A DNA stretch of 64,000 nucleotides. Source: Polaromonas sp. GTDB lineage: Bacteria; Pseudomonadota; Gammaproteobacteria; Burkholderiales; Burkholderiaceae_C. Made by a program: the position numbers and the translations under genes. The stretch lies in NCBI RefSeq assembly GCF_010365105.1, contig NZ_JAAFGZ010000008.1, positions 15,656 through 79,655 of the forward strand, given 5' to 3'. Below are positions 1 to 64,000 of the stretch, one piece after another (the stretch's first letter is position 1; the number at the start of each line of letters is the position of its first letter). A model generated the notes under the pieces. That model did not search any database. It was not told where the DNA came from and was given only the letters and a program-made list of their open reading frames with translations.

Positions 1-216
1 GCCAGTGGCACTGTCTGCGGCTTCGCTCGCGCGGCCTGGCAATTGAAGCTCAGCCCGGCAAACAGCCCGTGCAAAAACGCTTCGGACACTGCCTTGCCGG
101 ATTCACGACGGCCTGCATAAGCCATGTGCAGCCTGTGGATTCATGGGCGGTGCCAGTGACTGTACCCTGACGATCTCTTTAGACTGGCAGGCTTTACCTT
201 CTTTTCTGAGACACCC

Positions 217-993
217 ATGGAACTACTTTCCGACCCGAACATCTGGATCGCTTTTTTTATGCTCGCGGCGCTTGAAATTGTTCTGGGCATCGACAACATC
301 ATCTTCATCAGCATCCTGGTGGGCCGCCTGCCCGCTGAAAAGCGGGATGTGGCGCGCCGCCTGGGGCTGGGCTTTGCGATGGTCTCGCGCATTGCGCTGC
401 TGTTCAGCCTGGCGTGGGTCATGACGCTGACCACGACGCTTTTTACCGTGGTGGGCCAGGAAATCAGCGGCCGCGACCTGATCCTGCTTGGCGGTGGACT
501 GTTCCTACTGTACAAGGCCTCGCACGAGATTTTCCAGGAGGTCGAAGCGCGTGAGTCCGACGCGGTCAGTGCCGGCGTCGACAAGGTCAAGGCCGGTGCC
601 ACCTTGTTCTGGGGAACGATTGTGCAGATCGGCATCGTGGACATTGTTTTTTCGCTCGACTCCGTGATCACCGCTGTCGGCATGGTGGACAACATCAGCG
701 TGATGGTGGCCGCCGTCGTGGCGTCGGTGGCCGTGATGATGTTTGCGGCCAAGCCGATCGGCGAATTCGTGGACCGGCACCCGTCCATCAAGGTGCTGGC
801 GCTGGCTTTCCTGACGATGGTGGGAACGCTGCTGGTCGCCGAAGCCTTCGACGTGCATGTGCCCAAGGCCTACGTCTATGTCGCCATGCTGTTTTCCCTG
901 AGCGTCGAGGCGCTCAACATCCGCTCCCGCACCAAGCGCCTGGCCAAGGCACAGGTCTCAACGCCTGTGGCTGGCAGCATCGTGGGTTCGTGA
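217..993 (+). CDS. TerC family integral membrane protein
   Basis: 258-aa ORF starting at ATG 217. Multi-TM protein with the N-terminal motif LEIVLGIDNIIFISIL, typical of TerC/Alx/YkoY proteins. Confidence 0.85.
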   Translation: MELLSDPNIWIAFFMLAALEIVLGIDNIIFISILVGRLPAEKRDVARRLGLGFAMVSRIALLFSLAWVMTLTTTLFTVVGQEISGRDLILLGGGLFLLYKASHEIFQEVEARESDAVSAGVDKVKAGATLFWGTIVQIGIVDIVFSLDSVITAVGMVDNISVMVAAVVASVAVMMFAAKPIGEFVDRHPSIKVLALAFLTMVGTLLVAEAFDVHVPKAYVYVAMLFSLSVEALNIRSRTKRLAKAQVSTPVAGSIVGS

Positions 994-1077
994 CGGCGGC
1001 GCGGTTTTTGCCGGCTGCGAATGACTGTTTCGTCCGTTCGCAAGGTACATGCCGCCGGGCGCCCACATGACGCTTTC

Positions 1078-1905
1078 TCATACCAGCGGAACGGTCAGTT
1101 TTTCGATCACGGCGCGGGTGTCCGGCCGCACGCCACGCCACCATTCAAAGGCTTCGGCGGCCTGCTCGGCGAGCATGCCGACGCCGTCGGCCAGTTGCTG
1201 GACGCCGGCGCTTTTCGCCAGGCGCAGGAAGGGCGTCAGTCCCTTGCCGTAGGCCAGCTCATAGGCCAGGCAGCCGGGTGTAAAAACGCTGGCCGGCACC
1301 GGCGGCAGTTCGGTGTGCAGGCTGGCCGAGGTGGCGTTGAACACCACGTCAAAGGCCTGCCCCGCCAGGTCTGCGTAGGTGCAGCCGCGCACCGGGCCGG
1401 CGCCCGATGCGGTGGCAATGCGCACCAGTTCCTGCGCCTTGTCCAGGCTGCGGTTGGCAATCACCAGTTGGGCAGGCTGCTGCGCCAGAAAAGGCAGCAG
1501 CGCGCCCCGGGCCGCACCGCCCGCGCCGAGCATCAGCACGCGCTTGCCCCTGAGCGGGGTGTTCAGGTTATGCACCACGTCGCGCACCAGACCGATACCG
1601 TCGAAGTTGTCGGCCAGCACCCGGTCGCCGTCAAACTTCAATGCATTGGCCGCGCCCGCCAGCTCGGCGCGCTCCGAGCGCTCGGTCGCATAGGCAAAGG
1701 CGTCGAGCTTGAACGGCGTGGTGATGTTCAGGCCCCGCCCCTCGGCGGCGCGGAACGCATCGACGGCGCTGGCGAACCCGTCCAGCGCGCCTTCGATGGC
1801 GGTGTAGTCCATGTCCTGGCCGGTGGCCAGCGCGAACAAGCCGTGGATCAGCGGCGATTTGCTCTGGTGAATGGGGTTGCCGATCACGGCGTAGCGGTCT
1901 GTCAT
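1078..1905 (-). CDS. aroE: shikimate dehydrogenase
   Basis: 275-aa ORF starting at ATG. N-terminus YAVIGNPIHQSKSPLIHG and Rossmann motif LGAGGAARG are characteristic of AroE. Confidence 0.9.
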   Translation of the reverse strand: MTDRYAVIGNPIHQSKSPLIHGLFALATGQDMDYTAIEGALDGFASAVDAFRAAEGRGLNITTPFKLDAFAYATERSERAELAGAANALKFDGDRVLADNFDGIGLVRDVVHNLNTPLRGKRVLMLGAGGAARGALLPFLAQQPAQLVIANRSLDKAQELVRIATASGAGPVRGCTYADLAGQAFDVVFNATSASLHTELPPVPASVFTPGCLAYELAYGKGLTPFLRLAKSAGVQQLADGVGMLAEQAAEAFEWWRGVRPDTRAVIEKLTVPLV

Positions 1906-2029
1906 GCCTGGGGCTCCGGATAAAGCACACCGTCCCGCTCCGTGGCGTCGGTGTGGCTGGCGCCAGATGCTACACGCTCGGGCAGGTGCCGAAGCCGGGA
2001 AATCGGAACGGCGGCGATAGGCCCGCTTT

Positions 2030-2770
2030 TTCTTGAATCTGCGTAACTACTTGCCTTGCCTGGTGTTGCGCGGGGTTGCTGTATCTTTTGCTGGCTGCAT
2101 TTGGATTTTTGGGTGTGGAGCGCCTTCCCGGCGGGGGGTAACTTTCTTTTCTGGCAAAAAAGAAAGTCACCAAAGAAAGTTGCCTTGGGATCGGGTTAGA
2201 GCTGAACGCTCTGTCGGGCCATCGCTTCGCTGGGCCCTGGGTTCTCTGATCGCTGGCAAGCAGCCCATGGCATGGCTTGCTGGTTCGACCGCTCGTTCGC
2301 CAACAGCTTCACGCTCTGCCTGATCATCTTTGCTTGCGCTGCGCGCAGTGTTTTCGGCAGTACCTTTTTTTGCTTCCTCGCCTGCCGTGTTTAGGCTGGT
2401 GGGTCGGTGGCTGTGGAACCACCAAAAGTGCTTGAAGCACAAAGAAGTCGATCAAGCAGAGCGTGAAGCTGTTGGCGAACGAGCGGTAGAACCAGCCGGC
2501 CAGAGGCATTGCTAATCGCCCTCACCTCCAGGTGCCCAGGGCCCAGCGAAGCGATGGCCCGACAGAGCGTTCAGCTCTGATCCGCTCCCGCCCCCTGGCA
2601 ACTTTCTTTGGTTACTTTCTTTTTTGCCAGAAAAGAAAGTTACCCCCCGCCGGGAAGGCGCTCACCCCTCAAACCACAGAAGAAACCAAAATAGCAAAAG
2701 AAAAGAAAACGCAGAAATCAAAGCAACAGAGCCAGCAGATTACAAATCTGCAGATAAAAAGTGCTTCCTG
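2030..2770. repeat. long-palindrome (foldback) element, copy A
   Basis: Core arms at about 2118-2325 and 2450-2663 are imperfect reverse complements (read by eye). Each contains a nested hairpin ACTTTCTTTTCTGGCAAAAAAGAAAGT. The left flank is T/G-rich and the right flank A/C-rich. A second copy lies at 42181-42935. Confidence 0.8.
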
Positions 2771-2810
2771 CGCTTGCTGTCATTGCATAGGCAGCTATTC
2801 ATTCAATAGC
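2758..2810 (+). repeat. REP-like two-hairpin intergenic repeat (copy 1)
   Basis: Sequence ..GTGCTTCCTGCGC..GCATAGGCAGCTATTCATTCAATAGC, with a perfect GCTATT-N5-AATAGC hairpin. Confidence 0.7.
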
Positions 2811-2831
2811 AAATATCGGATGGCTGCCATC

Positions 2832-3758
2832 TCAGCCTGCCAACCCGCGCTCAATGCCTTTGATGCAAGCCACCAGCGTCCGGTTGACCGGCGTCGGCAC
2901 GCCGACCTTTTCGCCCTGGCGCACCACCGCGCCGTTGATGAAATCAATCTCGGTGATCGAGCCTTTTTCCAGGCTTTGCAGCATCGACGGCTTGAACTCG
3001 AAGGGCAGGCCGGCGCCAGCCATGTGCCACGCATCGACCGGCTCGGCAATGCTGAGTGTGATGCCGCTGGCCCGGGCCACGCCCATCGCCTCGGCCACGG
3101 CCGCCACGGCGCAGGCCTGCAGCTCGGGCGACTGGTAAAGCAGTCCGTAGGGCAGGCGGCTGATGGCGCTCAGCGCCCCAGTCGCCACGTTGACCAGCAG
3201 CTTGTCCCAGATGCTGCCCATGATGTTTTCGCTGACGCGGGTGTCCAGCCCCGCCTGGTTGAACAGCGCGGCAATGCGCAGCACGCGCTCCGACACGCCG
3301 CCGCCCGGTTCTCCCATCAGCGTCAGCTTGTTCACGGTGCCGGCCAGCACATGGCCGGGCGCCAGCTGCGTGCCGCCCACATAGGTCTTGCCGGCCAGCA
3401 GCCGCTCGCGGCCGACGATGCCGGCCAGGATGTCTTCATGGCCCAGGCCGTTTTGCAGCGACAGCACCGTGGTGTCTGGTGCCAGCAGCGACGTCGCAGC
3501 CTGCATCGCCTCGGCGGTGTGGAAGGACTTGACCAGCACGATCACCAGGTCCACCGTGCCCACCGCTTGCGCCGTCGTGGCCGCACGCACCGCTACCGTG
3601 CGGTCCACGCCGCCGGTGCGCAGGACCAGCCCCCGGCGCGTCATCGCCTCGACCTGGTCCGCGTTGCGGTTGATAAGCCAGACCTCATGGCCCGCCTCGG
3701 TCAGCACGCCGCCCATCGCGCAACCCAGCGCACCCGCGCCCAGGATTCCAATTTTCAC
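2832..3758 (-). CDS. panE: 2-dehydropantoate 2-reductase (ketopantoate reductase, ApbA/PanE family)
   Basis: 308-aa ORF with a GTG start. N-terminal KIGILGAGALGCAMGG dinucleotide fold and a PanE-like C-terminal domain. Confidence 0.8.
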   Translation of the reverse strand: MKIGILGAGALGCAMGGVLTEAGHEVWLINRNADQVEAMTRRGLVLRTGGVDRTVAVRAATTAQAVGTVDLVIVLVKSFHTAEAMQAATSLLAPDTTVLSLQNGLGHEDILAGIVGRERLLAGKTYVGGTQLAPGHVLAGTVNKLTLMGEPGGGVSERVLRIAALFNQAGLDTRVSENIMGSIWDKLLVNVATGALSAISRLPYGLLYQSPELQACAVAAVAEAMGVARASGITLSIAEPVDAWHMAGAGLPFEFKPSMLQSLEKGSITEIDFINGAVVRQGEKVGVPTPVNRTLVACIKGIERGLAG

Positions 3759-3886
3759 AGCTTGCTCCTCACCAATAAGTGAAGCGATTCTGGCGCAGGC
3801 TGATGATTCATGCGCAAGCCGCCACAGGCCGGCGCAAGCTGGCCTTGCACGCGCATCACGGCATTCAATGCACCTGAAGGATGTTT

Positions 3887-3940
3887 GCTACTGAATTTAT
3901 AGCTATTGATGCGCCACTGACGTGCGCAGGAAGCCTTTTT
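3887..3940 (-). repeat. REP-like two-hairpin intergenic repeat (copy 2, reverse orientation)
   Basis: Sequence GCTACTGAATTTATAGCTATTGATGCGCCACTGACGTGCGCAGGAAGCCTTTTT. Confidence 0.65.
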
Positions 3941-3956
3941 GAGGCTGAAAGTCAGT

Positions 3957-4373
3957 TCAGCAGGCAGCCAGACCCGGCGCGTCAGGGTGTTTTCCGGCCA
4001 GCTTGCGGGTCTGCTCGATGCAGTAATCCATCAGGCTGTCGAGTTCGGTGGACTTGTCGAAAACCGCGTCCGCCCCCAGCGCCACCGAGCGTTTGCGGAT
4101 TTCCGGCGTGGCGTAGTTGGTCAGGATCACGACTTTCTGGAAAGGCGCGCGTTGGCGGCACGCGACCAGCACGCCCAGGCCGCTTCCTTCCCTCAAGAAC
4201 AGGTCAACGATAGCCAGGTGCCATTGCGAATGGCGGACAAGCCACTGGCTGGCTTCATGCTGGGTGGCCGAGTGCGCGGTAATTTCCAGCTGCGCTATTT
4301 CTCCGAGCGTCTCAATCAGGTTGGTGCGAACGGTGGGGTTGTCTTCAACCAGGTAGGCAATCAAGGTTTGCAT
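3957..4373 (-). CDS. single-domain response regulator (CheY-like receiver)
   Basis: 138 aa. Acidic pocket VEDN, a probable phospho-acceptor in LAIVDLFL, and a conserved T/K region (VVILTN..). No output domain. Confidence 0.85.
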   Translation of the reverse strand: MQTLIAYLVEDNPTVRTNLIETLGEIAQLEITAHSATQHEASQWLVRHSQWHLAIVDLFLREGSGLGVLVACRQRAPFQKVVILTNYATPEIRKRSVALGADAVFDKSTELDSLMDYCIEQTRKLAGKHPDAPGLAAC

Positions 4374-4531
4374 GGAGGACCTGTGTAGTTGGCTGGCTGC
4401 TGATGCTGCCCGTCAGGACATCTCCCTGAACCAGGGAAACACGCTGGCTGAACAGGTGCCGCCATCCGATGACGCCAGCCAGGGTAGGACAACGCGTGTG
4501 TCAAGCAATGGCTGGCAGGGCGCGATGTGCC

Positions 4532-5641
4532 TCAGTCGGACGACGACACGGCCGGACCCGCGTCCATCGCGCCAGCTTCAGGCCGCTCTTCGGCACCACC
4601 GGGATGCCGCGCGAACCGGCCGGGCGCGCTTGTATGCACCGGTGCCGCATCAGGCCACGGCCAGCCGCCAAACCGGGTGCGCTGGTAGTCGGCAAACGTC
4701 TGCCGGATCTCGGCTTCGGTGTTCATGACGAACGGGCCGTGCTGCGCCACCGGCTCGCCAATCGGCCGGCCCTGCAGCAGCAAAAATTCGGAAGTTTTCG
4801 CGCCGTTGACCAGTTCCACCGCTGCATCGGCGCGCAGCGCGATGGCGCTGGCCTGCTGCACCGCCTGGCCGGCCACGCTGACGGAGTCGCCCTTGAAGAA
4901 ATACAACTGGCGCCGGGTGTCCTTGCCCATGGCGGCAGGCAGCGTCCAGCGCGCGCCGGGCGCCATGCGCAGCGTCCAGATCGCCACGTCGGCGTCAGGC
5001 TGCGCGGCCCAGGAATCGGGCGGTGGCGGCAGGGGCGCATCCACATCGGCACTGGCCCCGCTCAGGCGGCCGGTGATGACCGCCACGTCGGTGCTGCGGC
5101 CTTCGTCATCGGTGGCCGTGAATTTCGGGATGTCCTGCGCCCAGAACATGGTGAAGTGCGGCGCCGCCATCTTGGAGGCCGCCGGCAGGTTCAGCCAGAT
5201 CTGGAACAGCTCCAGCGGGTTCGGGCCGTGCTGGTCGAGCAGCGGAAACATTTCCGAATGCACCACGCCCTGGCCGGCGGTCAGCCACTGCACATCGCCA
5301 CCCCCGAAACGCGCGGTTGCGCCGAGCGAATCGGCATGGTCGATCAGTCCCTTGCGCACGATGGTCACGGTTTCAAAGCCCCGGTGCGGATGCGCCGGAA
5401 AGCCTGGCACCGAGCTGCCGTGGTACATGCTCCAGCCGTCCTTGCGGCTGAAGTCCTGTCCGATGTCGCGCCCGGCAAGCGTCGCGGCAGGGCCGTTCTG
5501 CGCATTGGCAGCCGGGTAGGCGTCGTCGTGATGCACACAAAACAGGAAGGGATCGACCGTCGGCCACGGGAAGCCCAATGGCGCGATGCTCAGAACGGGC
5601 GAGTCTGCAGGAATTACAGCGTCAACGGGCAGGGAGGACAT
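4532..5641 (-). CDS. pirin family protein
   Basis: 369 aa. Cupin metal motif HPHRGFETVT ... VQWLTAGQGVVHSE, typical of pirins. The C-terminus is longer than usual. Confidence 0.85.
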   Translation of the reverse strand: MSSLPVDAVIPADSPVLSIAPLGFPWPTVDPFLFCVHHDDAYPAANAQNGPAATLAGRDIGQDFSRKDGWSMYHGSSVPGFPAHPHRGFETVTIVRKGLIDHADSLGATARFGGGDVQWLTAGQGVVHSEMFPLLDQHGPNPLELFQIWLNLPAASKMAAPHFTMFWAQDIPKFTATDDEGRSTDVAVITGRLSGASADVDAPLPPPPDSWAAQPDADVAIWTLRMAPGARWTLPAAMGKDTRRQLYFFKGDSVSVAGQAVQQASAIALRADAAVELVNGAKTSEFLLLQGRPIGEPVAQHGPFVMNTEAEIRQTFADYQRTRFGGWPWPDAAPVHTSAPGRFARHPGGAEERPEAGAMDAGPAVSSSD

Positions 5642-5764
5642 AAAAACGCTTTCGTCTCAAAAAATACAGGTAGGGCCAAGGCGCGCTGATTCAAGCAAAA
5701 AGCCCGGCGGACCGGTGCTTTGACACCTTGCCGCCGGGCTTGAGGGCTATGCCCCGTGCCGTGC

Positions 5765-6934
5765 TTAACGCTGGCCGGTCATGCTTTCCCAGCCGTGGCG
5801 AATCGCCTGCTTGGTATTTTCCCAGGTGCTGTTGCCATTGGGATTGCGGCTGGTCCAGTCAGTATGGGCATCGGCCTCGACATCGTCCCACGAACGGTTG
5901 GCATAACGCGGATCAGAGCGCAGGGTCGATCCGTACAGGTAGGCCGGTGCATAGTCTTCATAGCTGCCGCCCATCGACGCCATGTTGGCCTGGTAGTGGC
6001 TGCGGTAGTCCGGTTCACCCATGCCCGTGCCCATGGCTTTGGCACCGCTCTTGTCCACATCCACCACGGTGTTGCGCACCTGGTCCGTCACCGTTTCGGT
6101 GCGGGTGCTGGCATCGGTGCCGACCACCACTTCTTCCACCACGCGGGCGGTCTTGCTGACCACGGCCCGCTCTGCGGTTTCATGGATTTCGATCGAGCCG
6201 CCCTCGAAAGCCTTCAGGTCGGCTTCTGTGGCAGGCCGGTCCACGGTCCTGCGTTCGATGTCGGCGCGCTCTTCGCGCAACTGCACCTGTTCCTCGACCG
6301 GCCGTGTTTCGGTGCGGGAGAACACCCGGACCGTGCCGAGGTCGACTTCGCGCTTGCCCACTTCCAGTTCTTCGCGCACCACCGGCAGCACTGTGCCCTG
6401 CGCCACCTGGCGGCTGGCGTCAGGCGTCAGCAGGTCGTCGGACGAACGCAGGCTGTTGTTCTGGTAACGGCTGCGCTCGGCGGCGATCTGGTCGGGATGA
6501 TAAGGCTGGGCCGACGGATCGAAGCCCTCATAGCCTTCCTCGCGCCAGCCTTCGCTGCGCTTGTCGATGTCCACCGCGCCGGCCGCCGCCAGGAGGGAGC
6601 GTGCCTGGTCGACCCGTTCCGAGTCCGACACCGTCACCGCGACGACGGTGCTGCCCCGGCGAACCGCTTCGGAATAGTGGCCGGCATGCTCGTTGTCGTC
6701 GCTGCCGAAAAGTTCGCTGAAAAACCGCCCGATGCCTGCCATGAAGCCTTCGTCCTCATGGCTTGCGGTCGTGCCGGTGATGGTGCGGTCGGTGGTGGTC
6801 AGGGTGTCGCCGGTCTGCGTCGCCGGGTTGGACTGCATGCGGACTTCGCTGATGTCGAAACCGCTGTCCACCAGGGCGTCGCGCGCCTCCTGGGCCTCAT
6901 TGACCGTGTCAAAAACACCTACTACTGTCTGCAT
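5765..6934 (-). CDS. YsnF/AvaK (DUF2382) domain stress-response protein
   Basis: 389 aa. N-terminal VVGVFDT..EAQEARDAL general-stress module, and a central VLPVVREELEVGKREVDLGTVRV DUF2382 repeat. Confidence 0.8.
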   Translation of the reverse strand: MQTVVGVFDTVNEAQEARDALVDSGFDISEVRMQSNPATQTGDTLTTTDRTITGTTASHEDEGFMAGIGRFFSELFGSDDNEHAGHYSEAVRRGSTVVAVTVSDSERVDQARSLLAAAGAVDIDKRSEGWREEGYEGFDPSAQPYHPDQIAAERSRYQNNSLRSSDDLLTPDASRQVAQGTVLPVVREELEVGKREVDLGTVRVFSRTETRPVEEQVQLREERADIERRTVDRPATEADLKAFEGGSIEIHETAERAVVSKTARVVEEVVVGTDASTRTETVTDQVRNTVVDVDKSGAKAMGTGMGEPDYRSHYQANMASMGGSYEDYAPAYLYGSTLRSDPRYANRSWDDVEADAHTDWTSRNPNGNSTWENTKQAIRHGWESMTGQR

Positions 6935-6983
6935 GGCTTGACTCCTAAAAATGATCAGGGTTGACTGACAAAAAAACCGGTTC

Positions 6984-7436
6984 TCAAGGCCTGTCCGCCA
7001 CCCACTGCTGGGTGACCGGGTCCAGGCGCTCGATCACCACTTCCTCGCGCCGCAGCGAAGCCGCCACGGTGTGCTCGAAGGATTCACGCCGGCGGCGCAC
7101 ATGAATTTCCTCGACCAGGACCAGCTGCTTCACCAGCCGTTCCTCGTACACCGGAATCACCAGCAGGTCGCCCAGTGTCCGGGGCGCTTCGGTCGCCTCG
7201 ACCACCTGGTTGACGGGCACGCGCGTCGTCTCGACGACTTCGCGGTAGCCCTGAGCGGCTAACGGCTCGGTGACCTGGTGAACCACCTTGCGCACCCGCA
7301 CCGTGCCGGTGTGTTCGCGTTCAAGGTGGACCTGCGCCTGCTCGGCCAGCACCGGAATGACAATGCGCTGGCCGGTGTCTGCAGGGCCGGCTGCATTGTT
7401 GAAGGGCGTGGTGGTGGGGGGTGTGGCGGAATTCAT
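6984..7436 (-). CDS. DUF2382 (YsnF/AvaK) domain protein
   Basis: The IPVLAEQAQVHLERE...VRVRK and VIPVYEERLVKQLVLVEEIHVRRR repeats resemble DUF2382. The internal ATG at 7436 is preferred over the ORF-track start at 7484. Confidence 0.7.
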   Translation of the reverse strand: MNSATPPTTTPFNNAAGPADTGQRIVIPVLAEQAQVHLEREHTGTVRVRKVVHQVTEPLAAQGYREVVETTRVPVNQVVEATEAPRTLGDLLVIPVYEERLVKQLVLVEEIHVRRRRESFEHTVAASLRREEVVIERLDPVTQQWVADRP

Positions 7437-7671
7437 GTTGTGGGGTTGACCGAATGAACAATCATCTTTGCAGTGCTGCCACACGCAGGCTGAAAGAACT
7501 TCGTCGTAAATACCGTCAGCCGATACCTACAGGCGCTTTTTCAGGCACCTTGCTTCAGGAGGCATGGTCAAAAGGCATCAGGACAAGCCGGCTGTGGCCG
7601 TCGGGTGCGCAAAAGCAGCAGCGGCTCAAAGGCGACAGCAGCTTGTGAACCCGTCCTACACCCAGGACTGA

Positions 7672-8154
<483 letters not shown>

Positions 8155-8174
8155 TTTTTTCAATTACACCCCCT

Positions 8175-8208
8175 AAAAACGCAGGTGGATTTCCACCTGC
8201 GTTTTTTT
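8175..8208. terminator. bidirectional rho-independent terminator
   Basis: AAAAACGCAGGTGG-attt-CCACCTGCGTTTTTTT. An 8-bp GC stem flanked by an A-run and a T-run, lying between convergent genes. Confidence 0.8.
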
Positions 8209-8239
8209 ATGGCGGCTTGAAATGCTGAAGATTCATGAA

Positions 8240-8292
8240 AAATGCCATTTGCGCAGGGCCTGTAAGCATCAGCAGCTATTGATTCAGGAGCG
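8240..8292 (+). repeat. REP-like intergenic repeat (copy 3)
   Basis: Sequence AATGCCATTTGCGCAGGGCCTGTAAGCATCAGCAGCTATTGATTCAGGAGC. Confidence 0.6.
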
Positions 8293-8316
8293 TTTCCGTT
8301 CAGCCGTCCAGCCGCT

Positions 8317-9696
8317 TTAATCAGGCTGACGGCACTGCCCCAGCCGCTGCACGATGTCGGCAAACAGCGGGCGGCTGGCAGTGTCTGGCTGCGCGCAGTC
8401 GGCCTGCAGGGCAGCCATCATCGCCAGCGCCGAAGGTTGCGCACTGGCCGGTGCCGGGCAGCAGGCCAGCAGTTCTTCCAGCAGGCAGGAAAACGCCCGC
8501 GCCTCGATGCGCTGCAGGGCCAGCGCCAGCGGCGCGTCGTCCGGCGGAAAAAACGAGGCCGCGCCAAAGTCGCCGAGCAGCGCCTGGCCGTCGTCCGCGC
8601 ACAAGATGTTGTGCGCATACAGGTCGCCATGCAGGATGCCGCGCGCATGCAGCTGGCCGGCTGCCGACGCCACGCCCCGCGCCAGCCGCAGCACTGCGTC
8701 CGGCGTGAAACGCGCCCTGACGTCATACACGTCGCGGGTACACGAGTCCAGGCTGGGCGGCAAAGCCAGGTTGCCAAAGCGCGGCGCCACCAGCGCCATC
8801 ACCAGGCCATCGCTGCCGGCCGGATGGCCGGTGATGCGGCCATGCACGGCAATCAGGGCCGGATGCGCGCCGGCGCCGATGCACGCTGCCATTTCATGCC
8901 GGGGCAGGCCGTCGCTGGTCAGCGCGCCCTTGAACAGCTTGACCGCCACCGGCAGTGCCGTGTCGCCGCGTTGCCAGAGCGCCTGGCGGATCACGCCCGA
9001 TGCGCCTTCGCCCAGCAGCGCACCAGGCTGCAGGCTGGCCCAGTCGATGCGGGCCAGCGGCGCATCGGCCGGCGCGGCGGTTTTACCGGCCTCACCGGCG
9101 TCGGCCAGCGGGTTGCCGGCAAACGCCAGCCAGGCCAGGCGCGGCAGCGCCAGCAGCCAGTCGGGCAGGGCGGTGAAGCGGTTGGCGGCGATGCGCAGCA
9201 GCTCCAGCCGGGTGCAGGCGGCCATTTCCGGCGGCAGGGCGTTCAGCCGGTTGCCGGCCAGCATGAGTTTTTGCAGTTGCGTGCAGCGCCCCAGGGCGGG
9301 CGGCAGTTCGGCAATCTGGTTGTCGGTCAGCACCAGCGCGCGCAGGCGCGGCGGCAGCGCGGCGGCCGGCACCCGGCCAATCCGGTTGGCGCGAAAGCCG
9401 ATCATCTCCAGCTGCGCGCACCGGCCCAGCACTGCCGGCAGTTCGGTGAAGCGGTTGTTCGAGCAAAAAATGATGCGCAGCCGGTGCAGCCGCGCCAGGT
9501 CGTCGGGCAGTGCGCTCAGCGCATTGCCGGAAAGGTCGAGGATTTCCAGCGTGTCGGCCAGCGTGAATATCTCGGGCGGAAAGGTCTCCAGCCCGCAGGA
9601 CAGGCGCAGCCGGCGGCTGCCGGCCAGCGCGCCGGCGCGCAGTTGCCCCAGCATGTCCAGGGCGGACAGGGACTCGGTGTCGTGCGGTGCGTTCAT
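8317..9696 (-). CDS. leucine-rich-repeat protein fused to a Ser/Thr protein kinase domain
   Basis: 459 aa. About 8 LRRs of ~23 aa (LDLSGNALSALPDDLARLHRLRII...). Kinase motifs follow: GEGASGVI, VAVKLF, HGDLYAHNIL, LGDFGAA. No signal peptide or TM segment was seen. Confidence 0.8.
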   Translation of the reverse strand: MNAPHDTESLSALDMLGQLRAGALAGSRRLRLSCGLETFPPEIFTLADTLEILDLSGNALSALPDDLARLHRLRIIFCSNNRFTELPAVLGRCAQLEMIGFRANRIGRVPAAALPPRLRALVLTDNQIAELPPALGRCTQLQKLMLAGNRLNALPPEMAACTRLELLRIAANRFTALPDWLLALPRLAWLAFAGNPLADAGEAGKTAAPADAPLARIDWASLQPGALLGEGASGVIRQALWQRGDTALPVAVKLFKGALTSDGLPRHEMAACIGAGAHPALIAVHGRITGHPAGSDGLVMALVAPRFGNLALPPSLDSCTRDVYDVRARFTPDAVLRLARGVASAAGQLHARGILHGDLYAHNILCADDGQALLGDFGAASFFPPDDAPLALALQRIEARAFSCLLEELLACCPAPASAQPSALAMMAALQADCAQPDTASRPLFADIVQRLGQCRQPD

Positions 9697-9875
9697 CGTG
9701 GGTATTGGACACGAAGCCGCGCGCAGGCCAGCGGCCTGGATTCATCTGCCAGGCCGTATCAACACCTGCGGTCAGGGCGCCTGGCCTCTTCAAGGCCATC
9801 ATTTCGTATCAAAACCGGGGTTTACGCACATGCAGCAAGCGCTGGCAGCTACTGAAAAAATAGCGCCCCAGGTTC

Positions 9876-11834
9876 TCAGGCCTCGGGCGCTTGCGGGATC
9901 ACCACGGTAAACACCGTTCCCCCTTCCAGCGTCGACGTAACCGACACCGTGCCCCCGTGCGCCTTGGCGATCTCGCTGACGATGAACAAGCCCAGGCCCA
10001 CGCTGCGGTCGGCGTTCACCTGTTCGCAGCCGCGCACCATGGGTTCGAACAGTCCGTCCACGATGCCGGCGGGAATCGGCCTTCCATGGTTGTGTACCGA
10101 GAGCGAAAAAAACGCATCTTCCCGGGTCGAGGTGACGACCACCGGCGCGCCGGGCTCGCCATAGGCCATGGCGTTGGACACCAGGTTGCCGACCAGTTGC
10201 GCCAGCCGGTCGGCATCGGCCGTGCACCGGCTGGCCCCCTGCCGCACATGGCGCAGCACACGGCCCGGATACACCTGTGACAGTTCCTGCACCGCCCCGG
10301 CCACCGTCGCGTGCAGGTCGATGGACGCCGGCGACACCGACAGGCCGCTGCCCAGCCGCGCCTGCGTCAGGTCCAGCAGATTGGCAATCAGGCGGCTGGC
10401 CCGGTCGCCAGCCCTCAGGATGAGGTCCAGCACATCCGACTGGTCGGCGGTGACGCCGCCCTTGCCCAGCAGTTCGGCGCTCATCAGCATCGCCATGATC
10501 GGATTGCGCAGGTCATGGCTGACGATGCCGACCATCTGCTCGGCAAATATCGCCCGGTCGCTGGCTTCGGCCTGAAGGTCGTTGGCATGCGCGACCATGG
10601 CTTCGAGCTTGGTTCGCGCCTGCACCAGTTCCTTTTCATACCTGTCGCGGTCCTGCGCGACAAACACGGCGAATTCATCCACCACCTCGCCATGCTGCGC
10701 ATGCCGGCGCGCATTGAGCAGCATGGGCAGCTGCTGGCCGTCCTTGCGCAGCATCTGCACCCGCACTTCGGAGACAGAGCCCTGCAGCTGCAGCAGTGGC
10801 AGCGAATGCGTGCAGTGAAAAATGCGGCAGCCCGTGGTCAGCAGGTCCTGGAACTTGCGCTGGCCGACCAGCTCGCCCGGGGTGTAGCCCAGCCATTGGC
10901 AAAACACCAGGTTGGCCCGGCGCAGCAGTCCCTGCGCATCGGTCTGCGCCAGCCCGCAGGGGGCCTGGTCGAGCAGGTCCTGCGCTTCGCTGGCAATCGC
11001 TGCAGGGATGGTGTTTTGAGTTTCCAGCCCCTGGCTGACCAGGAAGTCATTGATCGCCTCGGTGATGGCGCCCGGCGCGCTCAGGTGCGGGCAATGGCCG
11101 ATGTTGTTGATGATCTTCAGCGTGGCGTTCGGCATCGCCTGGCGCATGTACTGGCCCACTGCAACCGGGGCGATCAGGTCGTCGCTGCATTGCAGGATCA
11201 GCGTGGGCGTCGTCAGCCGGGGCAGTTGCGCGCGGTGGTCGGACAAAAAGGTGACGCGGGCAAACTGCCTGGCAATGTCCGGGTCGGTGCGGCAAAAGCT
11301 GCTGGCGAGTTCCGCGCCGAGTTCCGGCCGGTCGGGCGCGCCCATGATTACGGGCGCCATCGTGCTCGACCAGACGAGGTAGTTGTTGTCCATGCTGCCG
11401 AGCAGCGCATCGATGTCCGCGCGCTCGAAACCGCCGGTGTAATTCCCGTCGTTGAGGTAGCACGGCGACGGGCCGATCATCACCTGGGCGGCGATGCGGC
11501 CAGGCGCTTTCAGGTCGGCCAGCAGGCCGATCATGGCGCTGACCGAATGGCCGACGAAAACCACCGGACCCTGGCCGAATTGACTGACCAGTTCCAGCAC
11601 GTCATCGGCATAGCTTTGCAAAGAGCTGTATTTTTGGGGGTCATACGCCGAAAGGTCCGACTGACCGGCGCCGACCAGGTCGAAGGTCACCGTGCGAAAG
11701 CGCCTGGCACAGGCCGGCTGCACCAACCGCCACATGGTCTGGTCACAGCCAAAGCCGTGGGCAAAGAAGAGGGTTGCCGGACCACTGCCGGCGACTTGAA
11801 CGTGATGGCGCCGCTCGACAGTCATGGCTTGCAT
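9876..11834 (-). CDS. alpha/beta-hydrolase (RsbQ/KAI2/D14-like)-PAS-histidine kinase fusion
   Basis: 652 aa. The N-terminal hydrolase has VFVGHSVSAMIG (nucleophile elbow), LQCSDDLIAP and IGHCPHLSAP (Asp/His). A PAS-like segment follows, then the H-box IVSHDLRNP, the N-box LVSNAMAYG and the G-box VGLGLFIV. Confidence 0.85.
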   Translation of the reverse strand: MQAMTVERRHHVQVAGSGPATLFFAHGFGCDQTMWRLVQPACARRFRTVTFDLVGAGQSDLSAYDPQKYSSLQSYADDVLELVSQFGQGPVVFVGHSVSAMIGLLADLKAPGRIAAQVMIGPSPCYLNDGNYTGGFERADIDALLGSMDNNYLVWSSTMAPVIMGAPDRPELGAELASSFCRTDPDIARQFARVTFLSDHRAQLPRLTTPTLILQCSDDLIAPVAVGQYMRQAMPNATLKIINNIGHCPHLSAPGAITEAINDFLVSQGLETQNTIPAAIASEAQDLLDQAPCGLAQTDAQGLLRRANLVFCQWLGYTPGELVGQRKFQDLLTTGCRIFHCTHSLPLLQLQGSVSEVRVQMLRKDGQQLPMLLNARRHAQHGEVVDEFAVFVAQDRDRYEKELVQARTKLEAMVAHANDLQAEASDRAIFAEQMVGIVSHDLRNPIMAMLMSAELLGKGGVTADQSDVLDLILRAGDRASRLIANLLDLTQARLGSGLSVSPASIDLHATVAGAVQELSQVYPGRVLRHVRQGASRCTADADRLAQLVGNLVSNAMAYGEPGAPVVVTSTREDAFFSLSVHNHGRPIPAGIVDGLFEPMVRGCEQVNADRSVGLGLFIVSEIAKAHGGTVSVTSTLEGGTVFTVVIPQAPEA

Positions 11835-12107
11835 TCAGTGCAAATAAAGGCCTTCAGGCCAGAGCAAAAGCATAGGCCTGAAAGAACCGCTGCACCAGAG
11901 ACATTGCTGGTGAAATCGTCAGGACACGTGTTGAGCTTGTGGTCTTCAATTCCATAACTTGCCGGGCTGCCGCAGGTTTCACCGGGTTGCTGGTTGCGGC
12001 CGGCCCGCCCCGGGAACTGCGCATTGCACCCCGGTTGCACCATCGTGAAGACAGTCATCCGCCAGATGCCCTAAAGTGGTGCTTCAGAGTTGACATGTTG
12101 AAACACC

Positions 12108-13116
12108 ATGAACCCACGCTTCCTGCTTTTTCTGCTCGCCAGCCCGCTGCTGCTGGCGGCCTGTGCCTCAGGGCCCGCGCCGTCCGCGCCCGAAGTGCTT
12201 GAAAACTCGCTGGGCATGAAGTTTGTCCGGGTGCCCGCCGGGGAGTTCCTGATGGGCAGCGACGAAACCCCGCAGGCGCTGGCGCGCGACTATCCGCAGT
12301 ACGAGCTGCGGCGCTTTGTCGAACTGGCCGACGAGGCGCCGGTGCACCGGGTGCGCATCAGCCGGCCTTTTTTTCTGGGCCAGCACGAGGTCACGGTCGG
12401 CCAGTTCCGCCAGTTCATCGAGGCTTCGGGCCATGTGCCCGAATCGGTGGCCGACGGCACCGGCGGCTACGGCTACAACCCGGCCTACGACCCGGCCGCG
12501 TCGCAACGCGGCGACCTGTTCGAACCCGAAGTATTCATGGCGCAATCCGGGCTTTGCGCAGGACGACGCGCACCCTGTGCTCAACGTCACCTGGAACGAT
12601 GCCGTGGCGATGAGCCGCTGGCTGAGCCAGAAAGAAGGCCGGCGCTACCGCCTGCCGAGCGAAGCCGAGTGGGAATACGCCTGCCGCGCCGGATCGACGT
12701 CGCGCTACTACAGCGGCAACCCGCCCGAGTCGCTGCTGCAGATCGCCAACACCTTCGACGCCGATGCCGCCCGCCACTGGCCGGCCCTGCGCGCCCAGGC
12801 GCAGCCGGGGTCAGACGGCCATGCCTTCACCGCGCCGGTCGGCAGCTTCAGGCCGAACGCCTTCGGCCTGCACGACATGCTCGGCAATGCCTGGGAATGG
12901 ACCGCCGACTGGCATGACGACGCGTATTACGCCGCCTCGCCGGCCGTCGATCCGCCCGGCCCGGCCGACGGCACGGTGCGCGTGCGCCGGGGCGGCTCCT
13001 GGCACACCTGGGCGCTGTATTCGCGCTGCAGCTACCGCAACTGGAATTCGCCGCAGACCCGCTATACCCTGGTCGGCATGCGGCTGCTGCTTGAAGCGGA
13101 CAGCGCAGACCGCTGA
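12108..13116 (+). pseudogene. formylglycine-generating-enzyme (SUMF1/FGE-sulfatase) domain lipoprotein, frameshifted
   Basis: The N-terminal part (lipobox LLLAAC, MKFVRVPAGEFLMGS) is in the 12108 frame. The C-terminal part (SWRNPGFAQDDAHPVLNVTW..., LPSEAEWEYACRAG, RVRRGGSW) is in the 12316 frame. The frames switch at about 12500-12530. Confidence 0.75.
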
Positions 13117-13188
13117 AGGCTGAAAAAATAGCGGCTCCGCCGGCCTGCCGGTTTTTTGTGCAATGTGAAGTTTTTTCAGGAGTGCCGC

Positions 13189-13749
13189 ATGGACCGCAAG
13201 AATGCCGACCGGCTGGCCCGGGCCACCGCCCTGTGGCGCCACACCGGCGCCGAACGCCCGCCCTTTGCACTGCCCACCGGGGCGGGCCAGGAGTCGGTCT
13301 GGGACTATCCGCGCCCGCCCCGGCTGGTGCCTGACGGCCGGGAAGTGGTCGTGATGGCCGGCAGCCAGGAGATTGCCCGCAGCCGCCGCACGCTGCGCCT
13401 GCTGGAAACCGCCAGCCCGCCCGGCTTTTATATTCCGGCGCAGGACGTGCGCACCGACTGGCTGGTGCCGGCGGGCGGCGCGTCGCACTGCGAATGGAAA
13501 GGCGAGGCGGCCTACTGGTCGGTGCGGTTGCCCGGCGGCGGCCTGCTCGACCGCGTGGCCTGGTCGTATGCGCATCCGCTGGCGCCTTACGAGGCGCTGG
13601 CCGGCCATTTCGGGTTTTATCCGCAGCACCTGGACTGCCGCGTGGACGGCCTGCAGGTGCAGCCGCAGCCGGGCGGTTTTTATGCCGGCTGGATCACGCC
13701 CGAAGTGGTCGGGCCGGTCAAGGGCGGACCCGGTTCAGGCGGCTGGTGA
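13189..13749 (+). CDS. DUF427 domain protein
   Basis: ATG at 13189. The YIPAQDV...HCEWKGEAAYWSV...AWSYAHP...FYP pattern is typical of DUF427. Confidence 0.7.
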   Translation: MDRKNADRLARATALWRHTGAERPPFALPTGAGQESVWDYPRPPRLVPDGREVVVMAGSQEIARSRRTLRLLETASPPGFYIPAQDVRTDWLVPAGGASHCEWKGEAAYWSVRLPGGGLLDRVAWSYAHPLAPYEALAGHFGFYPQHLDCRVDGLQVQPQPGGFYAGWITPEVVGPVKGGPGSGGW

Positions 13750-13796
13750 GCGGCCGGCAGCCGACGGACTGAAGCGGGCCTGCGCCTGGCGGCGGT

Positions 13797-14828
13797 TCAG
13801 CGTGCTGGCCTGGGCTGTTTGGCCATCCGCCGCGCGTCCTGAGGCCGGCTCCGGCGCGGGCTCATGGCCCACAGCAGCCCCAGCCCGACTGCACCGGCCA
13901 GCGTTACCGCCGCCACCGGCATGGCGCGCACCGCCAGCGTGCGGTAGCCGCCGTCGATGGTGTGAACGCGTGAGGGCTCGAACAGATTGCCGTTGGTGAC
14001 CGGTGCCGGGTCGGCGCGCTCCAGCGACCGGTCGGTCAGCCAGCGCGCAAGGCGGCCGGTCAGCCCGGGCGCAACGGCATGCGCCAGCCGTCCGGGAATC
14101 GCCATGCTGCCGATGGCCGTGACATCGTGCGGCGCCCGGCTCAATGCCACCAGTGTTTGGGCCACCGCGCGCGGGTCCAGCACCGGCGGCGGCGGGTGCA
14201 GGCGCTTGCCGGTGTAATTGGCGCCATGGAACAGGCCCGGCGTGTCGACAAAGGTCGGGTAGACCTCGCAGACATGCACGTCGGGCAGGCTGCCCAGCTC
14301 GGCCCGCAGCGCCTCGGAAAAGCCGCGCAGCCCGAACTTGCTGGCGGTGTAGGCGGCGGCATACGGCGCCGGAACCCAGCCGCCTGACGAGATCATGTTG
14401 ATCAGCGTGCCGCGTCCGCGCTGGCGAAAGTGCGGCAGCACCGCATGCGCGCCGTTCATGTGGCCCAGCAGGTTGGCCGCGATCACGCGCTCGTGCGCCT
14501 CCATCGGCATGGTGTCAAACGCGCCGACCGCGCCGACGCCGACGTTGTTGATCCAGACGTCGATGCGGCCAAAGCGCTGGATGGCCGCGTGGGCCAGCGC
14601 CTGCATGGCGTCGGCATCGGTCACGTCGGTCGGCACGGCCAGCGCCTGGGCATCGAGCAGCTCGCATTCAGCCGCCACCTTGTCCAGCGCCTCGGGGCCG
14701 CGCGCCGCCAGCACCAGGTGCGCGCCCGTACGCGCAAAAGCCAGCGCGGTGGCATGGCCGATGCCGCTGGAAGCGCCGGTCAGGACGACGACGGGCGCCG
14801 GTAAGTGGTCGGGGTGGGTGTTAAGCAT
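13797..14828 (-). CDS. SDR family oxidoreductase
   Basis: 343 aa. TGASSGIG cofactor motif, YAASK catalytic motif, and a C-terminal hydrophobic tail. Confidence 0.85.
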   Translation of the reverse strand: MLNTHPDHLPAPVVVLTGASSGIGHATALAFARTGAHLVLAARGPEALDKVAAECELLDAQALAVPTDVTDADAMQALAHAAIQRFGRIDVWINNVGVGAVGAFDTMPMEAHERVIAANLLGHMNGAHAVLPHFRQRGRGTLINMISSGGWVPAPYAAAYTASKFGLRGFSEALRAELGSLPDVHVCEVYPTFVDTPGLFHGANYTGKRLHPPPPVLDPRAVAQTLVALSRAPHDVTAIGSMAIPGRLAHAVAPGLTGRLARWLTDRSLERADPAPVTNGNLFEPSRVHTIDGGYRTLAVRAMPVAAVTLAGAVGLGLLWAMSPRRSRPQDARRMAKQPRPAR

Positions 14829-15024
14829 GGGCGGGCCTGAAGTAAGGAGTGGTCAATGGGTTCAATCGTCCGGTGCAAAAACCCGGCTGTCAATCGGCGA
14901 AGGTGCCGGCCCGAATCGGGCGCCGGCCCATCAGTTTTCGGCGAGTGCCTGACTGCGGATAGACTTGTTGCACATTTTGTAACATTGCTTCTTTCGCAGG
15001 GACAGGCAGAACCGGTTTCCCGGC

Positions 15025-16620
15025 ATGCCGATGAAAACAATGAAGCTCTTGAGCCGGCTGGGTAACGACTTGAACGACGCCTTGAGCGTCAGCACCAGCA
15101 CGCCTGCCTATCGAGGCAGAAGCCGGTTTGCACCGCTCTGGGCCTTGCTGATCCTGGTCGTGGTGTCGTTCACCATGCTCTGGCTGGGCGACAAGCTCAA
15201 CGCCAGCGGCATGGCGCTGACGCGTTTCATGGCCCGTGCGCAGGCGCCTCTGACGGCGCAGTTCCACTATCCGGCCGTGATGCGCGAGCAGATCACGGTG
15301 GCAATGTACGACCGGGAATTCCTCGACAGCAGCGCAAGCGCCTGGCCCATCAGCTACCAGGACCATGCCGACGGGCTGCTTCGCCTGGCGGGCGACCCGA
15401 ATGCCCGGCCCAAAGCCATCATGCTGGACATCACCTTCGGCCAGGAACGCGATGATCCGACCATTTCAAGCCTGCGCCAGGCGCTGTGCAGGATTCAGAA
15501 TGAATTCAAGGTGCCGGTATTTTTGGCGGCAATGCCCTCGCCCCAAACCGGCCGCCTGACCATTCGCGCCGGCCTGGGCGCTGACCAGCCCGGCGCCGCA
15601 CCGGCCTGTTTCACGCTGGTGGGCGTGGACTACCTTCCCGATCCGCTGGATGGTCTGGCCTGGAGCTACCAGCTCAGCCGCCACCTGACCGATGACGGCT
15701 GGGTGTCCGGCCCTGCAAGCGAGCCGCTGAAGCAGCCGGCCTACCGCAGCGCCGCCCTGGCCATGGCGCAGGACGTGGCGCACCTGGACCTGGGGGAGGA
15801 AACCGTGCCCATGGCGCTGGTGTGGGGACACAACTCGGCCCCGCAGATCCACCGGCCAGAACGCCTGGCGCACTGTCGTCCCGGCGCGCCTGACCGCTGG
15901 CAACTGGTGCCCGGTGTGCTGCGCCAGCTCTGGGACGCCGACCGGCTGCCCTTGTGCCCCTACCACCAGACGCTGTCCATGGCCCAGCTGGCGACCCTGT
16001 CGGAAAGCGAGCTGGCGCCCTATCTGGCCGGGCGCTATGTGCTGGTGGGTGCCAACGTCCCGGGCTTCAACGATTTCGCAGATTCGCCCGTCCACCGCGT
16101 CACGCCGGGCATTTACATGCATGCCATGGCGCTGGACAACCTGCTGACCTACGCAGGCGACTACAAGCTCAGCGCCGAATGGACGATGCCGCCGTCATGG
16201 GCGCTGCTCAAGCCGGGCCTGCTGGCCATCCTGCTGGTCTTCGGGGTGCATCTGGCCTGGGATGCATTGCAGGCAAAACTGATCCGGTCGTTTCAGCTGC
16301 GTGGCTGGCCGCCAGCGCTGGCCAGCCTGCATGCGCGCTTCCAGGCGCAACCGGAGCGGACCCGTCGGCTGCTCCGGCTGCCGGTCAATGCGCTGGCCTG
16401 GCTGGCGCGGCTGGCGCTTCAAACCGTGGCGGTCATGGTCCTGATCGGCTGGCTGCAGTCCCATTTCCGCATCGGCATGCTGCCCGTGGTCGAGCTGGTG
16501 GGCATGACGCTGCTGGCCGAGGGCCTGGGTTATATGAAAAAGATCCAGGCCCTTTTCAAAACAACCGCTGCAGCAAGTGTCGCGACGCCCCCCTTTCCCG
16601 CATCCCCGCCAGTGACCTAA
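15025..16620 (+). CDS. CHASE2 domain membrane protein without a recognisable output domain
   Basis: 531 aa. An N-terminal TM is followed by ITVAMYDREFLD...WPISYQDHADGLLRL...IMLDITF (CHASE2-like) and three C-terminal TM helices. The start is uncertain (ATGs at 15025, 15031 and 15040). Confidence 0.65.
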   Translation: MPMKTMKLLSRLGNDLNDALSVSTSTPAYRGRSRFAPLWALLILVVVSFTMLWLGDKLNASGMALTRFMARAQAPLTAQFHYPAVMREQITVAMYDREFLDSSASAWPISYQDHADGLLRLAGDPNARPKAIMLDITFGQERDDPTISSLRQALCRIQNEFKVPVFLAAMPSPQTGRLTIRAGLGADQPGAAPACFTLVGVDYLPDPLDGLAWSYQLSRHLTDDGWVSGPASEPLKQPAYRSAALAMAQDVAHLDLGEETVPMALVWGHNSAPQIHRPERLAHCRPGAPDRWQLVPGVLRQLWDADRLPLCPYHQTLSMAQLATLSESELAPYLAGRYVLVGANVPGFNDFADSPVHRVTPGIYMHAMALDNLLTYAGDYKLSAEWTMPPSWALLKPGLLAILLVFGVHLAWDALQAKLIRSFQLRGWPPALASLHARFQAQPERTRRLLRLPVNALAWLARLALQTVAVMVLIGWLQSHFRIGMLPVVELVGMTLLAEGLGYMKKIQALFKTTAAASVATPPFPASPPVT

Positions 16621-16635
16621 CCCGAAGGACAACCA

Positions 16636-16995
16636 ATGAAATTGCATGTTCCCCTGCTGATCGCCCTGCTGGCGCTACCCGTTTCTGCAGCGCTTGCGCA
16701 AGGCAAGGTCATTGCGCCCAGCCCGAGCACCCTGGCCAGCCTGGACCTGTACGACCAGCCCGGTGCAGCCGTGGCCGTGCGCCAGGTCAGCGTGGCAGAA
16801 GCCGGGCTGCCGCTAATCATTCAATCGACCAAGACCGGCTTTCACCAGGTCGCCATCGGCGGACAAAACTACTGGCTGCGTGGCATGCAGGTGCGTATCA
16901 GCCGCGACAGCACCGCCAGCTGCGGCACCGCCTCGCAGTCGGCCATGAATGCAACCATTGCCACACCGGGAGCTGGAAAAGATGCCTGCAAATAA
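16636..16995 (+). CDS. small secreted hypothetical protein
   Basis: 119 aa. An AAGGA RBS lies 8 nt upstream. Signal peptide MKLHVPLLIALLALPVSAALA. Starts 15 nt after the CHASE2 gene and overlaps the next gene. Confidence 0.55.
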   Translation: MKLHVPLLIALLALPVSAALAQGKVIAPSPSTLASLDLYDQPGAAVAVRQVSVAEAGLPLIIQSTKTGFHQVAIGGQNYWLRGMQVRISRDSTASCGTASQSAMNATIATPGAGKDACK

Positions 16996-18622
16996 CGTTC
17001 CCGCGCGTCCCTGGCGCACGTTGCAGACCGGCGCAATGGCCTTGTCATTGGTGGTGCTGGCGGGCTGCGAAACCATGCCCAAGGGCATGCCGTCGCTGCC
17101 GTTCCTGACGCCAGCCGTCCCTGTCAGCCCCACCGCCGCGCTGCCGCCACCTGCCGCGCGTGCCTGGCCCGATGCCGCGCAGGATGTGCTCAACCAGCGC
17201 GCGCGCGGTTTTGGCCTGGTCAATGCCCCTGACCTGCAGCGTTACCTGAACAGCGTGTATGCCCGCATCAAAACACAGGCTGGCGTGGCCGACTGGCCCG
17301 GCGGCGTGCATATCCTGGCCAGCGATGCCCTGCAGGCCTATGCGACCGGTGCCGGAAATATTTACATTTCCATGCCGTGGCTGACCTCGGCGCAGAGCGA
17401 AGACGAGCTTGCAGCCCTGCTCAGCCATGAGTTCGGGCATGTCTACCTGCACTACCACGAGCTGGAAGGCGCGGTGCAAAGTGCCGACACGGTGACCGGC
17501 TTTCTGGCCATGGGCGTGGCAGTGGCGCGAAAAACCGCCCAGGCCACCGGCTGGAATGACGTTGACAGCCTGGTCACGGCCTACACGCTGGGACGCGGGC
17601 TGGTCACCACGGTGTATGGCCGCTCGCAGGAAAGCGCGGCTGACAACTTCGGCCTCAACATCAGCCTGAAGCTGGGCTATTCGTACGAGCATGGCATGAA
17701 GGCCTTTCTGGAGCGCCAGGCCAGCTGGGAAGAGGACAACGAACAGCGCGAAAAAGGCAAGAACGAGCAGATGCTCAAGACCATCAAGCTCCAAGCCATG
17801 GACAACGCCGTCAAGCAGAATCCCAAGGCCGGCAACAACGCCGCAAGCCAGTCGTTCGCCCAGTCGAGCGGCGAATTCAGCGGCAACCTGGGTGCCGCCC
17901 TGCAGCAGATGGCCTTCGACATCAACAAGGTGTCGGCAAAAGTGCGCAGCGACCACCCGCCGACCGAGGAAAGAATTGATGCGCTGGGCGTGGCTGTCGC
18001 GCCGTTTCCCGACATTCAGGTCAGCAAGGAGCCGGTGTCCAGGCCCTTGCAAAAAGCCTTGCAGGACAGGCGCACGGCAGCCATCCTGGCCAATTACGCG
18101 CTGGCCTTCAAGGTCATCAACGCACCCAAAGAGCCGAAATCCCTGGAACTGGCCAGGAAGTCGGCGACGGGCCCCACTGCCACGCATGCCGTGCCCCTGT
18201 TTGCGCTGTACACCGTGCTGAACGAGCAGCCAGCGCTGGCGGGCAGGCAGAAATCAGACCCTGGCCAGGTACTGGAAGCGAACTTTCTGTCTGAACCGGA
18301 CCGGGCCTGGAAAACCTACCAGGAACGCAGCAAGCGGCTTCAGGATGGCCGTCAAACCGCCGCTGCCAAAAAGGTGATGGACCAGGGCATGGGCTACTTC
18401 CAGAATGCCGAGGAAGCCTGGCCCGATGCCATCCGTTTTTACGGCGAGGCGCAGGGCTGGGACGAGGCCAAGCGCATGGCGCAAAACTGCGGCAAGAACT
18501 TCCGGCGCGTGTCGGCGCGCTGCACGCAGGCCGCCACCAGCCCGTCCGAACAGGAAACGGTCGATCGCAAGACCAAGGAAAAAAGCGACCAGATTGCGAA
18601 AAAGCTTTTCAAAACGCCGTAG
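16982..18622 (+). CDS. M48 family zinc metalloprotease lipoprotein
   Basis: The internal ATG at 16982 gives the lipobox VVLAGC. HEFGH zinc motif plus a downstream ESAADNFG. Helical C-terminal region. Confidence 0.8.
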   Translation: MPANNVPARPWRTLQTGAMALSLVVLAGCETMPKGMPSLPFLTPAVPVSPTAALPPPAARAWPDAAQDVLNQRARGFGLVNAPDLQRYLNSVYARIKTQAGVADWPGGVHILASDALQAYATGAGNIYISMPWLTSAQSEDELAALLSHEFGHVYLHYHELEGAVQSADTVTGFLAMGVAVARKTAQATGWNDVDSLVTAYTLGRGLVTTVYGRSQESAADNFGLNISLKLGYSYEHGMKAFLERQASWEEDNEQREKGKNEQMLKTIKLQAMDNAVKQNPKAGNNAASQSFAQSSGEFSGNLGAALQQMAFDINKVSAKVRSDHPPTEERIDALGVAVAPFPDIQVSKEPVSRPLQKALQDRRTAAILANYALAFKVINAPKEPKSLELARKSATGPTATHAVPLFALYTVLNEQPALAGRQKSDPGQVLEANFLSEPDRAWKTYQERSKRLQDGRQTAAAKKVMDQGMGYFQNAEEAWPDAIRFYGEAQGWDEAKRMAQNCGKNFRRVSARCTQAATSPSEQETVDRKTKEKSDQIAKKLFKTP

Positions 18623-18688
18623 GGCGGCTGGGCAAGGAAAAACGTCCTGGTTCAGGCTTTGCCCGGCCGGTGGCCCCGTCGCCAGCCC

Positions 18689-19675
18689 TTACAACCCCAG
18701 CGAATCCGCATGCCGACGCCAGAATGCCGCATCGGGCACCTGGCCCCGGCCCGCCGCCAGGTTGTCCTGCATGTGCGCGGGTCGGCCGGTGCCCGGAATC
18801 GCACAGGTCACGGCCGGGTGGCTCAGCACGAACTTCAGAAGCACCTGCGCCCAGCGGGTGCAGCCAATGTCGGTTGCCCAGCCGGGCAGCGGCTTGCCGG
18901 CCAGGCGCCGCAGCAGTCCGCCGCCGCCAAAAGGCTGGTTGACCAGCACCGCCACGCCGCGTTCCTGCGCCAGCGGCAGTAAACGCTGGGCGGCAGCGCG
19001 GTCGTCCAGTGCATAGTTGATCTGCAGGAAATCGAGCTTTTCGGCGCGCAGCACCGCCTCGACTTCGGCATAGGCGGACGCGGTGTAGTGGGTGATGCCG
19101 ACATAGCGCACCCGGCCGGCGTCCTGCAAGCGGCGCACCGAACCCAGCTGCACGCGCCAGTCCATCAGGTTGTGCACCTGCATCAGGTCGATGCGTTCTG
19201 TGCGCAGGCGGGCAAACGACTGCGCCATCTGTGCCAGGCCGGCTTCGCGACCGCTGGTCCACACCTTGGTCGCGACGAAGGCCTGGGCGCGGCTGCCGGC
19301 GGCGGCCAGCAACTCGCCGGTCGTGCTCTCGGCACGGCCGTACATCGGCGAGCTGTCGAGCACCGAGCCGCCGGCGGCAAACAGCGCCTCCAGTACGCCC
19401 GGCAGTTGGGCGTGGCCGGGCGTGCCCGGGGCCAGGTCAAAGCCGATGTAGGTGCCGCAGCCAATGACCGGCAGCGCTTCTCCGGTCGAGGGAATGGGGC
19501 GGGTGTCGATTGGGGCTGTCATGGGGATGGCCTGCTGTGGCGCAGGTGGTCGGGTTTGCGCAAGTGCCCCAGTCCACCACGGCGCCGCTACCGACAGGAC
19601 GGCGAGTGCGCGTGCGGACTGGCGCAGGCCCATGCGCCGGTCCGCACCACGGGAAAGGGCTGGCGGAAGGTGCAT
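18689..19675 (-). CDS. aldo/keto reductase with Tat-type signal peptide
   Basis: AKR fold (IDLMQVHN, HYTASAY). The N-terminus MHLPPALSRGADRRMGLRQSARALAV suggests a twin-arginine signal. ATG at 19675 is preferred over TTG at 19699. Confidence 0.8.
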   Translation of the reverse strand: MHLPPALSRGADRRMGLRQSARALAVLSVAAPWWTGALAQTRPPAPQQAIPMTAPIDTRPIPSTGEALPVIGCGTYIGFDLAPGTPGHAQLPGVLEALFAAGGSVLDSSPMYGRAESTTGELLAAAGSRAQAFVATKVWTSGREAGLAQMAQSFARLRTERIDLMQVHNLMDWRVQLGSVRRLQDAGRVRYVGITHYTASAYAEVEAVLRAEKLDFLQINYALDDRAAAQRLLPLAQERGVAVLVNQPFGGGGLLRRLAGKPLPGWATDIGCTRWAQVLLKFVLSHPAVTCAIPGTGRPAHMQDNLAAGRGQVPDAAFWRRHADSLGL

Positions 19676-20068
19676 GGGAGAAATTTGCCTGAACTTCAAA
19701 AGCCACGCAGCACAAAGGAATTGAATCAGGTGACCTCTCGAGGCAAACAGGGAGTCCTATTGGCTGGCTTGAGACGCCGCCACCGATGGGCGGTCCACCG
19801 CCAGCAGGGGTAATTTTTCCGTAAATGGAGTCGCGTGTTTTTTTACGGAGCCGTCAAGCTCGCTTACCCCGGTAAGTATTCGTACGGAATTGAAACGCCC
19901 AGTCTTACAGACCATCATCCAGCTGACTTCAGCACGTCATTCCGAGGGGTCTCGGGCTGCTGAGGCTTCGCATCCCTGAGGGACAAACTGGCGCCAAGCG
20001 TCAGATTGCCTGGAACAGGCGTGCGTGAAAAGTATGTGAACGAACAAATCAACACAAGAAGGCGAGAC

Positions 20069-22171
20069 ATGAGCATTCCACGCAAGAACACGACCTTGAA
20101 GCTGACCACGCTGGCCGCAGCCGTACTCGCGCTGAGCGCCTGCGGCGGCAGCAGCGACCCGGTCGAGAGCACCAACATCAAGCCGAGCTACCTGGGTGCC
20201 ATCGCCACCGCCAGCTATGACGGCAGCAGCGACGACCTGCTGACCGCCGGCCTGGGCAAGACCGGACTGGGCGGTACCGCGCCAGCCGTCGCCGACCCGC
20301 TCAAGCCAACGCCTGCCGAATTGCGCAAGCTCGCCATCTTCAACAACTACCGCGCCATCCTTGACATCAGCGCGGCTGGCGGCTACGGCACGCTGTATGG
20401 GCCGAACGTCGATGCCAAGGGCGTCATCACCACCAGCGAAGGCAAGATCGCCGGCACCGAGTTCATCGCCTATTCGGACGACGGCACCGGCAAGCAGAAC
20501 ATCACCATGCTGGTGCAGGTGCCCGCCACCTTCAACCCGGCCAATGCCTGCATCGTCACCGGCACCTCCAGCGGCTCGCGCGGCGTCTACGGCGCCATCG
20601 GCTCGTCCGGCGAATGGGGCCTGAAAAACGGTTGCGCCGTGGCTTATACCGACAAGGGCACCGGCACCGGCATTCACGACCTGCAGAACAACACCGTCAA
20701 CGGGCAGAACGGCGTTCGCACCGATGCTGCCACGGCCGGCAAGAACTCGATCTTCACTGCCGGACTGAGCGCCGCCGAACTGGCCACCTTCAATGCAGCC
20801 ACGCCCAACCGCTTTGCCGTCAAGCATGCGCATTCGCAGCAAAACCCGGAAAAGGACTGGGGCAAGTGGACGCTGCAGTCGGTCGAATTCGCCTATTTCG
20901 TGCTGAATGAAAAATACGGCGACCTGGCCCGTGACGGCGTGACGCACCTGAAAAAGCTCACGCCATCCAACACCATCGTGATTGCCTCCAGCGTGTCCAA
21001 TGGTGCCGGCTCGGCACTGGCGGCGGCCGAGCAGGACACGCAGGGCCTGATCAGCGGCGTGGCCGTGGCCGAGCCCGAAGTCCAGCTCGCGCCCGACAAC
21101 CGGCTGAGCGTCAAGCGCGGCGCCACCACCCTGGTCGGCACCGGCAAGCCGTTGTACGACTATTTCACGCTGGCCAACCTGCTGCAGCCCTGCGCCGCGC
21201 TGGTGTCGCCCACGACGAACGCCTTCAATTCCGTCAACCCCACGATTGCCGCCAACCGCTGCAGCGCCCTTCAGGCCAACGGCCTGGTCACCGGCACCAC
21301 GACCGCCGAGCAGGCCGCCAGCGCCATGGCCAAGCTGATCGAGGCCGGATGGCAGCCGGAAAGCACTGTGCTGCAGGCATCGCACTACTCGTTTGCCACG
21401 CTGTCGGTGGGGCTGACCTATGCCAACACCTACGGCCGCTTCAGCGTCAAGGACAACCTGTGCGGCTACAGCTTTGCCGCGACGGGTGCCACCGGCGCAC
21501 CGACATCAGTCAGTGCGGCTTCGCTGGCGACCTCGTTCGGCGCGTCCAACGGCGTGCCGCCAACCATCGGCATCAACATCGTCAACAACCTCAGCCTGGG
21601 CGGGCCGCTGCTCGATGCGGCCTCGCTGTCGGCCGGCAACGTGCAGGACTACAACATCGCCGGCGCGCTGTGCATGCGCGAGCTGTTTACCGGCACCAGC
21701 GCCAACGCGGTGCGCGTGCAGCAGGGCATCAAGGAAGTGGTGCGCAGCGCCAACCTGCGCGGCAAGCCGGCGCTGATCGTGCAGGGCCGGGCCGACACGC
21801 TGCTGCCGGTGGCCTTCACTGGCCGGCCTTACTACGGCATGAACAAGATCGTGGAAGGCACCGCTAGCAAGTTGTCGTACATCGAAGTGACCAATGCCCA
21901 GCATTTCGACGCCTTCCTCGCCTTACCGGGCTATCCGGAGCGCCTGGTGCCGCTGCACCGCTACTTCATCCAGGCAATGGACATGATGTATGCCAACCTG
22001 AAATCGGGCGCCGCCCTGCCGGCCAGCCAGGTGGTGCGTACCGTGCCGCGCGGCCTGAACGGCACCGTTGCCAACCCGATCAGCACTGCCAACGTGCCGC
22101 CGATCCAGACGAAGCCGGCTGCTGCTGACCAGATCACGTTTGCCAACAACGTGCTGACCATCGCCGACTGA
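20069..22171 (+). CDS. D-(-)-3-hydroxybutyrate oligomer hydrolase family lipoprotein
   Basis: ATG at 20069. Lipobox LALSAC. YDGSSDDLLTAGLGKTGLGG and the overall ~700-aa layout fit the 3HBOH family. Confidence 0.75.
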   Translation: MSIPRKNTTLKLTTLAAAVLALSACGGSSDPVESTNIKPSYLGAIATASYDGSSDDLLTAGLGKTGLGGTAPAVADPLKPTPAELRKLAIFNNYRAILDISAAGGYGTLYGPNVDAKGVITTSEGKIAGTEFIAYSDDGTGKQNITMLVQVPATFNPANACIVTGTSSGSRGVYGAIGSSGEWGLKNGCAVAYTDKGTGTGIHDLQNNTVNGQNGVRTDAATAGKNSIFTAGLSAAELATFNAATPNRFAVKHAHSQQNPEKDWGKWTLQSVEFAYFVLNEKYGDLARDGVTHLKKLTPSNTIVIASSVSNGAGSALAAAEQDTQGLISGVAVAEPEVQLAPDNRLSVKRGATTLVGTGKPLYDYFTLANLLQPCAALVSPTTNAFNSVNPTIAANRCSALQANGLVTGTTTAEQAASAMAKLIEAGWQPESTVLQASHYSFATLSVGLTYANTYGRFSVKDNLCGYSFAATGATGAPTSVSAASLATSFGASNGVPPTIGINIVNNLSLGGPLLDAASLSAGNVQDYNIAGALCMRELFTGTSANAVRVQQGIKEVVRSANLRGKPALIVQGRADTLLPVAFTGRPYYGMNKIVEGTASKLSYIEVTNAQHFDAFLALPGYPERLVPLHRYFIQAMDMMYANLKSGAALPASQVVRTVPRGLNGTVANPISTANVPPIQTKPAAADQITFANNVLTIAD

Positions 22172-22192
22172 TCGTTTTCAAGTCTCTTGCAA

Positions 22193-22229
22193 AGCCCGTG
22201 GCGCCGCCTGTGCGCCACGGGCTTTTTTC
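22193..22229 (+). terminator. rho-independent terminator
   Basis: AGCCCGTGGCGC-cgcctgt-GCGCCACGGGCT followed by TTTTTT, 22 nt after the stop codon. Confidence 0.8.
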
Positions 22230-22271
22230 ATGGGGATTGAAACAGGCAGCGCGTTCGTCGTGTCCGCATGG

Positions 22272-23105
22272 CTATTGGCTGCTGACGTCGTTCTGGACGG
22301 CGTCCAGCGGCAAGGTACTCTCCGCCAGCATCACCTCGACCTGCATGTCGTCAAGCTGCAGCGGCTGCAGCCCGTAGTCCGAGATAAACGCCACGTCGGC
22401 CGCGTCATGGCCGTAGGCCAGCACGATGCGGCCGCCGCGCGGCGCGTCCTGCGTGGCGTCGAAGGTGTACCAGCGACCGCCGACAAAGGCTTCGAACCAG
22501 GCATGCAGGTCCATCGGCTTGAGCCCGTGCAGGTAGCCGACCACCATGCGCGCCGGAATCTGCAGGCTGCGGCACAGGCCAATGCCGACATGCGCAAAAT
22601 CGCGGCACACGCCTGCGCCATGCTCCAGGGTGTCGAGCGCATCAGTGCTCGGGGTGCTGACGCCGTAGCGGTATTCGAGGTTGTCGTGAATCCAGGCGCG
22701 TATCTTTTCGACCTGCGCATAACCGGGCGGTGCCAGTCCGACCACGGTCAGCGCCTGGTCCTGCATCATGTCCGACGGGCAGTAGCGGCTTTGCAGCAGG
22801 TAGTGCAGCACGTCGGCGGGCAGTTCGGTGATGGGCGTCTTGGGCGCGTCATGCGCCACCGCGATGTGGTCTTCGACTTCCATGACCACTTCGACGTTGA
22901 TTTGCATCTGCCCCTGCGGCACGACCAGGCGCTGGCACAGGTTGCCGTAGCCGTCGGCAAACTCGTCCACCGGCGCCCAGGGGTGCAGGTCGTAGCGTTC
23001 GCTGACCACCCACTGCGTCTGGCCGCTGCGCGGGCGCAACATCGCCACCATGGGGCAATCCGAGGCAGCGGTCACGCTGATGGAACAGGCAGCTTTGAGC
23101 TTCAT
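22272..23105 (-). CDS. transglutaminase-like family protein
   Basis: 277 aa. GVCRDFAHVGIGLCRSLQIPARMVVGY catalytic Cys region, followed by H and D residues downstream. Confidence 0.85.
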   Translation of the reverse strand: MKLKAACSISVTAASDCPMVAMLRPRSGQTQWVVSERYDLHPWAPVDEFADGYGNLCQRLVVPQGQMQINVEVVMEVEDHIAVAHDAPKTPITELPADVLHYLLQSRYCPSDMMQDQALTVVGLAPPGYAQVEKIRAWIHDNLEYRYGVSTPSTDALDTLEHGAGVCRDFAHVGIGLCRSLQIPARMVVGYLHGLKPMDLHAWFEAFVGGRWYTFDATQDAPRGGRIVLAYGHDAADVAFISDYGLQPLQLDDMQVEVMLAESTLPLDAVQNDVSSQ

Positions 23106-23263
23106 GGAGGGAAAGGTAAAAAAATGGCAGGGAGGGCGCGAGAAGCTTTAGCTTAGCGTGCCTGTCATGTCCAGCTTGTAGGCTGAAATCCGGCGGCTGT
23201 GCAGGTGCGAACTGTTTCAGCCGCAAGCGCATGGCCAGCAGATGAAAAATTGATTAAAGTAGA

Positions 23264-23315
23264 CGTTTACGCTGGACTGGCATTGGTTTGATGCTATATA
23301 AAAAATAGCAATCAA
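23264..23315. repeat. REP-like intergenic repeat (copy 4, degenerate)
   Basis: Sequence TTGATGCTATATAAAAAATAGCAATCAA, containing a GCTAT-N7-ATAGC hairpin. Confidence 0.5.
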
Positions 23316-23537
23316 AGCGATCGTCAACACCGGCTCCCGTTCCGGCCTGCCGCCCCCGGGGTGCTGCGGTGCGGTGAATGTTCCCATGCTGACAAGGCAA
23401 CGTCTGACAAACGCCAGGACGCTGCTGCTTCAGAATAAAAACACATGGCAGCGCTGCAGCGAAGACTCGGGGAGCAGGCCTGGCACCGACAACGCAACGC
23501 TGACTGAAAGCACACCAGCCACGACAGGACTCGCACC

Positions 23538-24176
23538 ATGAACCAGCAACGCGTTGAAGGGCAGGCAGGCCATGCCGCCGCACCTTGCGTCAGTCCGGCT
23601 TTTGGCCAGCTGCGGGACAGCTTCCAGTTCCTTCGCGGGTTTGTGCGCAACCCGGCCCAGGTCGGCTCTGTCATTCCGAGTTCGCGCCAGCTGGAGCAGC
23701 GGCTGGTGCGCAGCGCGCGCATCGGCGACGCGCGCATGGTGGTCGAACTGGGGCCGGGCACCGGCGGAACGACCTCGGCGTTCCTGCGCGCCATGGCGTC
23801 CAACGCGCAACTGCTGGCCATCGAGCTGGACACCGAATTTCACCAGCGCCTGCATGCGTCGATCCGCGATGCGCGCTTCAGTGTCGAACTCGGCAGCGCA
23901 GAGCGCCTGGACGAGTTCCTGAGCGCGCGCAGGCTGCCCGCGCCCGATGCGATCATTTCGGGCATTCCGTTTTCCACCATGCCGGCCGAGGTCTCTGACC
24001 GGGTGGCGTCCAGCGTGGCGCGTGTGCTGCGTCCGGGCGGACGCTTTGTCGCCTACCAGGTGCGAGCGCATGTATCAAGCTTCGTGTCGCCCTACCTTGG
24101 CAAGCCTGAAAAGAAGTGGGAAGTCGTCAACGTCCCGCCGGTGCGCGTGTTCACCTGGGTCAAGCCCGAAACTTGA
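23538..24176 (+). CDS. class I SAM-dependent methyltransferase
   Basis: 212 aa. Motif I VVELGPGTGGTT. The N-terminal GSVIPSS segment resembles small phospholipid/rRNA N-methyltransferase-like proteins. Confidence 0.7.
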   Translation: MNQQRVEGQAGHAAAPCVSPAFGQLRDSFQFLRGFVRNPAQVGSVIPSSRQLEQRLVRSARIGDARMVVELGPGTGGTTSAFLRAMASNAQLLAIELDTEFHQRLHASIRDARFSVELGSAERLDEFLSARRLPAPDAIISGIPFSTMPAEVSDRVASSVARVLRPGGRFVAYQVRAHVSSFVSPYLGKPEKKWEVVNVPPVRVFTWVKPET

Positions 24177-24222
24177 GCCCGGCAGGGCGGGAACCCCACC
24201 TTCCGGATTCAGCGCTTTAGCT

Positions 24223-24927
24223 TCAGGGCCGTTCCGGTATGGCCAGACCCTTGACCACTGCCGGCCGTTCCACGAAAGCCGCCAGAACCCGCTTGACCTG
24301 CGCGAAGTCGTCGAATCCCACCAGCTCCCCGGCCTCGTAGAAGCCGACGAGGTTGCGCACCCACGGAAAGGTGGCGATGTCGGCAATGCTGTACTGCGTG
24401 CCCATGATCCAGTCGCGGCCTTGCAGCCGCCGGTCCAGCACGCCGAGCAGGCGCCGCGCTTCGGCCACGTAGCGATCGCGCGGTCGCTTGTCTTCATAGT
24501 CCTTGCCGGCAAACTTGTTGAAAAAGCCCAGCTGGCCAAACATCGGACCAATGCCGCCCATCTGGAACATCAGCCACTGGATCGTCTCGTAGCGGCCGGC
24601 CGCGTCCTGCGGAATGAGCAGGCCGGTCTTGTCGGCCAGGTAGAGCAGGATGGCGCCCGACTCGAACAGCGCCAGCGGCTTGCCGCCCGGACCGTTCGGG
24701 TCCAGGATGGCTGGAATCTTGTTGTTCGGGTTGAGCGACAGGAACTCCGGCGTCATCTGGTCCTGGGTTTCAAAGCTGACCAGGTGCACCTCGTATGGCA
24801 GCCGGGTTTCTTCCAGCAGGATGGAAACCTTCACACCGTTGGGAGTGGGCAGCGAATACAGCTGAAGCCGGTCAGGGTGCAGGGCGGGCCATTTCTGGGT
24901 CACGGGAAAGGCGGCAAGATCGTTCAT
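24223..24927 (-). CDS. glutathione S-transferase family protein (YfcG/YghU-like)
   Basis: The internal ATG at 24927 gives MNDLAAF... Also LYSLPTPNGVKVSILLEE, NPNNKIPAI and ESGAILLYLA. Confidence 0.85.
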   Translation of the reverse strand: MNDLAAFPVTQKWPALHPDRLQLYSLPTPNGVKVSILLEETRLPYEVHLVSFETQDQMTPEFLSLNPNNKIPAILDPNGPGGKPLALFESGAILLYLADKTGLLIPQDAAGRYETIQWLMFQMGGIGPMFGQLGFFNKFAGKDYEDKRPRDRYVAEARRLLGVLDRRLQGRDWIMGTQYSIADIATFPWVRNLVGFYEAGELVGFDDFAQVKRVLAAFVERPAVVKGLAIPERP

Positions 24928-25147
24928 TCGGCTTCCTGGGGCGGTGAATGCGGGACAAAGGCCCCACGGGAGCACGCATTCTGGCCCGAAGGCCGTTGGC
25001 CTGCAGCCGCACATCGCAAGTCCACGCCGGTGATGCAGGTCACCGGGACGGATTGACACCGGCGGGTAAACAGCTGCCCGGCGCTGCCCGTTCTAATTTT
25101 GAAAGCGCACGCGGTGAGCGCTTGCCGGCGGAAAAGACCGGCAGCGC

Positions 25148-25399
25148 CTAGCGCCCCACCACCGACCAGCCGGCGTGCTGGTTGGCCCTGTTGTTTTCGT
25201 ATTCCCACGCAGTGCCGCAGCGGTCGCAGCGGTAGCTGGTGAGGGTGACCAGACTGGCGCCGCGCTTTTCCTGGCGGTTGCCGCCCTGCACCAGTTCGGG
25301 ATGGCCCGGTGCCTTGCGCCAGTTGCGCTGGATGCCGGCGCACGATTCGCACAGCGCCATCTTCTTCAATTCGTTCTTTCGGTTCAGGTCTTCGGTCAT
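25148..25399 (-). CDS. small zinc-ribbon hypothetical protein
   Basis: 83 aa from the internal ATG at 25399. Two CxxC pairs (CESC ... CDRC). Confidence 0.45.
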   Translation of the reverse strand: MTEDLNRKNELKKMALCESCAGIQRNWRKAPGHPELVQGGNRQEKRGASLVTLTSYRCDRCGTAWEYENNRANQHAGWSVVGR

Positions 25400-25473
25400 G
25401 GTGTTGCTGCTTTTCTGGTAGGGCGAGGTTGCCTTGGGGATTAAGGCTGATTGTCGCTGACGCCAATTTGGCG

Positions 25474-26223
25474 TCAGGCGCCAGCGCCACTGCCGTCCGG
25501 CAAACGCAGGCTGCGCAGGCGCTGGTGCGCCGCGTCGTCGTTCTCCACGGGCAACTGCTGCCGGGCGTTCAGGTAATGGCCGGTGAACACATCGAGGTAA
25601 GCCTCCAGCGTCTGCGCCGCATGCGGCTCGCCGGCCAGTTCCAGGCACAGACCAGCGACTTCCGAGGTGCAGAAATGGTCCGCGCGTTTGGCCCGGCGCA
25701 GCCGGTAGCGCGAGAGTTGCTCGCCCTGCAGGCTGAGCACCGGCAAATGGTCGAGGTAAGGGCTTTTGCGAAACATCTTGCGCGCCTCGGGCCAGGTCGC
25801 GTCGAGCAGCACGAACAGCGGCCGCCTGCCATCATGCGGATGGGCGGCTTGCAACTGTGACACGACCCGCCCGTCGGCCACGAATTCCCCCGGAAACACC
25901 AGGTAGGGCTGCCACTGCGGATCGGCCAGCAGCGCCAGCAGCGCAGGGTCCACCTCGGTGCGCGCCCAGCCAAAGGCAAACGTGTCGGCCACCACATCCG
26001 CAATCAGCCAGCCGGTGTTGCTCGGCTTGAGCGGCTCGATGTCGGCCATGATCAGGCACACCCCGGCGCGCACCGGCACCAGCGGGCGCAAGGCGCACAG
26101 GCAGTGGCTGGGAAGCAGGCGGCAACCGGCGCAGCGCTCGCCGCGCGGCCCGCCACGGGCCAGAAAGGGTTTGGAACTGCGCGCCAGTCGCGCGGTGCGC
26201 AGGCGGGAGACGGCGTGGGGCAT
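25474..26223 (-). CDS. DTW domain protein (tRNA-uridine aminocarboxypropyltransferase family)
   Basis: CxxC..CLC N-terminal cysteines and the LLDATWPEARKM (DTW) motif. ATG at 26223 is preferred. Confidence 0.8.
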   Translation of the reverse strand: MPHAVSRLRTARLARSSKPFLARGGPRGERCAGCRLLPSHCLCALRPLVPVRAGVCLIMADIEPLKPSNTGWLIADVVADTFAFGWARTEVDPALLALLADPQWQPYLVFPGEFVADGRVVSQLQAAHPHDGRRPLFVLLDATWPEARKMFRKSPYLDHLPVLSLQGEQLSRYRLRRAKRADHFCTSEVAGLCLELAGEPHAAQTLEAYLDVFTGHYLNARQQLPVENDDAAHQRLRSLRLPDGSGAGA

Positions 26224-26543
26224 GGGCGCGAGTCTAGCGCAGCATGGCGGCCGGCAAGCTGCACAGTCCCACGCCATACTCCGGCGTGCCAGGACGCTTG
26301 GGACCCCCACGCTGACGGGGCTGGAAATGGCTCGGTAGTCAAACGGGTTGTTGCCATTTCCCAAGCCGCCGCGCCGCTTTGTTGTCTAAACTGGCAGGCT
26401 GCGGCAGATGCGCGATGGCCGACTGTTTCGATTTGGAGTTCTGCCTGCATTCACGTTTCCGACAAGAAAAAACCGTGCGCAGCCGACTGACGTGACAGGT
26501 CTGTTTTTTTCAACATCCCCGCCACCACGTCACAGGAGTCCAC

Positions 26544-27044
26544 ATGAAACGTCGCAAAATCCTGCATGGCTTTGCCCAGGTCTTCCTGGCATTGGCCGTG
26601 CTTCCCTTCAGTGAACTTGCCATGGCAATGACCAAACTCATGAAATCCAGGTCCGAGTGGCAGCAACAGTTGCCCGCTGCAAATTACGCAGTGCTGTTCA
26701 AGGACAGCACCGAGCGCGCTGGCAGCAGCCCGCTGAACGATGAAAAGCGTGCCGGAACCTATGTCTGCTTCGCCTGCAATTTGCCCTTGTTCAAGAGCGA
26801 ACTGAAATTCGACAGCGGCACTGGCTGGCCCAGCTTTTTCAATGTGATTCCCGACGCCGTAGAGACGCGCCTTGATTTCAGCATGATCTGGCCGCGCACC
26901 GAATACCACTGCGCCCGCTGCAACGGCCATCAGGGCCACCTGTTCAAGGACGGCCCGCAACCGACCGGTTTGCGTTATTGCAACAACGGCGTTGCGCTTC
27001 AGTTCATTCCCGCAGGCGAAAAACTACCGGAGTTGCGCACATGA
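26544..27044 (+). CDS. msrB: peptide-methionine (R)-S-oxide reductase, exported
   Basis: AGGAG RBS and a signal peptide. Motifs CFACNLPLF, GTGWPSFF and HCARCNGHQGHLF. Confidence 0.9.
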   Translation: MKRRKILHGFAQVFLALAVLPFSELAMAMTKLMKSRSEWQQQLPAANYAVLFKDSTERAGSSPLNDEKRAGTYVCFACNLPLFKSELKFDSGTGWPSFFNVIPDAVETRLDFSMIWPRTEYHCARCNGHQGHLFKDGPQPTGLRYCNNGVALQFIPAGEKLPELRT

Positions 27045-27661
27045 AAAACTGGCTTCAATCCCTTGCCGCCCTGGCCCTGACCCTGCTGGTCGGCCAGGCC
27101 GGCGCGCAGACCCCTTCAGCGCCAGCCCCTGCAGGCCAGAGAGCAACGGCGATCTTTGCCGGCGGCTGCTTCTGGTGCGTGGAAGCCGACTTTGAAAAAC
27201 TGCCCGGTGTCATCGCCGCCGAGTCGGGCTACACCGGCGGAAAAACTGCCAACCCCACTTATCAGACGGTGAGCGCCGGCGGCACCGGCCACACCGAGGC
27301 GGTTCGGCTGACCTACGATCCCGGCGTTGTCAGCTACCCGGTGTTGCTTGATTTCTTCTGGCGCCACATTGACCCGACCGTGAAGGACCGGCAATTTTGC
27401 GATGTCGGCGACCAATACCGCAGCGCCATCTACTACAACAGCCCGGCACAAAAAGCCCTGGTTGAAGCCAGCAAGGCGGCCCTCTTGAAGTCCGGCGTGC
27501 TGAAGGAAATCCATACCGAGATCGCTCCGGAATCGGCCTTTTACCTGGCCGAGGACTACCACCAGAGCTACTACAAAAAGAACCCGCTGCGCTACAACTA
27601 TTACCGCCTGACATGCGGCAGGGACAGCCGCGTCGCGGAAGTCTGGGGCACCAAGAACTGA
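27041..27661 (+). CDS. msrA: peptide-methionine (S)-S-oxide reductase, exported
   Basis: ATG at 27041 overlaps the msrB stop codon (ATGA). Signal peptide present. GGCFWC active site. Confidence 0.9.
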   Translation: MKNWLQSLAALALTLLVGQAGAQTPSAPAPAGQRATAIFAGGCFWCVEADFEKLPGVIAAESGYTGGKTANPTYQTVSAGGTGHTEAVRLTYDPGVVSYPVLLDFFWRHIDPTVKDRQFCDVGDQYRSAIYYNSPAQKALVEASKAALLKSGVLKEIHTEIAPESAFYLAEDYHQSYYKKNPLRYNYYRLTCGRDSRVAEVWGTKN

Positions 27662-27871
27662 GCGCTTGCGGGTAACCCCATCGCCAGCGGCCGCATTCGC
27701 CGCAGGGCTGCTGAAATTGGTGGCAGCGTGTATTGGCCTGTGGCCCTGCCGCAGCGCCTAAGGCATGGTGGCCGGGATTTGTGACCCGTTTGGACCTGCC
27801 TTTTTCCTGATGGCAACCGGCAGTTACCATGCAACTCCTCACACAAGGTCATCCTTTAGAAAGAACACGGT

Positions 27872-28837
27872 ATGCGCGATAACTTTTGGCCGGGCATCAT
27901 GCGGGCAGTTCGGGTCGGTTTATTGGCCACGCTGGCAGGCGCGGTGGTGGTGGGCTGCGGGGGCGGCGACGGCGGCGGCGCCGTGCCTCCGGTCGTGCAG
28001 GCCAACCCCACGACCCCGTGGGAGGTGATGACGGCAGGTGATATTGCGCAGTGTCTTCTTCGGCCTCCGCGTGACACGGCTGCCGAAAAGACAGCAAAGC
28101 TGGTCGAACGCCAGCTGGCTGACGCGGGCAGCAATTCCAACGTGCTGACCCTTGGAGACAATGCCTATTTTTTGGCCGGCTCCAACCTGGGCTACACCGA
28201 TTGCTATGAAAAAACCTGGGGCCGGTTTATCAATAAAACCTTCGCAATTCCAGGCAACCACGACTATGAAGGCGGCGACAGCAACGATTACTTCGGTTAT
28301 TTTGGGGCCAAGGCCAACCCCGATGGCAAGCGCACCGGCTACTACCGCATTGACCAAAACGGCTGGACCGTGTTTGCGCTGAACAGCAACATCGATGCGA
28401 CAGCCGCTTCAGTCCAGGCACAGTGGCTCAAGCAGGAGCTGGCCACCGCCCAGCCCTGTGTGGCGGCGGCCTGGCACCACGCCCGCTTCACCTCGGCGCC
28501 CGATGGCGACAACACCAAGATGACCGCCATGTGGGACATCCTGGACCAGGCCAAGGCCGATGTGGTGCTGCAATCCCACGAGCACCAATACGAGCGCTTT
28601 GCCCCCATGACCGCAGACGGCACGCTGTCCGCTACCGGCGGCATGCGCTCATTTGTAGTCGGCACCGGCGGCGCAGAAACTTACGCGCACGCTACGGTAC
28701 GCGCGGGCAGCGAGAAGCAGTTGGAAACCTTTGGCGTGATGCGTTTGTCGCTGTCGGCCGGCAACGCCAAGTGGCGATTCATTGACGTGGACAACGCCGT
28801 GCGCGACGAAGGGGCGTTTGAATGCCGCAAGAAGTAG
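27872..28837 (+). CDS. metallophosphoesterase (calcineurin-like) lipoprotein
   Basis: Lipobox VVVGC. GDNAY and GNHDYE metallophosphatase motifs. Confidence 0.8.
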   Translation: MRDNFWPGIMRAVRVGLLATLAGAVVVGCGGGDGGGAVPPVVQANPTTPWEVMTAGDIAQCLLRPPRDTAAEKTAKLVERQLADAGSNSNVLTLGDNAYFLAGSNLGYTDCYEKTWGRFINKTFAIPGNHDYEGGDSNDYFGYFGAKANPDGKRTGYYRIDQNGWTVFALNSNIDATAASVQAQWLKQELATAQPCVAAAWHHARFTSAPDGDNTKMTAMWDILDQAKADVVLQSHEHQYERFAPMTADGTLSATGGMRSFVVGTGGAETYAHATVRAGSEKQLETFGVMRLSLSAGNAKWRFIDVDNAVRDEGAFECRKK

Positions 28838-28892
28838 TCGCCTGTGGCAGGCCCTGGCTGCCGGCCCCGCACGGCCAGGGCCGCCGCATGGC

Positions 28893-29273
28893 TTATTTGG
28901 CCGGGCGGTGCAGCGCGCAGAGCTTGTTGCCGTCGGGGTCGCGCAGATACGCCAGGTAGATCTTGCCGACCGCGCCATCCCGAAACCCCGGCGGTTCTTC
29001 ACACGTCGTGCCGCCGTTGGCAAGGCCGGCCGCATGGAATGCGTCACCTTGTTCCGGCGACGCCACGTCAAACCCGATGGTGCTGCCATTGCCGTGCGTC
29101 GCGGGTTCGCCATTGATGGGCGTGGTGATGGCGAACGAACCCGTAGGGCTGCGGTAGAAATACCGGTTCTTGTTGGCAACCCCCGGGCTCATTCCCAGCG
29201 TGCCGAGCAGCGCATCGTAAAACTTCCTTGAAACTTCCAGATCGTTAACACCAAGCATGACGTGACTGAACAT
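28893..29273 (-). CDS. VOC (glyoxalase/bleomycin-resistance) family protein
   Basis: 126 aa. MFSHVMLGVNDLEVSRKFYD ... YLRDPDGNKL. Confidence 0.85.
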   Translation of the reverse strand: MFSHVMLGVNDLEVSRKFYDALLGTLGMSPGVANKNRYFYRSPTGSFAITTPINGEPATHGNGSTIGFDVASPEQGDAFHAAGLANGGTTCEEPPGFRDGAVGKIYLAYLRDPDGNKLCALHRPAK

Positions 29274-29559
29274 AATTTTCTCCGTTGGGTGCCCGGTGGC
29301 GGGCGAAGTAGGGCCGGGGGAATGGTAATGGATAACGGGTCAATGCCTGGCTGGCCCGAGCCACCGGGCGCGGCATTCAGAGCGGCACACGCCATCGGCT
29401 GGCAGGGGCTGCTTTCATGTGAAATCGGTCGCTTCCGCTGGCCCTGACTGCGCAGTCTGCTATCAATATTAATTTTTCTGATTGTTCAAGTCTTTACACC
29501 GGCCCTTGATACTTCAGAGGCTTCGCAACGGTTTCACAACGCTTCAGCAGGACATTGAC

Positions 29560-29772
29560 ATGAACCACAAAGTATTTCTTTCGCTGGCCGCGCTGGTCGT
29601 TTCCTTCGCCGCGTCAGCCGCCAAGGCGGGTACGGTCAACTTCGATTCAGGCAGCGCCAAAGTGCATAACGTCCAGATGATCAAACATCAACAGCACCGC
29701 AAGCACAAGGTATGGGTGCCTGCCCACCGCTCACACGGCCACCTGGTCAGGGGCCATTACGTCTGGCGCTGA
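29560..29772 (+). CDS. small secreted His/Arg-rich hypothetical protein
   Basis: The internal ATG at 29560 gives a signal peptide, MNHKVFLSLAALVVSFAASAAKA. The C-terminus is HQQHRKHKVWVPAHRSHGHLVRGHYVWR. Confidence 0.45.
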   Translation: MNHKVFLSLAALVVSFAASAAKAGTVNFDSGSAKVHNVQMIKHQQHRKHKVWVPAHRSHGHLVRGHYVWR

Positions 29773-29872
29773 CACCGCTTGGACCGCAACCTGGACAGGG
29801 CAGGGCCAAACCGGCGGCCACCGCCGCATGCTGCTGTGCAGCACTTGATTTTCAGGCTGAGATTCAAGCGAA

Positions 29873-29924
29873 AAATGCCTCTGGTGCATGCCCCGTCTGC
29901 GCAAGCAGCTATCAAGTGTGTAGC
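29873..29924 (+). repeat. REP-like intergenic repeat (copy 5)
   Basis: Sequence AAATGCCTCTGGTGCATGCCCCGTCTGCGCAAGCAGCTATCAAGTGTGTAGC. Confidence 0.6.
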
Positions 29925-30010
29925 AAAAAGCATCCGGAACAACGGCGGTGAGCCGTATTTGGGTACTATTTGCCGTAAAAATTGCGGTGAATAAACGCGA
30001 CAATCGCCGC

Positions 30011-31141
30011 ATGCGTCCCCATCGACCCCCCCGCAATCCGCGCTATATCTGGCAACTGCCCGACTGGCCAAACCTCACCTGCGACGTTGCCGCACTGGCC
30101 GCACCCCTGGCCCAGGTGCACCGGGCGCAAGGTCAGCTCATGGGGCGCATGGCTGAGCTGGGCATGGCCCAGCGTGAACAAGCGACCTTGCAGGTGCTTA
30201 CCCAGGAAGTCATCAAGACCAGCGAGATAGAAGGCGAACGCCTCAGCCTGGACGCCGTGCGCTCGTCCATCGCGCGCAGGCTGGGGCTGGACATTGGCGC
30301 ACTGGCCCCCAGCGACCGGAAGGTGGACGGCGTGGTGGATGTGGTGCTGGACGCCACCCGCCACTTTGACCAGTCCCTGACGGCAGAGCGCCTGTTTGGC
30401 TGGCACGCCGCTTTGTTCCCCACCGGCTACAGCGGCCGGGTGCGCATCACCGTGGCGGCATGGCGCACGGATGCCAGCGGTCCCATGGAAGTGGTGTCCG
30501 GCCCTGTGGGGCGGGAGAAAGTGCATTTCACCGCACCGCCTGCCAGCACGTTGCTTGCGCAAACCGATGCGTTCCTGAAGTGGTTCGAGGCCGCCCCGGT
30601 GGGCGACGCCCTGATCAAAGCCGGGCTGGCGCACCTGTGGCTGGTGACCCTGCATCCGTTTGACGACGGCAATGGCCGCATCAGCCGCGCCGTGGGCGAC
30701 ATGGCGCTGGCGCGCGCCGAAGGCACCCGTCAGCGCTTCTATAGCTTCAGCGCCCAGATACAGCGCGAGCGCAAGGACTATTACGACCAGCTGGAGGCCA
30801 CGCAAAAAGGCCCGCTGGACGTGACGCCCTGGCTCGGGTGGTTTCTGGGCTGCCTGCTGCGCGCCGTTCAAGGCGCAGACGCCACGCTGGCCGGCGTGCT
30901 GGACAAGGCCCGGTTCTGGCAACGCTGGGCCGGCACGCCCATGAATGCGCGGCAAACCCAGGTGCTGAACCGCGTGCTGGACGGCTTTGAAGGCAAGCTC
31001 AGCAACGCCAGGTGGGCCGCGCTGGGCAAGTGCTCTGCGGACACGGCGCTACGCGACATCAATGATCTGCTGGCGCGCGGCGTGCTGCGCAAGCTGGAGG
31101 GCGGTGGACGCAGCACGGGATATGCGTTATGTGCCAAATAG
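30011..31141 (+). CDS. Fic family protein (DUF4172 N-terminal, Fic core, C-terminal wHTH)
   Basis: Fic motif HPFDDGNGRISR. Putative inhibitory helix TSEIEG. ATG at 30011. Confidence 0.9.
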   Translation: MRPHRPPRNPRYIWQLPDWPNLTCDVAALAAPLAQVHRAQGQLMGRMAELGMAQREQATLQVLTQEVIKTSEIEGERLSLDAVRSSIARRLGLDIGALAPSDRKVDGVVDVVLDATRHFDQSLTAERLFGWHAALFPTGYSGRVRITVAAWRTDASGPMEVVSGPVGREKVHFTAPPASTLLAQTDAFLKWFEAAPVGDALIKAGLAHLWLVTLHPFDDGNGRISRAVGDMALARAEGTRQRFYSFSAQIQRERKDYYDQLEATQKGPLDVTPWLGWFLGCLLRAVQGADATLAGVLDKARFWQRWAGTPMNARQTQVLNRVLDGFEGKLSNARWAALGKCSADTALRDINDLLARGVLRKLEGGGRSTGYALCAK

Positions 31142-31190
31142 GCACTTGGCGCTTGTGGAATGTGCGCGAGCAGCTATCAAATTAAATAAC
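31141..31190 (+). repeat. REP-like intergenic repeat (copy 6)
   Basis: Sequence GGCACTTGGCGCTTGTGGAATGTGCGCGAGCAGCTATCAAATTAAATAAC. Confidence 0.55.
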
Positions 31191-31198
31191 GATCAGCC

Positions 31199-31392
31199 AT
31201 GAAAAAAGTGTCTCGCATGGCGTCTGCCGTACCCGATGCTGAATCGGCGTTGTATTCCAGCATCCATGCGCTGGTCCTGTCCGCCCGCAACACCGTGGCA
31301 CGTGGCGTTAAGCGGGTAGCCGGTGTGCACCAATTTCGAGATGGGCTGGCACATTGTTGAGTACGAGCAGCAAGGCGAGGCACGGCTGCTTA
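31199..31392 (+). pseudogene. remnant of a DUF1016/YhcG-type (PDDEXK nuclease family) gene N-terminus
   Basis: One frame reads ..ALYSSIHALVLSARNTVARGV. A shifted frame reads TNFEMGWHIVEYEQQGEARL. Together they resemble the conserved YhcG N-terminus (..AR..A...VN....YW.IG..I.E.EQ.G..RA.YG). The gene is truncated after about 65 codons. Confidence 0.45.
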
Positions 31393-31420
31393 CGATGTGG
31401 CTATCAACAACTCCCCATCC

Positions 31421-31503
31421 GTCATTCCCGCGAAGGCGGGAATCCAGCAACACGGGCTGAAACGCTCAAACGCGTCTGGATACCCGCCTTCGCGGGTATG
31501 ACG
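31421..31503. repeat. pair of inverted REP hairpins
   Basis: GTCATTCCCGCGAAGGCGGGAATCCAG ... CTGGATACCCGCCTTCGCGGGTATGAC. Each unit is an 8-bp hairpin. The two units differ by a compensatory T/A swap. Confidence 0.7.
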
Positions 31504-31595
31504 CAGGGAAGTTATGACTGACCGCATCCCGCCAAAACTGGACCATGCGCGAATTCAAACGCCAGTTTGACAGCGGCCTGAACGGACGCCTGGCA

Positions 31596-32848
31596 CTATG
31601 GCTTGAGTGCAGGCTGGTGCCACCCCGGCACGTTCACCGCGTAGCGCGTTGCCTTGCCAACGCCCTCCACGCGCAGCAAGCCCTTGACCAGCAGGTCCGT
31701 CAAATCCCGCGTCGCAGTGGCTTTGGACGTGCCGGTGATCCTGGCGTACTTCTCGTTGGTCATGCCGCCCAGAAAACCGCCGCCCAGCGCCACTTGCCCT
31801 GCGTCCAGCAGGCGTTCCAGCACCTTGTGCTGCCGCGCATTCAAGCCGCATTGACCCGCCTTCATGCGGAAAACCGCCTTTTCTGTCGCCTGCCGCACGA
31901 CCGCCTGGCAGGCCATGCAGCCCTGTGTAAATGCCGCACAAACCACTGCACCCAGGGTGTCAGGTCAATGGCGGCGGCATCAAGCTTGACGCCGTGCAAG
32001 CGCTGCGCCTGGTTGAGTTCGTCGTAATACGCGGTGCGGGTTTTCAGCATCTGGCGGGCCATGCCAAACACGCGAACCAGGGCGGCATGGGTAGCCGGGT
32101 CGTGCGCCTGCATGTCTTGCGCCAGCGCCATGTCAACCAAAGCGCGCCCCAGCCGGCCATTGCCATCTTCAAACGGGTGAATCGACTCAAACCACACATG
32201 CACCAGCGCCGCCCGCGCGATGCCATGAAGCCCAGGTGCATGAGCGGTAGGCCTGGTGGCCTCGAACCACGCCAGAAACTGCGCCATTTCCGCTGCCACC
32301 TGACGCGAGGGTGGCGCTTCGTAATGCACCCGCTCCCGCCCGGGCGCGCCGCTGACGATCTGCATGGCGTCGGCATGGTCGCGCAAACGCCCCACGGCAA
32401 TGCGCGCAATGCCCGAGGTGCCACCCGGAAACAAGGCCGACTGCCAACGGCACAGGCGGTCCAGGGTCAGCGCATCGTGGGAGTTGGCCAGCGCATCCTG
32501 CATCACCTGCACCAGCCCGTCTGCAGTGCGGTCATGGCCGGGCGCATCGGCCAGGCCCAGCCGGTGCGCCACCGATGAGCGGACCGATTCCAGGTCGAGT
32601 TGCTCTCCCTCAATGGCTGCTGTGGCCAGCGCCTCTTGCACCCACAACTCGCGCTGCACCTCTTGCGCCTGCTCCAGGCCAATTGCCTCCAGCAAACCCA
32701 GCAACTTGCCTTGCGCCAGCCGGGCCTGGTCCAGCGCTGGCGCCAGCGCCAAGGCGTCGAAGGTCAGCCTCGGCCAGGCACCGTGCTGCCAGATGTAGCG
32801 TGGTGCGGGTGCTGTCGGTGGTGGTGTTGGATTGGGCATGAGCCGCAT
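31596..32848 (-). pseudogene. Fic family protein (paralogue of 30011-31141), frameshifted
   Basis: The N-terminal 328 aa (Fic motif HPFEDGNGRLGR, TAAIEG) run in the frame ending at 31862. The C-terminal wHTH part (..ARQHKVLERLL..TNEKYARITGTSKATATRDL) runs in the frame of ORF 31596-31946. The switch lies at about 31937-31946. Confidence 0.8.
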
Positions 32849-32870
32849 TGTAAGTAATGCAACTCAGAAA

Positions 32871-32900
32871 TTGAGGTGTATTTTAAGAAATACGCCTCAA
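32871..32900. other. 13-bp inverted repeat (hairpin or operator candidate)
   Basis: TTGAGGTGTATTT-taag-AAATACGCCTCAA, with one G.U/C.A position. It lies 23 nt upstream of the fic pseudogene ATG and at the distal end of the AT-rich tail of the RT cassette. Confidence 0.5.
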
Positions 32901-33317
32901 AGCGCTGCGGGAAGATTCGAGTTTTGTCTTTGGCTCAAGCACTTGTATACAAATTAAAAAAACAAAATTAATAACGAAAAATCGTTAATTTGAATACTCC
33001 ATGAACCTGCTGTTCCCGCACCCTTTGAGCGCACAGGTGTCAAGTAAAGTTGTTTTTCATTGCAAGACCTGAGTCTAAAACTTTTCTTTCAGGCAGATGC
33101 AGTGCAGAAGCTACTTGAGAAAAATATTTCTCAGCTTTAAAAGGTTTGTAACTGACTGGCTAAATAAGTTTGGCGAAAAAAATTATGCCAAATAGGGCCT
33201 TACCGCACAGCAGGCTATTAATTGAAGATTAAAAAGACATTACTTTTTGTCTACCTGCACTCGCGTCCGTATCCGTGGGTGTATTAAATAAAATTTAATT
33301 AAACTTACCCAAGTTTT

Positions 33318-35057
33318 TTAACTCATATATTCTGATCCAATTAAAGATAATGCCTCAAGAGGCGCGCCTTCTAAGATTGAATGTCTAGTTCGGGCGAGAG
33401 TGCATATTTCCTCTCCAGTCGTATTTATTCTAAGTGATTCAAATTCGTCTTCAAACGATAAATCTGACGCAGTGCGCGACTTTGGCGACTCATCATTTGT
33501 TGAGAGGAGCAACTGACCAGTTGGAGTTTTTGGAATGTCGGGAAGAGCAGATTGCGCGACAGTTCCGTGAAGTCTTAAAAGCACTAGTGAGTTTAATTTA
33601 GCATCATCTAATTGCGGTTCTAAGTTGAGCACCGCCTGAGTTTTGCCGTGTTCTTTCCATAGCTCCGCGAAAGCTGCAGGTGCTTGCCCAAAGAACGGGA
33701 GCACGGGATTAACAATGCCACCTTTTAATGCGTTGGCAAGTGATGCTTGCTCCACGAGTTCTGGAAAAGCTTGAAAAGCATCTTGTGGTCCTCCCCATTC
33801 TGAAAAGGTACGTAGATAAAACAAAACGTTTACGAGTCTTCTCGCTCTCTGAATCTTCCAGCGACGAAGGTGCGGTGAAGTCAACGATTCGCTACATAAT
33901 TCTAATAGTGACTGCTCGTAAAGATTTTTAAGAGCCATCGCTTTTTCTACGAAATAATTTTCATCTAATCGGAGTACGTGTAAGGTCTTAAGCACTTCAG
34001 TTATAGATTTTTGACGACGTAAAAAATATCGAAATCTAGAATAATTTGATAAGGTTTTAAGTCTTTCAATTGGGATGCTAAATCCAGCTCCTTTCAATCT
34101 ATCGCTTAACGATTGCGTACGACCTTCATAGAGAGCTAAATAAATCGTTAATTCGCGAGTAAAGGAGCGAAAGTCATCTTCAAATGGGATATCGGCACTA
34201 ATATTGCTAGAATTCCATTCTTCTTTTGTTAAATACTCTGTCTTAGATGAATTTAATTCGAAATTACTGCGCTCGACGCTGTTTTCTATGTCGCTAAGAA
34301 CAACGGCTCGATCAGCGCTCTTGCATACTATAACAATGTCATCCACATATCTAAAATAATTCGATCCATATTTTTTGTATAAATCGGAGTCAACTTGCGA
34401 CAATGCGACGTGACCCAATAGGTGGCCAGGTGCCGGGCCAATTGGGATGCCTCCATTGCTAGCATTTAAAAGTTGAACGAAGAAGTTTGTAAACCCATCG
34501 CTAGATCCATTTGGTATATTTTGAAATAGGCCTTTCAAGCTTTTTGTAATGCTTTCAATTTTAACCGATGGATAAAATTTTTTAATGTCAGCTACTACCG
34601 CGATTTTGTCATTTCCTTGAAGCGCTCGGAATATTTCATTGTTGCGTCGCTTATAGCCTTCCGCAAAAAAGCTATAGCTAGAGCCTGAACTGGTCGATTT
34701 TGGCCAAAGGTAGCTGTAGACCTGTGTGGAAACTGCAAATGAGGGGGTTGAGGCTAGGATTGCCAGTATGTGAGCGCCCGCAAGAGCCGTAGATGGATTT
34801 GGGGCAACACAGTCCCGATATTCGTGGACCAACTTTCCATTGTGGTTTGATGAACCCTTGTATAACTGAAAAGGTTTGTAGCTCCATTTGTCGCATGAGG
34901 CTATCCTTCGCTCAAGCATTCTATGAATGTAAGCTGGATCTTGTATGGAAAGATTTTTTCCTAAAACTCTAAGGCCCATGTAGCTCGGGAAATAACTCTG
35001 TTTGGTCGAATTTAGAGCACGGATTAGAAGTAACTGATCAGGAGTAATTGCACTCAT
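33318..35057 (-). CDS. reverse transcriptase, UG/Abi-like (defence-type), with a long helical C-terminal region
   Basis: 579 aa. RT motifs VVADIKKFYPSV, GIPIGPAPGHLLGHVAL, YFRYVDDIVIV (YVDD) and FELNSSKTEY. No maturase X, endonuclease or retron VTG features were seen. The ATG overlaps the upstream stop codon (ATGA). AT-rich. Confidence 0.85.
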   Translation of the reverse strand: MSAITPDQLLLIRALNSTKQSYFPSYMGLRVLGKNLSIQDPAYIHRMLERRIASCDKWSYKPFQLYKGSSNHNGKLVHEYRDCVAPNPSTALAGAHILAILASTPSFAVSTQVYSYLWPKSTSSGSSYSFFAEGYKRRNNEIFRALQGNDKIAVVADIKKFYPSVKIESITKSLKGLFQNIPNGSSDGFTNFFVQLLNASNGGIPIGPAPGHLLGHVALSQVDSDLYKKYGSNYFRYVDDIVIVCKSADRAVVLSDIENSVERSNFELNSSKTEYLTKEEWNSSNISADIPFEDDFRSFTRELTIYLALYEGRTQSLSDRLKGAGFSIPIERLKTLSNYSRFRYFLRRQKSITEVLKTLHVLRLDENYFVEKAMALKNLYEQSLLELCSESLTSPHLRRWKIQRARRLVNVLFYLRTFSEWGGPQDAFQAFPELVEQASLANALKGGIVNPVLPFFGQAPAAFAELWKEHGKTQAVLNLEPQLDDAKLNSLVLLRLHGTVAQSALPDIPKTPTGQLLLSTNDESPKSRTASDLSFEDEFESLRINTTGEEICTLARTRHSILEGAPLEALSLIGSEYMS

Positions 35058-35983
35058 AAATTTTTAAATTGCATTACTACAACTCTGCTATTTGTGACGT
35101 GGTCATTAATGGGATCTATCCATTGAAAATTCCGCGTTGGAGCTTTAGATATATCTTCCTCTGAGTCGCTTGAAGAACTTGAACCGCTAAATATCTGTTT
35201 GAGTGTAAAACTTATTGATTCAACAAACGTACCTAACCATGATTTTTCCAGTTTAGGTTCGACCCATAGCCAAGAACTAGATTTTTGTTTATGGCTTAGC
35301 CTGGCTGCAATCAATTTCAAGGAGTCCATCATCCGCTCAACTCCTTCTTTTTTTATACCTGATACAGCTGAAATAGTGCATAGAAATCTATTTGATTTTT
35401 TTGCCTTCGCTTCTTCAAAAAAATCGTCAAGAACCTCATTAATTTGACCGCTGATGTTCATGTCGCACACAGAAAATGTCAATTTTGTATATATTGCATT
35501 TGTAGCTAACCATGGTTTTAATTTTTCGAGTATTTCGGCATAATAGTTAAGCGCGTCAGGAGACATATCAATTCCTCTGATGTTTACATTTAACGGCAAG
35601 GTCGGTATAATTTTTTGATCGCGTAGTTCGCATATCGTTGAGAGAATAGATAAAGTCCCAGCACCATGGCCTGCAGCTAAGTCAAGGATAAATATTTCGC
35701 CTTGTGCTAGTTGATCTAGCACCATCATCCGACTTTTAGGCTGTTCATTATTTACATCAATGCATACGTATTGCATTCTTGCCGCAGAGTTCAGGAATCT
35801 ATTAGTCACATGGTCTTGTGCTTGAGCTGAAGATGCACCGCCGATATCACCTGAGGTTTTGGGTTGGTAGTTTTTTAGCCAACCTTTTTCATTCAAGAAG
35901 TCTGTGTATATATCGCATAACTTCTTGGCCAAACAAAGCTGCCCTTTGTCCCATAATGTTTGAGGTGTATGTTTAAGAGACAT
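35054..35983 (-). CDS. SAM-dependent methyltransferase-fold protein (function unknown)
   Basis: 309 aa. Motif I FILDLAAGHGAGTL, post-I IRGIDMSPDAL, and a possible motif IV-like VCDMN. No DPPY/NPPY or PCQ DNA-methyltransferase motif was found. AT-rich. Starts 7 nt after the helicase stop codon. Confidence 0.6.
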   Translation of the reverse strand: MSLKHTPQTLWDKGQLCLAKKLCDIYTDFLNEKGWLKNYQPKTSGDIGGASSAQAQDHVTNRFLNSAARMQYVCIDVNNEQPKSRMMVLDQLAQGEIFILDLAAGHGAGTLSILSTICELRDQKIIPTLPLNVNIRGIDMSPDALNYYAEILEKLKPWLATNAIYTKLTFSVCDMNISGQINEVLDDFFEEAKAKKSNRFLCTISAVSGIKKEGVERMMDSLKLIAARLSHKQKSSSWLWVEPKLEKSWLGTFVESISFTLKQIFSGSSSSSDSEEDISKAPTRNFQWIDPINDHVTNSRVVVMQFKNL

Positions 35984-35990
35984 ATTTAGT

Positions 35991-37802
35991 TTATTTGAAG
36001 AGCTTGTTGGATGCGCTAGCGGTAAAGATCAAACTTCCGGTCGCCCGCGTCGCCCCCACATAAAACAACCGCGCCTCCTGCCGCTCATCCTCGCCCGCAG
36101 CAGGCATCCGCCCCACGCCCACCAGCGCCACCACCGGAAACTCCAGCCCCTTGCTGGCGTGCATCGTCAGCAACTTGATCGTGTCTTCGTTGGGGTGAAA
36201 GCTGCCTGAGCCTTTGCGCACTTGGTGCGGTAGCCTGGTGCGGTTCAGCGCGTGTGCGCATGCGTCCATTTCGTCGTAGCGCCGGCAGATCACGGTCATG
36301 TCGCCCCAGGCGTGGTTTTCATGGTGGGCGGCGTTCAAGAGGTCGGCAATCTTGAAGGCCTCGCCCTGCAGGCTGGGCAGGCGGATGATGAGCGGCGCTT
36401 GCCCGTCGCGGCCGCAGCTGATGGGCTTGAGCAGCGGAATGCCGTCGTCGTCCTGGTCGTCTGCGGTCAGCAGGTCGGCGGCAATCAGGCTGGCGGTTTG
36501 AAGAATCTGGCGGGTGTTGCGGTAGTTGATTTTCAAAATGGTGGTGCGGCCCTGCGCCTGCACGCCCACGCTTTTGAAGCTGAAATTTTTGGCGCGCGCC
36601 CGCTCGTAAATGTTTTGCGCGTCGTCATACAGCAACAGCAAACTGTTGGTGGCCGGGTCCACCATTTGCGTGACGAGCCGGAGCCATTCGGGCGCAAAGT
36701 CGTGGCCTTCGTCGATCAGCACGGCCTGGTACTGGCCTGACGGGATTTGCGCGCGGTCCACGCCGTGAATGACGCGCAGAACCATCTCGTCCATCTTCTG
36801 GCCCACGGACAGGTGGTGCGCGGGCAAATCCTGCCCAAACGCCACCAGCTGGTCGCGGCACCACTTGTGAAAATGCCGCGCCTGCACCCGGTCTGACAGG
36901 CCTTTGCTGTCCATCACGCTGGCGAGCTTGACGGCCAGCGGCTCGTTGTAGCAAAGAATCAGGATGGGTTTGGAGGCGGGCGTGTTGGCCTTGGCCAGGT
37001 ATTCGGCGCGGTAGCCAAGGATCATCGTCTTGCCCGAACCGGCCACGCCGTGAATCACCCGGTGGCCGTCGCCCAGTGATCTTGCCAGCTGCTCTTGCTG
37101 CAGGTCCATCACGCGCAGCATGTCGGGGAAGTCGGCGTCCGGGTCGTTGTCGTCAAACAGCGCGCCCTGCGTTTGCACCCGCACCTGCGGAAACATGTTC
37201 CAGCGCACGCGGTCAAGCTGCGGCAGCGTCATCACGCCCCGGCCGAACGCGTGCGGAATCATGTTCCAGAGCCGCTGCTGAAAGGCTTCAACGTCGGCGG
37301 TTTCCAGCATTTCGTCCTGGCAGATCACGTATTGCGGCTCAATCGCCTCGCCCAGCCCGGCGGCGTCGAACTGCCTGCGCGTGATGCGGGTGAAGACCAC
37401 GCCGTGGCCCCATGGAAACGCCAGCTTGCCCTGGTGCGGGCCGCTTGTCTGCACCAGTTGCGGGTCGCGTTCCAGCGCGTTGACGACCTGAATGGCGCAA
37501 AACCGCGCCTGTGCCAGCGGGCTCATCACCACCTTGATGCGGCCATCGACCAGCAGGTCCCACGCCTGCCGGGTGGCCTGCTGGACCGTCTCCAGGCGCC
37601 AGTCCTTGGTTTCCAGAATCAGCAGGCCGCGCCGGGGGTGCAGCACCACAAAGTCGGGGTGCGACTGCTTGGGGCCAACGGGCACGTCGTACCAGAGCAA
37701 ATAGTCGTCGTCGAGCTTTTGCTCCAGCCGCTCGGCCAGGCGGCGCTCGCCAGAGGTCATTCGGGGCATGCAGGTGCCCATAGCAGGAATAAGAGTCGCC
37801 AT
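35991..37802 (-). CDS. NERD (PD-(D/E)xK nuclease-like) domain fused to SF1 UvrD/Rep-like helicase
   Basis: About 603 aa from ATG 37802 (the ORF-track start at 37805 is TTG). NERD-like HPDFVVL...LLILETKDW. Walker A GVAGSGKT, motif II VLIDEGHDF, and also YRNTRQI, TMHASKGLEFPVV and LFYVGATRATGSL. G+C is host-like. Confidence 0.85.
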   Translation of the reverse strand: MATLIPAMGTCMPRMTSGERRLAERLEQKLDDDYLLWYDVPVGPKQSHPDFVVLHPRRGLLILETKDWRLETVQQATRQAWDLLVDGRIKVVMSPLAQARFCAIQVVNALERDPQLVQTSGPHQGKLAFPWGHGVVFTRITRRQFDAAGLGEAIEPQYVICQDEMLETADVEAFQQRLWNMIPHAFGRGVMTLPQLDRVRWNMFPQVRVQTQGALFDDNDPDADFPDMLRVMDLQQEQLARSLGDGHRVIHGVAGSGKTMILGYRAEYLAKANTPASKPILILCYNEPLAVKLASVMDSKGLSDRVQARHFHKWCRDQLVAFGQDLPAHHLSVGQKMDEMVLRVIHGVDRAQIPSGQYQAVLIDEGHDFAPEWLRLVTQMVDPATNSLLLLYDDAQNIYERARAKNFSFKSVGVQAQGRTTILKINYRNTRQILQTASLIAADLLTADDQDDDGIPLLKPISCGRDGQAPLIIRLPSLQGEAFKIADLLNAAHHENHAWGDMTVICRRYDEMDACAHALNRTRLPHQVRKGSGSFHPNEDTIKLLTMHASKGLEFPVVALVGVGRMPAAGEDERQEARLFYVGATRATGSLIFTASASNKLFK

Positions 37803-37977
37803 CAAAAAGTCACATTTATTATCAATTTGTAACGTACATCATGCGCTCAAACTGGGGCCGTCTGACTGACACGCTCCGGCCGCTTTACGTAGCTTCCCTA
37901 GGTGCATCTTTGAAAAAAGGTCGTTAGCATCCGGAATCACGCCTGGTTCGATGGGCGGTTTATGGAGTACCCACTTT

Positions 37978-38475
37978 ATGCAACTGCATGCCCTTACGGC
38001 CAAAATTTCCAGCCTGTTTCTTGTTTTGGGTAGCCTTGTGCTTGCGCCAGCGATGGCCGCACCGCGTTACACGCCGTCGGCAGACGGACAGGAAATCTCC
38101 GACAGCAAGACCGGCCTGGTATGGCGGCGCTGCGCTGAAGGCATGGACTGGAAGGGCACTACCTGCGTCAACACGGCCGTGTTTTCCAACTTTTTCGGTG
38201 CCGAGGCGCGCGCCAAAACGGCTGCCACTTCCGGCAAGCCTTGGCGCCTGCCGACCCTGAAGGAACTCTCGGGCATCGTGGCGGTGCGCGAGGCCGGGGA
38301 AGGCCAGGCGGCGATTGATCCGGTGGCTTTTCCGGCAACGCCGGCTGCGCGTTTCTGGTCGTCCAGCAGCGTCGGAAAGGGCTACTTCATGTATGTGGCG
38401 TTCACCGAAGGCAGTGCCGGGGAAGGGGAGCGCAACTCCCCGGGCGCGGTGCGGCTGGTGCGCGAAGGCAAGTAG
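37978..38475 (+). CDS. DUF1566 (Lcl C-terminal-like) domain secreted protein
   Basis: ATG at 37978 gives a signal peptide. TGLVWRRCAEG...WRLPTLKEL...FWSSS pattern. Confidence 0.65.
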   Translation: MQLHALTAKISSLFLVLGSLVLAPAMAAPRYTPSADGQEISDSKTGLVWRRCAEGMDWKGTTCVNTAVFSNFFGAEARAKTAATSGKPWRLPTLKELSGIVAVREAGEGQAAIDPVAFPATPAARFWSSSSVGKGYFMYVAFTEGSAGEGERNSPGAVRLVREGK

Positions 38476-38502
38476 CCGCCGGGCCTTGCCGGCAGTCCGC
38501 TT

Positions 38503-39297
38503 TCAGGCGGCTGTCGCGTTGCCGGTGCGTGCCTCGGGGCTGTCGTTGAACTCGTGGCGGGTGGCAGACGTGAGTGTCACGTTGCGCTGGATTTCGGACA
38601 GCAACTGAAACTCTTTCTTGATGGCTTTTTCCAGGTTTTGCAGCGCCAGCACCTGTTCTTCCAGCACCGGCAATTGCGTGGCTTGCGCCGTCGCAGCGGC
38701 CGGACGCGCTGCCTGCGCAGAAGTTGCCATGGCGGCGGCGCTGCGCTTGAGCGTGGCGTTTTCCTGCTCCAGCGCAAGCAAGCGGGTTTGTTCTTTCCGG
38801 GCCAGGTCCAGCGCTTCGCGCAGCCGGTCGGCATCAAGCTTGAGCGCCTGGGCGCTGGCGGCGGCGAGTTGCTGGTTTTTCTCCAGTGAGCGGAAGTATT
38901 CCTTGGCCTGGGCCTGCTCGGCCAGGGCTTCGGACCTGGCCTTGGCGGCATCGGCACGCGTGGCCTGTTCCTGCGCCTGCAGCTCAGCCAGTTGCGCCTG
39001 CAGCGCGGCGACCTGGGTGGCGTGTTCGGCCGGCTGTGCGGTGTCCTTCCTGACCGCATTGGTCACGCTGCGTGCCCGGGCGGTTTCGTGCTTCAGGTCG
39101 TCATGGTTCTTGATGGCCAGGTTGCGTTCGTCTTCGAGCTGGCGGATACGGCCCTTGGCATGCGCCAGTTCTGCTTGCTCCAGCCTGGCCTGCGGTGTGG
39201 GAGCAGGCCTGCGGCCGCGCATCAGCAGCCAGCACAGCACAAAGCCTGCGGCAAGCCCGGCGACGGCCATCAAGACGGTAAAAGTTTGGGAGTCCAT
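38503..39297 (-). CDS. membrane-anchored coiled-coil hypothetical protein
   Basis: The internal ATG at 39297 gives an N-terminal TM (FTVLMAVAGLAAGFVLCWLL), followed by about 230 aa of Ala/Gln/Glu-rich heptad-like sequence. Confidence 0.55.
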   Translation of the reverse strand: MDSQTFTVLMAVAGLAAGFVLCWLLMRGRRPAPTPQARLEQAELAHAKGRIRQLEDERNLAIKNHDDLKHETARARSVTNAVRKDTAQPAEHATQVAALQAQLAELQAQEQATRADAAKARSEALAEQAQAKEYFRSLEKNQQLAAASAQALKLDADRLREALDLARKEQTRLLALEQENATLKRSAAAMATSAQAARPAAATAQATQLPVLEEQVLALQNLEKAIKKEFQLLSEIQRNVTLTSATRHEFNDSPEARTGNATAA

Positions 39298-39466
39298 GTG
39301 CGTGCCTTGCCTGAAAAGAATCAAAACCTGTAAGCACCTCATTATTTGCCATAAAACTGTGTCTGGCGTCACCCCTTGTTGCAAAAGCAAGGCGTTTTTT
39401 TGATTCATGGCCCCGCCGCTCGGGTGGCGGCCGGTCGCTGGGCCGGCCGCCAGACCTGTTTCGCGT

Positions 39467-39889
39467 TCAGGAAAGGATGGGTTCGGCCGGGGACATGGCG
39501 CGGGCATCCATGTACATGAGTTCCCACAGGTGGCCGTCGAGGTCCTGGAAACCATGCTGGTACATGAAACCGTGGTCCTGCGGCGGGTTGGGCGTGGTGC
39601 CGCCTGCGGCAATGGCCTGGCCCACCATGTCGGTGACCTGTTCGCGGCTGTCGCAGGACAGGCAGATCAGCACTTCGGTTTGCCGGCGGGCATCGCAGAT
39701 TTTCTTGGGTGTGAAGGTCTTGAAGAAGTTTTCGACCAGCAGCATCACAAAGCTGTCAGGGTTGATGATCATGCAGGTGGCGTTGCTGTCGGTGAACTGC
39801 GGGTTGAAGGCAAAGCCGAGGCGAGTGAAAAAATCGACCGACTGGTCCAGGTCCTTGACGGGCAGGTTGACATACATCTGGGTCGCCAT
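39467..39889 (-). CDS. VOC (glyoxalase) family protein
   Basis: 140 aa from the internal ATG at 39889. MYVNLPVKDLDQSVDFFTRLGF ... DLDGHLWELMYMD. Confidence 0.8.
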   Translation of the reverse strand: MATQMYVNLPVKDLDQSVDFFTRLGFAFNPQFTDSNATCMIINPDSFVMLLVENFFKTFTPKKICDARRQTEVLICLSCDSREQVTDMVGQAIAAGGTTPNPPQDHGFMYQHGFQDLDGHLWELMYMDARAMSPAEPILS

Positions 39890-39983
39890 GCGGTCCTTCA
39901 CTCTTAAACCGGCGAGTATCGGCGCTGACCGGCAGGCCGGCGTTTCCAATTGCAAGCGGCCCGGCGCAGTGCTGTACGCCGCT

Positions 39984-40559
39984 TCAGCGTGGCGGCGCAA
40001 CCACGAAAGTGACCGCCAGCCCCTTGGGGGTGACGGTGATGCTGCCGGGCTGCAGCCCCATGGCGTCGGGCAGCGCAAGGTCCTGCGGGCGAAGGGTGTG
40101 CAACACCACTTCGCCCAGCGCCTGCTCGGCCAGCGCGATGCCATAGGCGTCCAGCAGCGCCGACGGCCCCGGCGGCAGGTCGGGAAAGCGCAGCGCATTG
40201 ACGCGCAACCGGTGCGCCCGCACGGTCCGGTCGCGCGCTTCATAGCGCAGCGCGAAATCCACATCGAACGTGCCGCTGTAGCGGCGGCCCAGCGCCGGGC
40301 CGGCGGCTTCGACCGGCATCTCGGCGCCCAGCCGGTTCAGCTCGGGCAGCAGGCGCAGGCGCGGCGTCAGCAGCATCAGGTCCAGCAGCCCGCCAACCGG
40401 GTAACGCAGCGGAAACCGCTCGGCCACGGCCTGCTCCAGCTGGCCGGTGGACACGGTGTAGCCCGGCCGGTCGGCAGCGTGTACGCCGGAAAGGCCCGGA
40501 CCCGCCGCGCCGGCTGCCAGCAGCCAGGCGGGGAGTGTCAGCATGCGTCTGCGATTCAT
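39984..40559 (-). CDS. DUF1439-like exported protein
   Basis: The internal ATG at 40559 gives a Tat-like signal, MNRRRMLTLPAWLLAAGAAG. The YTVSTGQLEQAVAERFPL... pattern resembles the YceB/DUF1439 family. Confidence 0.55.
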   Translation of the reverse strand: MNRRRMLTLPAWLLAAGAAGPGLSGVHAADRPGYTVSTGQLEQAVAERFPLRYPVGGLLDLMLLTPRLRLLPELNRLGAEMPVEAAGPALGRRYSGTFDVDFALRYEARDRTVRAHRLRVNALRFPDLPPGPSALLDAYGIALAEQALGEVVLHTLRPQDLALPDAMGLQPGSITVTPKGLAVTFVVAPPR

Positions 40560-40725
40560 CCGTTTCCTTGTGTTGGGGGGTGCATCCGGTTTGGATGCGC
40601 TGCATTGTGTGCCTGTCGCCTTTGGGGCTTGCGCCGCCAGTTTAGTGTCAGACGCGCTGCGGCCGGGTCGGTTCCGCTGGGCAGGCGATGACGCCGGAAA
40701 CAAGGCGCAGGTTTTCAATAAAACA

Positions 40726-40775
40726 GGCCATTTGCGCAATATTGGCGGACATGGGCAGCTATTAAAAACAGAGCA
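40726..40775 (+). repeat. REP-like intergenic repeat (copy 7, variant)
   Basis: GGCCATTTGCGCAATATTGGCGGACATGGGCAGCTATTAAAAACAGAGC, nearly identical in its 3' half to the copy at 44480-44532. Confidence 0.6.
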
Positions 40776-40913
40776 AATTAAACCCTGCAACAGATATACA
40801 TCTGGTAACGAACGGACATGTATTCTTGACCGGCGCACATCGCTGCGACACGTCGCCAGACACACAATGCATGGGCCTGCCGTTTCTGACAGGCGCGTGA
40901 CGGGAGAGCTTTC

Positions 40914-41390
40914 ATGAGAACATTTTTAGTGCTTTGCGCGGCTGCAGCCTTGAGCGGCTGCGCGGTGTATCCGTCGCCGGGCTACGAGACCTATGGCTAC
41001 GACGTACCGCCTCCCCAGGTGATCCAGCAGCCGGTGTATATCCAGGGCGGCGGCACGATTTACCGCTCCGATGGTTTCGGGTATGGCTACCCACGCGGCT
41101 ACAACCGACCTTTGCCGCCGCCGGTGGTTGTCGTGCCGGGGCCGCGCCCGGGAAGGCCTTTCGTGTACGGACCGCGTCCGGGCCGTGGCCACGGCGACCG
41201 GGACGGCGACGGCATTCCGAACCGCTTTGACCGTGACCGGGACGGCGACGGCGTTCCCAACCGCCTTGACCGCCGCCCGAACAACAGCGGCGCGCCCAAC
41301 CGCGTGGAACGCAGCCACCGGCGCGACCGGGATGGCGACGGTATTTCGGACCGCATCGATCCCCGGCCCGATATTCCGAACCGCCGCTAG
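40914..41390 (+). CDS. lipoprotein with thrombospondin type-3-like DxDxDG calcium-binding repeats
   Basis: Lipobox ALSGC. A Tyr/Gly/Pro-rich middle region. Three DRDGDG(I/V)(P/S)(N/D)R repeats. Confidence 0.7.
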   Translation: MRTFLVLCAAAALSGCAVYPSPGYETYGYDVPPPQVIQQPVYIQGGGTIYRSDGFGYGYPRGYNRPLPPPVVVVPGPRPGRPFVYGPRPGRGHGDRDGDGIPNRFDRDRDGDGVPNRLDRRPNNSGAPNRVERSHRRDRDGDGISDRIDPRPDIPNRR

Positions 41391-41437
41391 CCAGGCCGCC
41401 ACCGGGGCGACAGACGGGCAGGCCGGCCTGCGGTAAG

Positions 41438-42109
41438 GTGCGTGCTGCGCCTGAACCTGACCTTTCACCCATTTCGGAGCCTGTTTCCTTGCCTGACACC
41501 ACTCACTTCTACGAACCGCGCAGCGGCCACCGTCTGCCGCATGACCCGTTCAACGCCATCGTCGGGCCGCGCCCCATCGGCTGGATTTCATCGCGCAGCC
41601 CGGCCGGCAGCCTGAACCTGGCGCCCTACAGCTTTTTCAACGCGTTCAACTACACGCCGCCCATCGTCGGCTTTGCCAGCATCGGCTACAAGGACACGCT
41701 GCGCAACATCGAGCAGACCGGCGAATTTGTCTGGAACCTGGCGACGCGCCCGCTGGCCGAGGCGATGAACCAGACCTGCGCCGCCGTGCCTCCCGAGGTC
41801 AGTGAATTCGAGCTGGCGGGCTTGACGCCGGCGCCGTCGCGAATAATTTCGGTGCCGCGCGTGCAGGAAAGCCCGGTGTCGTTCGAATGCCGCACCACGC
41901 AGATCGTCCAGCTGCAGGGAGCCGATCGCGCGAAAGTGCCGACCTGGCTGGTGCTGGGCGAGGTGGTGGCGGTACACATTGCCCAGCGCCTGCTCAAGGA
42001 CGGCGTGTACGACACGGCCGGCGCTGGCCACATCCTGCGCGGCGGCGGGCCGGCCGACTATTTCAGCATTGGCCCGGAGCAGTTGTTCAGGATGCGCCGG
42101 CCGGCTTGA
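41438..42109 (+). CDS. flavin reductase family protein (FMN-binding split barrel)
   Basis: Motif IVGPRPIGWISSRSPAGSLNLAPYSFFN. The start is uncertain: GTG at 41438, or TTG at 41489 preceded by GGAG. Confidence 0.75.
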   Translation: MRAAPEPDLSPISEPVSLPDTTHFYEPRSGHRLPHDPFNAIVGPRPIGWISSRSPAGSLNLAPYSFFNAFNYTPPIVGFASIGYKDTLRNIEQTGEFVWNLATRPLAEAMNQTCAAVPPEVSEFELAGLTPAPSRIISVPRVQESPVSFECRTTQIVQLQGADRAKVPTWLVLGEVVAVHIAQRLLKDGVYDTAGAGHILRGGGPADYFSIGPEQLFRMRRPA

Positions 42110-42180
42110 GGCTTTAGGGCGGCTCCAGCGGCCGATTGATCAATCAAACGGCTTGGTTGCCTACGTGCTTGCGCTTTGAT

Positions 42181-42935
42181 TGCTGCGTTTTCTGTTTTTG
42201 TTCTTTTGGCTTTTGTGGATTCTTTTGTGGTTTGAGGGGTGAGCGCCTGCCCGGCGGGGGGTAACTTTCTTTTCTGGCAAAAAAGAAAGTCACCAAAGAA
42301 AGTTGCCTCGGGATCGGGAGCGGATCAGAGCTGAGCGCTCTGTCGGGCCGTTGCTTCGCTGGGCCCTGGGTTCTCTGATCAGCGGCCAGTCGCCCATGGC
42401 GTAGCTTGCTGGTTCTACCGCTCGTTCGCCAACAGCTTCACGCTCTGCTTGATCATTTTCTTTGTACTTCAAACCTGCTGGCAGTTTTTTTGCCCTTTTT
42501 TCCCCGGTCAATGCAGAGCGAGGCGAACAGTGAAAAGGACAATCGTTGTTTCACAACCACCAGCCCACCAGCGAACACCCGGAAACAACGCGCGCAGCGC
42601 AAGCAAGCCAGATCAGGCAGAGCGTGAAGCTCTTGGCGAACGAGCGGTAGCACCAGCCAGTTTCAGACATCGCCACCAAACCGCTGATCAGAGAACCCAG
42701 GGCCCAGCGAAGCGATGGCCCGACAGAGCGCTCAGCTCTGATTCGCTCCCGCTCCCAAGGCAACTTTCTTTGGTTACTTTCTTTTTTGCCAGAAAAGAAA
42801 GTCACCCCCCGCCGGGCAGGCGCTCACCCCTCAAACCACAAAAGAATCCACAAAAGCCAAAAGTACAAAAACAAAAAACGCAGCAACTCAACACCCAGAA
42901 AAGCCCAAAATACAAGGTCCGACAAAACCGTTGAC
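42181..42935. repeat. long-palindrome (foldback) element, copy B
   Basis: Arms at about 42181-42453 and 42611-42890 are imperfect reverse complements, with the same nested hairpin and core sequence as copy A. The central spacer matches copy A only as its reverse complement. Confidence 0.8.
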
Positions 42936-42969
42936 CTGCAGCAAGGTAAACAGCTACTAACAGCCAGTA

Positions 42970-43025
42970 AAAAATGGCTTTAGCGCATATCCAACATGCG
43001 AATTCAGCTATGAAAAAAGTAGCAA
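42970..43025 (+). repeat. REP-like intergenic repeat (copy 8)
   Basis: Sequence AAAATGGCTTTAGCGCATATCCAACATGCGAATTCAGCTATGAAAAAAGTAGC. Confidence 0.6.
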
Positions 43026-43031
43026 AAAGTT

Positions 43032-44312
43032 TCAGGCCGTAGCGCGGTGCGCCGGCCCCGGCAAGACAGTGAACGCCAGCGCGCCGGCCACCAGCAGCGC
43101 GGCAATGCTCGCCAGCACGGCGGTGAAGGGCTCGATGCCCCGGGCCAGGGCCACGGACGCGACGATGCCGGTCAGCCACTGCATGCCGGCCACGCCCAGG
43201 AACATCGCCATGGTGAACACCGCCATCGCACGGCCGGTGATTTCAGGCGGGTAGGCGGAGCGCACGTCGGCATACTGCAGCACCGTGTAGCCCGACAGCA
43301 GGCCAATGACGATGGGGCCGCCCACGTCCACCAGCGTGCTGTGCCCCATCGCAAACGCCGCAAACAGAATGGCCAGTACCAGTGTGAAACCGACGATCCA
43401 GCGGCGCCGGTGCTTCGGGCCCGGGTCAAAGCGGCCAAACAGCGGCGGGCCGATCAGTGAGGCCAGTGACATCGCCAGCGCCACGTTGCCCGCCTGCACC
43501 AGCGAAAAACCGTGGCGCTGCATCAGTATCGGCCCCAGCCACAGACCGCGCAGCGAGATGAAGGACGCATAGCACACGGCAGCCAGCAGCACGATGCCCA
43601 GCGTATGCGGCAGCAAAAACAGTGCGCCGAATTTGCCAATCGCCTGGCCCAGCGTTTCCCGGACTTGCGTTCCCCGGGCCTGCGCCATGGCGGCGGGCAG
43701 CGCCGGCTCGTGTACCAGCACGTAAATCAGGCTCCAGGCCAGTACCGCGACCGCGCCCAGCACCCAGAATCCCATGCGCCACGAGGTGGCCTCGATCAGC
43801 CAGGCCAGCGGCGTGCCGGTCAGCAGCATGCCGATGCCGCCCAGGCCCAGCGTGAGCCCGGAAATCGCTGCAAACCGGTTGGCCGGCAGGTGCCGCGCAA
43901 TGAACACGGTACACACCAGGAAAGCCGGCGCGCAGCCGATGCCGATCAGCACCTGGCCGGCGACCAGCATCGGGTACGACGTGGCCAGCGCCGACAGGGC
44001 CGAGCCGGCAATCGCCACCGGAAACGCCGTCAGCACGGTACGCCGCACGCCATGCAGGTCAATGCCGATGCCCATGAACAGCTGCATCGCGCCAAAGGCA
44101 AAGTGAAAGGCGCCGGCAAACAGGCCCAGCGCCTGCGCATCCAGGTGAAAGTCGGCCTGCAGCGGCGCGGCCATGAGGGTGGCGACGGTGCGGTAGGCCT
44201 GGCTCAGCGCGAAGGCAGTGGTCAGGGCGAACAGAATGGCCCACAGCGGGCGATGAGGCGGTGCTGCGGGCCGTTCGGCGACTGCGTGGGCGGGTAGTGG
44301 GAGGGGGTTCAT
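43032..44312 (-). CDS. MFS transporter
   Basis: 426 aa with about 12 hydrophobic helices. A GIGIDLHGVRRT-type loop lies between TM2 and TM3. Confidence 0.85.
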   Translation of the reverse strand: MNPLPLPAHAVAERPAAPPHRPLWAILFALTTAFALSQAYRTVATLMAAPLQADFHLDAQALGLFAGAFHFAFGAMQLFMGIGIDLHGVRRTVLTAFPVAIAGSALSALATSYPMLVAGQVLIGIGCAPAFLVCTVFIARHLPANRFAAISGLTLGLGGIGMLLTGTPLAWLIEATSWRMGFWVLGAVAVLAWSLIYVLVHEPALPAAMAQARGTQVRETLGQAIGKFGALFLLPHTLGIVLLAAVCYASFISLRGLWLGPILMQRHGFSLVQAGNVALAMSLASLIGPPLFGRFDPGPKHRRRWIVGFTLVLAILFAAFAMGHSTLVDVGGPIVIGLLSGYTVLQYADVRSAYPPEITGRAMAVFTMAMFLGVAGMQWLTGIVASVALARGIEPFTAVLASIAALLVAGALAFTVLPGPAHRATA

Positions 44313-44479
44313 GGCAGTTGTGGGCGTTGAGGGTACACCGGCTGGCGTTTGCGCGTTTCAGCCCGTGTCGCTGGATTTTCGCCTTTGCGGGACTGACGGA
44401 CAGGCAGCGATGGATTGCCAAATCCCAAGGGCAGCCCAGCACGGCAAAAAAACACCCTGGTGCATTGGATTTGGCATCA

Positions 44480-44532
44480 AAAAAGGCATTTGCGCTTGCT
44501 GGACCGGCGCGGGAAGCTATTAAAAACAGAGC
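44480..44532 (+). repeat. REP-like intergenic repeat (copy 9, variant)
   Basis: Sequence AAAAGGCATTTGCGCTTGCTGGACCGGCGCGGGAAGCTATTAAAAACAGAGC. Confidence 0.6.
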
Positions 44533-44609
44533 GGTGTCTGGCTGTTCGCGGATCAGGAAAGCATTCCACCCGCTGACGGATACCCTGGCAATACGGCCTG
44601 GCCTGCGTT

Positions 44610-46754
44610 TCAGGGTACCTTGCGGCTGGCCGCCATGTGCTCGGCCATCGTCTTGCGAAAGACCCGCACCAGCGTGTCGGAAACATAGGGTTTTTGAATC
44701 AGTTCAAAGCCGTGCCTGCCGCGCTCGGCCATGACCTCGTTGTAGCCGCTGGCCAGCACCACCGGCAGGCCCGGGTAGCGTTTGCGCACCAGCTCGCCGA
44801 ATTCAATGCCGCTCATGCCCGGCATGATCACGTCGGAAAACACCAGGTCAAAGCGGCTGGCGTCCTCGGTCAGCAAATCCAGCGCGGCCGTGGCATTGGC
44901 TGCCCAGGTCGTGTGGTAGTCCAGGATGTTGAGAATCTCGCACGTCATCTGCGCCAGTATTTCGTTGTCCTCGACGACCAGCACGCTGATGCTGCGGGCC
45001 TCGGCGCCGGGTTCGGCAGCGGCCGCCACGGCTTCGGATGTGGCCGCGTGCTCGGCACGTGCCAGGAAAAGGGTAAATACCGAACCGATGTCCAGCTCGC
45101 TCCTGACCTTGACCTCGCCGCCTGACTGCTTGGCAAAGCCAAACACCTGGCTCAGGCCCAGGCCGGTGCCCTTGCCCACTTCCTTGGTGGTGTAGAAGGG
45201 CTCAAAAATCGCCTCCAGGTTGTCGGCAGCAATGCCGCAGCCCGTGTCGGTGACCGAAATGGCGACGAAATCGCCTGGCCGCAGGTCACGTCCAGAACCG
45301 GCCGGTACGTTGTCAACCTTTTGCACCTTGATGGTGAGCCGGCCGTTGCCGTTCATGGCGTCGCGCGCGTTGACCGCCAGGTTCACCAGCGCCGTTTCAA
45401 ACTGGTTGATGTCCGCCTCGGCGAAGCAGCTGTTTTGGCTGCCACACGGCTCGAGATGAATCTGCACCTGCGCACCCATCAGCGGGCGCACCAGATCGAT
45501 CACGCCCTGCACATGCTGGTCCACATTGAAGACTTCAGGGCTCAAAGGCTGTTGCCGGGCAAAGGCCAGCAGCTGGCTGGTGAGCTTGGCTGCGCGCCCG
45601 ACCGTGTCGAAAATCCGGTCCAGGTACTGGCCACGCCGGTCCACCGGGAGCTTGTCACTGCGCAGCAACTCGACCGAGGAGCTGATCACCGCCAGCAGGT
45701 TGTTGAAGTCATGCGCCACGCCGCCGGTGAGCTGGCCCAGCGCTTCGAGCTTTTGCGACTGCCGCAGCGCATGCTCGGTGCGCAGCAGTTCAGTCGTTCG
45801 CTGGTCAAGCGCCACCTGCGCCGCCTCGACCTCCTTGCGCGCCGTGTTGTCGGTGCCAATCAGCAGGTAGCCGATGATGCCTTCGTGCGCATCGCGCAGC
45901 GCCGTGACCGAGACAATCGCCGGAAAACGGCTGCCGTCCTTGCGGATGTAGGTCAGCTCGTAAATATCCTCGATGCCGCGCGAAGCCTTGAACACCAGTG
46001 CCTCGAAACCGGGCGTGATCAGGGTCCCGAGTTCAACGCTCAACGCTTCAGCGCGGACGATGACTTCCTGCGGATCGGAAATGTCGGCCGGCGTGATCTG
46101 GTTCAGCACGTCGGCGGCTGCATAGCCCAGCATGCGTTCGGCGCCGACGTTGAAAATCTGGATCACGCCTTTTTCGTCGGTGGCAATGCTGGAAAAGTTG
46201 GCGCTGTTGAAAATGGCGTTCTGCAGGGCGCCGGCTTCCAGCAGCGCTTCTTCGGCCTGCTTGCGCGCCGTGTTGTCGGTGCCGATCAGCAGGTAGCCGA
46301 TGATCACCGCCTGGTCGTCGCGCAGTGCCGTCACCGACACCACGGCCGGAAAACGGCTGCCGTCCTTGCGGATGTACGTCAGCTCGTAAATGTCTTCGAT
46401 GCCGCGCGAGGCCTTGAAGACGAGTGCTTCAAAGCCGGGCGTGATCGGGGTATCAAACTCCAGGCTCAAGGTGACGGCCCGGGTCACCAGTTCTTTCGAG
46501 TCCGAAATATCGGCCGGGGTAACCTGGTTGACGACATCGCCAGCCGCGTACCCGAGCATGCGCTCGGCGCCGACGTTGAAAATCTGCACCACGCCTTTTT
46601 CGTCGGTGGCGATGCTGGAAAAGTTGGCGCTGTTGAAAATGGCGTCCTGCAGGGCACCCGCCTTGAGCAGTGTTTCCTGCTGCCGGACATCGTTGAAGCT
46701 TTCAAGCGCTCCGTGTTGCCCGCGAGCGTTGCAAGGATCACCGATTCGCGGCAT
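44610..46754 (-). CDS. hybrid sensor histidine kinase (PAS-PAS-HisKA-HATPase-receiver)
   Basis: Two near-identical PAS units, an H-box GGVAHDFNNLL, HATPase N/G boxes and a C-terminal receiver (VLVVEDN...DLVFSDVIMPGMSG). ATG at 46754 is preferred; the ORF-track start at 46802 is TTG. Confidence 0.85.
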   Translation of the reverse strand: MPRIGDPCNARGQHGALESFNDVRQQETLLKAGALQDAIFNSANFSSIATDEKGVVQIFNVGAERMLGYAAGDVVNQVTPADISDSKELVTRAVTLSLEFDTPITPGFEALVFKASRGIEDIYELTYIRKDGSRFPAVVSVTALRDDQAVIIGYLLIGTDNTARKQAEEALLEAGALQNAIFNSANFSSIATDEKGVIQIFNVGAERMLGYAAADVLNQITPADISDPQEVIVRAEALSVELGTLITPGFEALVFKASRGIEDIYELTYIRKDGSRFPAIVSVTALRDAHEGIIGYLLIGTDNTARKEVEAAQVALDQRTTELLRTEHALRQSQKLEALGQLTGGVAHDFNNLLAVISSSVELLRSDKLPVDRRGQYLDRIFDTVGRAAKLTSQLLAFARQQPLSPEVFNVDQHVQGVIDLVRPLMGAQVQIHLEPCGSQNSCFAEADINQFETALVNLAVNARDAMNGNGRLTIKVQKVDNVPAGSGRDLRPGDFVAISVTDTGCGIAADNLEAIFEPFYTTKEVGKGTGLGLSQVFGFAKQSGGEVKVRSELDIGSVFTLFLARAEHAATSEAVAAAAEPGAEARSISVLVVEDNEILAQMTCEILNILDYHTTWAANATAALDLLTEDASRFDLVFSDVIMPGMSGIEFGELVRKRYPGLPVVLASGYNEVMAERGRHGFELIQKPYVSDTLVRVFRKTMAEHMAASRKVP
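45834..46686. repeat. tandem duplication (2 x 426 bp) inside the hybrid kinase gene
   Basis: CTTGCGCGCCGTGTTGTCGGTGCC recurs at 45834 and 46260, and GCGCTGTTGAAAATGGCGT recurs at 46201 and 46627. Each unit encodes one PAS module. Confidence 0.8.
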
Positions 46755-46983
46755 AAATTCTTTCGTTCCAGTTATCACTGTCGATAAGCTGTGCGGGCAC
46801 AAGAGGGGCTCCGCTGCGTCAGCGTAACACGCTGCAACTTCAGCAAATGTTATGAAAGGTTGTGATCGAAAGAGGGTGATCGGAGTGGACTGCCGGGCAT
46901 TGCCGAGTGCCGGAGAAGGGAAGGGCGCGCGCGATGAGTGCAGGCGCCGCGCCCTGCCTGCCGCTGCGCACGGCGAAATTCGT

Positions 46984-48180
46984 TCAGCCCGGCTTGCCGT
47001 CCACCCGCACCCGCGTCAGCACCGGCCAGTAGGTCACCGCGTACAGCGCAAAGCCGGCAGACCACAGCGACGCCGATACCAGCACGGCATGGACAAGTTG
47101 CGCCGGCATGAGCAGCGGCACAAACACGCGGATCAATGCGGCGGCCAGCACCAGCAGGTAACACGCCACATCGCTACGGCTGGCCTTGAGCCGCCGTCCG
47201 GTGTGGCCCAGGGCGGTGCGCGTCATCATGCCCATGATCAGCCCGCCGATGGCGCCAACCGTCAGCGCATGGCTGGCGAGAGACGGCAACACCAGGCCCA
47301 TTTCACCCAGTCCGCGCAGCACCAGGTACACCGGAATCCAGAAATAGGCCACATGCAGCACCCAGACCAGTGGCGTGCGCAAGGTTTTCCAGGGCTGCCA
47401 CAGCGCCCAGCGCGCCAGATGTGCGGCGGCGCAGACACCGGCCAGCAGCGCCAGCGGCGCACCGTGCAGCGGCAGCATATCGGCCAGCAGCAGGGCCAGC
47501 GTCGAGCCCAGTGCGGCTTTTTCAAGCCACGGGCGCTTGGTGGCGCCGGCGCCGTCAATGGCGTTGGTGAACATCGGAATCACCCGCCCGCCCATCACCG
47601 CCATGATGAACAGCACCACGTCCAGCGCGACCTGGATGCCGATCCAGCCGGGCAGCGTGGTAACGCCCAGCTGCGCCAGGTGGATGCCCAGCACCGCAGC
47701 GGCCATCAGCAGCAGCAGCGCAATGAAGAAATAGTTGCGCTTGTTGCGCGCCGCAATAAAGGGAATCGCCAGCCCGATGGCGGCCGCCAGCGGAAAGGCG
47801 ACATTGACGATCGCCGCCGCCCAGCCGAAGGGCGTGAGCACCAGCGCCCGTCCGGCCACCCAGAGCGCGGCCAGTGCCATCAGCGCCGCGCCGGTCGGCG
47901 TCGGCCGGCCGGACCAGCTGCGCCCGGCGGTGAACAGGAACCCGACGACGACCGCCAGCGTGAAGCCGAACAGCATCTCGTGCGCATGCCACATCGGCCC
48001 CGCCAGGTAAGGCGTGCCCAGCCAGCCGGCAAACTGCAACGCCCACAGGCCGATGGACAGCGCGGCAAACACGCTGGCCAGCAGGTAGAACGGCCTGAAT
48101 CCGAGTTGCCACAGGGCAAAACCGGGCGGCGATGCGGCGGGTGCGGCGGACGGATTATTGAGCTGGAGGAGTGGGGACAT
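46984..48180 (-). CDS. nnrS: NnrS family membrane protein
   Basis: Motifs LWQLGFRPFYLLAS and HAHEMLFGF, about 12 TM helices. ATG at 48180 is preferred; the ORF-track start at 48195 is TTG. Confidence 0.85.
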   Translation of the reverse strand: MSPLLQLNNPSAAPAASPPGFALWQLGFRPFYLLASVFAALSIGLWALQFAGWLGTPYLAGPMWHAHEMLFGFTLAVVVGFLFTAGRSWSGRPTPTGAALMALAALWVAGRALVLTPFGWAAAIVNVAFPLAAAIGLAIPFIAARNKRNYFFIALLLLMAAAVLGIHLAQLGVTTLPGWIGIQVALDVVLFIMAVMGGRVIPMFTNAIDGAGATKRPWLEKAALGSTLALLLADMLPLHGAPLALLAGVCAAAHLARWALWQPWKTLRTPLVWVLHVAYFWIPVYLVLRGLGEMGLVLPSLASHALTVGAIGGLIMGMMTRTALGHTGRRLKASRSDVACYLLVLAAALIRVFVPLLMPAQLVHAVLVSASLWSAGFALYAVTYWPVLTRVRVDGKPG

Positions 48181-48244
48181 CAGGAAGTCTTTCAAGAAGG
48201 CGCCAGGTCAGCCTGTGCGCCAGGGCGGCCGGGCGTGAAGCCGC

Positions 48245-48532
48245 TCAGGCGCCGCCGCAGCCGCCGCAGCAGCCACCGTTGCCGTGTCCGGACTTCAGCC
48301 GGGTGATGGATGCGCGCCATACCGCCGGACCCTGTTCCACCCCGACCCAGGAAAATTTCCCGGGCAGGCTGGATTCGAACAGGCGCTTGAGCGTCTTCAG
48401 GTCCTGGTCGTGGACCAGTTCCATGCTTTCGCCGGCATCGAGCAGGTTAAAGGCAGCAGAGGCCACCGGGTAGCGGTCATGCAACGCCAGCTTGCGGACA
48501 TCGACAGGGGTGGGAGTGGCGCAGACGGTCAT
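48245..48532 (-). CDS. DUF2249 domain protein with Cys/Gly-rich tail
   Basis: The VDVRKL...LLDAGESMELVHDQDLKTLKRLF pattern resembles DUF2249. C-terminus GHGNGGCCGGCGGA. Lies 64 nt upstream of nnrS on the same strand. Confidence 0.65.
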   Translation of the reverse strand: MTVCATPTPVDVRKLALHDRYPVASAAFNLLDAGESMELVHDQDLKTLKRLFESSLPGKFSWVGVEQGPAVWRASITRLKSGHGNGGCCGGCGGA

Positions 48533-48572
48533 GGAAAATCCGATCAAAAAGGCGGCTCAGGAACCGGTTTAA

Positions 48573-48595
48573 AAGATGCATTGATAATACATCTA
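48573..48595. promoter_or_regulatory. NsrR-like operator (11-1-11 inverted repeat)
   Basis: AAGATGCATTG-A-TAATACATCTA, about 40 nt upstream of the DUF2249 ATG. It resembles the proteobacterial NsrR consensus AAnATGCATTT-n-AAATGCATnTT, recalled from memory. Confidence 0.5.
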
Positions 48596-48701
48596 TTTGA
48601 CCAACAGGGATATGGCTTTGTCTTGTGAACGCACAGAATGTGTTGTCAGCGCGAAATCATCCCGGTGTGCCGGGCCGCAAGGCGCAGCGGGAGCGTGGGG
48701 G

Positions 48702-49178
48702 CTAGTGCTTGTGGCCGTGTTCGCCGTGTACATGCTGGTGCGCGATTTCATCGTCGGACGCCAGGCGCACGTCGATGACCTTGAGCGAGAAGCGCAGCGC
48801 CTTGCCGGCCAGCGGATGGTTGGCGTCCAGGATCACCGTGTCGCCCTTGATCTTGGCGACGTTGAAGACCTGTTTGCGGCCATCGCTGCCCTGGCCTTCG
48901 AGCTGGCCGCCCACCTTCACACCGGGCGGAAACTGGCTGCGCGGAATGGTGCGCACCAGGTCTTCATCGCGCAGGCCGAAGGCGTCTTCGGCGTCAAGCG
49001 CCAGCGTGGTCTGGTAGCCGGCTTCCCGGCCGTCCAGCGCTTCCTCGATTTTCGGCAGGGTGTTGCCGTAGCCGCCGTGCAGGTAAACCATCGGCTCCTT
49101 GCCGTCCTCGATCAGCTTGCCCTGGGCGTCAGAGACTTTGAAGCGCAGGGTGACGGCGGTATTTTTTTCAATTTTCAT
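48702..49178 (-). CDS. slyD: FKBP-type peptidyl-prolyl isomerase SlyD-like with His-rich tail
   Basis: The internal ATG at 49178 gives MKIEKNTAVTLRFKV... Also DANHPLAGKALRF and the C-terminus HQHVHGEHGHKH. Confidence 0.85.
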   Translation of the reverse strand: MKIEKNTAVTLRFKVSDAQGKLIEDGKEPMVYLHGGYGNTLPKIEEALDGREAGYQTTLALDAEDAFGLRDEDLVRTIPRSQFPPGVKVGGQLEGQGSDGRKQVFNVAKIKGDTVILDANHPLAGKALRFSLKVIDVRLASDDEIAHQHVHGEHGHKH

Positions 49179-49393
49179 GGACAAAAGTTCTCTGCAAAAA
49201 GGGGGCTGTGCCGATTGCGCGGTCAGCCCGTTTCGGGGAAATGATCTTAGCAACGATGGAGCATGTGCTGTGCGGCAACCAGCGCCATCGCGCAGCCAGC
49301 CGGGAATCCGGACTACACCGGCCGTGCGCTGCGGGCAGCAAACTGGCCATGCTTTCATAATTCAGGCCCGTATTTCAATCCTGTCCCGACCTC

Positions 49394-50035
49394 ATGACCA
49401 CCCTGCCGACGAATCCTTGCGCTGTTGAAACCATTGAGCTGCTTTCAGGCGCCCAAAGCCCCCGGCCGCTGTTCGTGCTGCTGCACGACGCCGGCGGCAC
49501 GGCGCTGGACTTGCTGGAACTGGGCAACCGGCTGGGCGATGCGTTTGCCCAGGCGGCGGTGCTGATTCCCGAAGGATTGACCTTGCCGTCGGCCAATGCG
49601 CCGGTCAGCGCCGAAGCGCTGGCGCAGGCCGTCGGGGCGCTGGCCGATTTCGTGCGCGCGCAGCAGCAGCGTTTCAACGTGCTGCAGTCCGACACCGCGC
49701 TGCTCGGCTTTGGCGCCGGTGCCAGCCTGGCGCTGGCCCTGAGCGATGCGCACGACGGCCTGGCCGGCCGGGTGCTGGCCTTTGGCGGCTGCTACGCCGC
49801 CTGGCCTGCCAGGGCGCCGGCGCTCACCACGCTGCATTTCCTGCACGGCAACCAGGACACAGTGGTGCCGGTGGCCCGCGTCCGCCATGATTTTGCGCAC
49901 CTGATGGAACTTGGCGCCGACGCCACGCTCGATGTCGCCAGCACGCTGGCGCACGAGCTGCATCCGGCGCTGATGGACCAGGCGATCACGCGGCTGCAGA
50001 CCTGCGTGCCGCTGCGCTTCTGGAAGGCGCTGTAA
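49394..50035 (+). CDS. alpha/beta hydrolase (phospholipase/carboxylesterase, YpfH-like)
   Basis: 213 aa. LFVLLHDAGG..., a GFGAGAS nucleophile-elbow-like region, and HFLHGNQDTVVP. Confidence 0.6.
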   Translation: MTTLPTNPCAVETIELLSGAQSPRPLFVLLHDAGGTALDLLELGNRLGDAFAQAAVLIPEGLTLPSANAPVSAEALAQAVGALADFVRAQQQRFNVLQSDTALLGFGAGASLALALSDAHDGLAGRVLAFGGCYAAWPARAPALTTLHFLHGNQDTVVPVARVRHDFAHLMELGADATLDVASTLAHELHPALMDQAITRLQTCVPLRFWKAL

Positions 50036-50126
50036 GACGGTGGGACTTGAGCGGCAAGAAAGAAATTGGCTCTTTGGCAGAGCCCGCTTGACTGGCAGTC
50101 ACAGAATGCAAAAAGCAGTATTTTTT

Positions 50127-50180
50127 GCTATTGAATAAATAGCTGCTCGCGCATATGGGGTGTGCGCAAAAGGCATTTTT
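50127..50180 (-). repeat. REP-like intergenic repeat (copy 10, reverse orientation)
   Basis: GCTATTGAATAAATAGCTGCTCGCGCATATGGGGTGTGCGCAAAAGGCATTTTT, with a perfect GCTATT-N5-AATAGC hairpin. Confidence 0.7.
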
Positions 50181-50365
50181 AATCCAAAAATTCGTTTGCC
50201 GGTCGGTGTGCTTCCGTCATGGCGCATGAGGGATGGTTGCAGGGCAATCGCATCTGAATGCGCAATCTGTTGATTTTGCTGCGTGTTCAAACCCATGCCA
50301 TTTAAAAGCAGGCTGAAAAATCAATGGGTCAGCAGCTCCATGCCATCGCCCTGCGCTCAATCGAT

Positions 50366-51388
50366 TCAGGTGCGCAATCGTGTGGCCATGCCCGGCGAGA
50401 GCCACAGTTGCTGATCAGCCCCGACGATAAGGGTGTCCACACCCCGCAGAGGCTCCAGAAGACGGCGACCCGCAGAGGCGCCTGCCACCATGATGGCCGC
50501 ACCCAGGCCGTTGATGTCTTCAAGCTTGCGCGACACCAGGGTCACGCCATGCGGGCCGTGTGTCGGCTGGCCGGTCCTGGGGTTCAGGATGTGGTGGTAG
50601 CGTCGGCCATTCTGTAGAAAACTGCGCTCATAGTCCCCCGAAGCGGCCACAAAGCCTTCGCTCAATGCCAGCACGCCCAGAATGCGCTCCGGCGCACGTG
50701 GATCGCGCAGGCCCACGCGCCAGTCACGTCCTTGCAGTTGCCCATTGACCAGCACATCGCCGCCGCCATTGATCATGGCATTGTTGATGTCATGGCGTTT
50801 CAGCACCGCCATGCCGGCCTGCAGTATGGGGAGTTTGGCAATGCCGCCCAGATCGACGCGCATGCCACGGCGGCGCAAATAGGCAGTGGCGGATTTTTCG
50901 TCGAGAACCAGATCGCGGTAGTTCACCAGCGGCAACTCGCGCGCAATTTCCGCTGCATCCGGAATCACAGCCTGGGCCGGATCGAAGTTCCAGCCGTTGA
51001 ATGCCCCGACCGTGATGTCAAAAGCGCCCTGGCTGCGCTCGGACATGTGTCTGGCCATTTTCAGTGCGTGCATCGTCTCGGGCGCTATCACGACCGGTTG
51101 CAGCCCCGCAGCAAGGTGCAGGGCGCTGACCTCGCTGTCGATGCGGTAGCGGCTCATCATGTCGCTCAGCTGCGTCATTTCGGCAAAGGCGGCAGCCATC
51201 GCCATGTCTGATTCGTCAGCACGCTGGCCTTGCACGGTGATGTCCACGCGCGTTCCCATCAGGGTACGCGAGGCTTGCCTCACGCTCGGCTCGGCCAGCG
51301 CCGGTTTGAGGAACAGGGCGGTGGCCAGCAGGGGCAAGCCGGCAAGCAGACGGCGGCGTCCCTGGTTCAGGCGAGGCTTGAGCATCAT
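50366..51388 (-). CDS. apbE: FAD:protein FMN transferase (ApbE/NosX family), Tat-exported
   Basis: Tat motif GRRRLLAG, ApbE-like MGT..DITV and GGIAKL motifs. Adjacent to the nos genes. Confidence 0.85.
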   Translation of the reverse strand: MMLKPRLNQGRRRLLAGLPLLATALFLKPALAEPSVRQASRTLMGTRVDITVQGQRADESDMAMAAAFAEMTQLSDMMSRYRIDSEVSALHLAAGLQPVVIAPETMHALKMARHMSERSQGAFDITVGAFNGWNFDPAQAVIPDAAEIARELPLVNYRDLVLDEKSATAYLRRRGMRVDLGGIAKLPILQAGMAVLKRHDINNAMINGGGDVLVNGQLQGRDWRVGLRDPRAPERILGVLALSEGFVAASGDYERSFLQNGRRYHHILNPRTGQPTHGPHGVTLVSRKLEDINGLGAAIMVAGASAGRRLLEPLRGVDTLIVGADQQLWLSPGMATRLRT

Positions 51389-51399
51389 GACACTGTCCT

Positions 51400-51807
51400 T
51401 TAGCTTGCCAGACCCACCATGTAGTCCACAGCCGCCTTGACCTGGTCATCTGACAGCGTGGTGCTGCCGCCGCGCGCCGGCATGGCGCCCTTGGCGCCGT
51501 TGAAGCCTTCCAGCGCATGCTTGTAGAGCGTGTCCTTGCCCTGGGCAATGCGCGGTCCCCAGTCAGCCTTGTCGCCCGTCTTGGGTGCGCCTGCCGCGCC
51601 GGAGGCATGGCAAAGGGCACAGGTGTTGTTGAACGTGCTCTTGCCGACCGCGTTATCGGCAACCGCCACGGGGGCCGCCGGTGCGGGGGCTGGCGCTGCC
51701 ACGGGTGCTGGAGCCGATGCGGCCGGCGTGGCCTGGTTTTTATCGCCGCAAGCGGTCAGAAAAAAGGCCAGCGCCGCGATGGCCAGGACGTTCAGTGGTT
51801 TATGCAT
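51400..51807 (-). CDS. c-type cytochrome (c5-like) lipoprotein
   Basis: GGAG RBS. Lipobox FLTAC, an Ala/Pro linker, a CALCH haem-binding site and a distal Met (GAMPARGG). Confidence 0.8.
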   Translation of the reverse strand: MHKPLNVLAIAALAFFLTACGDKNQATPAASAPAPVAAPAPAPAAPVAVADNAVGKSTFNNTCALCHASGAAGAPKTGDKADWGPRIAQGKDTLYKHALEGFNGAKGAMPARGGSTTLSDDQVKAAVDYMVGLAS

Positions 51808-51946
51808 GGAAGACTCCGTTGGAAAGTGGGCAAATTCTAGACAGCTCAGAAAAAATGCACTGTGATTTGATAGTACTCGTACAAATGAAAATTGTATTGG
51901 AAATGTATCTTTGACAAGAATAAAAAATGGTATTTAAAATGTATCT

Positions 51947-51960
51947 TTGACAAATGTCAA
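51947..51960. promoter_or_regulatory. FNR/CRP-family (Dnr/Nnr-type) box
   Basis: Perfect palindrome TTGAC-AAAT-GTCAA, 95 nt upstream of the nosZ ATG in the divergent nosZ / cytochrome c-apbE intergenic region. Confidence 0.5.
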
Positions 51961-52054
51961 TATCTTCCAAGGCTCTTGAATCGAACATAGGGGCTGTGAT
52001 TGCACAAGCGCCGGCCGCAAGGCAGCTGGTATGTATTTATTCAGGAACTTCATC

Positions 52055-53992
52055 ATGAGCCAAAAGCCAGACACTCCGTCCAATCCACCCAGCGTGATGG
52101 GACGCCGCAGATTCATCAACACCGCTGCGCTTGCCGGCTTGACGGCAGGCGTCGCCGCCTGCAACGACAAGCCTGCAGCCGGCGCGGCGCCCTCGGCTGC
52201 GGCCTCGGCCCCGGCAGCCTCGCACGCCGTGTCCGATTTGAGTAAATACGAGGTGCCGCCTGGCCAGCTCGACGAGTACTACTCTTTCTCTTCAGGCGGT
52301 CACTCGGGCGAATGCCGGATCTATGGGTTGCCGTCCGGCCGCCTGTTCAAGCGCATTCCTGTGTTCAACATGGACTGCCTGGTCGGCTGGGGCATTACCA
52401 ACGAATCGAAAAAGATTCTGGGTACCAAGCCTGATGGCAGCCTCAAGTACCACACCGGTGATACGCACCACATACACCCGTCGTACAAGGATGGCACCTA
52501 CGACGGCAAGTACATGTTCGTGAACGACAAAATCCATGGCCGCCTGGCGCGCATCCGCATGGATACGATGGAAACCGACAAGATCACCGAGATTCCGCTG
52601 GTGCAGGGTTTCCACGGCACTTTCCCCGACAAGCGCGACCCGGTGGACCAGGCCATCAACCACACGACGCGTGTGTTCTGCGGTGGTGAATTCGCCATCC
52701 CTCTGGTCAACGATGGCAAGAACATGGATGACACCAAGAACTACCGCTCCATCTTCAGCTGCGTGGATGCCGAGACCATGGACATGCGCTGGCAGGTGCT
52801 GATCGACGGCAACTGCGATCTGGTTGCGAGTTCTTATGACGGCAAGCTGGCCTGCACGAACCAGTACAACACTGAAAAGGGCGTGCACTACGAGGACATG
52901 ATGTCCGCCGAGCGTGACGGCTGCCTCTTCTTCAACATTGCCCGCATCGAAGAAGCCGTGAAGGCCGGAAAATTCAAGACCTACGGCGGCTCCAAAGTGC
53001 CGGTGGTCGATGGCACGAAGGACGGCAACCCCGACCCCAAGACCTCGCTGGTCTGCTACGTGCCCGTGTCCAAGAACCCGCACGGTGTGAATGCCAGCCC
53101 GGACGGCAAGTACTACGCCTGCTCCGGCAAGCTCTCGCCCACGGCCACGCTGATCGAGCACGCGCTGGTGCTCAAGTGGTTCGACGGCGAACTCAAGGAA
53201 GCCCGCGATGCCGTGGTGGCAGAGCCCGAAATCGGTCTGGGCCCGTTGCATACCGGCTTTGACGGCCGCGGCAACGCCTACACCACACTGTTTCTGGACA
53301 GCCAGATCGTCAAGTGGAACGTGGAAGCCGCCATCAAGTCCTACAAGGGCGACAAGACCGCCAAGCCGGTGGTGGACCGCCTCGACGTGCAGTACCAGCC
53401 GGGTCACGGCTTCACCTCCATGGGTGAAACCAAGAACGCCGATGGCAAGTACTTCCTGTCGGACAACAAGTTTTCCAAGGACCGCTTCCTGCCTGTGGGC
53501 CCGCTGCATCCCGAGACGGCGCAACTGATCGACATCAGCGGCGACAAGATGAAGCTGGTGGCCGACCATGCGGTGTACTCCGAGCCGCACGACTCCATCA
53601 TCATCCCGCGCAACCTGATCCGCACCCGCCAGGTGTACGACATCAACGAGTTTCCGAACGCCGTCAAGGACGCGAAAGATTGCCGGGTGGAACGCAAGGG
53701 CAAGAAGGTCACGGTGTACCTCACCTCCCAGGCGCCCACCTTCGGCCTGCGTGAGTGGACCGTCAAGCGCGGCGACGAGGTGACCATCATCCTCACCAAC
53801 CTCGACAAGGTGGAAGACCTGACGCACGGCTTTGCGATTCCAAAGTACGACATCAACTTCATCGTCAACCCGCAGGAGACCAAGTCGGTCACCTTCATGG
53901 CCGACAAGCCGGGCGTGTACTGGGCTTACTGCACCAACTTCTGCCACGCGCTGCACCTTGAAATGCGCTCGCGCATGCTGGTCGAGGCTTGA
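52055..53992 (+). CDS. nosZ: nitrous-oxide reductase
   Basis: Tat motif GRRRFI, a seven-bladed propeller body (DEYYSFSSGGHSGE...), and the CuA motif CTNFCHALHLEM at the C-terminus. ATG at 52055. Confidence 0.95.
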   Translation: MSQKPDTPSNPPSVMGRRRFINTAALAGLTAGVAACNDKPAAGAAPSAAASAPAASHAVSDLSKYEVPPGQLDEYYSFSSGGHSGECRIYGLPSGRLFKRIPVFNMDCLVGWGITNESKKILGTKPDGSLKYHTGDTHHIHPSYKDGTYDGKYMFVNDKIHGRLARIRMDTMETDKITEIPLVQGFHGTFPDKRDPVDQAINHTTRVFCGGEFAIPLVNDGKNMDDTKNYRSIFSCVDAETMDMRWQVLIDGNCDLVASSYDGKLACTNQYNTEKGVHYEDMMSAERDGCLFFNIARIEEAVKAGKFKTYGGSKVPVVDGTKDGNPDPKTSLVCYVPVSKNPHGVNASPDGKYYACSGKLSPTATLIEHALVLKWFDGELKEARDAVVAEPEIGLGPLHTGFDGRGNAYTTLFLDSQIVKWNVEAAIKSYKGDKTAKPVVDRLDVQYQPGHGFTSMGETKNADGKYFLSDNKFSKDRFLPVGPLHPETAQLIDISGDKMKLVADHAVYSEPHDSIIIPRNLIRTRQVYDINEFPNAVKDAKDCRVERKGKKVTVYLTSQAPTFGLREWTVKRGDEVTIILTNLDKVEDLTHGFAIPKYDINFIVNPQETKSVTFMADKPGVYWAYCTNFCHALHLEMRSRMLVEA

Positions 53993-54004
53993 AAAGCCCA
54001 GCCC

Positions 54005-54041
54005 GGGGCAGCGCGCTAACTGTGGTGCGCTGCCCCTTTTT
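54005..54041 (+). terminator. intrinsic terminator/attenuator between nosZ and nosR
   Basis: GGGGCAGCGC-12 nt loop-GCGCTGCCCC followed by TTTTT. Confidence 0.6.
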
Positions 54042-54057
54042 GTAGTCTGGATATCCG

Positions 54058-56694
54058 ATGTTTTTGCCTCCATCCCGCTTTCTGGCGGCACTGTGGGTCG
54101 CGCTCGTTCTTGCGCTGACAGCCATTTCTCCACACGCACAGGCTGCGGGATCAGGCACCTACGAAGCCGAACTCCCGGCCGACCTGGCCACCGCCAGGGA
54201 CATGTGCGCGCTGCTGCCGTGCAAGGACGTTTTCCCGGGCGCAACCCATTTTTCAGAACGCAAGGGCCAGCCGCCTTACGTTGAAGCCTACGACAAGGCC
54301 GGCGACGGCCGCCAGTTGCTGGGCTACGTGATGCTCTCGACCGACATCACCGACACACCCGCCTACTCGGGCAAGCCCGTGGTGACGCTGATCGGCATGG
54401 ACAAGACGGGACATTTTGTCGGCGTGAAGGTGCTCAAGCACTCCGAGCCCATCTTGCTGCTGGGCATTCCCGAGTCCGCGCTGCTCAAATTCAACGACCA
54501 GTACCTCGGCAAGTCCATTGCCGACAAGATCGAGATCGGCCAGTCGCGGCCAGACGAGGGCGTGATCGGCCTGGACGCCATCTCTGGCGCCACCGTCACC
54601 GTCATCGCACAAAACCAGGTCATGATGACTTCGGGCACCAGCGTGGCCCGCCAGGTCGGCATTCTGGCGCCCACGATGCGCGAGCCAGCGCGCTACAAGG
54701 TGACGGGCAATGCGCTCACCTGGGACGAACTGGTGGGGCGCGGCGCGGTGCAGCACCTGCTGGTGATGCCCGAGCAGCTCGGCCAGGAGCGCAGCGCCGA
54801 CCCTTTCATCGAACTGTGGTTTGGCGACCTGAGCCATCCCGACATTGGCAAAAGTGTGCTTGGCGCCACCGGCTGGGCAAGCCTCCAGCAGCAACTCAAG
54901 GACGGCGAGCACGCCATTTTCGTGATCCGCACACGCGGGCGCGAATCGTTCAAGGGTTCTGGCTTTGTGCGCGGTGGCCTGTATGACCGGGTGCAGGTCA
55001 AACAGGGCGCCGACTCGTTCACCTTCCGCGACCTCGACTACCTGAACCTTTATGGCGTGGAAGCTGCGGGTGCGCCCCGTTTCAACGAATCGGCGATCTT
55101 CATCATCCGCTCCAAGGCATTTTCCGACGCCTACCCCTGGAAGCTGAGCCTGCTGGGCAACGGCATTGACCGCACCACCGGCGCCAAGAGTTTTACCAGC
55201 TTTGACACGCCCTATTGGCTGCCTGCCTCCATGCTCGAAGGCGGCCGACCCAAGGTGGTTGAGCCCGATGCCCCCTGGGTGCGCATCTGGAAGTCACGCG
55301 CGGTCGAAATTGTGTTGTTTGCCATCTTGCTGGTGATCGTCACGGTGGTCTATGCCTACCGCGAAAAGCTCACGCGCCTGTCCACGCACAAGAACAAGTG
55401 GCCGGTCAACGCCTTCAAGTACACCGCGTGGGCGCTGTCGATCAGCTTCGTCGGCTTTGGCGCCATGGCGCAGCCGTCCATCACGCAGGTGCTGACCTGG
55501 TTTCATGCACTCTTGTTCCAGTGGACCTGGTCGCTGTTTTTGTCCGACCCGTTCATCTTCCTGTTCTGGGTCTTCATCATCATCACCGTGTTCCTGTTCG
55601 GGCGCGGGCTGTTTTGCGGCTGGATGTGTCCGTTTGGCTCGCTGTCTGAGGCCATCTACAAGGTGGCGCGCAAGATTGGTTTCAAGCGCTTTCAGACGCA
55701 GGTGCCACAGCGTTGGCACGACCGGCTGAAATGGCTCAAGTACATCGTCTTCTTTGGCCTGATCACGGTGTCGATGTTCTCCATGGGCCTGGCCGAGAAG
55801 CTCTCCGAGGTCGAGCCCTTCAAGACCACCTTCCTGGTCGGCATTCAAAACCGCGCCTGGCCCTACGGCCTGTTCGTGGCCGCCATCCTTGGTCTGTCGA
55901 TCTTCATCGAGCGGCCCTACTGCAAGTACATCTGCCCGCTGGGGGCGTCGCTGGCCATGCCCAGCACCTTCCGGTGGTTTGGCCTCAAGCGCAAGCAGGA
56001 CTGCAACAGCTGCAAGGCCTGTGCCGTGGGCTGCGGTGCGCAGGCGATCGACGCCGATGGCCGCATCGACCACCGCGAGTGCCTGCACTGCCTGGACTGC
56101 ATGATTCTGTACACCGACACCAAGGGCTGCCCGCCGCTGGCCAAGGAACGCAAGCGCCGCGAAAAGGACGGCCTGGAAATGACGCCGATTGGCAAGAACG
56201 GCTATTTCATCCCGATCTACCCCGCCACCAGCTTCACCGGGCAGATCAGCGCCAAGGCGGTCAACGGCCCCGACCCGCGCATGCCCACACCGCCGGTGTT
56301 GCCGGCGCACAAGAACGGTGCGCGTGGCCTGCAGTGGCTGTGGCTGGAAGTGCGCGACCACCTGTGGCCCTGGAGCAAGGACGGCTGGCGCTCGCAGCGC
56401 GCGCTGCAGATTGCCGGTATCTCGCTGGCTATCGCGGCCAGCGTGGCCTGGGTGATGACCGCCATGGGCACCCTGTCTTCTGGCGCCATCATTGGCTGGT
56501 GGTTTGGCTGGAGCGTCTATGAGGTGCTGATCCGCCTGTCAGGCAAGCGCTACGTCAAGGACGGCCTGTGGTGGCGCGACCACTACCGTGTGGCTGGTGT
56601 GATGGACATGGTGAGCTATGTGGGCTTCAAGAACCTGATGATTGGCGCGGCACTGTTCCTGGTGTTCAAGTCGCTCGGTTGGCTGGTTTTATGA
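54058..56694 (+). CDS. nosR: NosR (FMN-binding, polytopic, 2x[4Fe-4S]) with C-terminal membrane extension
   Basis: Periplasmic FMN-binding region (ISGATVT), CGWMCPFGSL / CKYICPLGA motifs, and ferredoxin CNSCKACAVGC...CLHCLDC. About 170 further residues contain 3-4 hydrophobic helices. Confidence 0.9.
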   Translation: MFLPPSRFLAALWVALVLALTAISPHAQAAGSGTYEAELPADLATARDMCALLPCKDVFPGATHFSERKGQPPYVEAYDKAGDGRQLLGYVMLSTDITDTPAYSGKPVVTLIGMDKTGHFVGVKVLKHSEPILLLGIPESALLKFNDQYLGKSIADKIEIGQSRPDEGVIGLDAISGATVTVIAQNQVMMTSGTSVARQVGILAPTMREPARYKVTGNALTWDELVGRGAVQHLLVMPEQLGQERSADPFIELWFGDLSHPDIGKSVLGATGWASLQQQLKDGEHAIFVIRTRGRESFKGSGFVRGGLYDRVQVKQGADSFTFRDLDYLNLYGVEAAGAPRFNESAIFIIRSKAFSDAYPWKLSLLGNGIDRTTGAKSFTSFDTPYWLPASMLEGGRPKVVEPDAPWVRIWKSRAVEIVLFAILLVIVTVVYAYREKLTRLSTHKNKWPVNAFKYTAWALSISFVGFGAMAQPSITQVLTWFHALLFQWTWSLFLSDPFIFLFWVFIIITVFLFGRGLFCGWMCPFGSLSEAIYKVARKIGFKRFQTQVPQRWHDRLKWLKYIVFFGLITVSMFSMGLAEKLSEVEPFKTTFLVGIQNRAWPYGLFVAAILGLSIFIERPYCKYICPLGASLAMPSTFRWFGLKRKQDCNSCKACAVGCGAQAIDADGRIDHRECLHCLDCMILYTDTKGCPPLAKERKRREKDGLEMTPIGKNGYFIPIYPATSFTGQISAKAVNGPDPRMPTPPVLPAHKNGARGLQWLWLEVRDHLWPWSKDGWRSQRALQIAGISLAIAASVAWVMTAMGTLSSGAIIGWWFGWSVYEVLIRLSGKRYVKDGLWWRDHYRVAGVMDMVSYVGFKNLMIGAALFLVFKSLGWLVL

Positions 56695-57965
56695 AGTCTG
56701 CGTTACTGCGGCTGGCCTGTGCCGCGCTGCTGGCCCTGGCGGGTCTGCCCATGCTGCATGCCGCCACGGTGGCGGTGCGGCCAGGGCAAGACCTGCAGGC
56801 CGCCATTGCTTCTGCTGCGCCAGACGATGTGATCGAGGTGCAGCGCGGCCACTACCGCGCCAATCTGCGGATCGACAAGCCGCTGACGCTGCGCGGCATC
56901 GACCGCCCGACCATCAGTGGCGGCAACCTGGGCGACACCATCCGCGTCACCGCGACCGATGTCACGATCGAAGGCCTGATCGTTCGCGACTCGGGCAGCA
57001 GCCTGCAGGACCAGAACGCCGGCATCTACCTCTATCCCGGCTCCGACCGTGCCGTCGTGCAGCACTGCGACCTGACCTACAACCTGTTCGGCCTGTGGGT
57101 CGAAAAGGTGAACGATGTGCGCATCGAGGGCAACACCATTACCGGCAAGCGCGACTTCGACTCGGCGCGGCGCGGCAACGGCATCCAGCTCTACAACTCG
57201 CAGCGCGCGCAGATTCTCGACAACAACATCAGTTTCGTGCGCGACGCGATGTATGTGGACGTGTCCCACCACGCGGTGTTCCGGGGCAACAAGCTGCACC
57301 ACAGCCGCTACGGCACGCACTACATGACGTCCTACTACAACCTGTGGGAAGGCAACGACACCTACTACAACCGCGGCGGTCTGGCGCTGATGGAAGTGCG
57401 CGAGCAGACGGTGCGCGGCAACCGCGCCTGGGGCAACGCCGACCACGGCATCATGCTGCGCTCGGTGCAGGACTCGGTGGTCGAGGACAACGTCGTGGCT
57501 GGCAACCAGCGCGGCTTTTTCATCTACGACGTCGAGTACGTCACCCTGCGGCGCAACCTGGTGGTGGACAACTTCGTCGGCGCGCATCTCTCGGCGGGCG
57601 TGATCCACAATGTCGTGGAAGGCAACGAATTCATCGGCAACCGCGAGCAGGTGCGCTATGTGGGCACCAAGGACGTAGCCTGGGGCGGCAAGGTGGGCAA
57701 CTACTGGAGCAACTACATCGGCTGGGACCGCGACGGCAACGGCATTGGCGACGTGCCCTATGAGGCCAATGACATGGTCGATCGCCTGACCTGGCGCTAC
57801 CCCGCCATGAAGCTGCTGATGGCCAGCCCGGCAGTGCAGGCGCTGCGCCTGGTCGGCCAGCAGTTTCCCGTGTTGCGCGTACCCTCGGTCGTCGACGCAC
57901 ACCCCCACATGCACCCTGAACATACGAACTGGAGCTCCTGGCGTGGCAAGTACTTCCCCGGTTGA
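56691..57965 (+). CDS. nosD: NosD (periplasmic beta-helix copper-binding accessory protein)
   Basis: ATG at 56691 overlaps the nosR stop codon (ATGA). Signal peptide and parallel beta-helix repeats (NxIxGN). Confidence 0.9.
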   Translation: MKSALLRLACAALLALAGLPMLHAATVAVRPGQDLQAAIASAAPDDVIEVQRGHYRANLRIDKPLTLRGIDRPTISGGNLGDTIRVTATDVTIEGLIVRDSGSSLQDQNAGIYLYPGSDRAVVQHCDLTYNLFGLWVEKVNDVRIEGNTITGKRDFDSARRGNGIQLYNSQRAQILDNNISFVRDAMYVDVSHHAVFRGNKLHHSRYGTHYMTSYYNLWEGNDTYYNRGGLALMEVREQTVRGNRAWGNADHGIMLRSVQDSVVEDNVVAGNQRGFFIYDVEYVTLRRNLVVDNFVGAHLSAGVIHNVVEGNEFIGNREQVRYVGTKDVAWGGKVGNYWSNYIGWDRDGNGIGDVPYEANDMVDRLTWRYPAMKLLMASPAVQALRLVGQQFPVLRVPSVVDAHPHMHPEHTNWSSWRGKYFPG

Positions 57966-58875
57966 CGCACAAGCGGCAGTTTCGCTGCGCGGCGTGACCA
58001 AATATTACGGCGCGGTGCATGCGGTCGATGGCGTGGACCTCGACATCGCGCGCGGCGAGATTTTCGGCCTCATCGGCCACAACGGCGCGGGCAAAAGCAC
58101 GCTGTTCAAGATGATGCTCGGGCTGGAGGCCGCCACCACGGGCAACATCGTGCTCGGCGGCGCGCCGGTGCTCGGCCGGGGCTTTCGCGCTGCACGCCGG
58201 CACATCGGTTACCTGCCTGAAAACGTCGTGCTCTACGACAACCTGAGCGGGCTGGAAACCCTGCGCTTTTTCGCCCGCCTCAAGCATGCGCCGCTGGAGC
58301 AATGCGCCGGGCTGCTCGAACGCGTGGGCCTGGCGCACGCCGGCAAGCGTGCGGTGCGCGAGTATTCCAAGGGCATGCGCCAGCGCCTGGGGTTTGCGCA
58401 GGCGCTGCTGGGCACGCCGCAGGTGCTGTTCCTCGACGAGCCCACCAACGGCCTCGACCCGCAGGCCATCCGCGACTTCTACGCCACGCTGCGCACGCTG
58501 CAGACCAGCGGCGTCACCGTCGTGATCACCTCGCACATCCTGGCCGAGTTGCAGGAACGCGTGGACCGGCTCGCCATCATGGCCAATGGCCGCATCCAGG
58601 CGCTGGGCAGCGTGCAGGCGCTGCGCGATCAGGCGCAGATACCGCTGGTATTTGACCTGGCACTCGATCCCGCCTGCATGGACGCGCTGGCGCAGGCGCT
58701 GCACGCGGCGACGGGCAGCACCGCCGAACCCCTGCCGGGCGGCCTGCGCCTGGCCTGCCCGCGCGAGCACAAGATGACGGTGCTGGCCGTGCTGGCCCCC
58801 TTTGGCAACCAGGTGCGCGACCTGGCGCTGCGCGAACCTTCGCTTGAAGACCTGTTCTTCGGCTTTTCCGAATGA
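57943..58875 (+). CDS. nosF: NosF (ABC transporter ATPase)
   Basis: GTG start after GGAG. Walker A GHNGAGKST, signature YSKGMRQRL and Walker B LFLDEP. Confidence 0.9.
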   Translation: MASTSPVDAQAAVSLRGVTKYYGAVHAVDGVDLDIARGEIFGLIGHNGAGKSTLFKMMLGLEAATTGNIVLGGAPVLGRGFRAARRHIGYLPENVVLYDNLSGLETLRFFARLKHAPLEQCAGLLERVGLAHAGKRAVREYSKGMRQRLGFAQALLGTPQVLFLDEPTNGLDPQAIRDFYATLRTLQTSGVTVVITSHILAELQERVDRLAIMANGRIQALGSVQALRDQAQIPLVFDLALDPACMDALAQALHAATGSTAEPLPGGLRLACPREHKMTVLAVLAPFGNQVRDLALREPSLEDLFFGFSE

Positions 58876-58882
58876 GACCGCC

Positions 58883-59695
58883 ATGGAACTGACGCAAATT
58901 TTCACCCTGGCCGCCAAGGAATTCCGCGACCGCATCCGCAACCGCTGGGTTCTGGCAGTGGCGCTGGTGTTCACCGTGTTCTCGCTGGTGATCGCCTATT
59001 TTGGCGGCGCGCAGCAGGGCGCCGTGGGCTTTCGCTCCATTGAAGTGACCATTGCCAGCCTGGTCAGTCTGGTGATTTACCTGATCCCGCTGATCGCCCT
59101 GCTGCTGGGCTTTGACGCCATCGTTGGCGAGCGCGAGCGCGGCTCGCTCGACCTGCTGCTGTCGCTGCCCATCACGCGGCTGGAGCTGCTGCTGGGCAAG
59201 TACCTCGGGCTTGCCGCCGCGCTGACGCTCTCGACCCTGGCCGGCTTCGGCCTGGTCGCCGTGCTGCTGTACCAGCAACTGAGCTGGGCCGGGCTGTACC
59301 ACTACTTTGGCTTCATGGTCAGCTCGGTGCTGCTGGGCCTGGCGTTCCTGAGCCTGGCCGTGCTGCTGTCGGTGGTGGCGCGCGAGCGCACGCGGGCCTC
59401 GGGCATGGCGATTGCGCTGTGGTTTTTCTTCGTGCTGGTGTTCGACCTGCTGCTTTTGGGCGTGCTGGTGGCCACGGGCGGCCGCTTTGGGGGCGACGTT
59501 TTTGCCTGGCTGCTGCTGCTCAATCCGGCGGATGTGTTTCGCATCCTGAATGTGTTCTCGCTCGACGACGTGCGCACGCTCTATGGCCTTTCGACCATCG
59601 TTCCGGCCTCGATGGGCAGCCAGGCGCTGCTGGGAGGTGTCATGCTGGTATGGATTGCGTTGCCCTTGCTGGTCGCGCGCTGGAGATTCAAATGA
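58883..59695 (+). CDS. nosY: NosY (ABC-2 type permease)
   Basis: ATG at 58883. Six hydrophobic helices. Position and sequence are typical of NosY. Confidence 0.9.
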   Translation: MELTQIFTLAAKEFRDRIRNRWVLAVALVFTVFSLVIAYFGGAQQGAVGFRSIEVTIASLVSLVIYLIPLIALLLGFDAIVGERERGSLDLLLSLPITRLELLLGKYLGLAAALTLSTLAGFGLVAVLLYQQLSWAGLYHYFGFMVSSVLLGLAFLSLAVLLSVVARERTRASGMAIALWFFFVLVFDLLLLGVLVATGGRFGGDVFAWLLLLNPADVFRILNVFSLDDVRTLYGLSTIVPASMGSQALLGGVMLVWIALPLLVARWRFK

Positions 59696-60243
59696 CCCAT
59701 GGAAAATTCTTAAACCTGTCGGTGCGCTCACTCGCCCGGACCTTCGTGCTCAGCGCCCTGATGGGCCTGGGATTGTCAGCCTGCGACAAGGCGACCGAGG
59801 CCACCGCCCTGGCGCCGGTCGAGATAGACCGCTCGACGAGTTGCGAGCTCGACGGCATGCTGCTGGCCGACTACCCCGGTCCCAAGGCGCAGGTGCACTA
59901 TGTGGGCCAGGCGCAGCCGAGCTTTTTCTGCGACATGGTGGAGTTGTTCAACACCTTGCTGGCGGGCGAGCAGGTGCGCCACGCCAGCGCCATCTATGTG
60001 CAGGACATGGGCCAGGCCGAATGGGAACACCCTATCGGCCACTGGATTGACGCCAGGACCGCCGTCTATGTACTGGGCAGCAAGCGCCACGGCTCCATGG
60101 GGCCGACGATTGCCAGCTTTGCCCAGGAAACCGACGCCAACAAATTTGCTGTCGAGTACGGCGGCAAGGTGATGCGCTTTGCCGATATCAAGCCCGACAT
60201 GGTCGATCTGAGCGGCGGGGCCTCGCACGACACACGGATGTAA
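59692..60243 (+). CDS. nosL: NosL family copper-chaperone lipoprotein
   Basis: The ATG overlaps the nosY stop codon. Lipobox GLSAC. NosL-like C..DGM...FFCDM pattern. Confidence 0.8.
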   Translation: MTHGKFLNLSVRSLARTFVLSALMGLGLSACDKATEATALAPVEIDRSTSCELDGMLLADYPGPKAQVHYVGQAQPSFFCDMVELFNTLLAGEQVRHASAIYVQDMGQAEWEHPIGHWIDARTAVYVLGSKRHGSMGPTIASFAQETDANKFAVEYGGKVMRFADIKPDMVDLSGGASHDTRM

Positions 60244-60250
60244 GCACACC

Positions 60251-60880
60251 ATGACGCTGTTGTCCCGACACAAGCCGGTGAAGGCGCTTGGGGCACTGGC
60301 GCTGGCCGCCATTGTCCTGGGCGGGGTGCTGGCCGCGTGGAGCGTACCTGTCCTGCACAACGCGCTGTCAGGCACATCACCCGGCATGGCGCCTGACGTC
60401 TGTGTGGTCGCACCTCCCACGCCTTACGATCCGGCGTCGGGGCTGCCGCTTACCGCGCCACGCGTGGTGCCTGCCGATGCGCGCTGCCCGGTCTGCGGCA
60501 TGTACCCGGCGCGTTCGCGGGACTGGGCTGCGCAGGTCATTTTGGGCAATGGCGATGCCCAGTTTTTTGACTCGCCCCTGAGTTTGTTCGTGTACTTGCA
60601 CGATGTGGCGCGCTACAGCCAGGGCCATCACGCGGACGATATCGTTGCCAGCTATGTGAGCGATGCCGACAATGGCCATTGGGTGCCTGCGCGCAATGCC
60701 ACTTATGTACACGGCTCGTCGGCCCGGGGACCGATGCGGACCGGGAATCTGCCGGCATTTGCCGAAGCCGCTGCGGCACAGCGGTTTGTGCGTGCGCACG
60801 GCGGAGAATTGCTCAGCGCCTCCGACGTCACCCCTGAACTGCTGCACGGCCTCAGGGCTACAGCGGCGCACGGGCACTGA
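60251..60880 (+). CDS. second NosL-domain protein
   Basis: N-terminal TM/signal segment. CPVCGMYPARSRDWAAQV...FFDSPLSLF, typical of the NosL fold. Confidence 0.7.
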   Translation: MTLLSRHKPVKALGALALAAIVLGGVLAAWSVPVLHNALSGTSPGMAPDVCVVAPPTPYDPASGLPLTAPRVVPADARCPVCGMYPARSRDWAAQVILGNGDAQFFDSPLSLFVYLHDVARYSQGHHADDIVASYVSDADNGHWVPARNATYVHGSSARGPMRTGNLPAFAEAAAAQRFVRAHGGELLSASDVTPELLHGLRATAAHGH

Positions 60881-60885
60881 AGCCC

Positions 60886-61563
60886 TCAGCTACAGGCCTG
60901 CACTGCCTTGCCCGCGAACTGCGGGGTAAGGGCATCGAGCCGGGTTCGCATCCGGCTGTCCACCGCCGGCAGCCTGAGCCACAGGCTGGGCAGTTCTGGC
61001 CGTTCCAGCACCACTTTTGCGCTGCGCAGGCCGCGCTGGTTCATCTGCGCCAGGGCCTCCTCGGCGTCAGTCCTGGAGGCAAAACTGCCCAGTGACAGTC
61101 CGGGCTTCAGCATCGGGCTGAGGGGCGGCTCGAAAGGCAGTTCCAGCTGCTGGAGCATCTGGCGCTTGCGGTTCATCGCCGCCTTGCTGATGTACTTGCC
61201 CATGTAAATGATCCAGCGGACCGAATCGCCGCTGCTTTCAAACGACCAGCTGCCTTCGGGCAGGCCGGCCTTCAGACGCGGCCGCAGCGTGCGTGCCTGA
61301 CGTTCGGTGAACACACCGACCTGCAGGCAGGACACGCCGGCGGGAAGCGCAGGTGGAGTGCGGACAGCAGCGCTGAGCGCCGGTGGAGACGGGGGCGCAG
61401 CGGGCAGGACCAGCTGCAGCGCTTCGGGCCGGATCTGCTGCGCCAGCCGCTCGGGTTCGGACTGCCGCGCAGGCGCCAGGCCATAGGCCGCAAGCAGGCC
61501 CTGGCCCCAGGCGAAGTACAGCGCATTGGCCAGCAGCAGCGCCAGGGCCAATGCCCTCAGCAT
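60886..61563 (-). CDS. SPOR domain membrane protein
   Basis: N-terminal TM LALALLLANALYFAW and a C-terminal SPOR-like domain. Overlaps the birA stop codon by 7 nt. Confidence 0.65.
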   Translation of the reverse strand: MLRALALALLLANALYFAWGQGLLAAYGLAPARQSEPERLAQQIRPEALQLVLPAAPPSPPALSAAVRTPPALPAGVSCLQVGVFTERQARTLRPRLKAGLPEGSWSFESSGDSVRWIIYMGKYISKAAMNRKRQMLQQLELPFEPPLSPMLKPGLSLGSFASRTDAEEALAQMNQRGLRSAKVVLERPELPSLWLRLPAVDSRMRTRLDALTPQFAGKAVQACS

Positions 61564-62447
61564 GGCGCCGCGCCCCCGGCAAATCCCGGGGCGACAGGCC
61601 GCACGCTGACTTCGGCGCTGGTGACTTCAACCATGCCGCCCGCGGCAAGCACGCGCAGCGCGCCGTTGTCGGCCACTCCGTAGGCCGTGCCCTGCGTGCC
61701 GTCCGTCAGCTGCACGGCGCGGCCAGCCAGCACGTCGCGCGCGGCAAACCGCGCCTGGAAGGGCTCGAAGCCGAACTGCGCGAAGGCCTGCACCGCCTGC
61801 ACCAGCGCCGGCACGATGCGCAGCAGCGCCCCGGGCGCGTCCAGGCCTGCATCGAGCGCCTGCAGGCCGGCGGGCGGCACCGGGGCCGCGCCCGTTGGGG
61901 GAAAATCAGCCAGCGTCACCGGCCGGATGTTGATACCCACGCCGATGACCAGGTAACGCAGGCCTTCCCCGCTGGCCGTCTCGACCAGAATGCCGCCCAG
62001 CTTGCGCTCGCCCTCCGGCGTGGTCAGCCACAGGTCGTTCGGCCATTTCAGGCCGATGCGCGGCCTGGCGGCATGGCGCGCCTGTCCGGCTCCGGGCGGG
62101 TCCAGGCTTTCGGCGACGCTGATGCCGACCGCCAGCGACAGGCCCGACCAGTCCGCCGGCACCAGCGGCAGGCCGAGCGAGAACGTCAGGCTGTCGCCGC
62201 GCCGGCTTTGCCAGCTGCGGCCCAGCCGGCCGCGTCCGGCGCTTTGCTGCTCGGCCACCAGCAGCAGCGGCTCGGGCTGCGGCGGGCGGCCGGGCGCGCC
62301 CTTGAAGCGGCGCATCAGCTCGCTGTTGGTCGAATCGATCTCGGGCAGCACCTCGACCGTGAAGCCGGGCAGCTCGGGCGCCACGGCTTCCCAGATGGCT
62401 TCGGCGGGCCAGCGGATCGGCGGCAGGGAATGCAAGGGCGGGGTCAT
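61557..62447 (-). CDS. birA: biotin--[acetyl-CoA-carboxylase] ligase
   Basis: GRGRLGRSWQS biotin-binding loop and KWPNDL. ATG at 62447 is preferred; the ORF-track start at 62477 is TTG. No N-terminal HTH is evident. Confidence 0.85.
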   Translation of the reverse strand: MTPPLHSLPPIRWPAEAIWEAVAPELPGFTVEVLPEIDSTNSELMRRFKGAPGRPPQPEPLLLVAEQQSAGRGRLGRSWQSRRGDSLTFSLGLPLVPADWSGLSLAVGISVAESLDPPGAGQARHAARPRIGLKWPNDLWLTTPEGERKLGGILVETASGEGLRYLVIGVGINIRPVTLADFPPTGAAPVPPAGLQALDAGLDAPGALLRIVPALVQAVQAFAQFGFEPFQARFAARDVLAGRAVQLTDGTQGTAYGVADNGALRVLAAGGMVEVTSAEVSVRPVAPGFAGGAAPC

Positions 62448-62501
62448 GGGCGGGGAACGGTAAAAGGTAGAGGACAAAAGGTTCTGGCCGGCCGCGCAGG
62501 C

Positions 62502-63026
62502 TCAGCCTTCGGCGCTTTTGCGTGCTTTTTTTCTGGCCTTGGGCGCCAGCAGCGTGCCCCGGCAGTGGGCGGCGCCGCACCAGCAGGGGTAATCGGCCAG
62601 AAGTTTGGGCGTGTAGCGGGCATCGATGACCAGCCCGTAGTCGTAGAACAGTTCCTCGCCTGCCGGGATGTTGCGCAGCGCCTTGATGAACACCCGTCCG
62701 CCGGTGTCGTCGGCCTCGCAGTTCGGCTGGCAGCTGTGGTTGATCCAGCGCGACGAGTTGCCGCCAACCTTGGCGTCAATCACGCGGCCGTCGTCGATGT
62801 GGAAGTAAAACGTGTGGTTCGGCTGTGCCGGGTCGTGCGGATGGCGTCGCAACGCCTCGGGCCAGCTGATGACCTCGCCAAGGTATTCGATCAGCGTCTC
62901 GCCTTCGGCCAGGTCCTGCACGGCAAACACGCCCTTGCCATGAACGCCCGAGCGGCGGGTCTGCAGGCGCCGGCTGCTGCCAGCCGCAGCGGTTGCAGGG
63001 TAAGCAGAGGCCTGTTTTTTGGGCAC
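62502..63026 (-). CDS. SET domain protein (putative lysine methyltransferase)
   Basis: Motifs GVHGKGVFA, RWINHSCQPN, ELFYDY and the post-SET CWCGAAHCRG. GTG start. Confidence 0.85.
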   Translation of the reverse strand: MPKKQASAYPATAAAGSSRRLQTRRSGVHGKGVFAVQDLAEGETLIEYLGEVISWPEALRRHPHDPAQPNHTFYFHIDDGRVIDAKVGGNSSRWINHSCQPNCEADDTGGRVFIKALRNIPAGEELFYDYGLVIDARYTPKLLADYPCWCGAAHCRGTLLAPKARKKARKSAEG

Positions 63027-63222
63027 GGCGGTTTTTTGGTATGGTTAATTCATGTGTGTGCGTGCGCACTGGCGCGCGTACATGCGCGAGGAAGCGGTAT
63101 TGTAGTGACGGACCTTGGCCCGTGGCTGACAGCCGTTTTCTGGCGCCAGAAATTGAAAAAGCCGCTTTGGCGCAATCCGGGGACAGCGTTCCCCGAAGAT
63201 GGAAAAGTCAGAAGAAGTATTT

Positions 63223-64000
63223 ATGAAAACACTGGTAATTGCCGAAAAACCTTCGGTGGCGCAAGACATCGTTCGCGCCCTCACGCCCACGGCGGGCAAG
63301 TTCGACAAGCACGACGAGTACTTTGAAAGCGAAGACTGGGTCGTCACCTCGGCGGTCGGCCACCTGGTCGAAATCCAGGCGCCCGAAGAGTTCGACGTCA
63401 AGCGCGGCAAGTGGAGCTTTGCCAACCTGCCGGTGATCCCGCCTTACTTTGACCTGAAGCCCATGGACAAGACCAAGACGCGGCTCAACGCCATTGTCAA
63501 GCTGACCAAGCGAAAAGACGTGGGCGCGCTGGTCAATGCCTGCGACGCGGGCCGCGAGGGCGAGCTGATTTTCCGGCTGATCCAGCAGTACGCCAAAAGC
63601 AAACACCCGATCAAGCGGCTGTGGCTGCAGTCGATGACGCCCGCCGCCATCCGCGACGGTTTTGCCGCGCTGCGAAGCGATGCGCAGATGCTGCCGCTGG
63701 CCGACGCGGCGCGTTGCCGCTCCGAGGCCGACTGGCTGGTGGGCATCAACGGCACGCGCGCCATGACCGCCTTCAATTCACGCGACGGCGGCTTCTTTCT
63801 GACCACTGTCGGCCGGGTGCAGACGCCGACGCTGTCGGTGGTGGTCGAGCGCGAGGAAAAAATCCGCAAGTTCGTCAGCCGCGACTACTGGGAAATCCAT
63901 GCCGTTTTTGGCGCTGAAGCCGGCGAATACCCGGGCAAGTGGTTCGACCCGAAATGGAAGCGTGCCACCGCCAATGCCGCCAGCGGCGAAGGCGCAGAGC
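63223..64000 (+). CDS. topB: DNA topoisomerase III (5' partial, runs off the window)
   Basis: MKTLVIAEKPSVAQDI (TOPRIM), DAGREGELIF and LVGINGTRAMT. No stop codon before the window end. Confidence 0.9.
   Translation, partial: MKTLVIAEKPSVAQDIVRALTPTAGKFDKHDEYFESEDWVVTSAVGHLVEIQAPEEFDVKRGKWSFANLPVIPPYFDLKPMDKTKTRLNAIVKLTKRKDVGALVNACDAGREGELIFRLIQQYAKSKHPIKRLWLQSMTPAAIRDGFAALRSDAQMLPLADAARCRSEADWLVGINGTRAMTAFNSRDGGFFLTTVGRVQTPTLSVVVEREEKIRKFVSRDYWEIHAVFGAEAGEYPGKWFDPKWKRATANAASGEGAE

Follow-up and report, generated by a model that had tools for sequence, protein, structure and literature searches.

A UG36 reverse transcriptase and its methyltransferase-like partner as a candidate two-gene defence module inserted behind a resident NERD-UvrD helicase in Polaromonas

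Introduction

How many of three tightly packed genes in a Polaromonas genome make up one defence system, and is the helicase among them a partner or a neighbour? The genes lie in a 64,000-nt stretch of contig NZ_JAAFGZ010000008.1 (positions 15,656 to 79,655), hereafter the window, and encode a helicase, a protein with a SAM-methyltransferase (MTase) fold and a reverse transcriptase (RT). An original prediction, made from the letters alone, took them for a candidate undescribed three-gene defence system in which the helicase is a fixed partner. In this study, the genes, their junctions and their relatives in other genomes were compared.

Results

Three genes, packed as predicted

The three ORFs (Table 1) are real genes rather than chance ORFs, because the RT and the helicase have domain and profile matches and the MTase-like protein has 123 homologues and a confident fold model. 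The predicted packing of three co-directional minus-strand genes was seen in the ORF coordinates, with a 7-nt gap (35984-35990) between the helicase stop and the MTase-like ATG, and an RT ATG that shares 4 nt with the MTase-like stop (ATGA); the helicase starts at a TTG (37805), ATG 37802 being the codon after. All motifs quoted earlier were likewise found in the translations, namely DIKKFYPSV, GIPIGP and RYVDD in the RT, GSGKT, DEGH and the NERD-domain PD...ETK in the helicase, and LDLAAGHGAG in the MTase-like protein. Between helicase and MTase-like gene we found neither a promoter-like site nor a terminator, and the lack of the former makes it probable that all three genes are co-transcribed here.

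Table 1. Features of the locus, in window coordinates
Feature	Coordinates	Strand	Remarks
Second Fic-family gene (DUF4172 + Fic)	29948..31141	+	Pfam
DUF1016 (YhcG) gene remnant	31163..31598		tblastn and blastn against the L010 DUF1016 gene
Fic-family gene (DUF4172 + Fic)	31862..32848	-	Pfam; high GC
Low-GC non-coding spacer, RT downstream	32849..33317		Orphan, outside the conserved cassette
Conserved cassette unit: helicase tail, MTase-like gene, RT and about 30 nt	33290..36040	-	Homology with CJ2 and L004
UG36-group UG/Abi reverse transcriptase	33318..35057	-	579 aa; YVDD intact
Class I SAM-methyltransferase-fold protein	35054..35983	-	309 aa
Last 16 helicase codons (GSLIFTASASNKLFK, then stop)	35991..36040	-	Low-GC cargo DNA; homology and GC breaks
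NERD (PD-(D/E)xK-type) + UvrD-like SF1 helicase	35991..37805	-	604 aa; Pfam NERD, UvrD-helicase, AAA_19, UvrD_C
Lcl_C-domain gene	37951..38475	+	Pfam; first gene of the conserved flank, helicase 5' side

The reverse transcriptase and its MTase-like partner

The RT matches the PADLOC model RT_UG36 over its full length (E 2e-159, 530 bits, profile positions 2-556 of 557), which places it, as foreseen, among the UG/Abi-type defence-associated RTs and not with retron, group II intron or CRISPR RTs; the second-best PADLOC model reaches 79 bits, RT_UG35 is not among its top 25 models, and Pfam RVT_1 is matched at E 8e-12. The family is small, with about 138-140 protein clusters. UG36 has been associated with a separate methylase-domain gene and predicted to act in defence (Mestre et al. 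2022, PMC9226505), so the pairing of RT and MTase is not undescribed, as had been supposed. The profile search thus returned a known class with a methylase partner, half of what would have told against novelty.

The AlphaFold model of the middle protein (pLDDT 86) is a Rossmann MTase fold similar to METTL17, GNMT, HNMT, DOT1 and TehB, which confirms the class I SAM-MTase fold proposed for it. Its invariant residues include D101, G105, G107 and D139, and no recognisable catalytic motif IV or nucleic-acid MTase catalytic motif was found. A further PADLOC match (E 3e-11) is to the methylase part at the N-terminus of the RT_UG35 profile. With 343 representatives in 1.84 billion proteins, the family of the MTase-like protein is small and self-contained, and it is comparable in size to that of the RT (123 homologues or clusters vs 138 clusters). 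Among the UG36-like loci with enough upstream DNA, 38 of 45 have the MTase-like gene directly upstream of and co-directional with the RT, the modal gap being -4 nt (22 of 40 loci), and a 780-aa protein, P0409, is a natural fusion of the MTase-like domain with a UG36 RT (RT_UG36 E 7e-125). The MTase-like protein is therefore an obligate partner of the UG36 RT, and by gene order and fusion the two appear to form a single two-gene unit, a candidate phage-defence module.

The structure model of the RT (pLDDT 87) found DRT6, DRT4, AbiA, UG15, Abi-P2 and AbiK as its best PDB matches in Foldseek, with TM-scores of 0.33-0.41 and 13-14% identity over 500-670 aligned columns that include the helical C-terminal half. 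The model thus gives evidence of a likeness between this half and the helical domain of DRT4/AbiK-type enzymes, which is new relative to Mestre et al. (2022), who saw no such domain in UG36 (PMC9226505).

Could the pair do something other than fight phages, for example as a selfish or addiction-type module, or in an RNA- or DNA-modifying housekeeping or regulatory role? A literature search found no experimental defence test of UG36, the published defence prediction was made by inspection of individual loci, as homologues numbered fewer than 50 (Mestre et al. 2022, PMC9226505), and the missing catalytic motif would fit such a role too. However, defence genes surround the module in many independent loci, including a type I R-M system abutting it in L003 and L011 and DUF499 in L021, toxin-antitoxin and Fic genes lie near it in the window and in P. 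naphthalenivorans CJ2, the hotspot described below holds other defence cargos, the nearest structures to the RT are those of proven Abi/DRT enzymes, and the distribution is patchy, low in GC and horizontally transferred, all of which leaves a non-defence role highly improbable.

A resident helicase with an exchanged tail

The helicase is the NERD-UvrD SF1 protein it was said to be, with NERD, UvrD-helicase and UvrD_C domains and a full-length match to PADLOC C3a187 'NERD+UvrD' (E 4e-167, 555 bits), while the RT-associated models RTasHel and RTasNERD-Hel are matched weakly (54-64 bits). Its closest homologues are in Polaromonas (81-95% identity), Rhodoferax (81%) and Hydrogenophaga (79%), identity over these three genera spanning 76-95%, and the family comprises at least 8000 protein clusters, vs about 140 for the RT. 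Upstream of it, synteny with Polaromonas sp. CG_9.11 is kept, with the same gene order and 85-89% nt identity. Belonging to the host and conserved in Comamonadaceae, the helicase gene forms the left anchor of a hotspot.

The edge of that hotspot lies within the helicase ORF itself. GC content is 62-69% in the helicase (about 63%), like the rest of the window, and 33-49% in 32849-36040 (cassette about 39%); this break of about 24 points at 36040, unmentioned in the original prediction, lies within the final ~50 nt of that ORF. Homology with L007, both copies of L010 and L093 stops at the same position, and that with L009 at 36010, so four other genomes lose synteny with the window no more than about 30 nt from 36040. 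Tails of the form T(Q/H)(R/K)L... are present in 115 of the 120 closest helicase clusters, and among those 120 the TGSLI-type tail is confined to the window and CJ2. On the other side, homology with CJ2 is continuous through to about 33286-33290, and that with the metagenomic contig L004 spans 36077-33301. These comparisons suggest that the cassette supplies a replacement helicase tail and that each cargo brings its own last ~16-20 codons, in which case the 7-nt spacing would be a by-product of a recombination junction rather than evidence for a dedicated operon.

Behind the same helicase, other genomes carry type I R-M, Abi_C and SLFN genes (P. hydrogenivorans, L010), HATPase_c_3, Methyltransf_35, Dcm and Vsr genes (L093), an unknown 381-aa gene with an IS (L009) or a TIR protein (L098), in agreement with the variable defence hotspot that had been predicted. 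The two Fic genes and the DUF1016 remnant named as neighbours are also there. In L010 the DUF1016 gene is intact and stands on the far side of the cargo, and the Fic gene nearer the RT has 71% nt homology to CJ2 (L091 16514-17770), where it is downstream of the cassette too. The spacer between this gene and the RT has an RNA fold z-score of -2.8; it holds no ORF of at least 42 aa, no Rfam match at E <= 1 and no match in any fetched locus, and is missing from CJ2. The Rfam search as a whole gave no match at gathering score and two chance-level ones (E 0.7-0.8), neither intergenic.

The shared junction raises the possibility that the cassette is a targeted mobile element, recombining into the sequence that encodes helicase motif VI (RLFYVGATRA) with the carried helicase fragment as a homology arm or, less likely, by an RT-dependent or site-specific mechanism; the helicase would then be a landing site and not a partner. 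The breakpoints with four genomes (36010-36040) do fall within 30 nt of each other, right after the most conserved DNA of the gene, the tails carried by cassettes share homology with native ones yet are low in GC, helicase remnants of varied length travel with the cassette, and in L005 divergence of the cassette far exceeds that of the helicase next to it. However, type I R-M, Dcm/Vsr and unknown-gene cargos share the junction, which is therefore a property of the hotspot and not of the UG36 cassette; no integrase, tRNA or flanking att-like repeats were found at the locus, the common breakpoint may only mark the start of a variable C-terminal tail, and more distant UG36 modules sit in other contexts. 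We consider targeted mobility improbable, marginally less so than a non-defence role.

Does the helicase work with the cassette?

The intact trio was found once more, with identical spacing, in P. naphthalenivorans CJ2. Among the close cassette relatives the helicase is intact only there and in the window, and in four of the six closest (L004, L005, L094 and L095/96) it is reduced to differing stubs, with the MTase-like gene and the RT intact. No helicase homologue was found near the module in L001-L003, L006 and L011-L090. The neighbourhood survey therefore upheld the recurrent pairing of MTase-like gene and RT and not that of the helicase, whose supposed status as a fixed partner fails on its absence beside the module in 62 more distant UG36-like loci, on the size of its family and on the other cargos behind it.

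The close UG36 subclade (RT identity at least 60%) is nevertheless tied to this gene, with all six examined loci lying behind the helicase or a remnant. In L005 the helicase fragment is 84% identical in amino acids (dN 0.095) vs 60-61% for the cassette (dN 0.29-0.34, pS saturated), so linkage of the subclade to the helicase 3' end has outlasted saturation of the cassette's synonymous sites. Between the window and CJ2, dS is 0.30-0.48 for the cassette and 0.51 for the helicase; the former is not clearly lower, and the trio could thus have been inherited together in these two genomes. The helicases nearest to that of the window (86-95%) have no UG36 cassette behind them, two carrying other cargo and the third standing at a contig end by a transposase-like ORF, while the CJ2 helicase is only 80% identical despite the same cargo. 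Helicase identity thus does not track cargo, and helicase and cassette have had decoupled histories in L005.

A genuine three-component system, in which the NERD-UvrD helicase is a working partner in the close subclade as a split version of the UG35 architecture, has to be weighed against these data. The helicase could, for example, unwind or degrade phage DNA marked by the RT product, or process that product. Such a system would fit the co-directional genes, their 7-nt spacing without an intervening terminator or promoter-like site, the trio in two Polaromonas genomes, the six tied relatives and the helicase-tail segment always present on the cassette. It would also fit published associations, since UG25 and UG35 are methylase-RT fusion proteins, UG35 (cluster 22) occurs with a UvrD-like helicase and UG34 with a NERD-helicase (Mestre et al. 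2022, PMC9226505), and other helicases adjoin distant UG36-like modules (in L060/L061 a RecQ-like helicase gene overlaps the stop of the RT, and in L016 an SF1 helicase lies 58 nt upstream). Against this stand the destruction of the helicase in four of six close relatives that keep MTase-like gene and RT, the GC break at the junction, the unrelated cargos behind the same helicase, a helicase phylogeny that does not follow cargo, the 555 bits on C3a187 vs 54-64 on the RT-associated models, and the 62 loci that lack it. A three-component system is thus improbable, though the least so of the alternatives considered. Given that the whole close subclade is tied to the 3' end of the helicase gene, we assign a functional link a low probability rather than none.

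Discussion

We favour a two-gene system beside a resident helicase, with a probability of about 0.7. The low-GC segment of about 2.75 kb (36040-33290) would have been acquired horizontally and would encode a two-gene UG36 system, its MTase-like gene and RT putatively coupled in translation through the ATGA overlap and the two proteins most likely forming one complex, equivalent to the UG25/UG35 methylase-RT fusions. The helicase 3' end would be the left border of a hotspot where defence cargos are exchanged; the helicase itself most likely acts alone as a single-gene nuclease-helicase, and may give the cassette read-through transcription.

How such a complex would work is suggested by analogy, and the following biochemistry is tentative. 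Enzymes of the DRT6/DRT4/AbiA/Abi-P2/AbiK group make tyrosine-primed DNA without a nucleic-acid template; for DRT4 this is untemplated ssDNA synthesis (PMC12783706). Many loci are too tightly packed to hold a flanking ncRNA gene, and in several HsdS, DUF499 or the helicase directly adjoins the MTase-like gene on its upstream side. From this and the likeness of the RT to that group, phage-triggered, protein-primed ssDNA synthesis would be expected, which may arrest the infected cell or block phage replication. The MTase-fold partner would be a SAM-binding subunit that either gates the RT or modifies the primer or the nucleic-acid product.

Comparison with known systems

The window RT is, by its full-length HMM match, a member of the UG36 group (Mestre et al. 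2022, NAR 50:6084; PADLOC PDLC03775, labelled DRT), and we see no essential difference, as in both the methylase-domain gene is separate and directly upstream and the locus lies in a defence island. What is new here is the helicase-anchored insertion site and the natural MTase-UG36 fusion. UG35 and UG25 share the methylase, homologous in the case of the UG35 profile, and UG35 also has a UvrD-family helicase next door; however, their methylase is fused to the RT whereas that of the window is a separate ORF, the window RT scores on UG36 and not UG35, and the window helicase is resident rather than cassette-borne. DRT4, DRT6, AbiK, Abi-P2 and AbiA, the best structural matches, have an intact YxDD palm motif and no adjacent ncRNA, like the window RT, but are single-gene or occur with HEPN, none with an obligate MTase-fold partner; they are protein-primed, template-independent DNA polymerases, an activity that UG36 may share.

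The helicase shares with C3a187, a candidate type III CRISPR accessory (Shah et al. 2018), the order of PD-(D/E)xK-type nuclease then SF1 helicase, and no cas genes were seen near the helicase in any locus examined. The single-gene nuclease-helicases Nhi and Hna have this layout too, but are absent from its top PADLOC matches. Finally, the core defence hotspots of Pseudomonas aeruginosa (PMC10250203) also place swappable defence cargo after a conserved flanking gene; in Polaromonas, in contrast, the boundary lies within the last ~50 nt of the flanking gene, each cargo apparently supplies the tail, and the gene at the boundary is a defence candidate in its own right.

Identity of the locus

The locus is a further UG36 methyltransferase (MTase)-reverse transcriptase (RT) system inserted at a defence hotspot anchored on a helicase gene, and not a new three-gene system. 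The three minus-strand ORFs of the original prediction were found at the positions claimed, with 7 nt separating the helicase stop from the next ATG, the MTase-like stop overlapping the RT start in ATGA and all of the quoted motifs present in the translations, and profile matches indicate that the genes are genuine, the match of the middle one being sub-threshold only. The genes therefore stand as observed, whereas their reading as an undescribed three-gene system does not, because the MTase-RT pair is a catalogued UG36 system and the helicase is missing from the majority of UG36 loci. In NCBIfam, none of the three proteins has an equivalog.

Features of the window and of the comparison loci (numbers with L; breakpoints are positions in the window)
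Locus	Feature	Position	Strand	Remarks
Window	Helicase ORF	35991-37805	minus	Pfam NERD, UvrD-helicase, AAA_19, UvrD_C
Window	MTase-like ORF	35054-35983	minus	Sub-threshold Methyltransf_31 only
Window	RT ORF	33318-35057	minus	RVT_1, E 8e-12
Window	Spacer between RT and Fic gene	32849-33317		469 nt, low GC
Window	Fic ORF	31862-32848
Window	116-aa ORF	31596-31946	minus	Weak HTH_Crp_2 match
Window	DUF1016 remnant	31163-31598
Window	Near-identical 20-nt direct repeat	35981-35960; 32890-32871	minus	TCTTAAA(C)ATACACCTCAA
Window	Short repeat	31394-31530; 44346-44425		137 nt, 91%; 80 nt, 80%
L010 (P. hydrogenivorans)	Short repeat	7843-7980
L010 (CP157675)	Tandem helicases, 612 and 606 aa	8103-11821		Then type I R-M, Abi_C, SLFN_AlbA_2, then intact DUF1016; breakpoint 36040
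L093 (Rhodoferax MAG)	Cargo after helicase			HATPase_c_3, Methyltransf_35, Dcm, Vsr; breakpoint 36040
L009 (Polaromonas MAG)	Cargo after helicase			Unknown 381-aa gene and IS; breakpoint 36010
L098 (Hydrogenophaga)	Cargo after helicase			TIR-domain protein
L007 (Polaromonas sp. CG_9.11)	Split helicase	10001-11945		508-aa and 72-aa pieces
L004	Helicase remnant	232-337		Last ~28 helicase codons, frameshifted; RT identity 87%
L094	Helicase remnant	2-139		Residues 321-334 joined to tail-like stretch; RT identity 70%
L005	Helicase remnant	309-605		Residues 2-69 joined to RFYVG; RT identity 60%
L095/L096	Helicase remnant	L095:965-1081		Decayed 266-304 fragment; RT identity 60%
L021	DUF499 ATPase locus	6066-11752		986 aa
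L016	SF1 RecD/UvrD-like helicase locus	2911-9222		1195 aa
L060; L061	RecQ-like SF2 helicase loci	515-4422; 471-5343		721 aa
L002 (Pseudomonas fluorescens CFBP13716)	Second RVT_1 RT	12062-13246		394 aa

A PADLOC profile search, as had been proposed, placed the RT in UG36, the match to RT_UG36 (PDLC03775) covering profile positions 2-556 of 557 with an E value of 2.3e-159 and 530 bits, against 79 bits for the second-best model, Drt8. The catalytic residues D157 and Y237-V-D-D240 are invariant among 32 homologues. The RT had also been held to be distinct from retron, group II intron and CRISPR-associated RTs, and profile scores together with the absence of RNA family matches bear this out. Retron RT models scored at most 37 bits, with no msr/msd match and no upstream intergenic space; the group II intron model TIGR04416 reached 33.6 bits where its cutoff is 300, with no intron RNA in Rfam; and a CRISPR RT was ruled out on the same two grounds. 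UG36 was defined by Mestre et al. 2022, who reported separate methylase-domain genes associated with it, likened it to UG25 and UG35, whose methylase is fused to the RT, and predicted a role in defence from inspection of loci (PMC9226505). Full-text literature searches returned no later paper mentioning UG36, UG35 or UG25 as RT groups, and UG36 is a UG/Abi group for which no published experiment was found in the literature searched.

Recurrence of the MTase-RT pair

In this study, genomes and metagenomes yielded 62 UG36-like loci, and pairing was counted in the 45 whose upstream DNA spans 950 nt or more. An MTase-like gene lies immediately 5' of the RT and in the same direction in 38/45 loci, most commonly with a gap of -4 nt (22/40 loci), so that the predicted recurrence of these two genes is confirmed by gene neighbourhood; among the seven exceptions is a recurring group in which an RT ~29-30% identical to that of the window has a different short ORF upstream. 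The same check went against the helicase, a homologue of which is missing from L001-L003, L006 and L011-L090. Clustering the neighbours of the 62 modules gave no universal third partner, type I restriction-modification (R-M) genes, DUF499 proteins and helicases being occasional, and a tightly coupled third gene is missing from most modules. In L003 and L011 the MTase-like gene is adjoined by type I R-M genes, which are close by in L033 and L051, and L021 has a DUF499 ATPase gene running 8 nt into the start of the MTase-like gene.

A system of three components including a helicase is kept alive by the occasional helicase neighbours of distant modules. In L016 an SF1 helicase lies ~58 nt upstream of the module, and in L060 and L061, whose RT is only distantly related to that of the window (~22% identity), an SF2 helicase begins with a 4-nt overlap of the RT stop, an arrangement that resembles a true MTase-RT-helicase operon in a different branch. 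Set against the mostly uncoupled modules, these neighbours are helicases of differing families, and we give the three-component system a low probability. As for carriage on mobile replicons, a single distant plasmid match (26% identity) and no phage match were obtained. In L002 a second, unrelated RT is convergent to the UG36 RT and shares its low-GC island.

Structure of the two proteins and a putative mechanism

The middle protein had been assigned a SAM-MTase fold, and its AlphaFold model (pLDDT 86, from 32 homologues) agrees with this, being a Rossmann class I SAM-MTase with Foldseek matches of E 1e-5 to 1e-3; the nearest solved structures are METTL17, GNMT, HNMT, DOT1 and TehB, the likeness being at the level of fold only. 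The alignment shows no variation at motif I residues D101, G105 and G107 or at the acidic D139. By its predicted fold, motif I and the acidic residue after strand 2, the protein is thus a putative class I SAM-dependent methyltransferase. Neither the (D/N/S)PP(Y/F/W) motif IV nor the m5C PC/ENV motifs occur in the 32-sequence alignment, the conserved blocks of which are NRFLNSAARMQ, CD(L/M), RFLC.ISA.SG and SSWLWVEP. The only Pfam match, Methyltransf_31 (E 0.038), is below cutoff, and a profile of the family gave nothing under E = 1 among PDB sequences; the protein does align with the UG35 profile over the latter's N-terminal methylase part (positions 81-219, E 3e-11). The family is small and closed, with 343 representatives in a total of 1.84 billion proteins, almost all being ~300 aa long. 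One library protein of 780 aa, P0409, is a natural fusion of an MTase-like domain (residues 4-261) to a UG36 RT (residues 316-769; E 7e-125 to RT_UG36), and this gene fusion suggests that the MTase-like protein and the UG36 RT act together.

The RT model (pLDDT 87) finds its best structural matches in DRT6, DRT4, AbiA, UG15, Abi-P2 and AbiK, with alignments of 500-670 columns that include the helical C-terminal half, and DRT9, DRT2, retron and group II intron RTs rank lower, so that the modelled fold appears nearest to the former group. It has been reported that DRT4 makes random ssDNA without a template, using a priming tyrosine, and that a phage DNA-binding protein triggers toxic accumulation of this ssDNA (PMC12783706). 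These fold matches, the behaviour of DRT4 and the lack of an RNA family or conserved flanking non-coding region with UG36 favour protein-primed synthesis. Phage would trigger protein-primed DNA synthesis by the UG36 RT, and the MTase-fold subunit might serve as a SAM-binding modifier or regulator. The invariant tyrosines Y26 and Y80 are candidates for the priming residue.

The helicase as the edge of a defence hotspot

The helicase is of the NERD-UvrD SF1 type, as predicted, with Pfam NERD, UvrD-helicase and UvrD_C matches and a full-length match (residues 2-599, E 4.1e-167) to C3a187, the PADLOC 'NERD+UvrD' model. C3a187 is named for a candidate accessory family of type III CRISPR described as NERD+UvrD (Shah et al. 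2018). No cas domains were found in the genes called at nine helicase loci, and the helicase probably acts independently as a nuclease-helicase. Its family is very large, with at least 8000 clusters and every scored candidate within E 1e-20, and identities track taxonomy among the matches listed (Polaromonas 81-95%, Rhodoferax 81%, Hydrogenophaga ~79%), which makes a Polaromonas the probable source of the window.

The neighbourhood had been thought to fit a variable defence hotspot, and this is supported by a conserved flank with different defence cargo at one junction. Pfam sees the two Fic genes and an Lcl_C gene among the neighbours. The DUF1016 remnant is present too, and its counterpart is intact past the cargo in L010. 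In L007 the 5'-side flank of the helicase (Lcl_C, TSP_3, Flavin_Reduct, MFS) matches the window in gene order, at 85-89% nucleotide identity, and homology halts at 36040; in L007, L009, L010 and L093 alike it ends within one 30-nt stretch, 36010-36040, right after the sequence coding for motif VI, RLFYVGATRA. The same breakpoint followed by different cargo makes the helicase the boundary of a hotspot whose defence cargo is interchangeable. The helicase of L007, the closest to that of the window (95% identity), is frameshifted, and it is followed at the contig end by an ORF starting MEHYKVTLSEQERAELQ..., which we take to resemble an IS630-type transposase.

GC content is 62-69% in the helicase, with a window average of 60-70%, and falls to 33-49% from ~36040 down to 32849, the break falling in the final ~50 nt of the helicase ORF rather than in the 7-nt gap. 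As far as RLFYVGATRA(T) the helicase C-termini are the same, and beyond it the tails, though homologous, differ with the cargo. Among the best 120 of at least 8000 helicase clusters, 115 continue with T(Q/H)(R/K)L..., and the low-GC TGSLI-type tail is confined to the window and P. naphthalenivorans CJ2. Such tails, divergent with the cargo and low in GC, imply that the cargo supplies the last 16-20 helicase codons, which explains the 7-nt spacing without calling for a functionally driven operon. Tight gene packing can thus mislead, the helicase being a host gene whose last codons were rewritten by hotspot cargo. A hotspot anchored on so common a helicase family could be mined for further defence cargo of Comamonadaceae.

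Linkage to the helicase in the close subclade

Only two features of the locus are unexpected, the persistent link between the close UG36 subclade (RT identity of at least 60%, six loci) and the 3' end of the helicase gene, and the recurrence of helicase truncation. All six loci are linked to the helicase 3' end, and the helicase is intact in two only. The trio of CJ2 (CP000529.1, ~4,239,900-4,244,600) is intact, with spacing identical to that of the window and the same GC break, at identities of 93% for the RT, 92% for the MTase-like protein and 80% for the helicase. Four deletion remnants, all different, lie directly 5' of intact MTase-RT modules, and the helicase appears to have been lost repeatedly beside the UG36 cassette.

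The nucleotide identities of window and CJ2 (cassette 91%, helicase 82%) had suggested a recent transfer of the cassette between them, which we reject since dS is similar (MTase-like gene 0.48 and RT 0.30, against 0.51 for the helicase); with dN/dS of 0.09-0.11 for the cassette and 0.23 for the helicase, the higher protein identity of the cassette is mostly due to stronger purifying selection. With this argument withdrawn, the decoupling of cassette and helicase rests on L005 and on cargo turnover. The helicase fragment of L005 is 84% identical to the window's with dN 0.095, whereas the cassette is 60-61% identical with dN 0.29-0.34 and saturated synonymous sites, and this unequal divergence indicates that the two differ in history. 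We read these data as a cassette that circulates in Comamonadaceae via recombination, with the helicase gene as homology arm, and the helicase as dispensable for keeping the MTase-like gene and the RT.

A specific tie of the close subclade to NERD-UvrD helicases, either as a conditional third component, in a split analogue of UG35 + UvrD, or through homing by a homology arm, seems unlikely to us. In the homing version, the helicase 3' fragment carried by the cassette would target, and often destroy, resident helicase genes; such site selection, if true, would be novel for a defence module, which might also displace a competing defence gene by it.

Flanking non-coding DNA and repeats

A dedicated flanking ncRNA was rejected, as Rfam gave no match at gathering score in 31000-38500 (two chance-level matches to unrelated families, E 0.7-0.8) and many loci have no intergenic room. 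The spacer beyond the RT contains no ORF or Rfam match, nothing homologous to it occurs in the fetched loci, and CJ2 lacks it; folded as minus-strand RNA, it scores better than 100/100 shuffles (z = -2.8). No conserved flanking non-coding region accompanying UG36 was seen in the fetched loci. An integrative element was likewise rejected, the window having no tRNA and no convincing flanking repeats. The 20-nt direct repeat, with copies at the MTase-like ORF start and ~20 nt away from the right-hand boundary of the low-GC segment, is borderline; its second copy is missing from CJ2 and L004, and it may be due to chance or be the scar of an earlier cassette. The short repeat shared with P. hydrogenivorans, lying inside the DUF1016 remnant, at ~44.4 kb and just 5' of the first helicase in L010, may be a REP- or MITE-like element. 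Between the Fic ORF, the 3' end of which it overlaps by 85 nt, and the DUF1016 remnant lies the 116-aa ORF, which may encode the C-terminal portion of a longer Fic protein divided by a frameshift.

Comparison with UG35 + UvrD and other groups

UG36 is the only group found here to be partnered by a stand-alone MTase-fold protein, and the window locus and its near-twin in the cultured strain CJ2 offer a 2.7-kb construct for probing the part of the methyltransferase fold in RT-based immunity. A known arrangement, UG35 with its UvrD-like helicase, differs in three respects. The helicase of the window scores 53.5 bits with RTasHel and 63.6 with RTasNERD-Hel, the PADLOC models of RT-associated helicases, against 555 with C3a187, and it occurs beside other cargos and is missing from most UG36 loci, so it is not a dedicated partner of the RT. 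UG35 is outside the 25 best PADLOC models for the RT. Finally, the methylase of UG35 is fused to the RT N-terminus, whereas in the window methylase and RT are separate ORFs, each starting and stopping at codons of its own.
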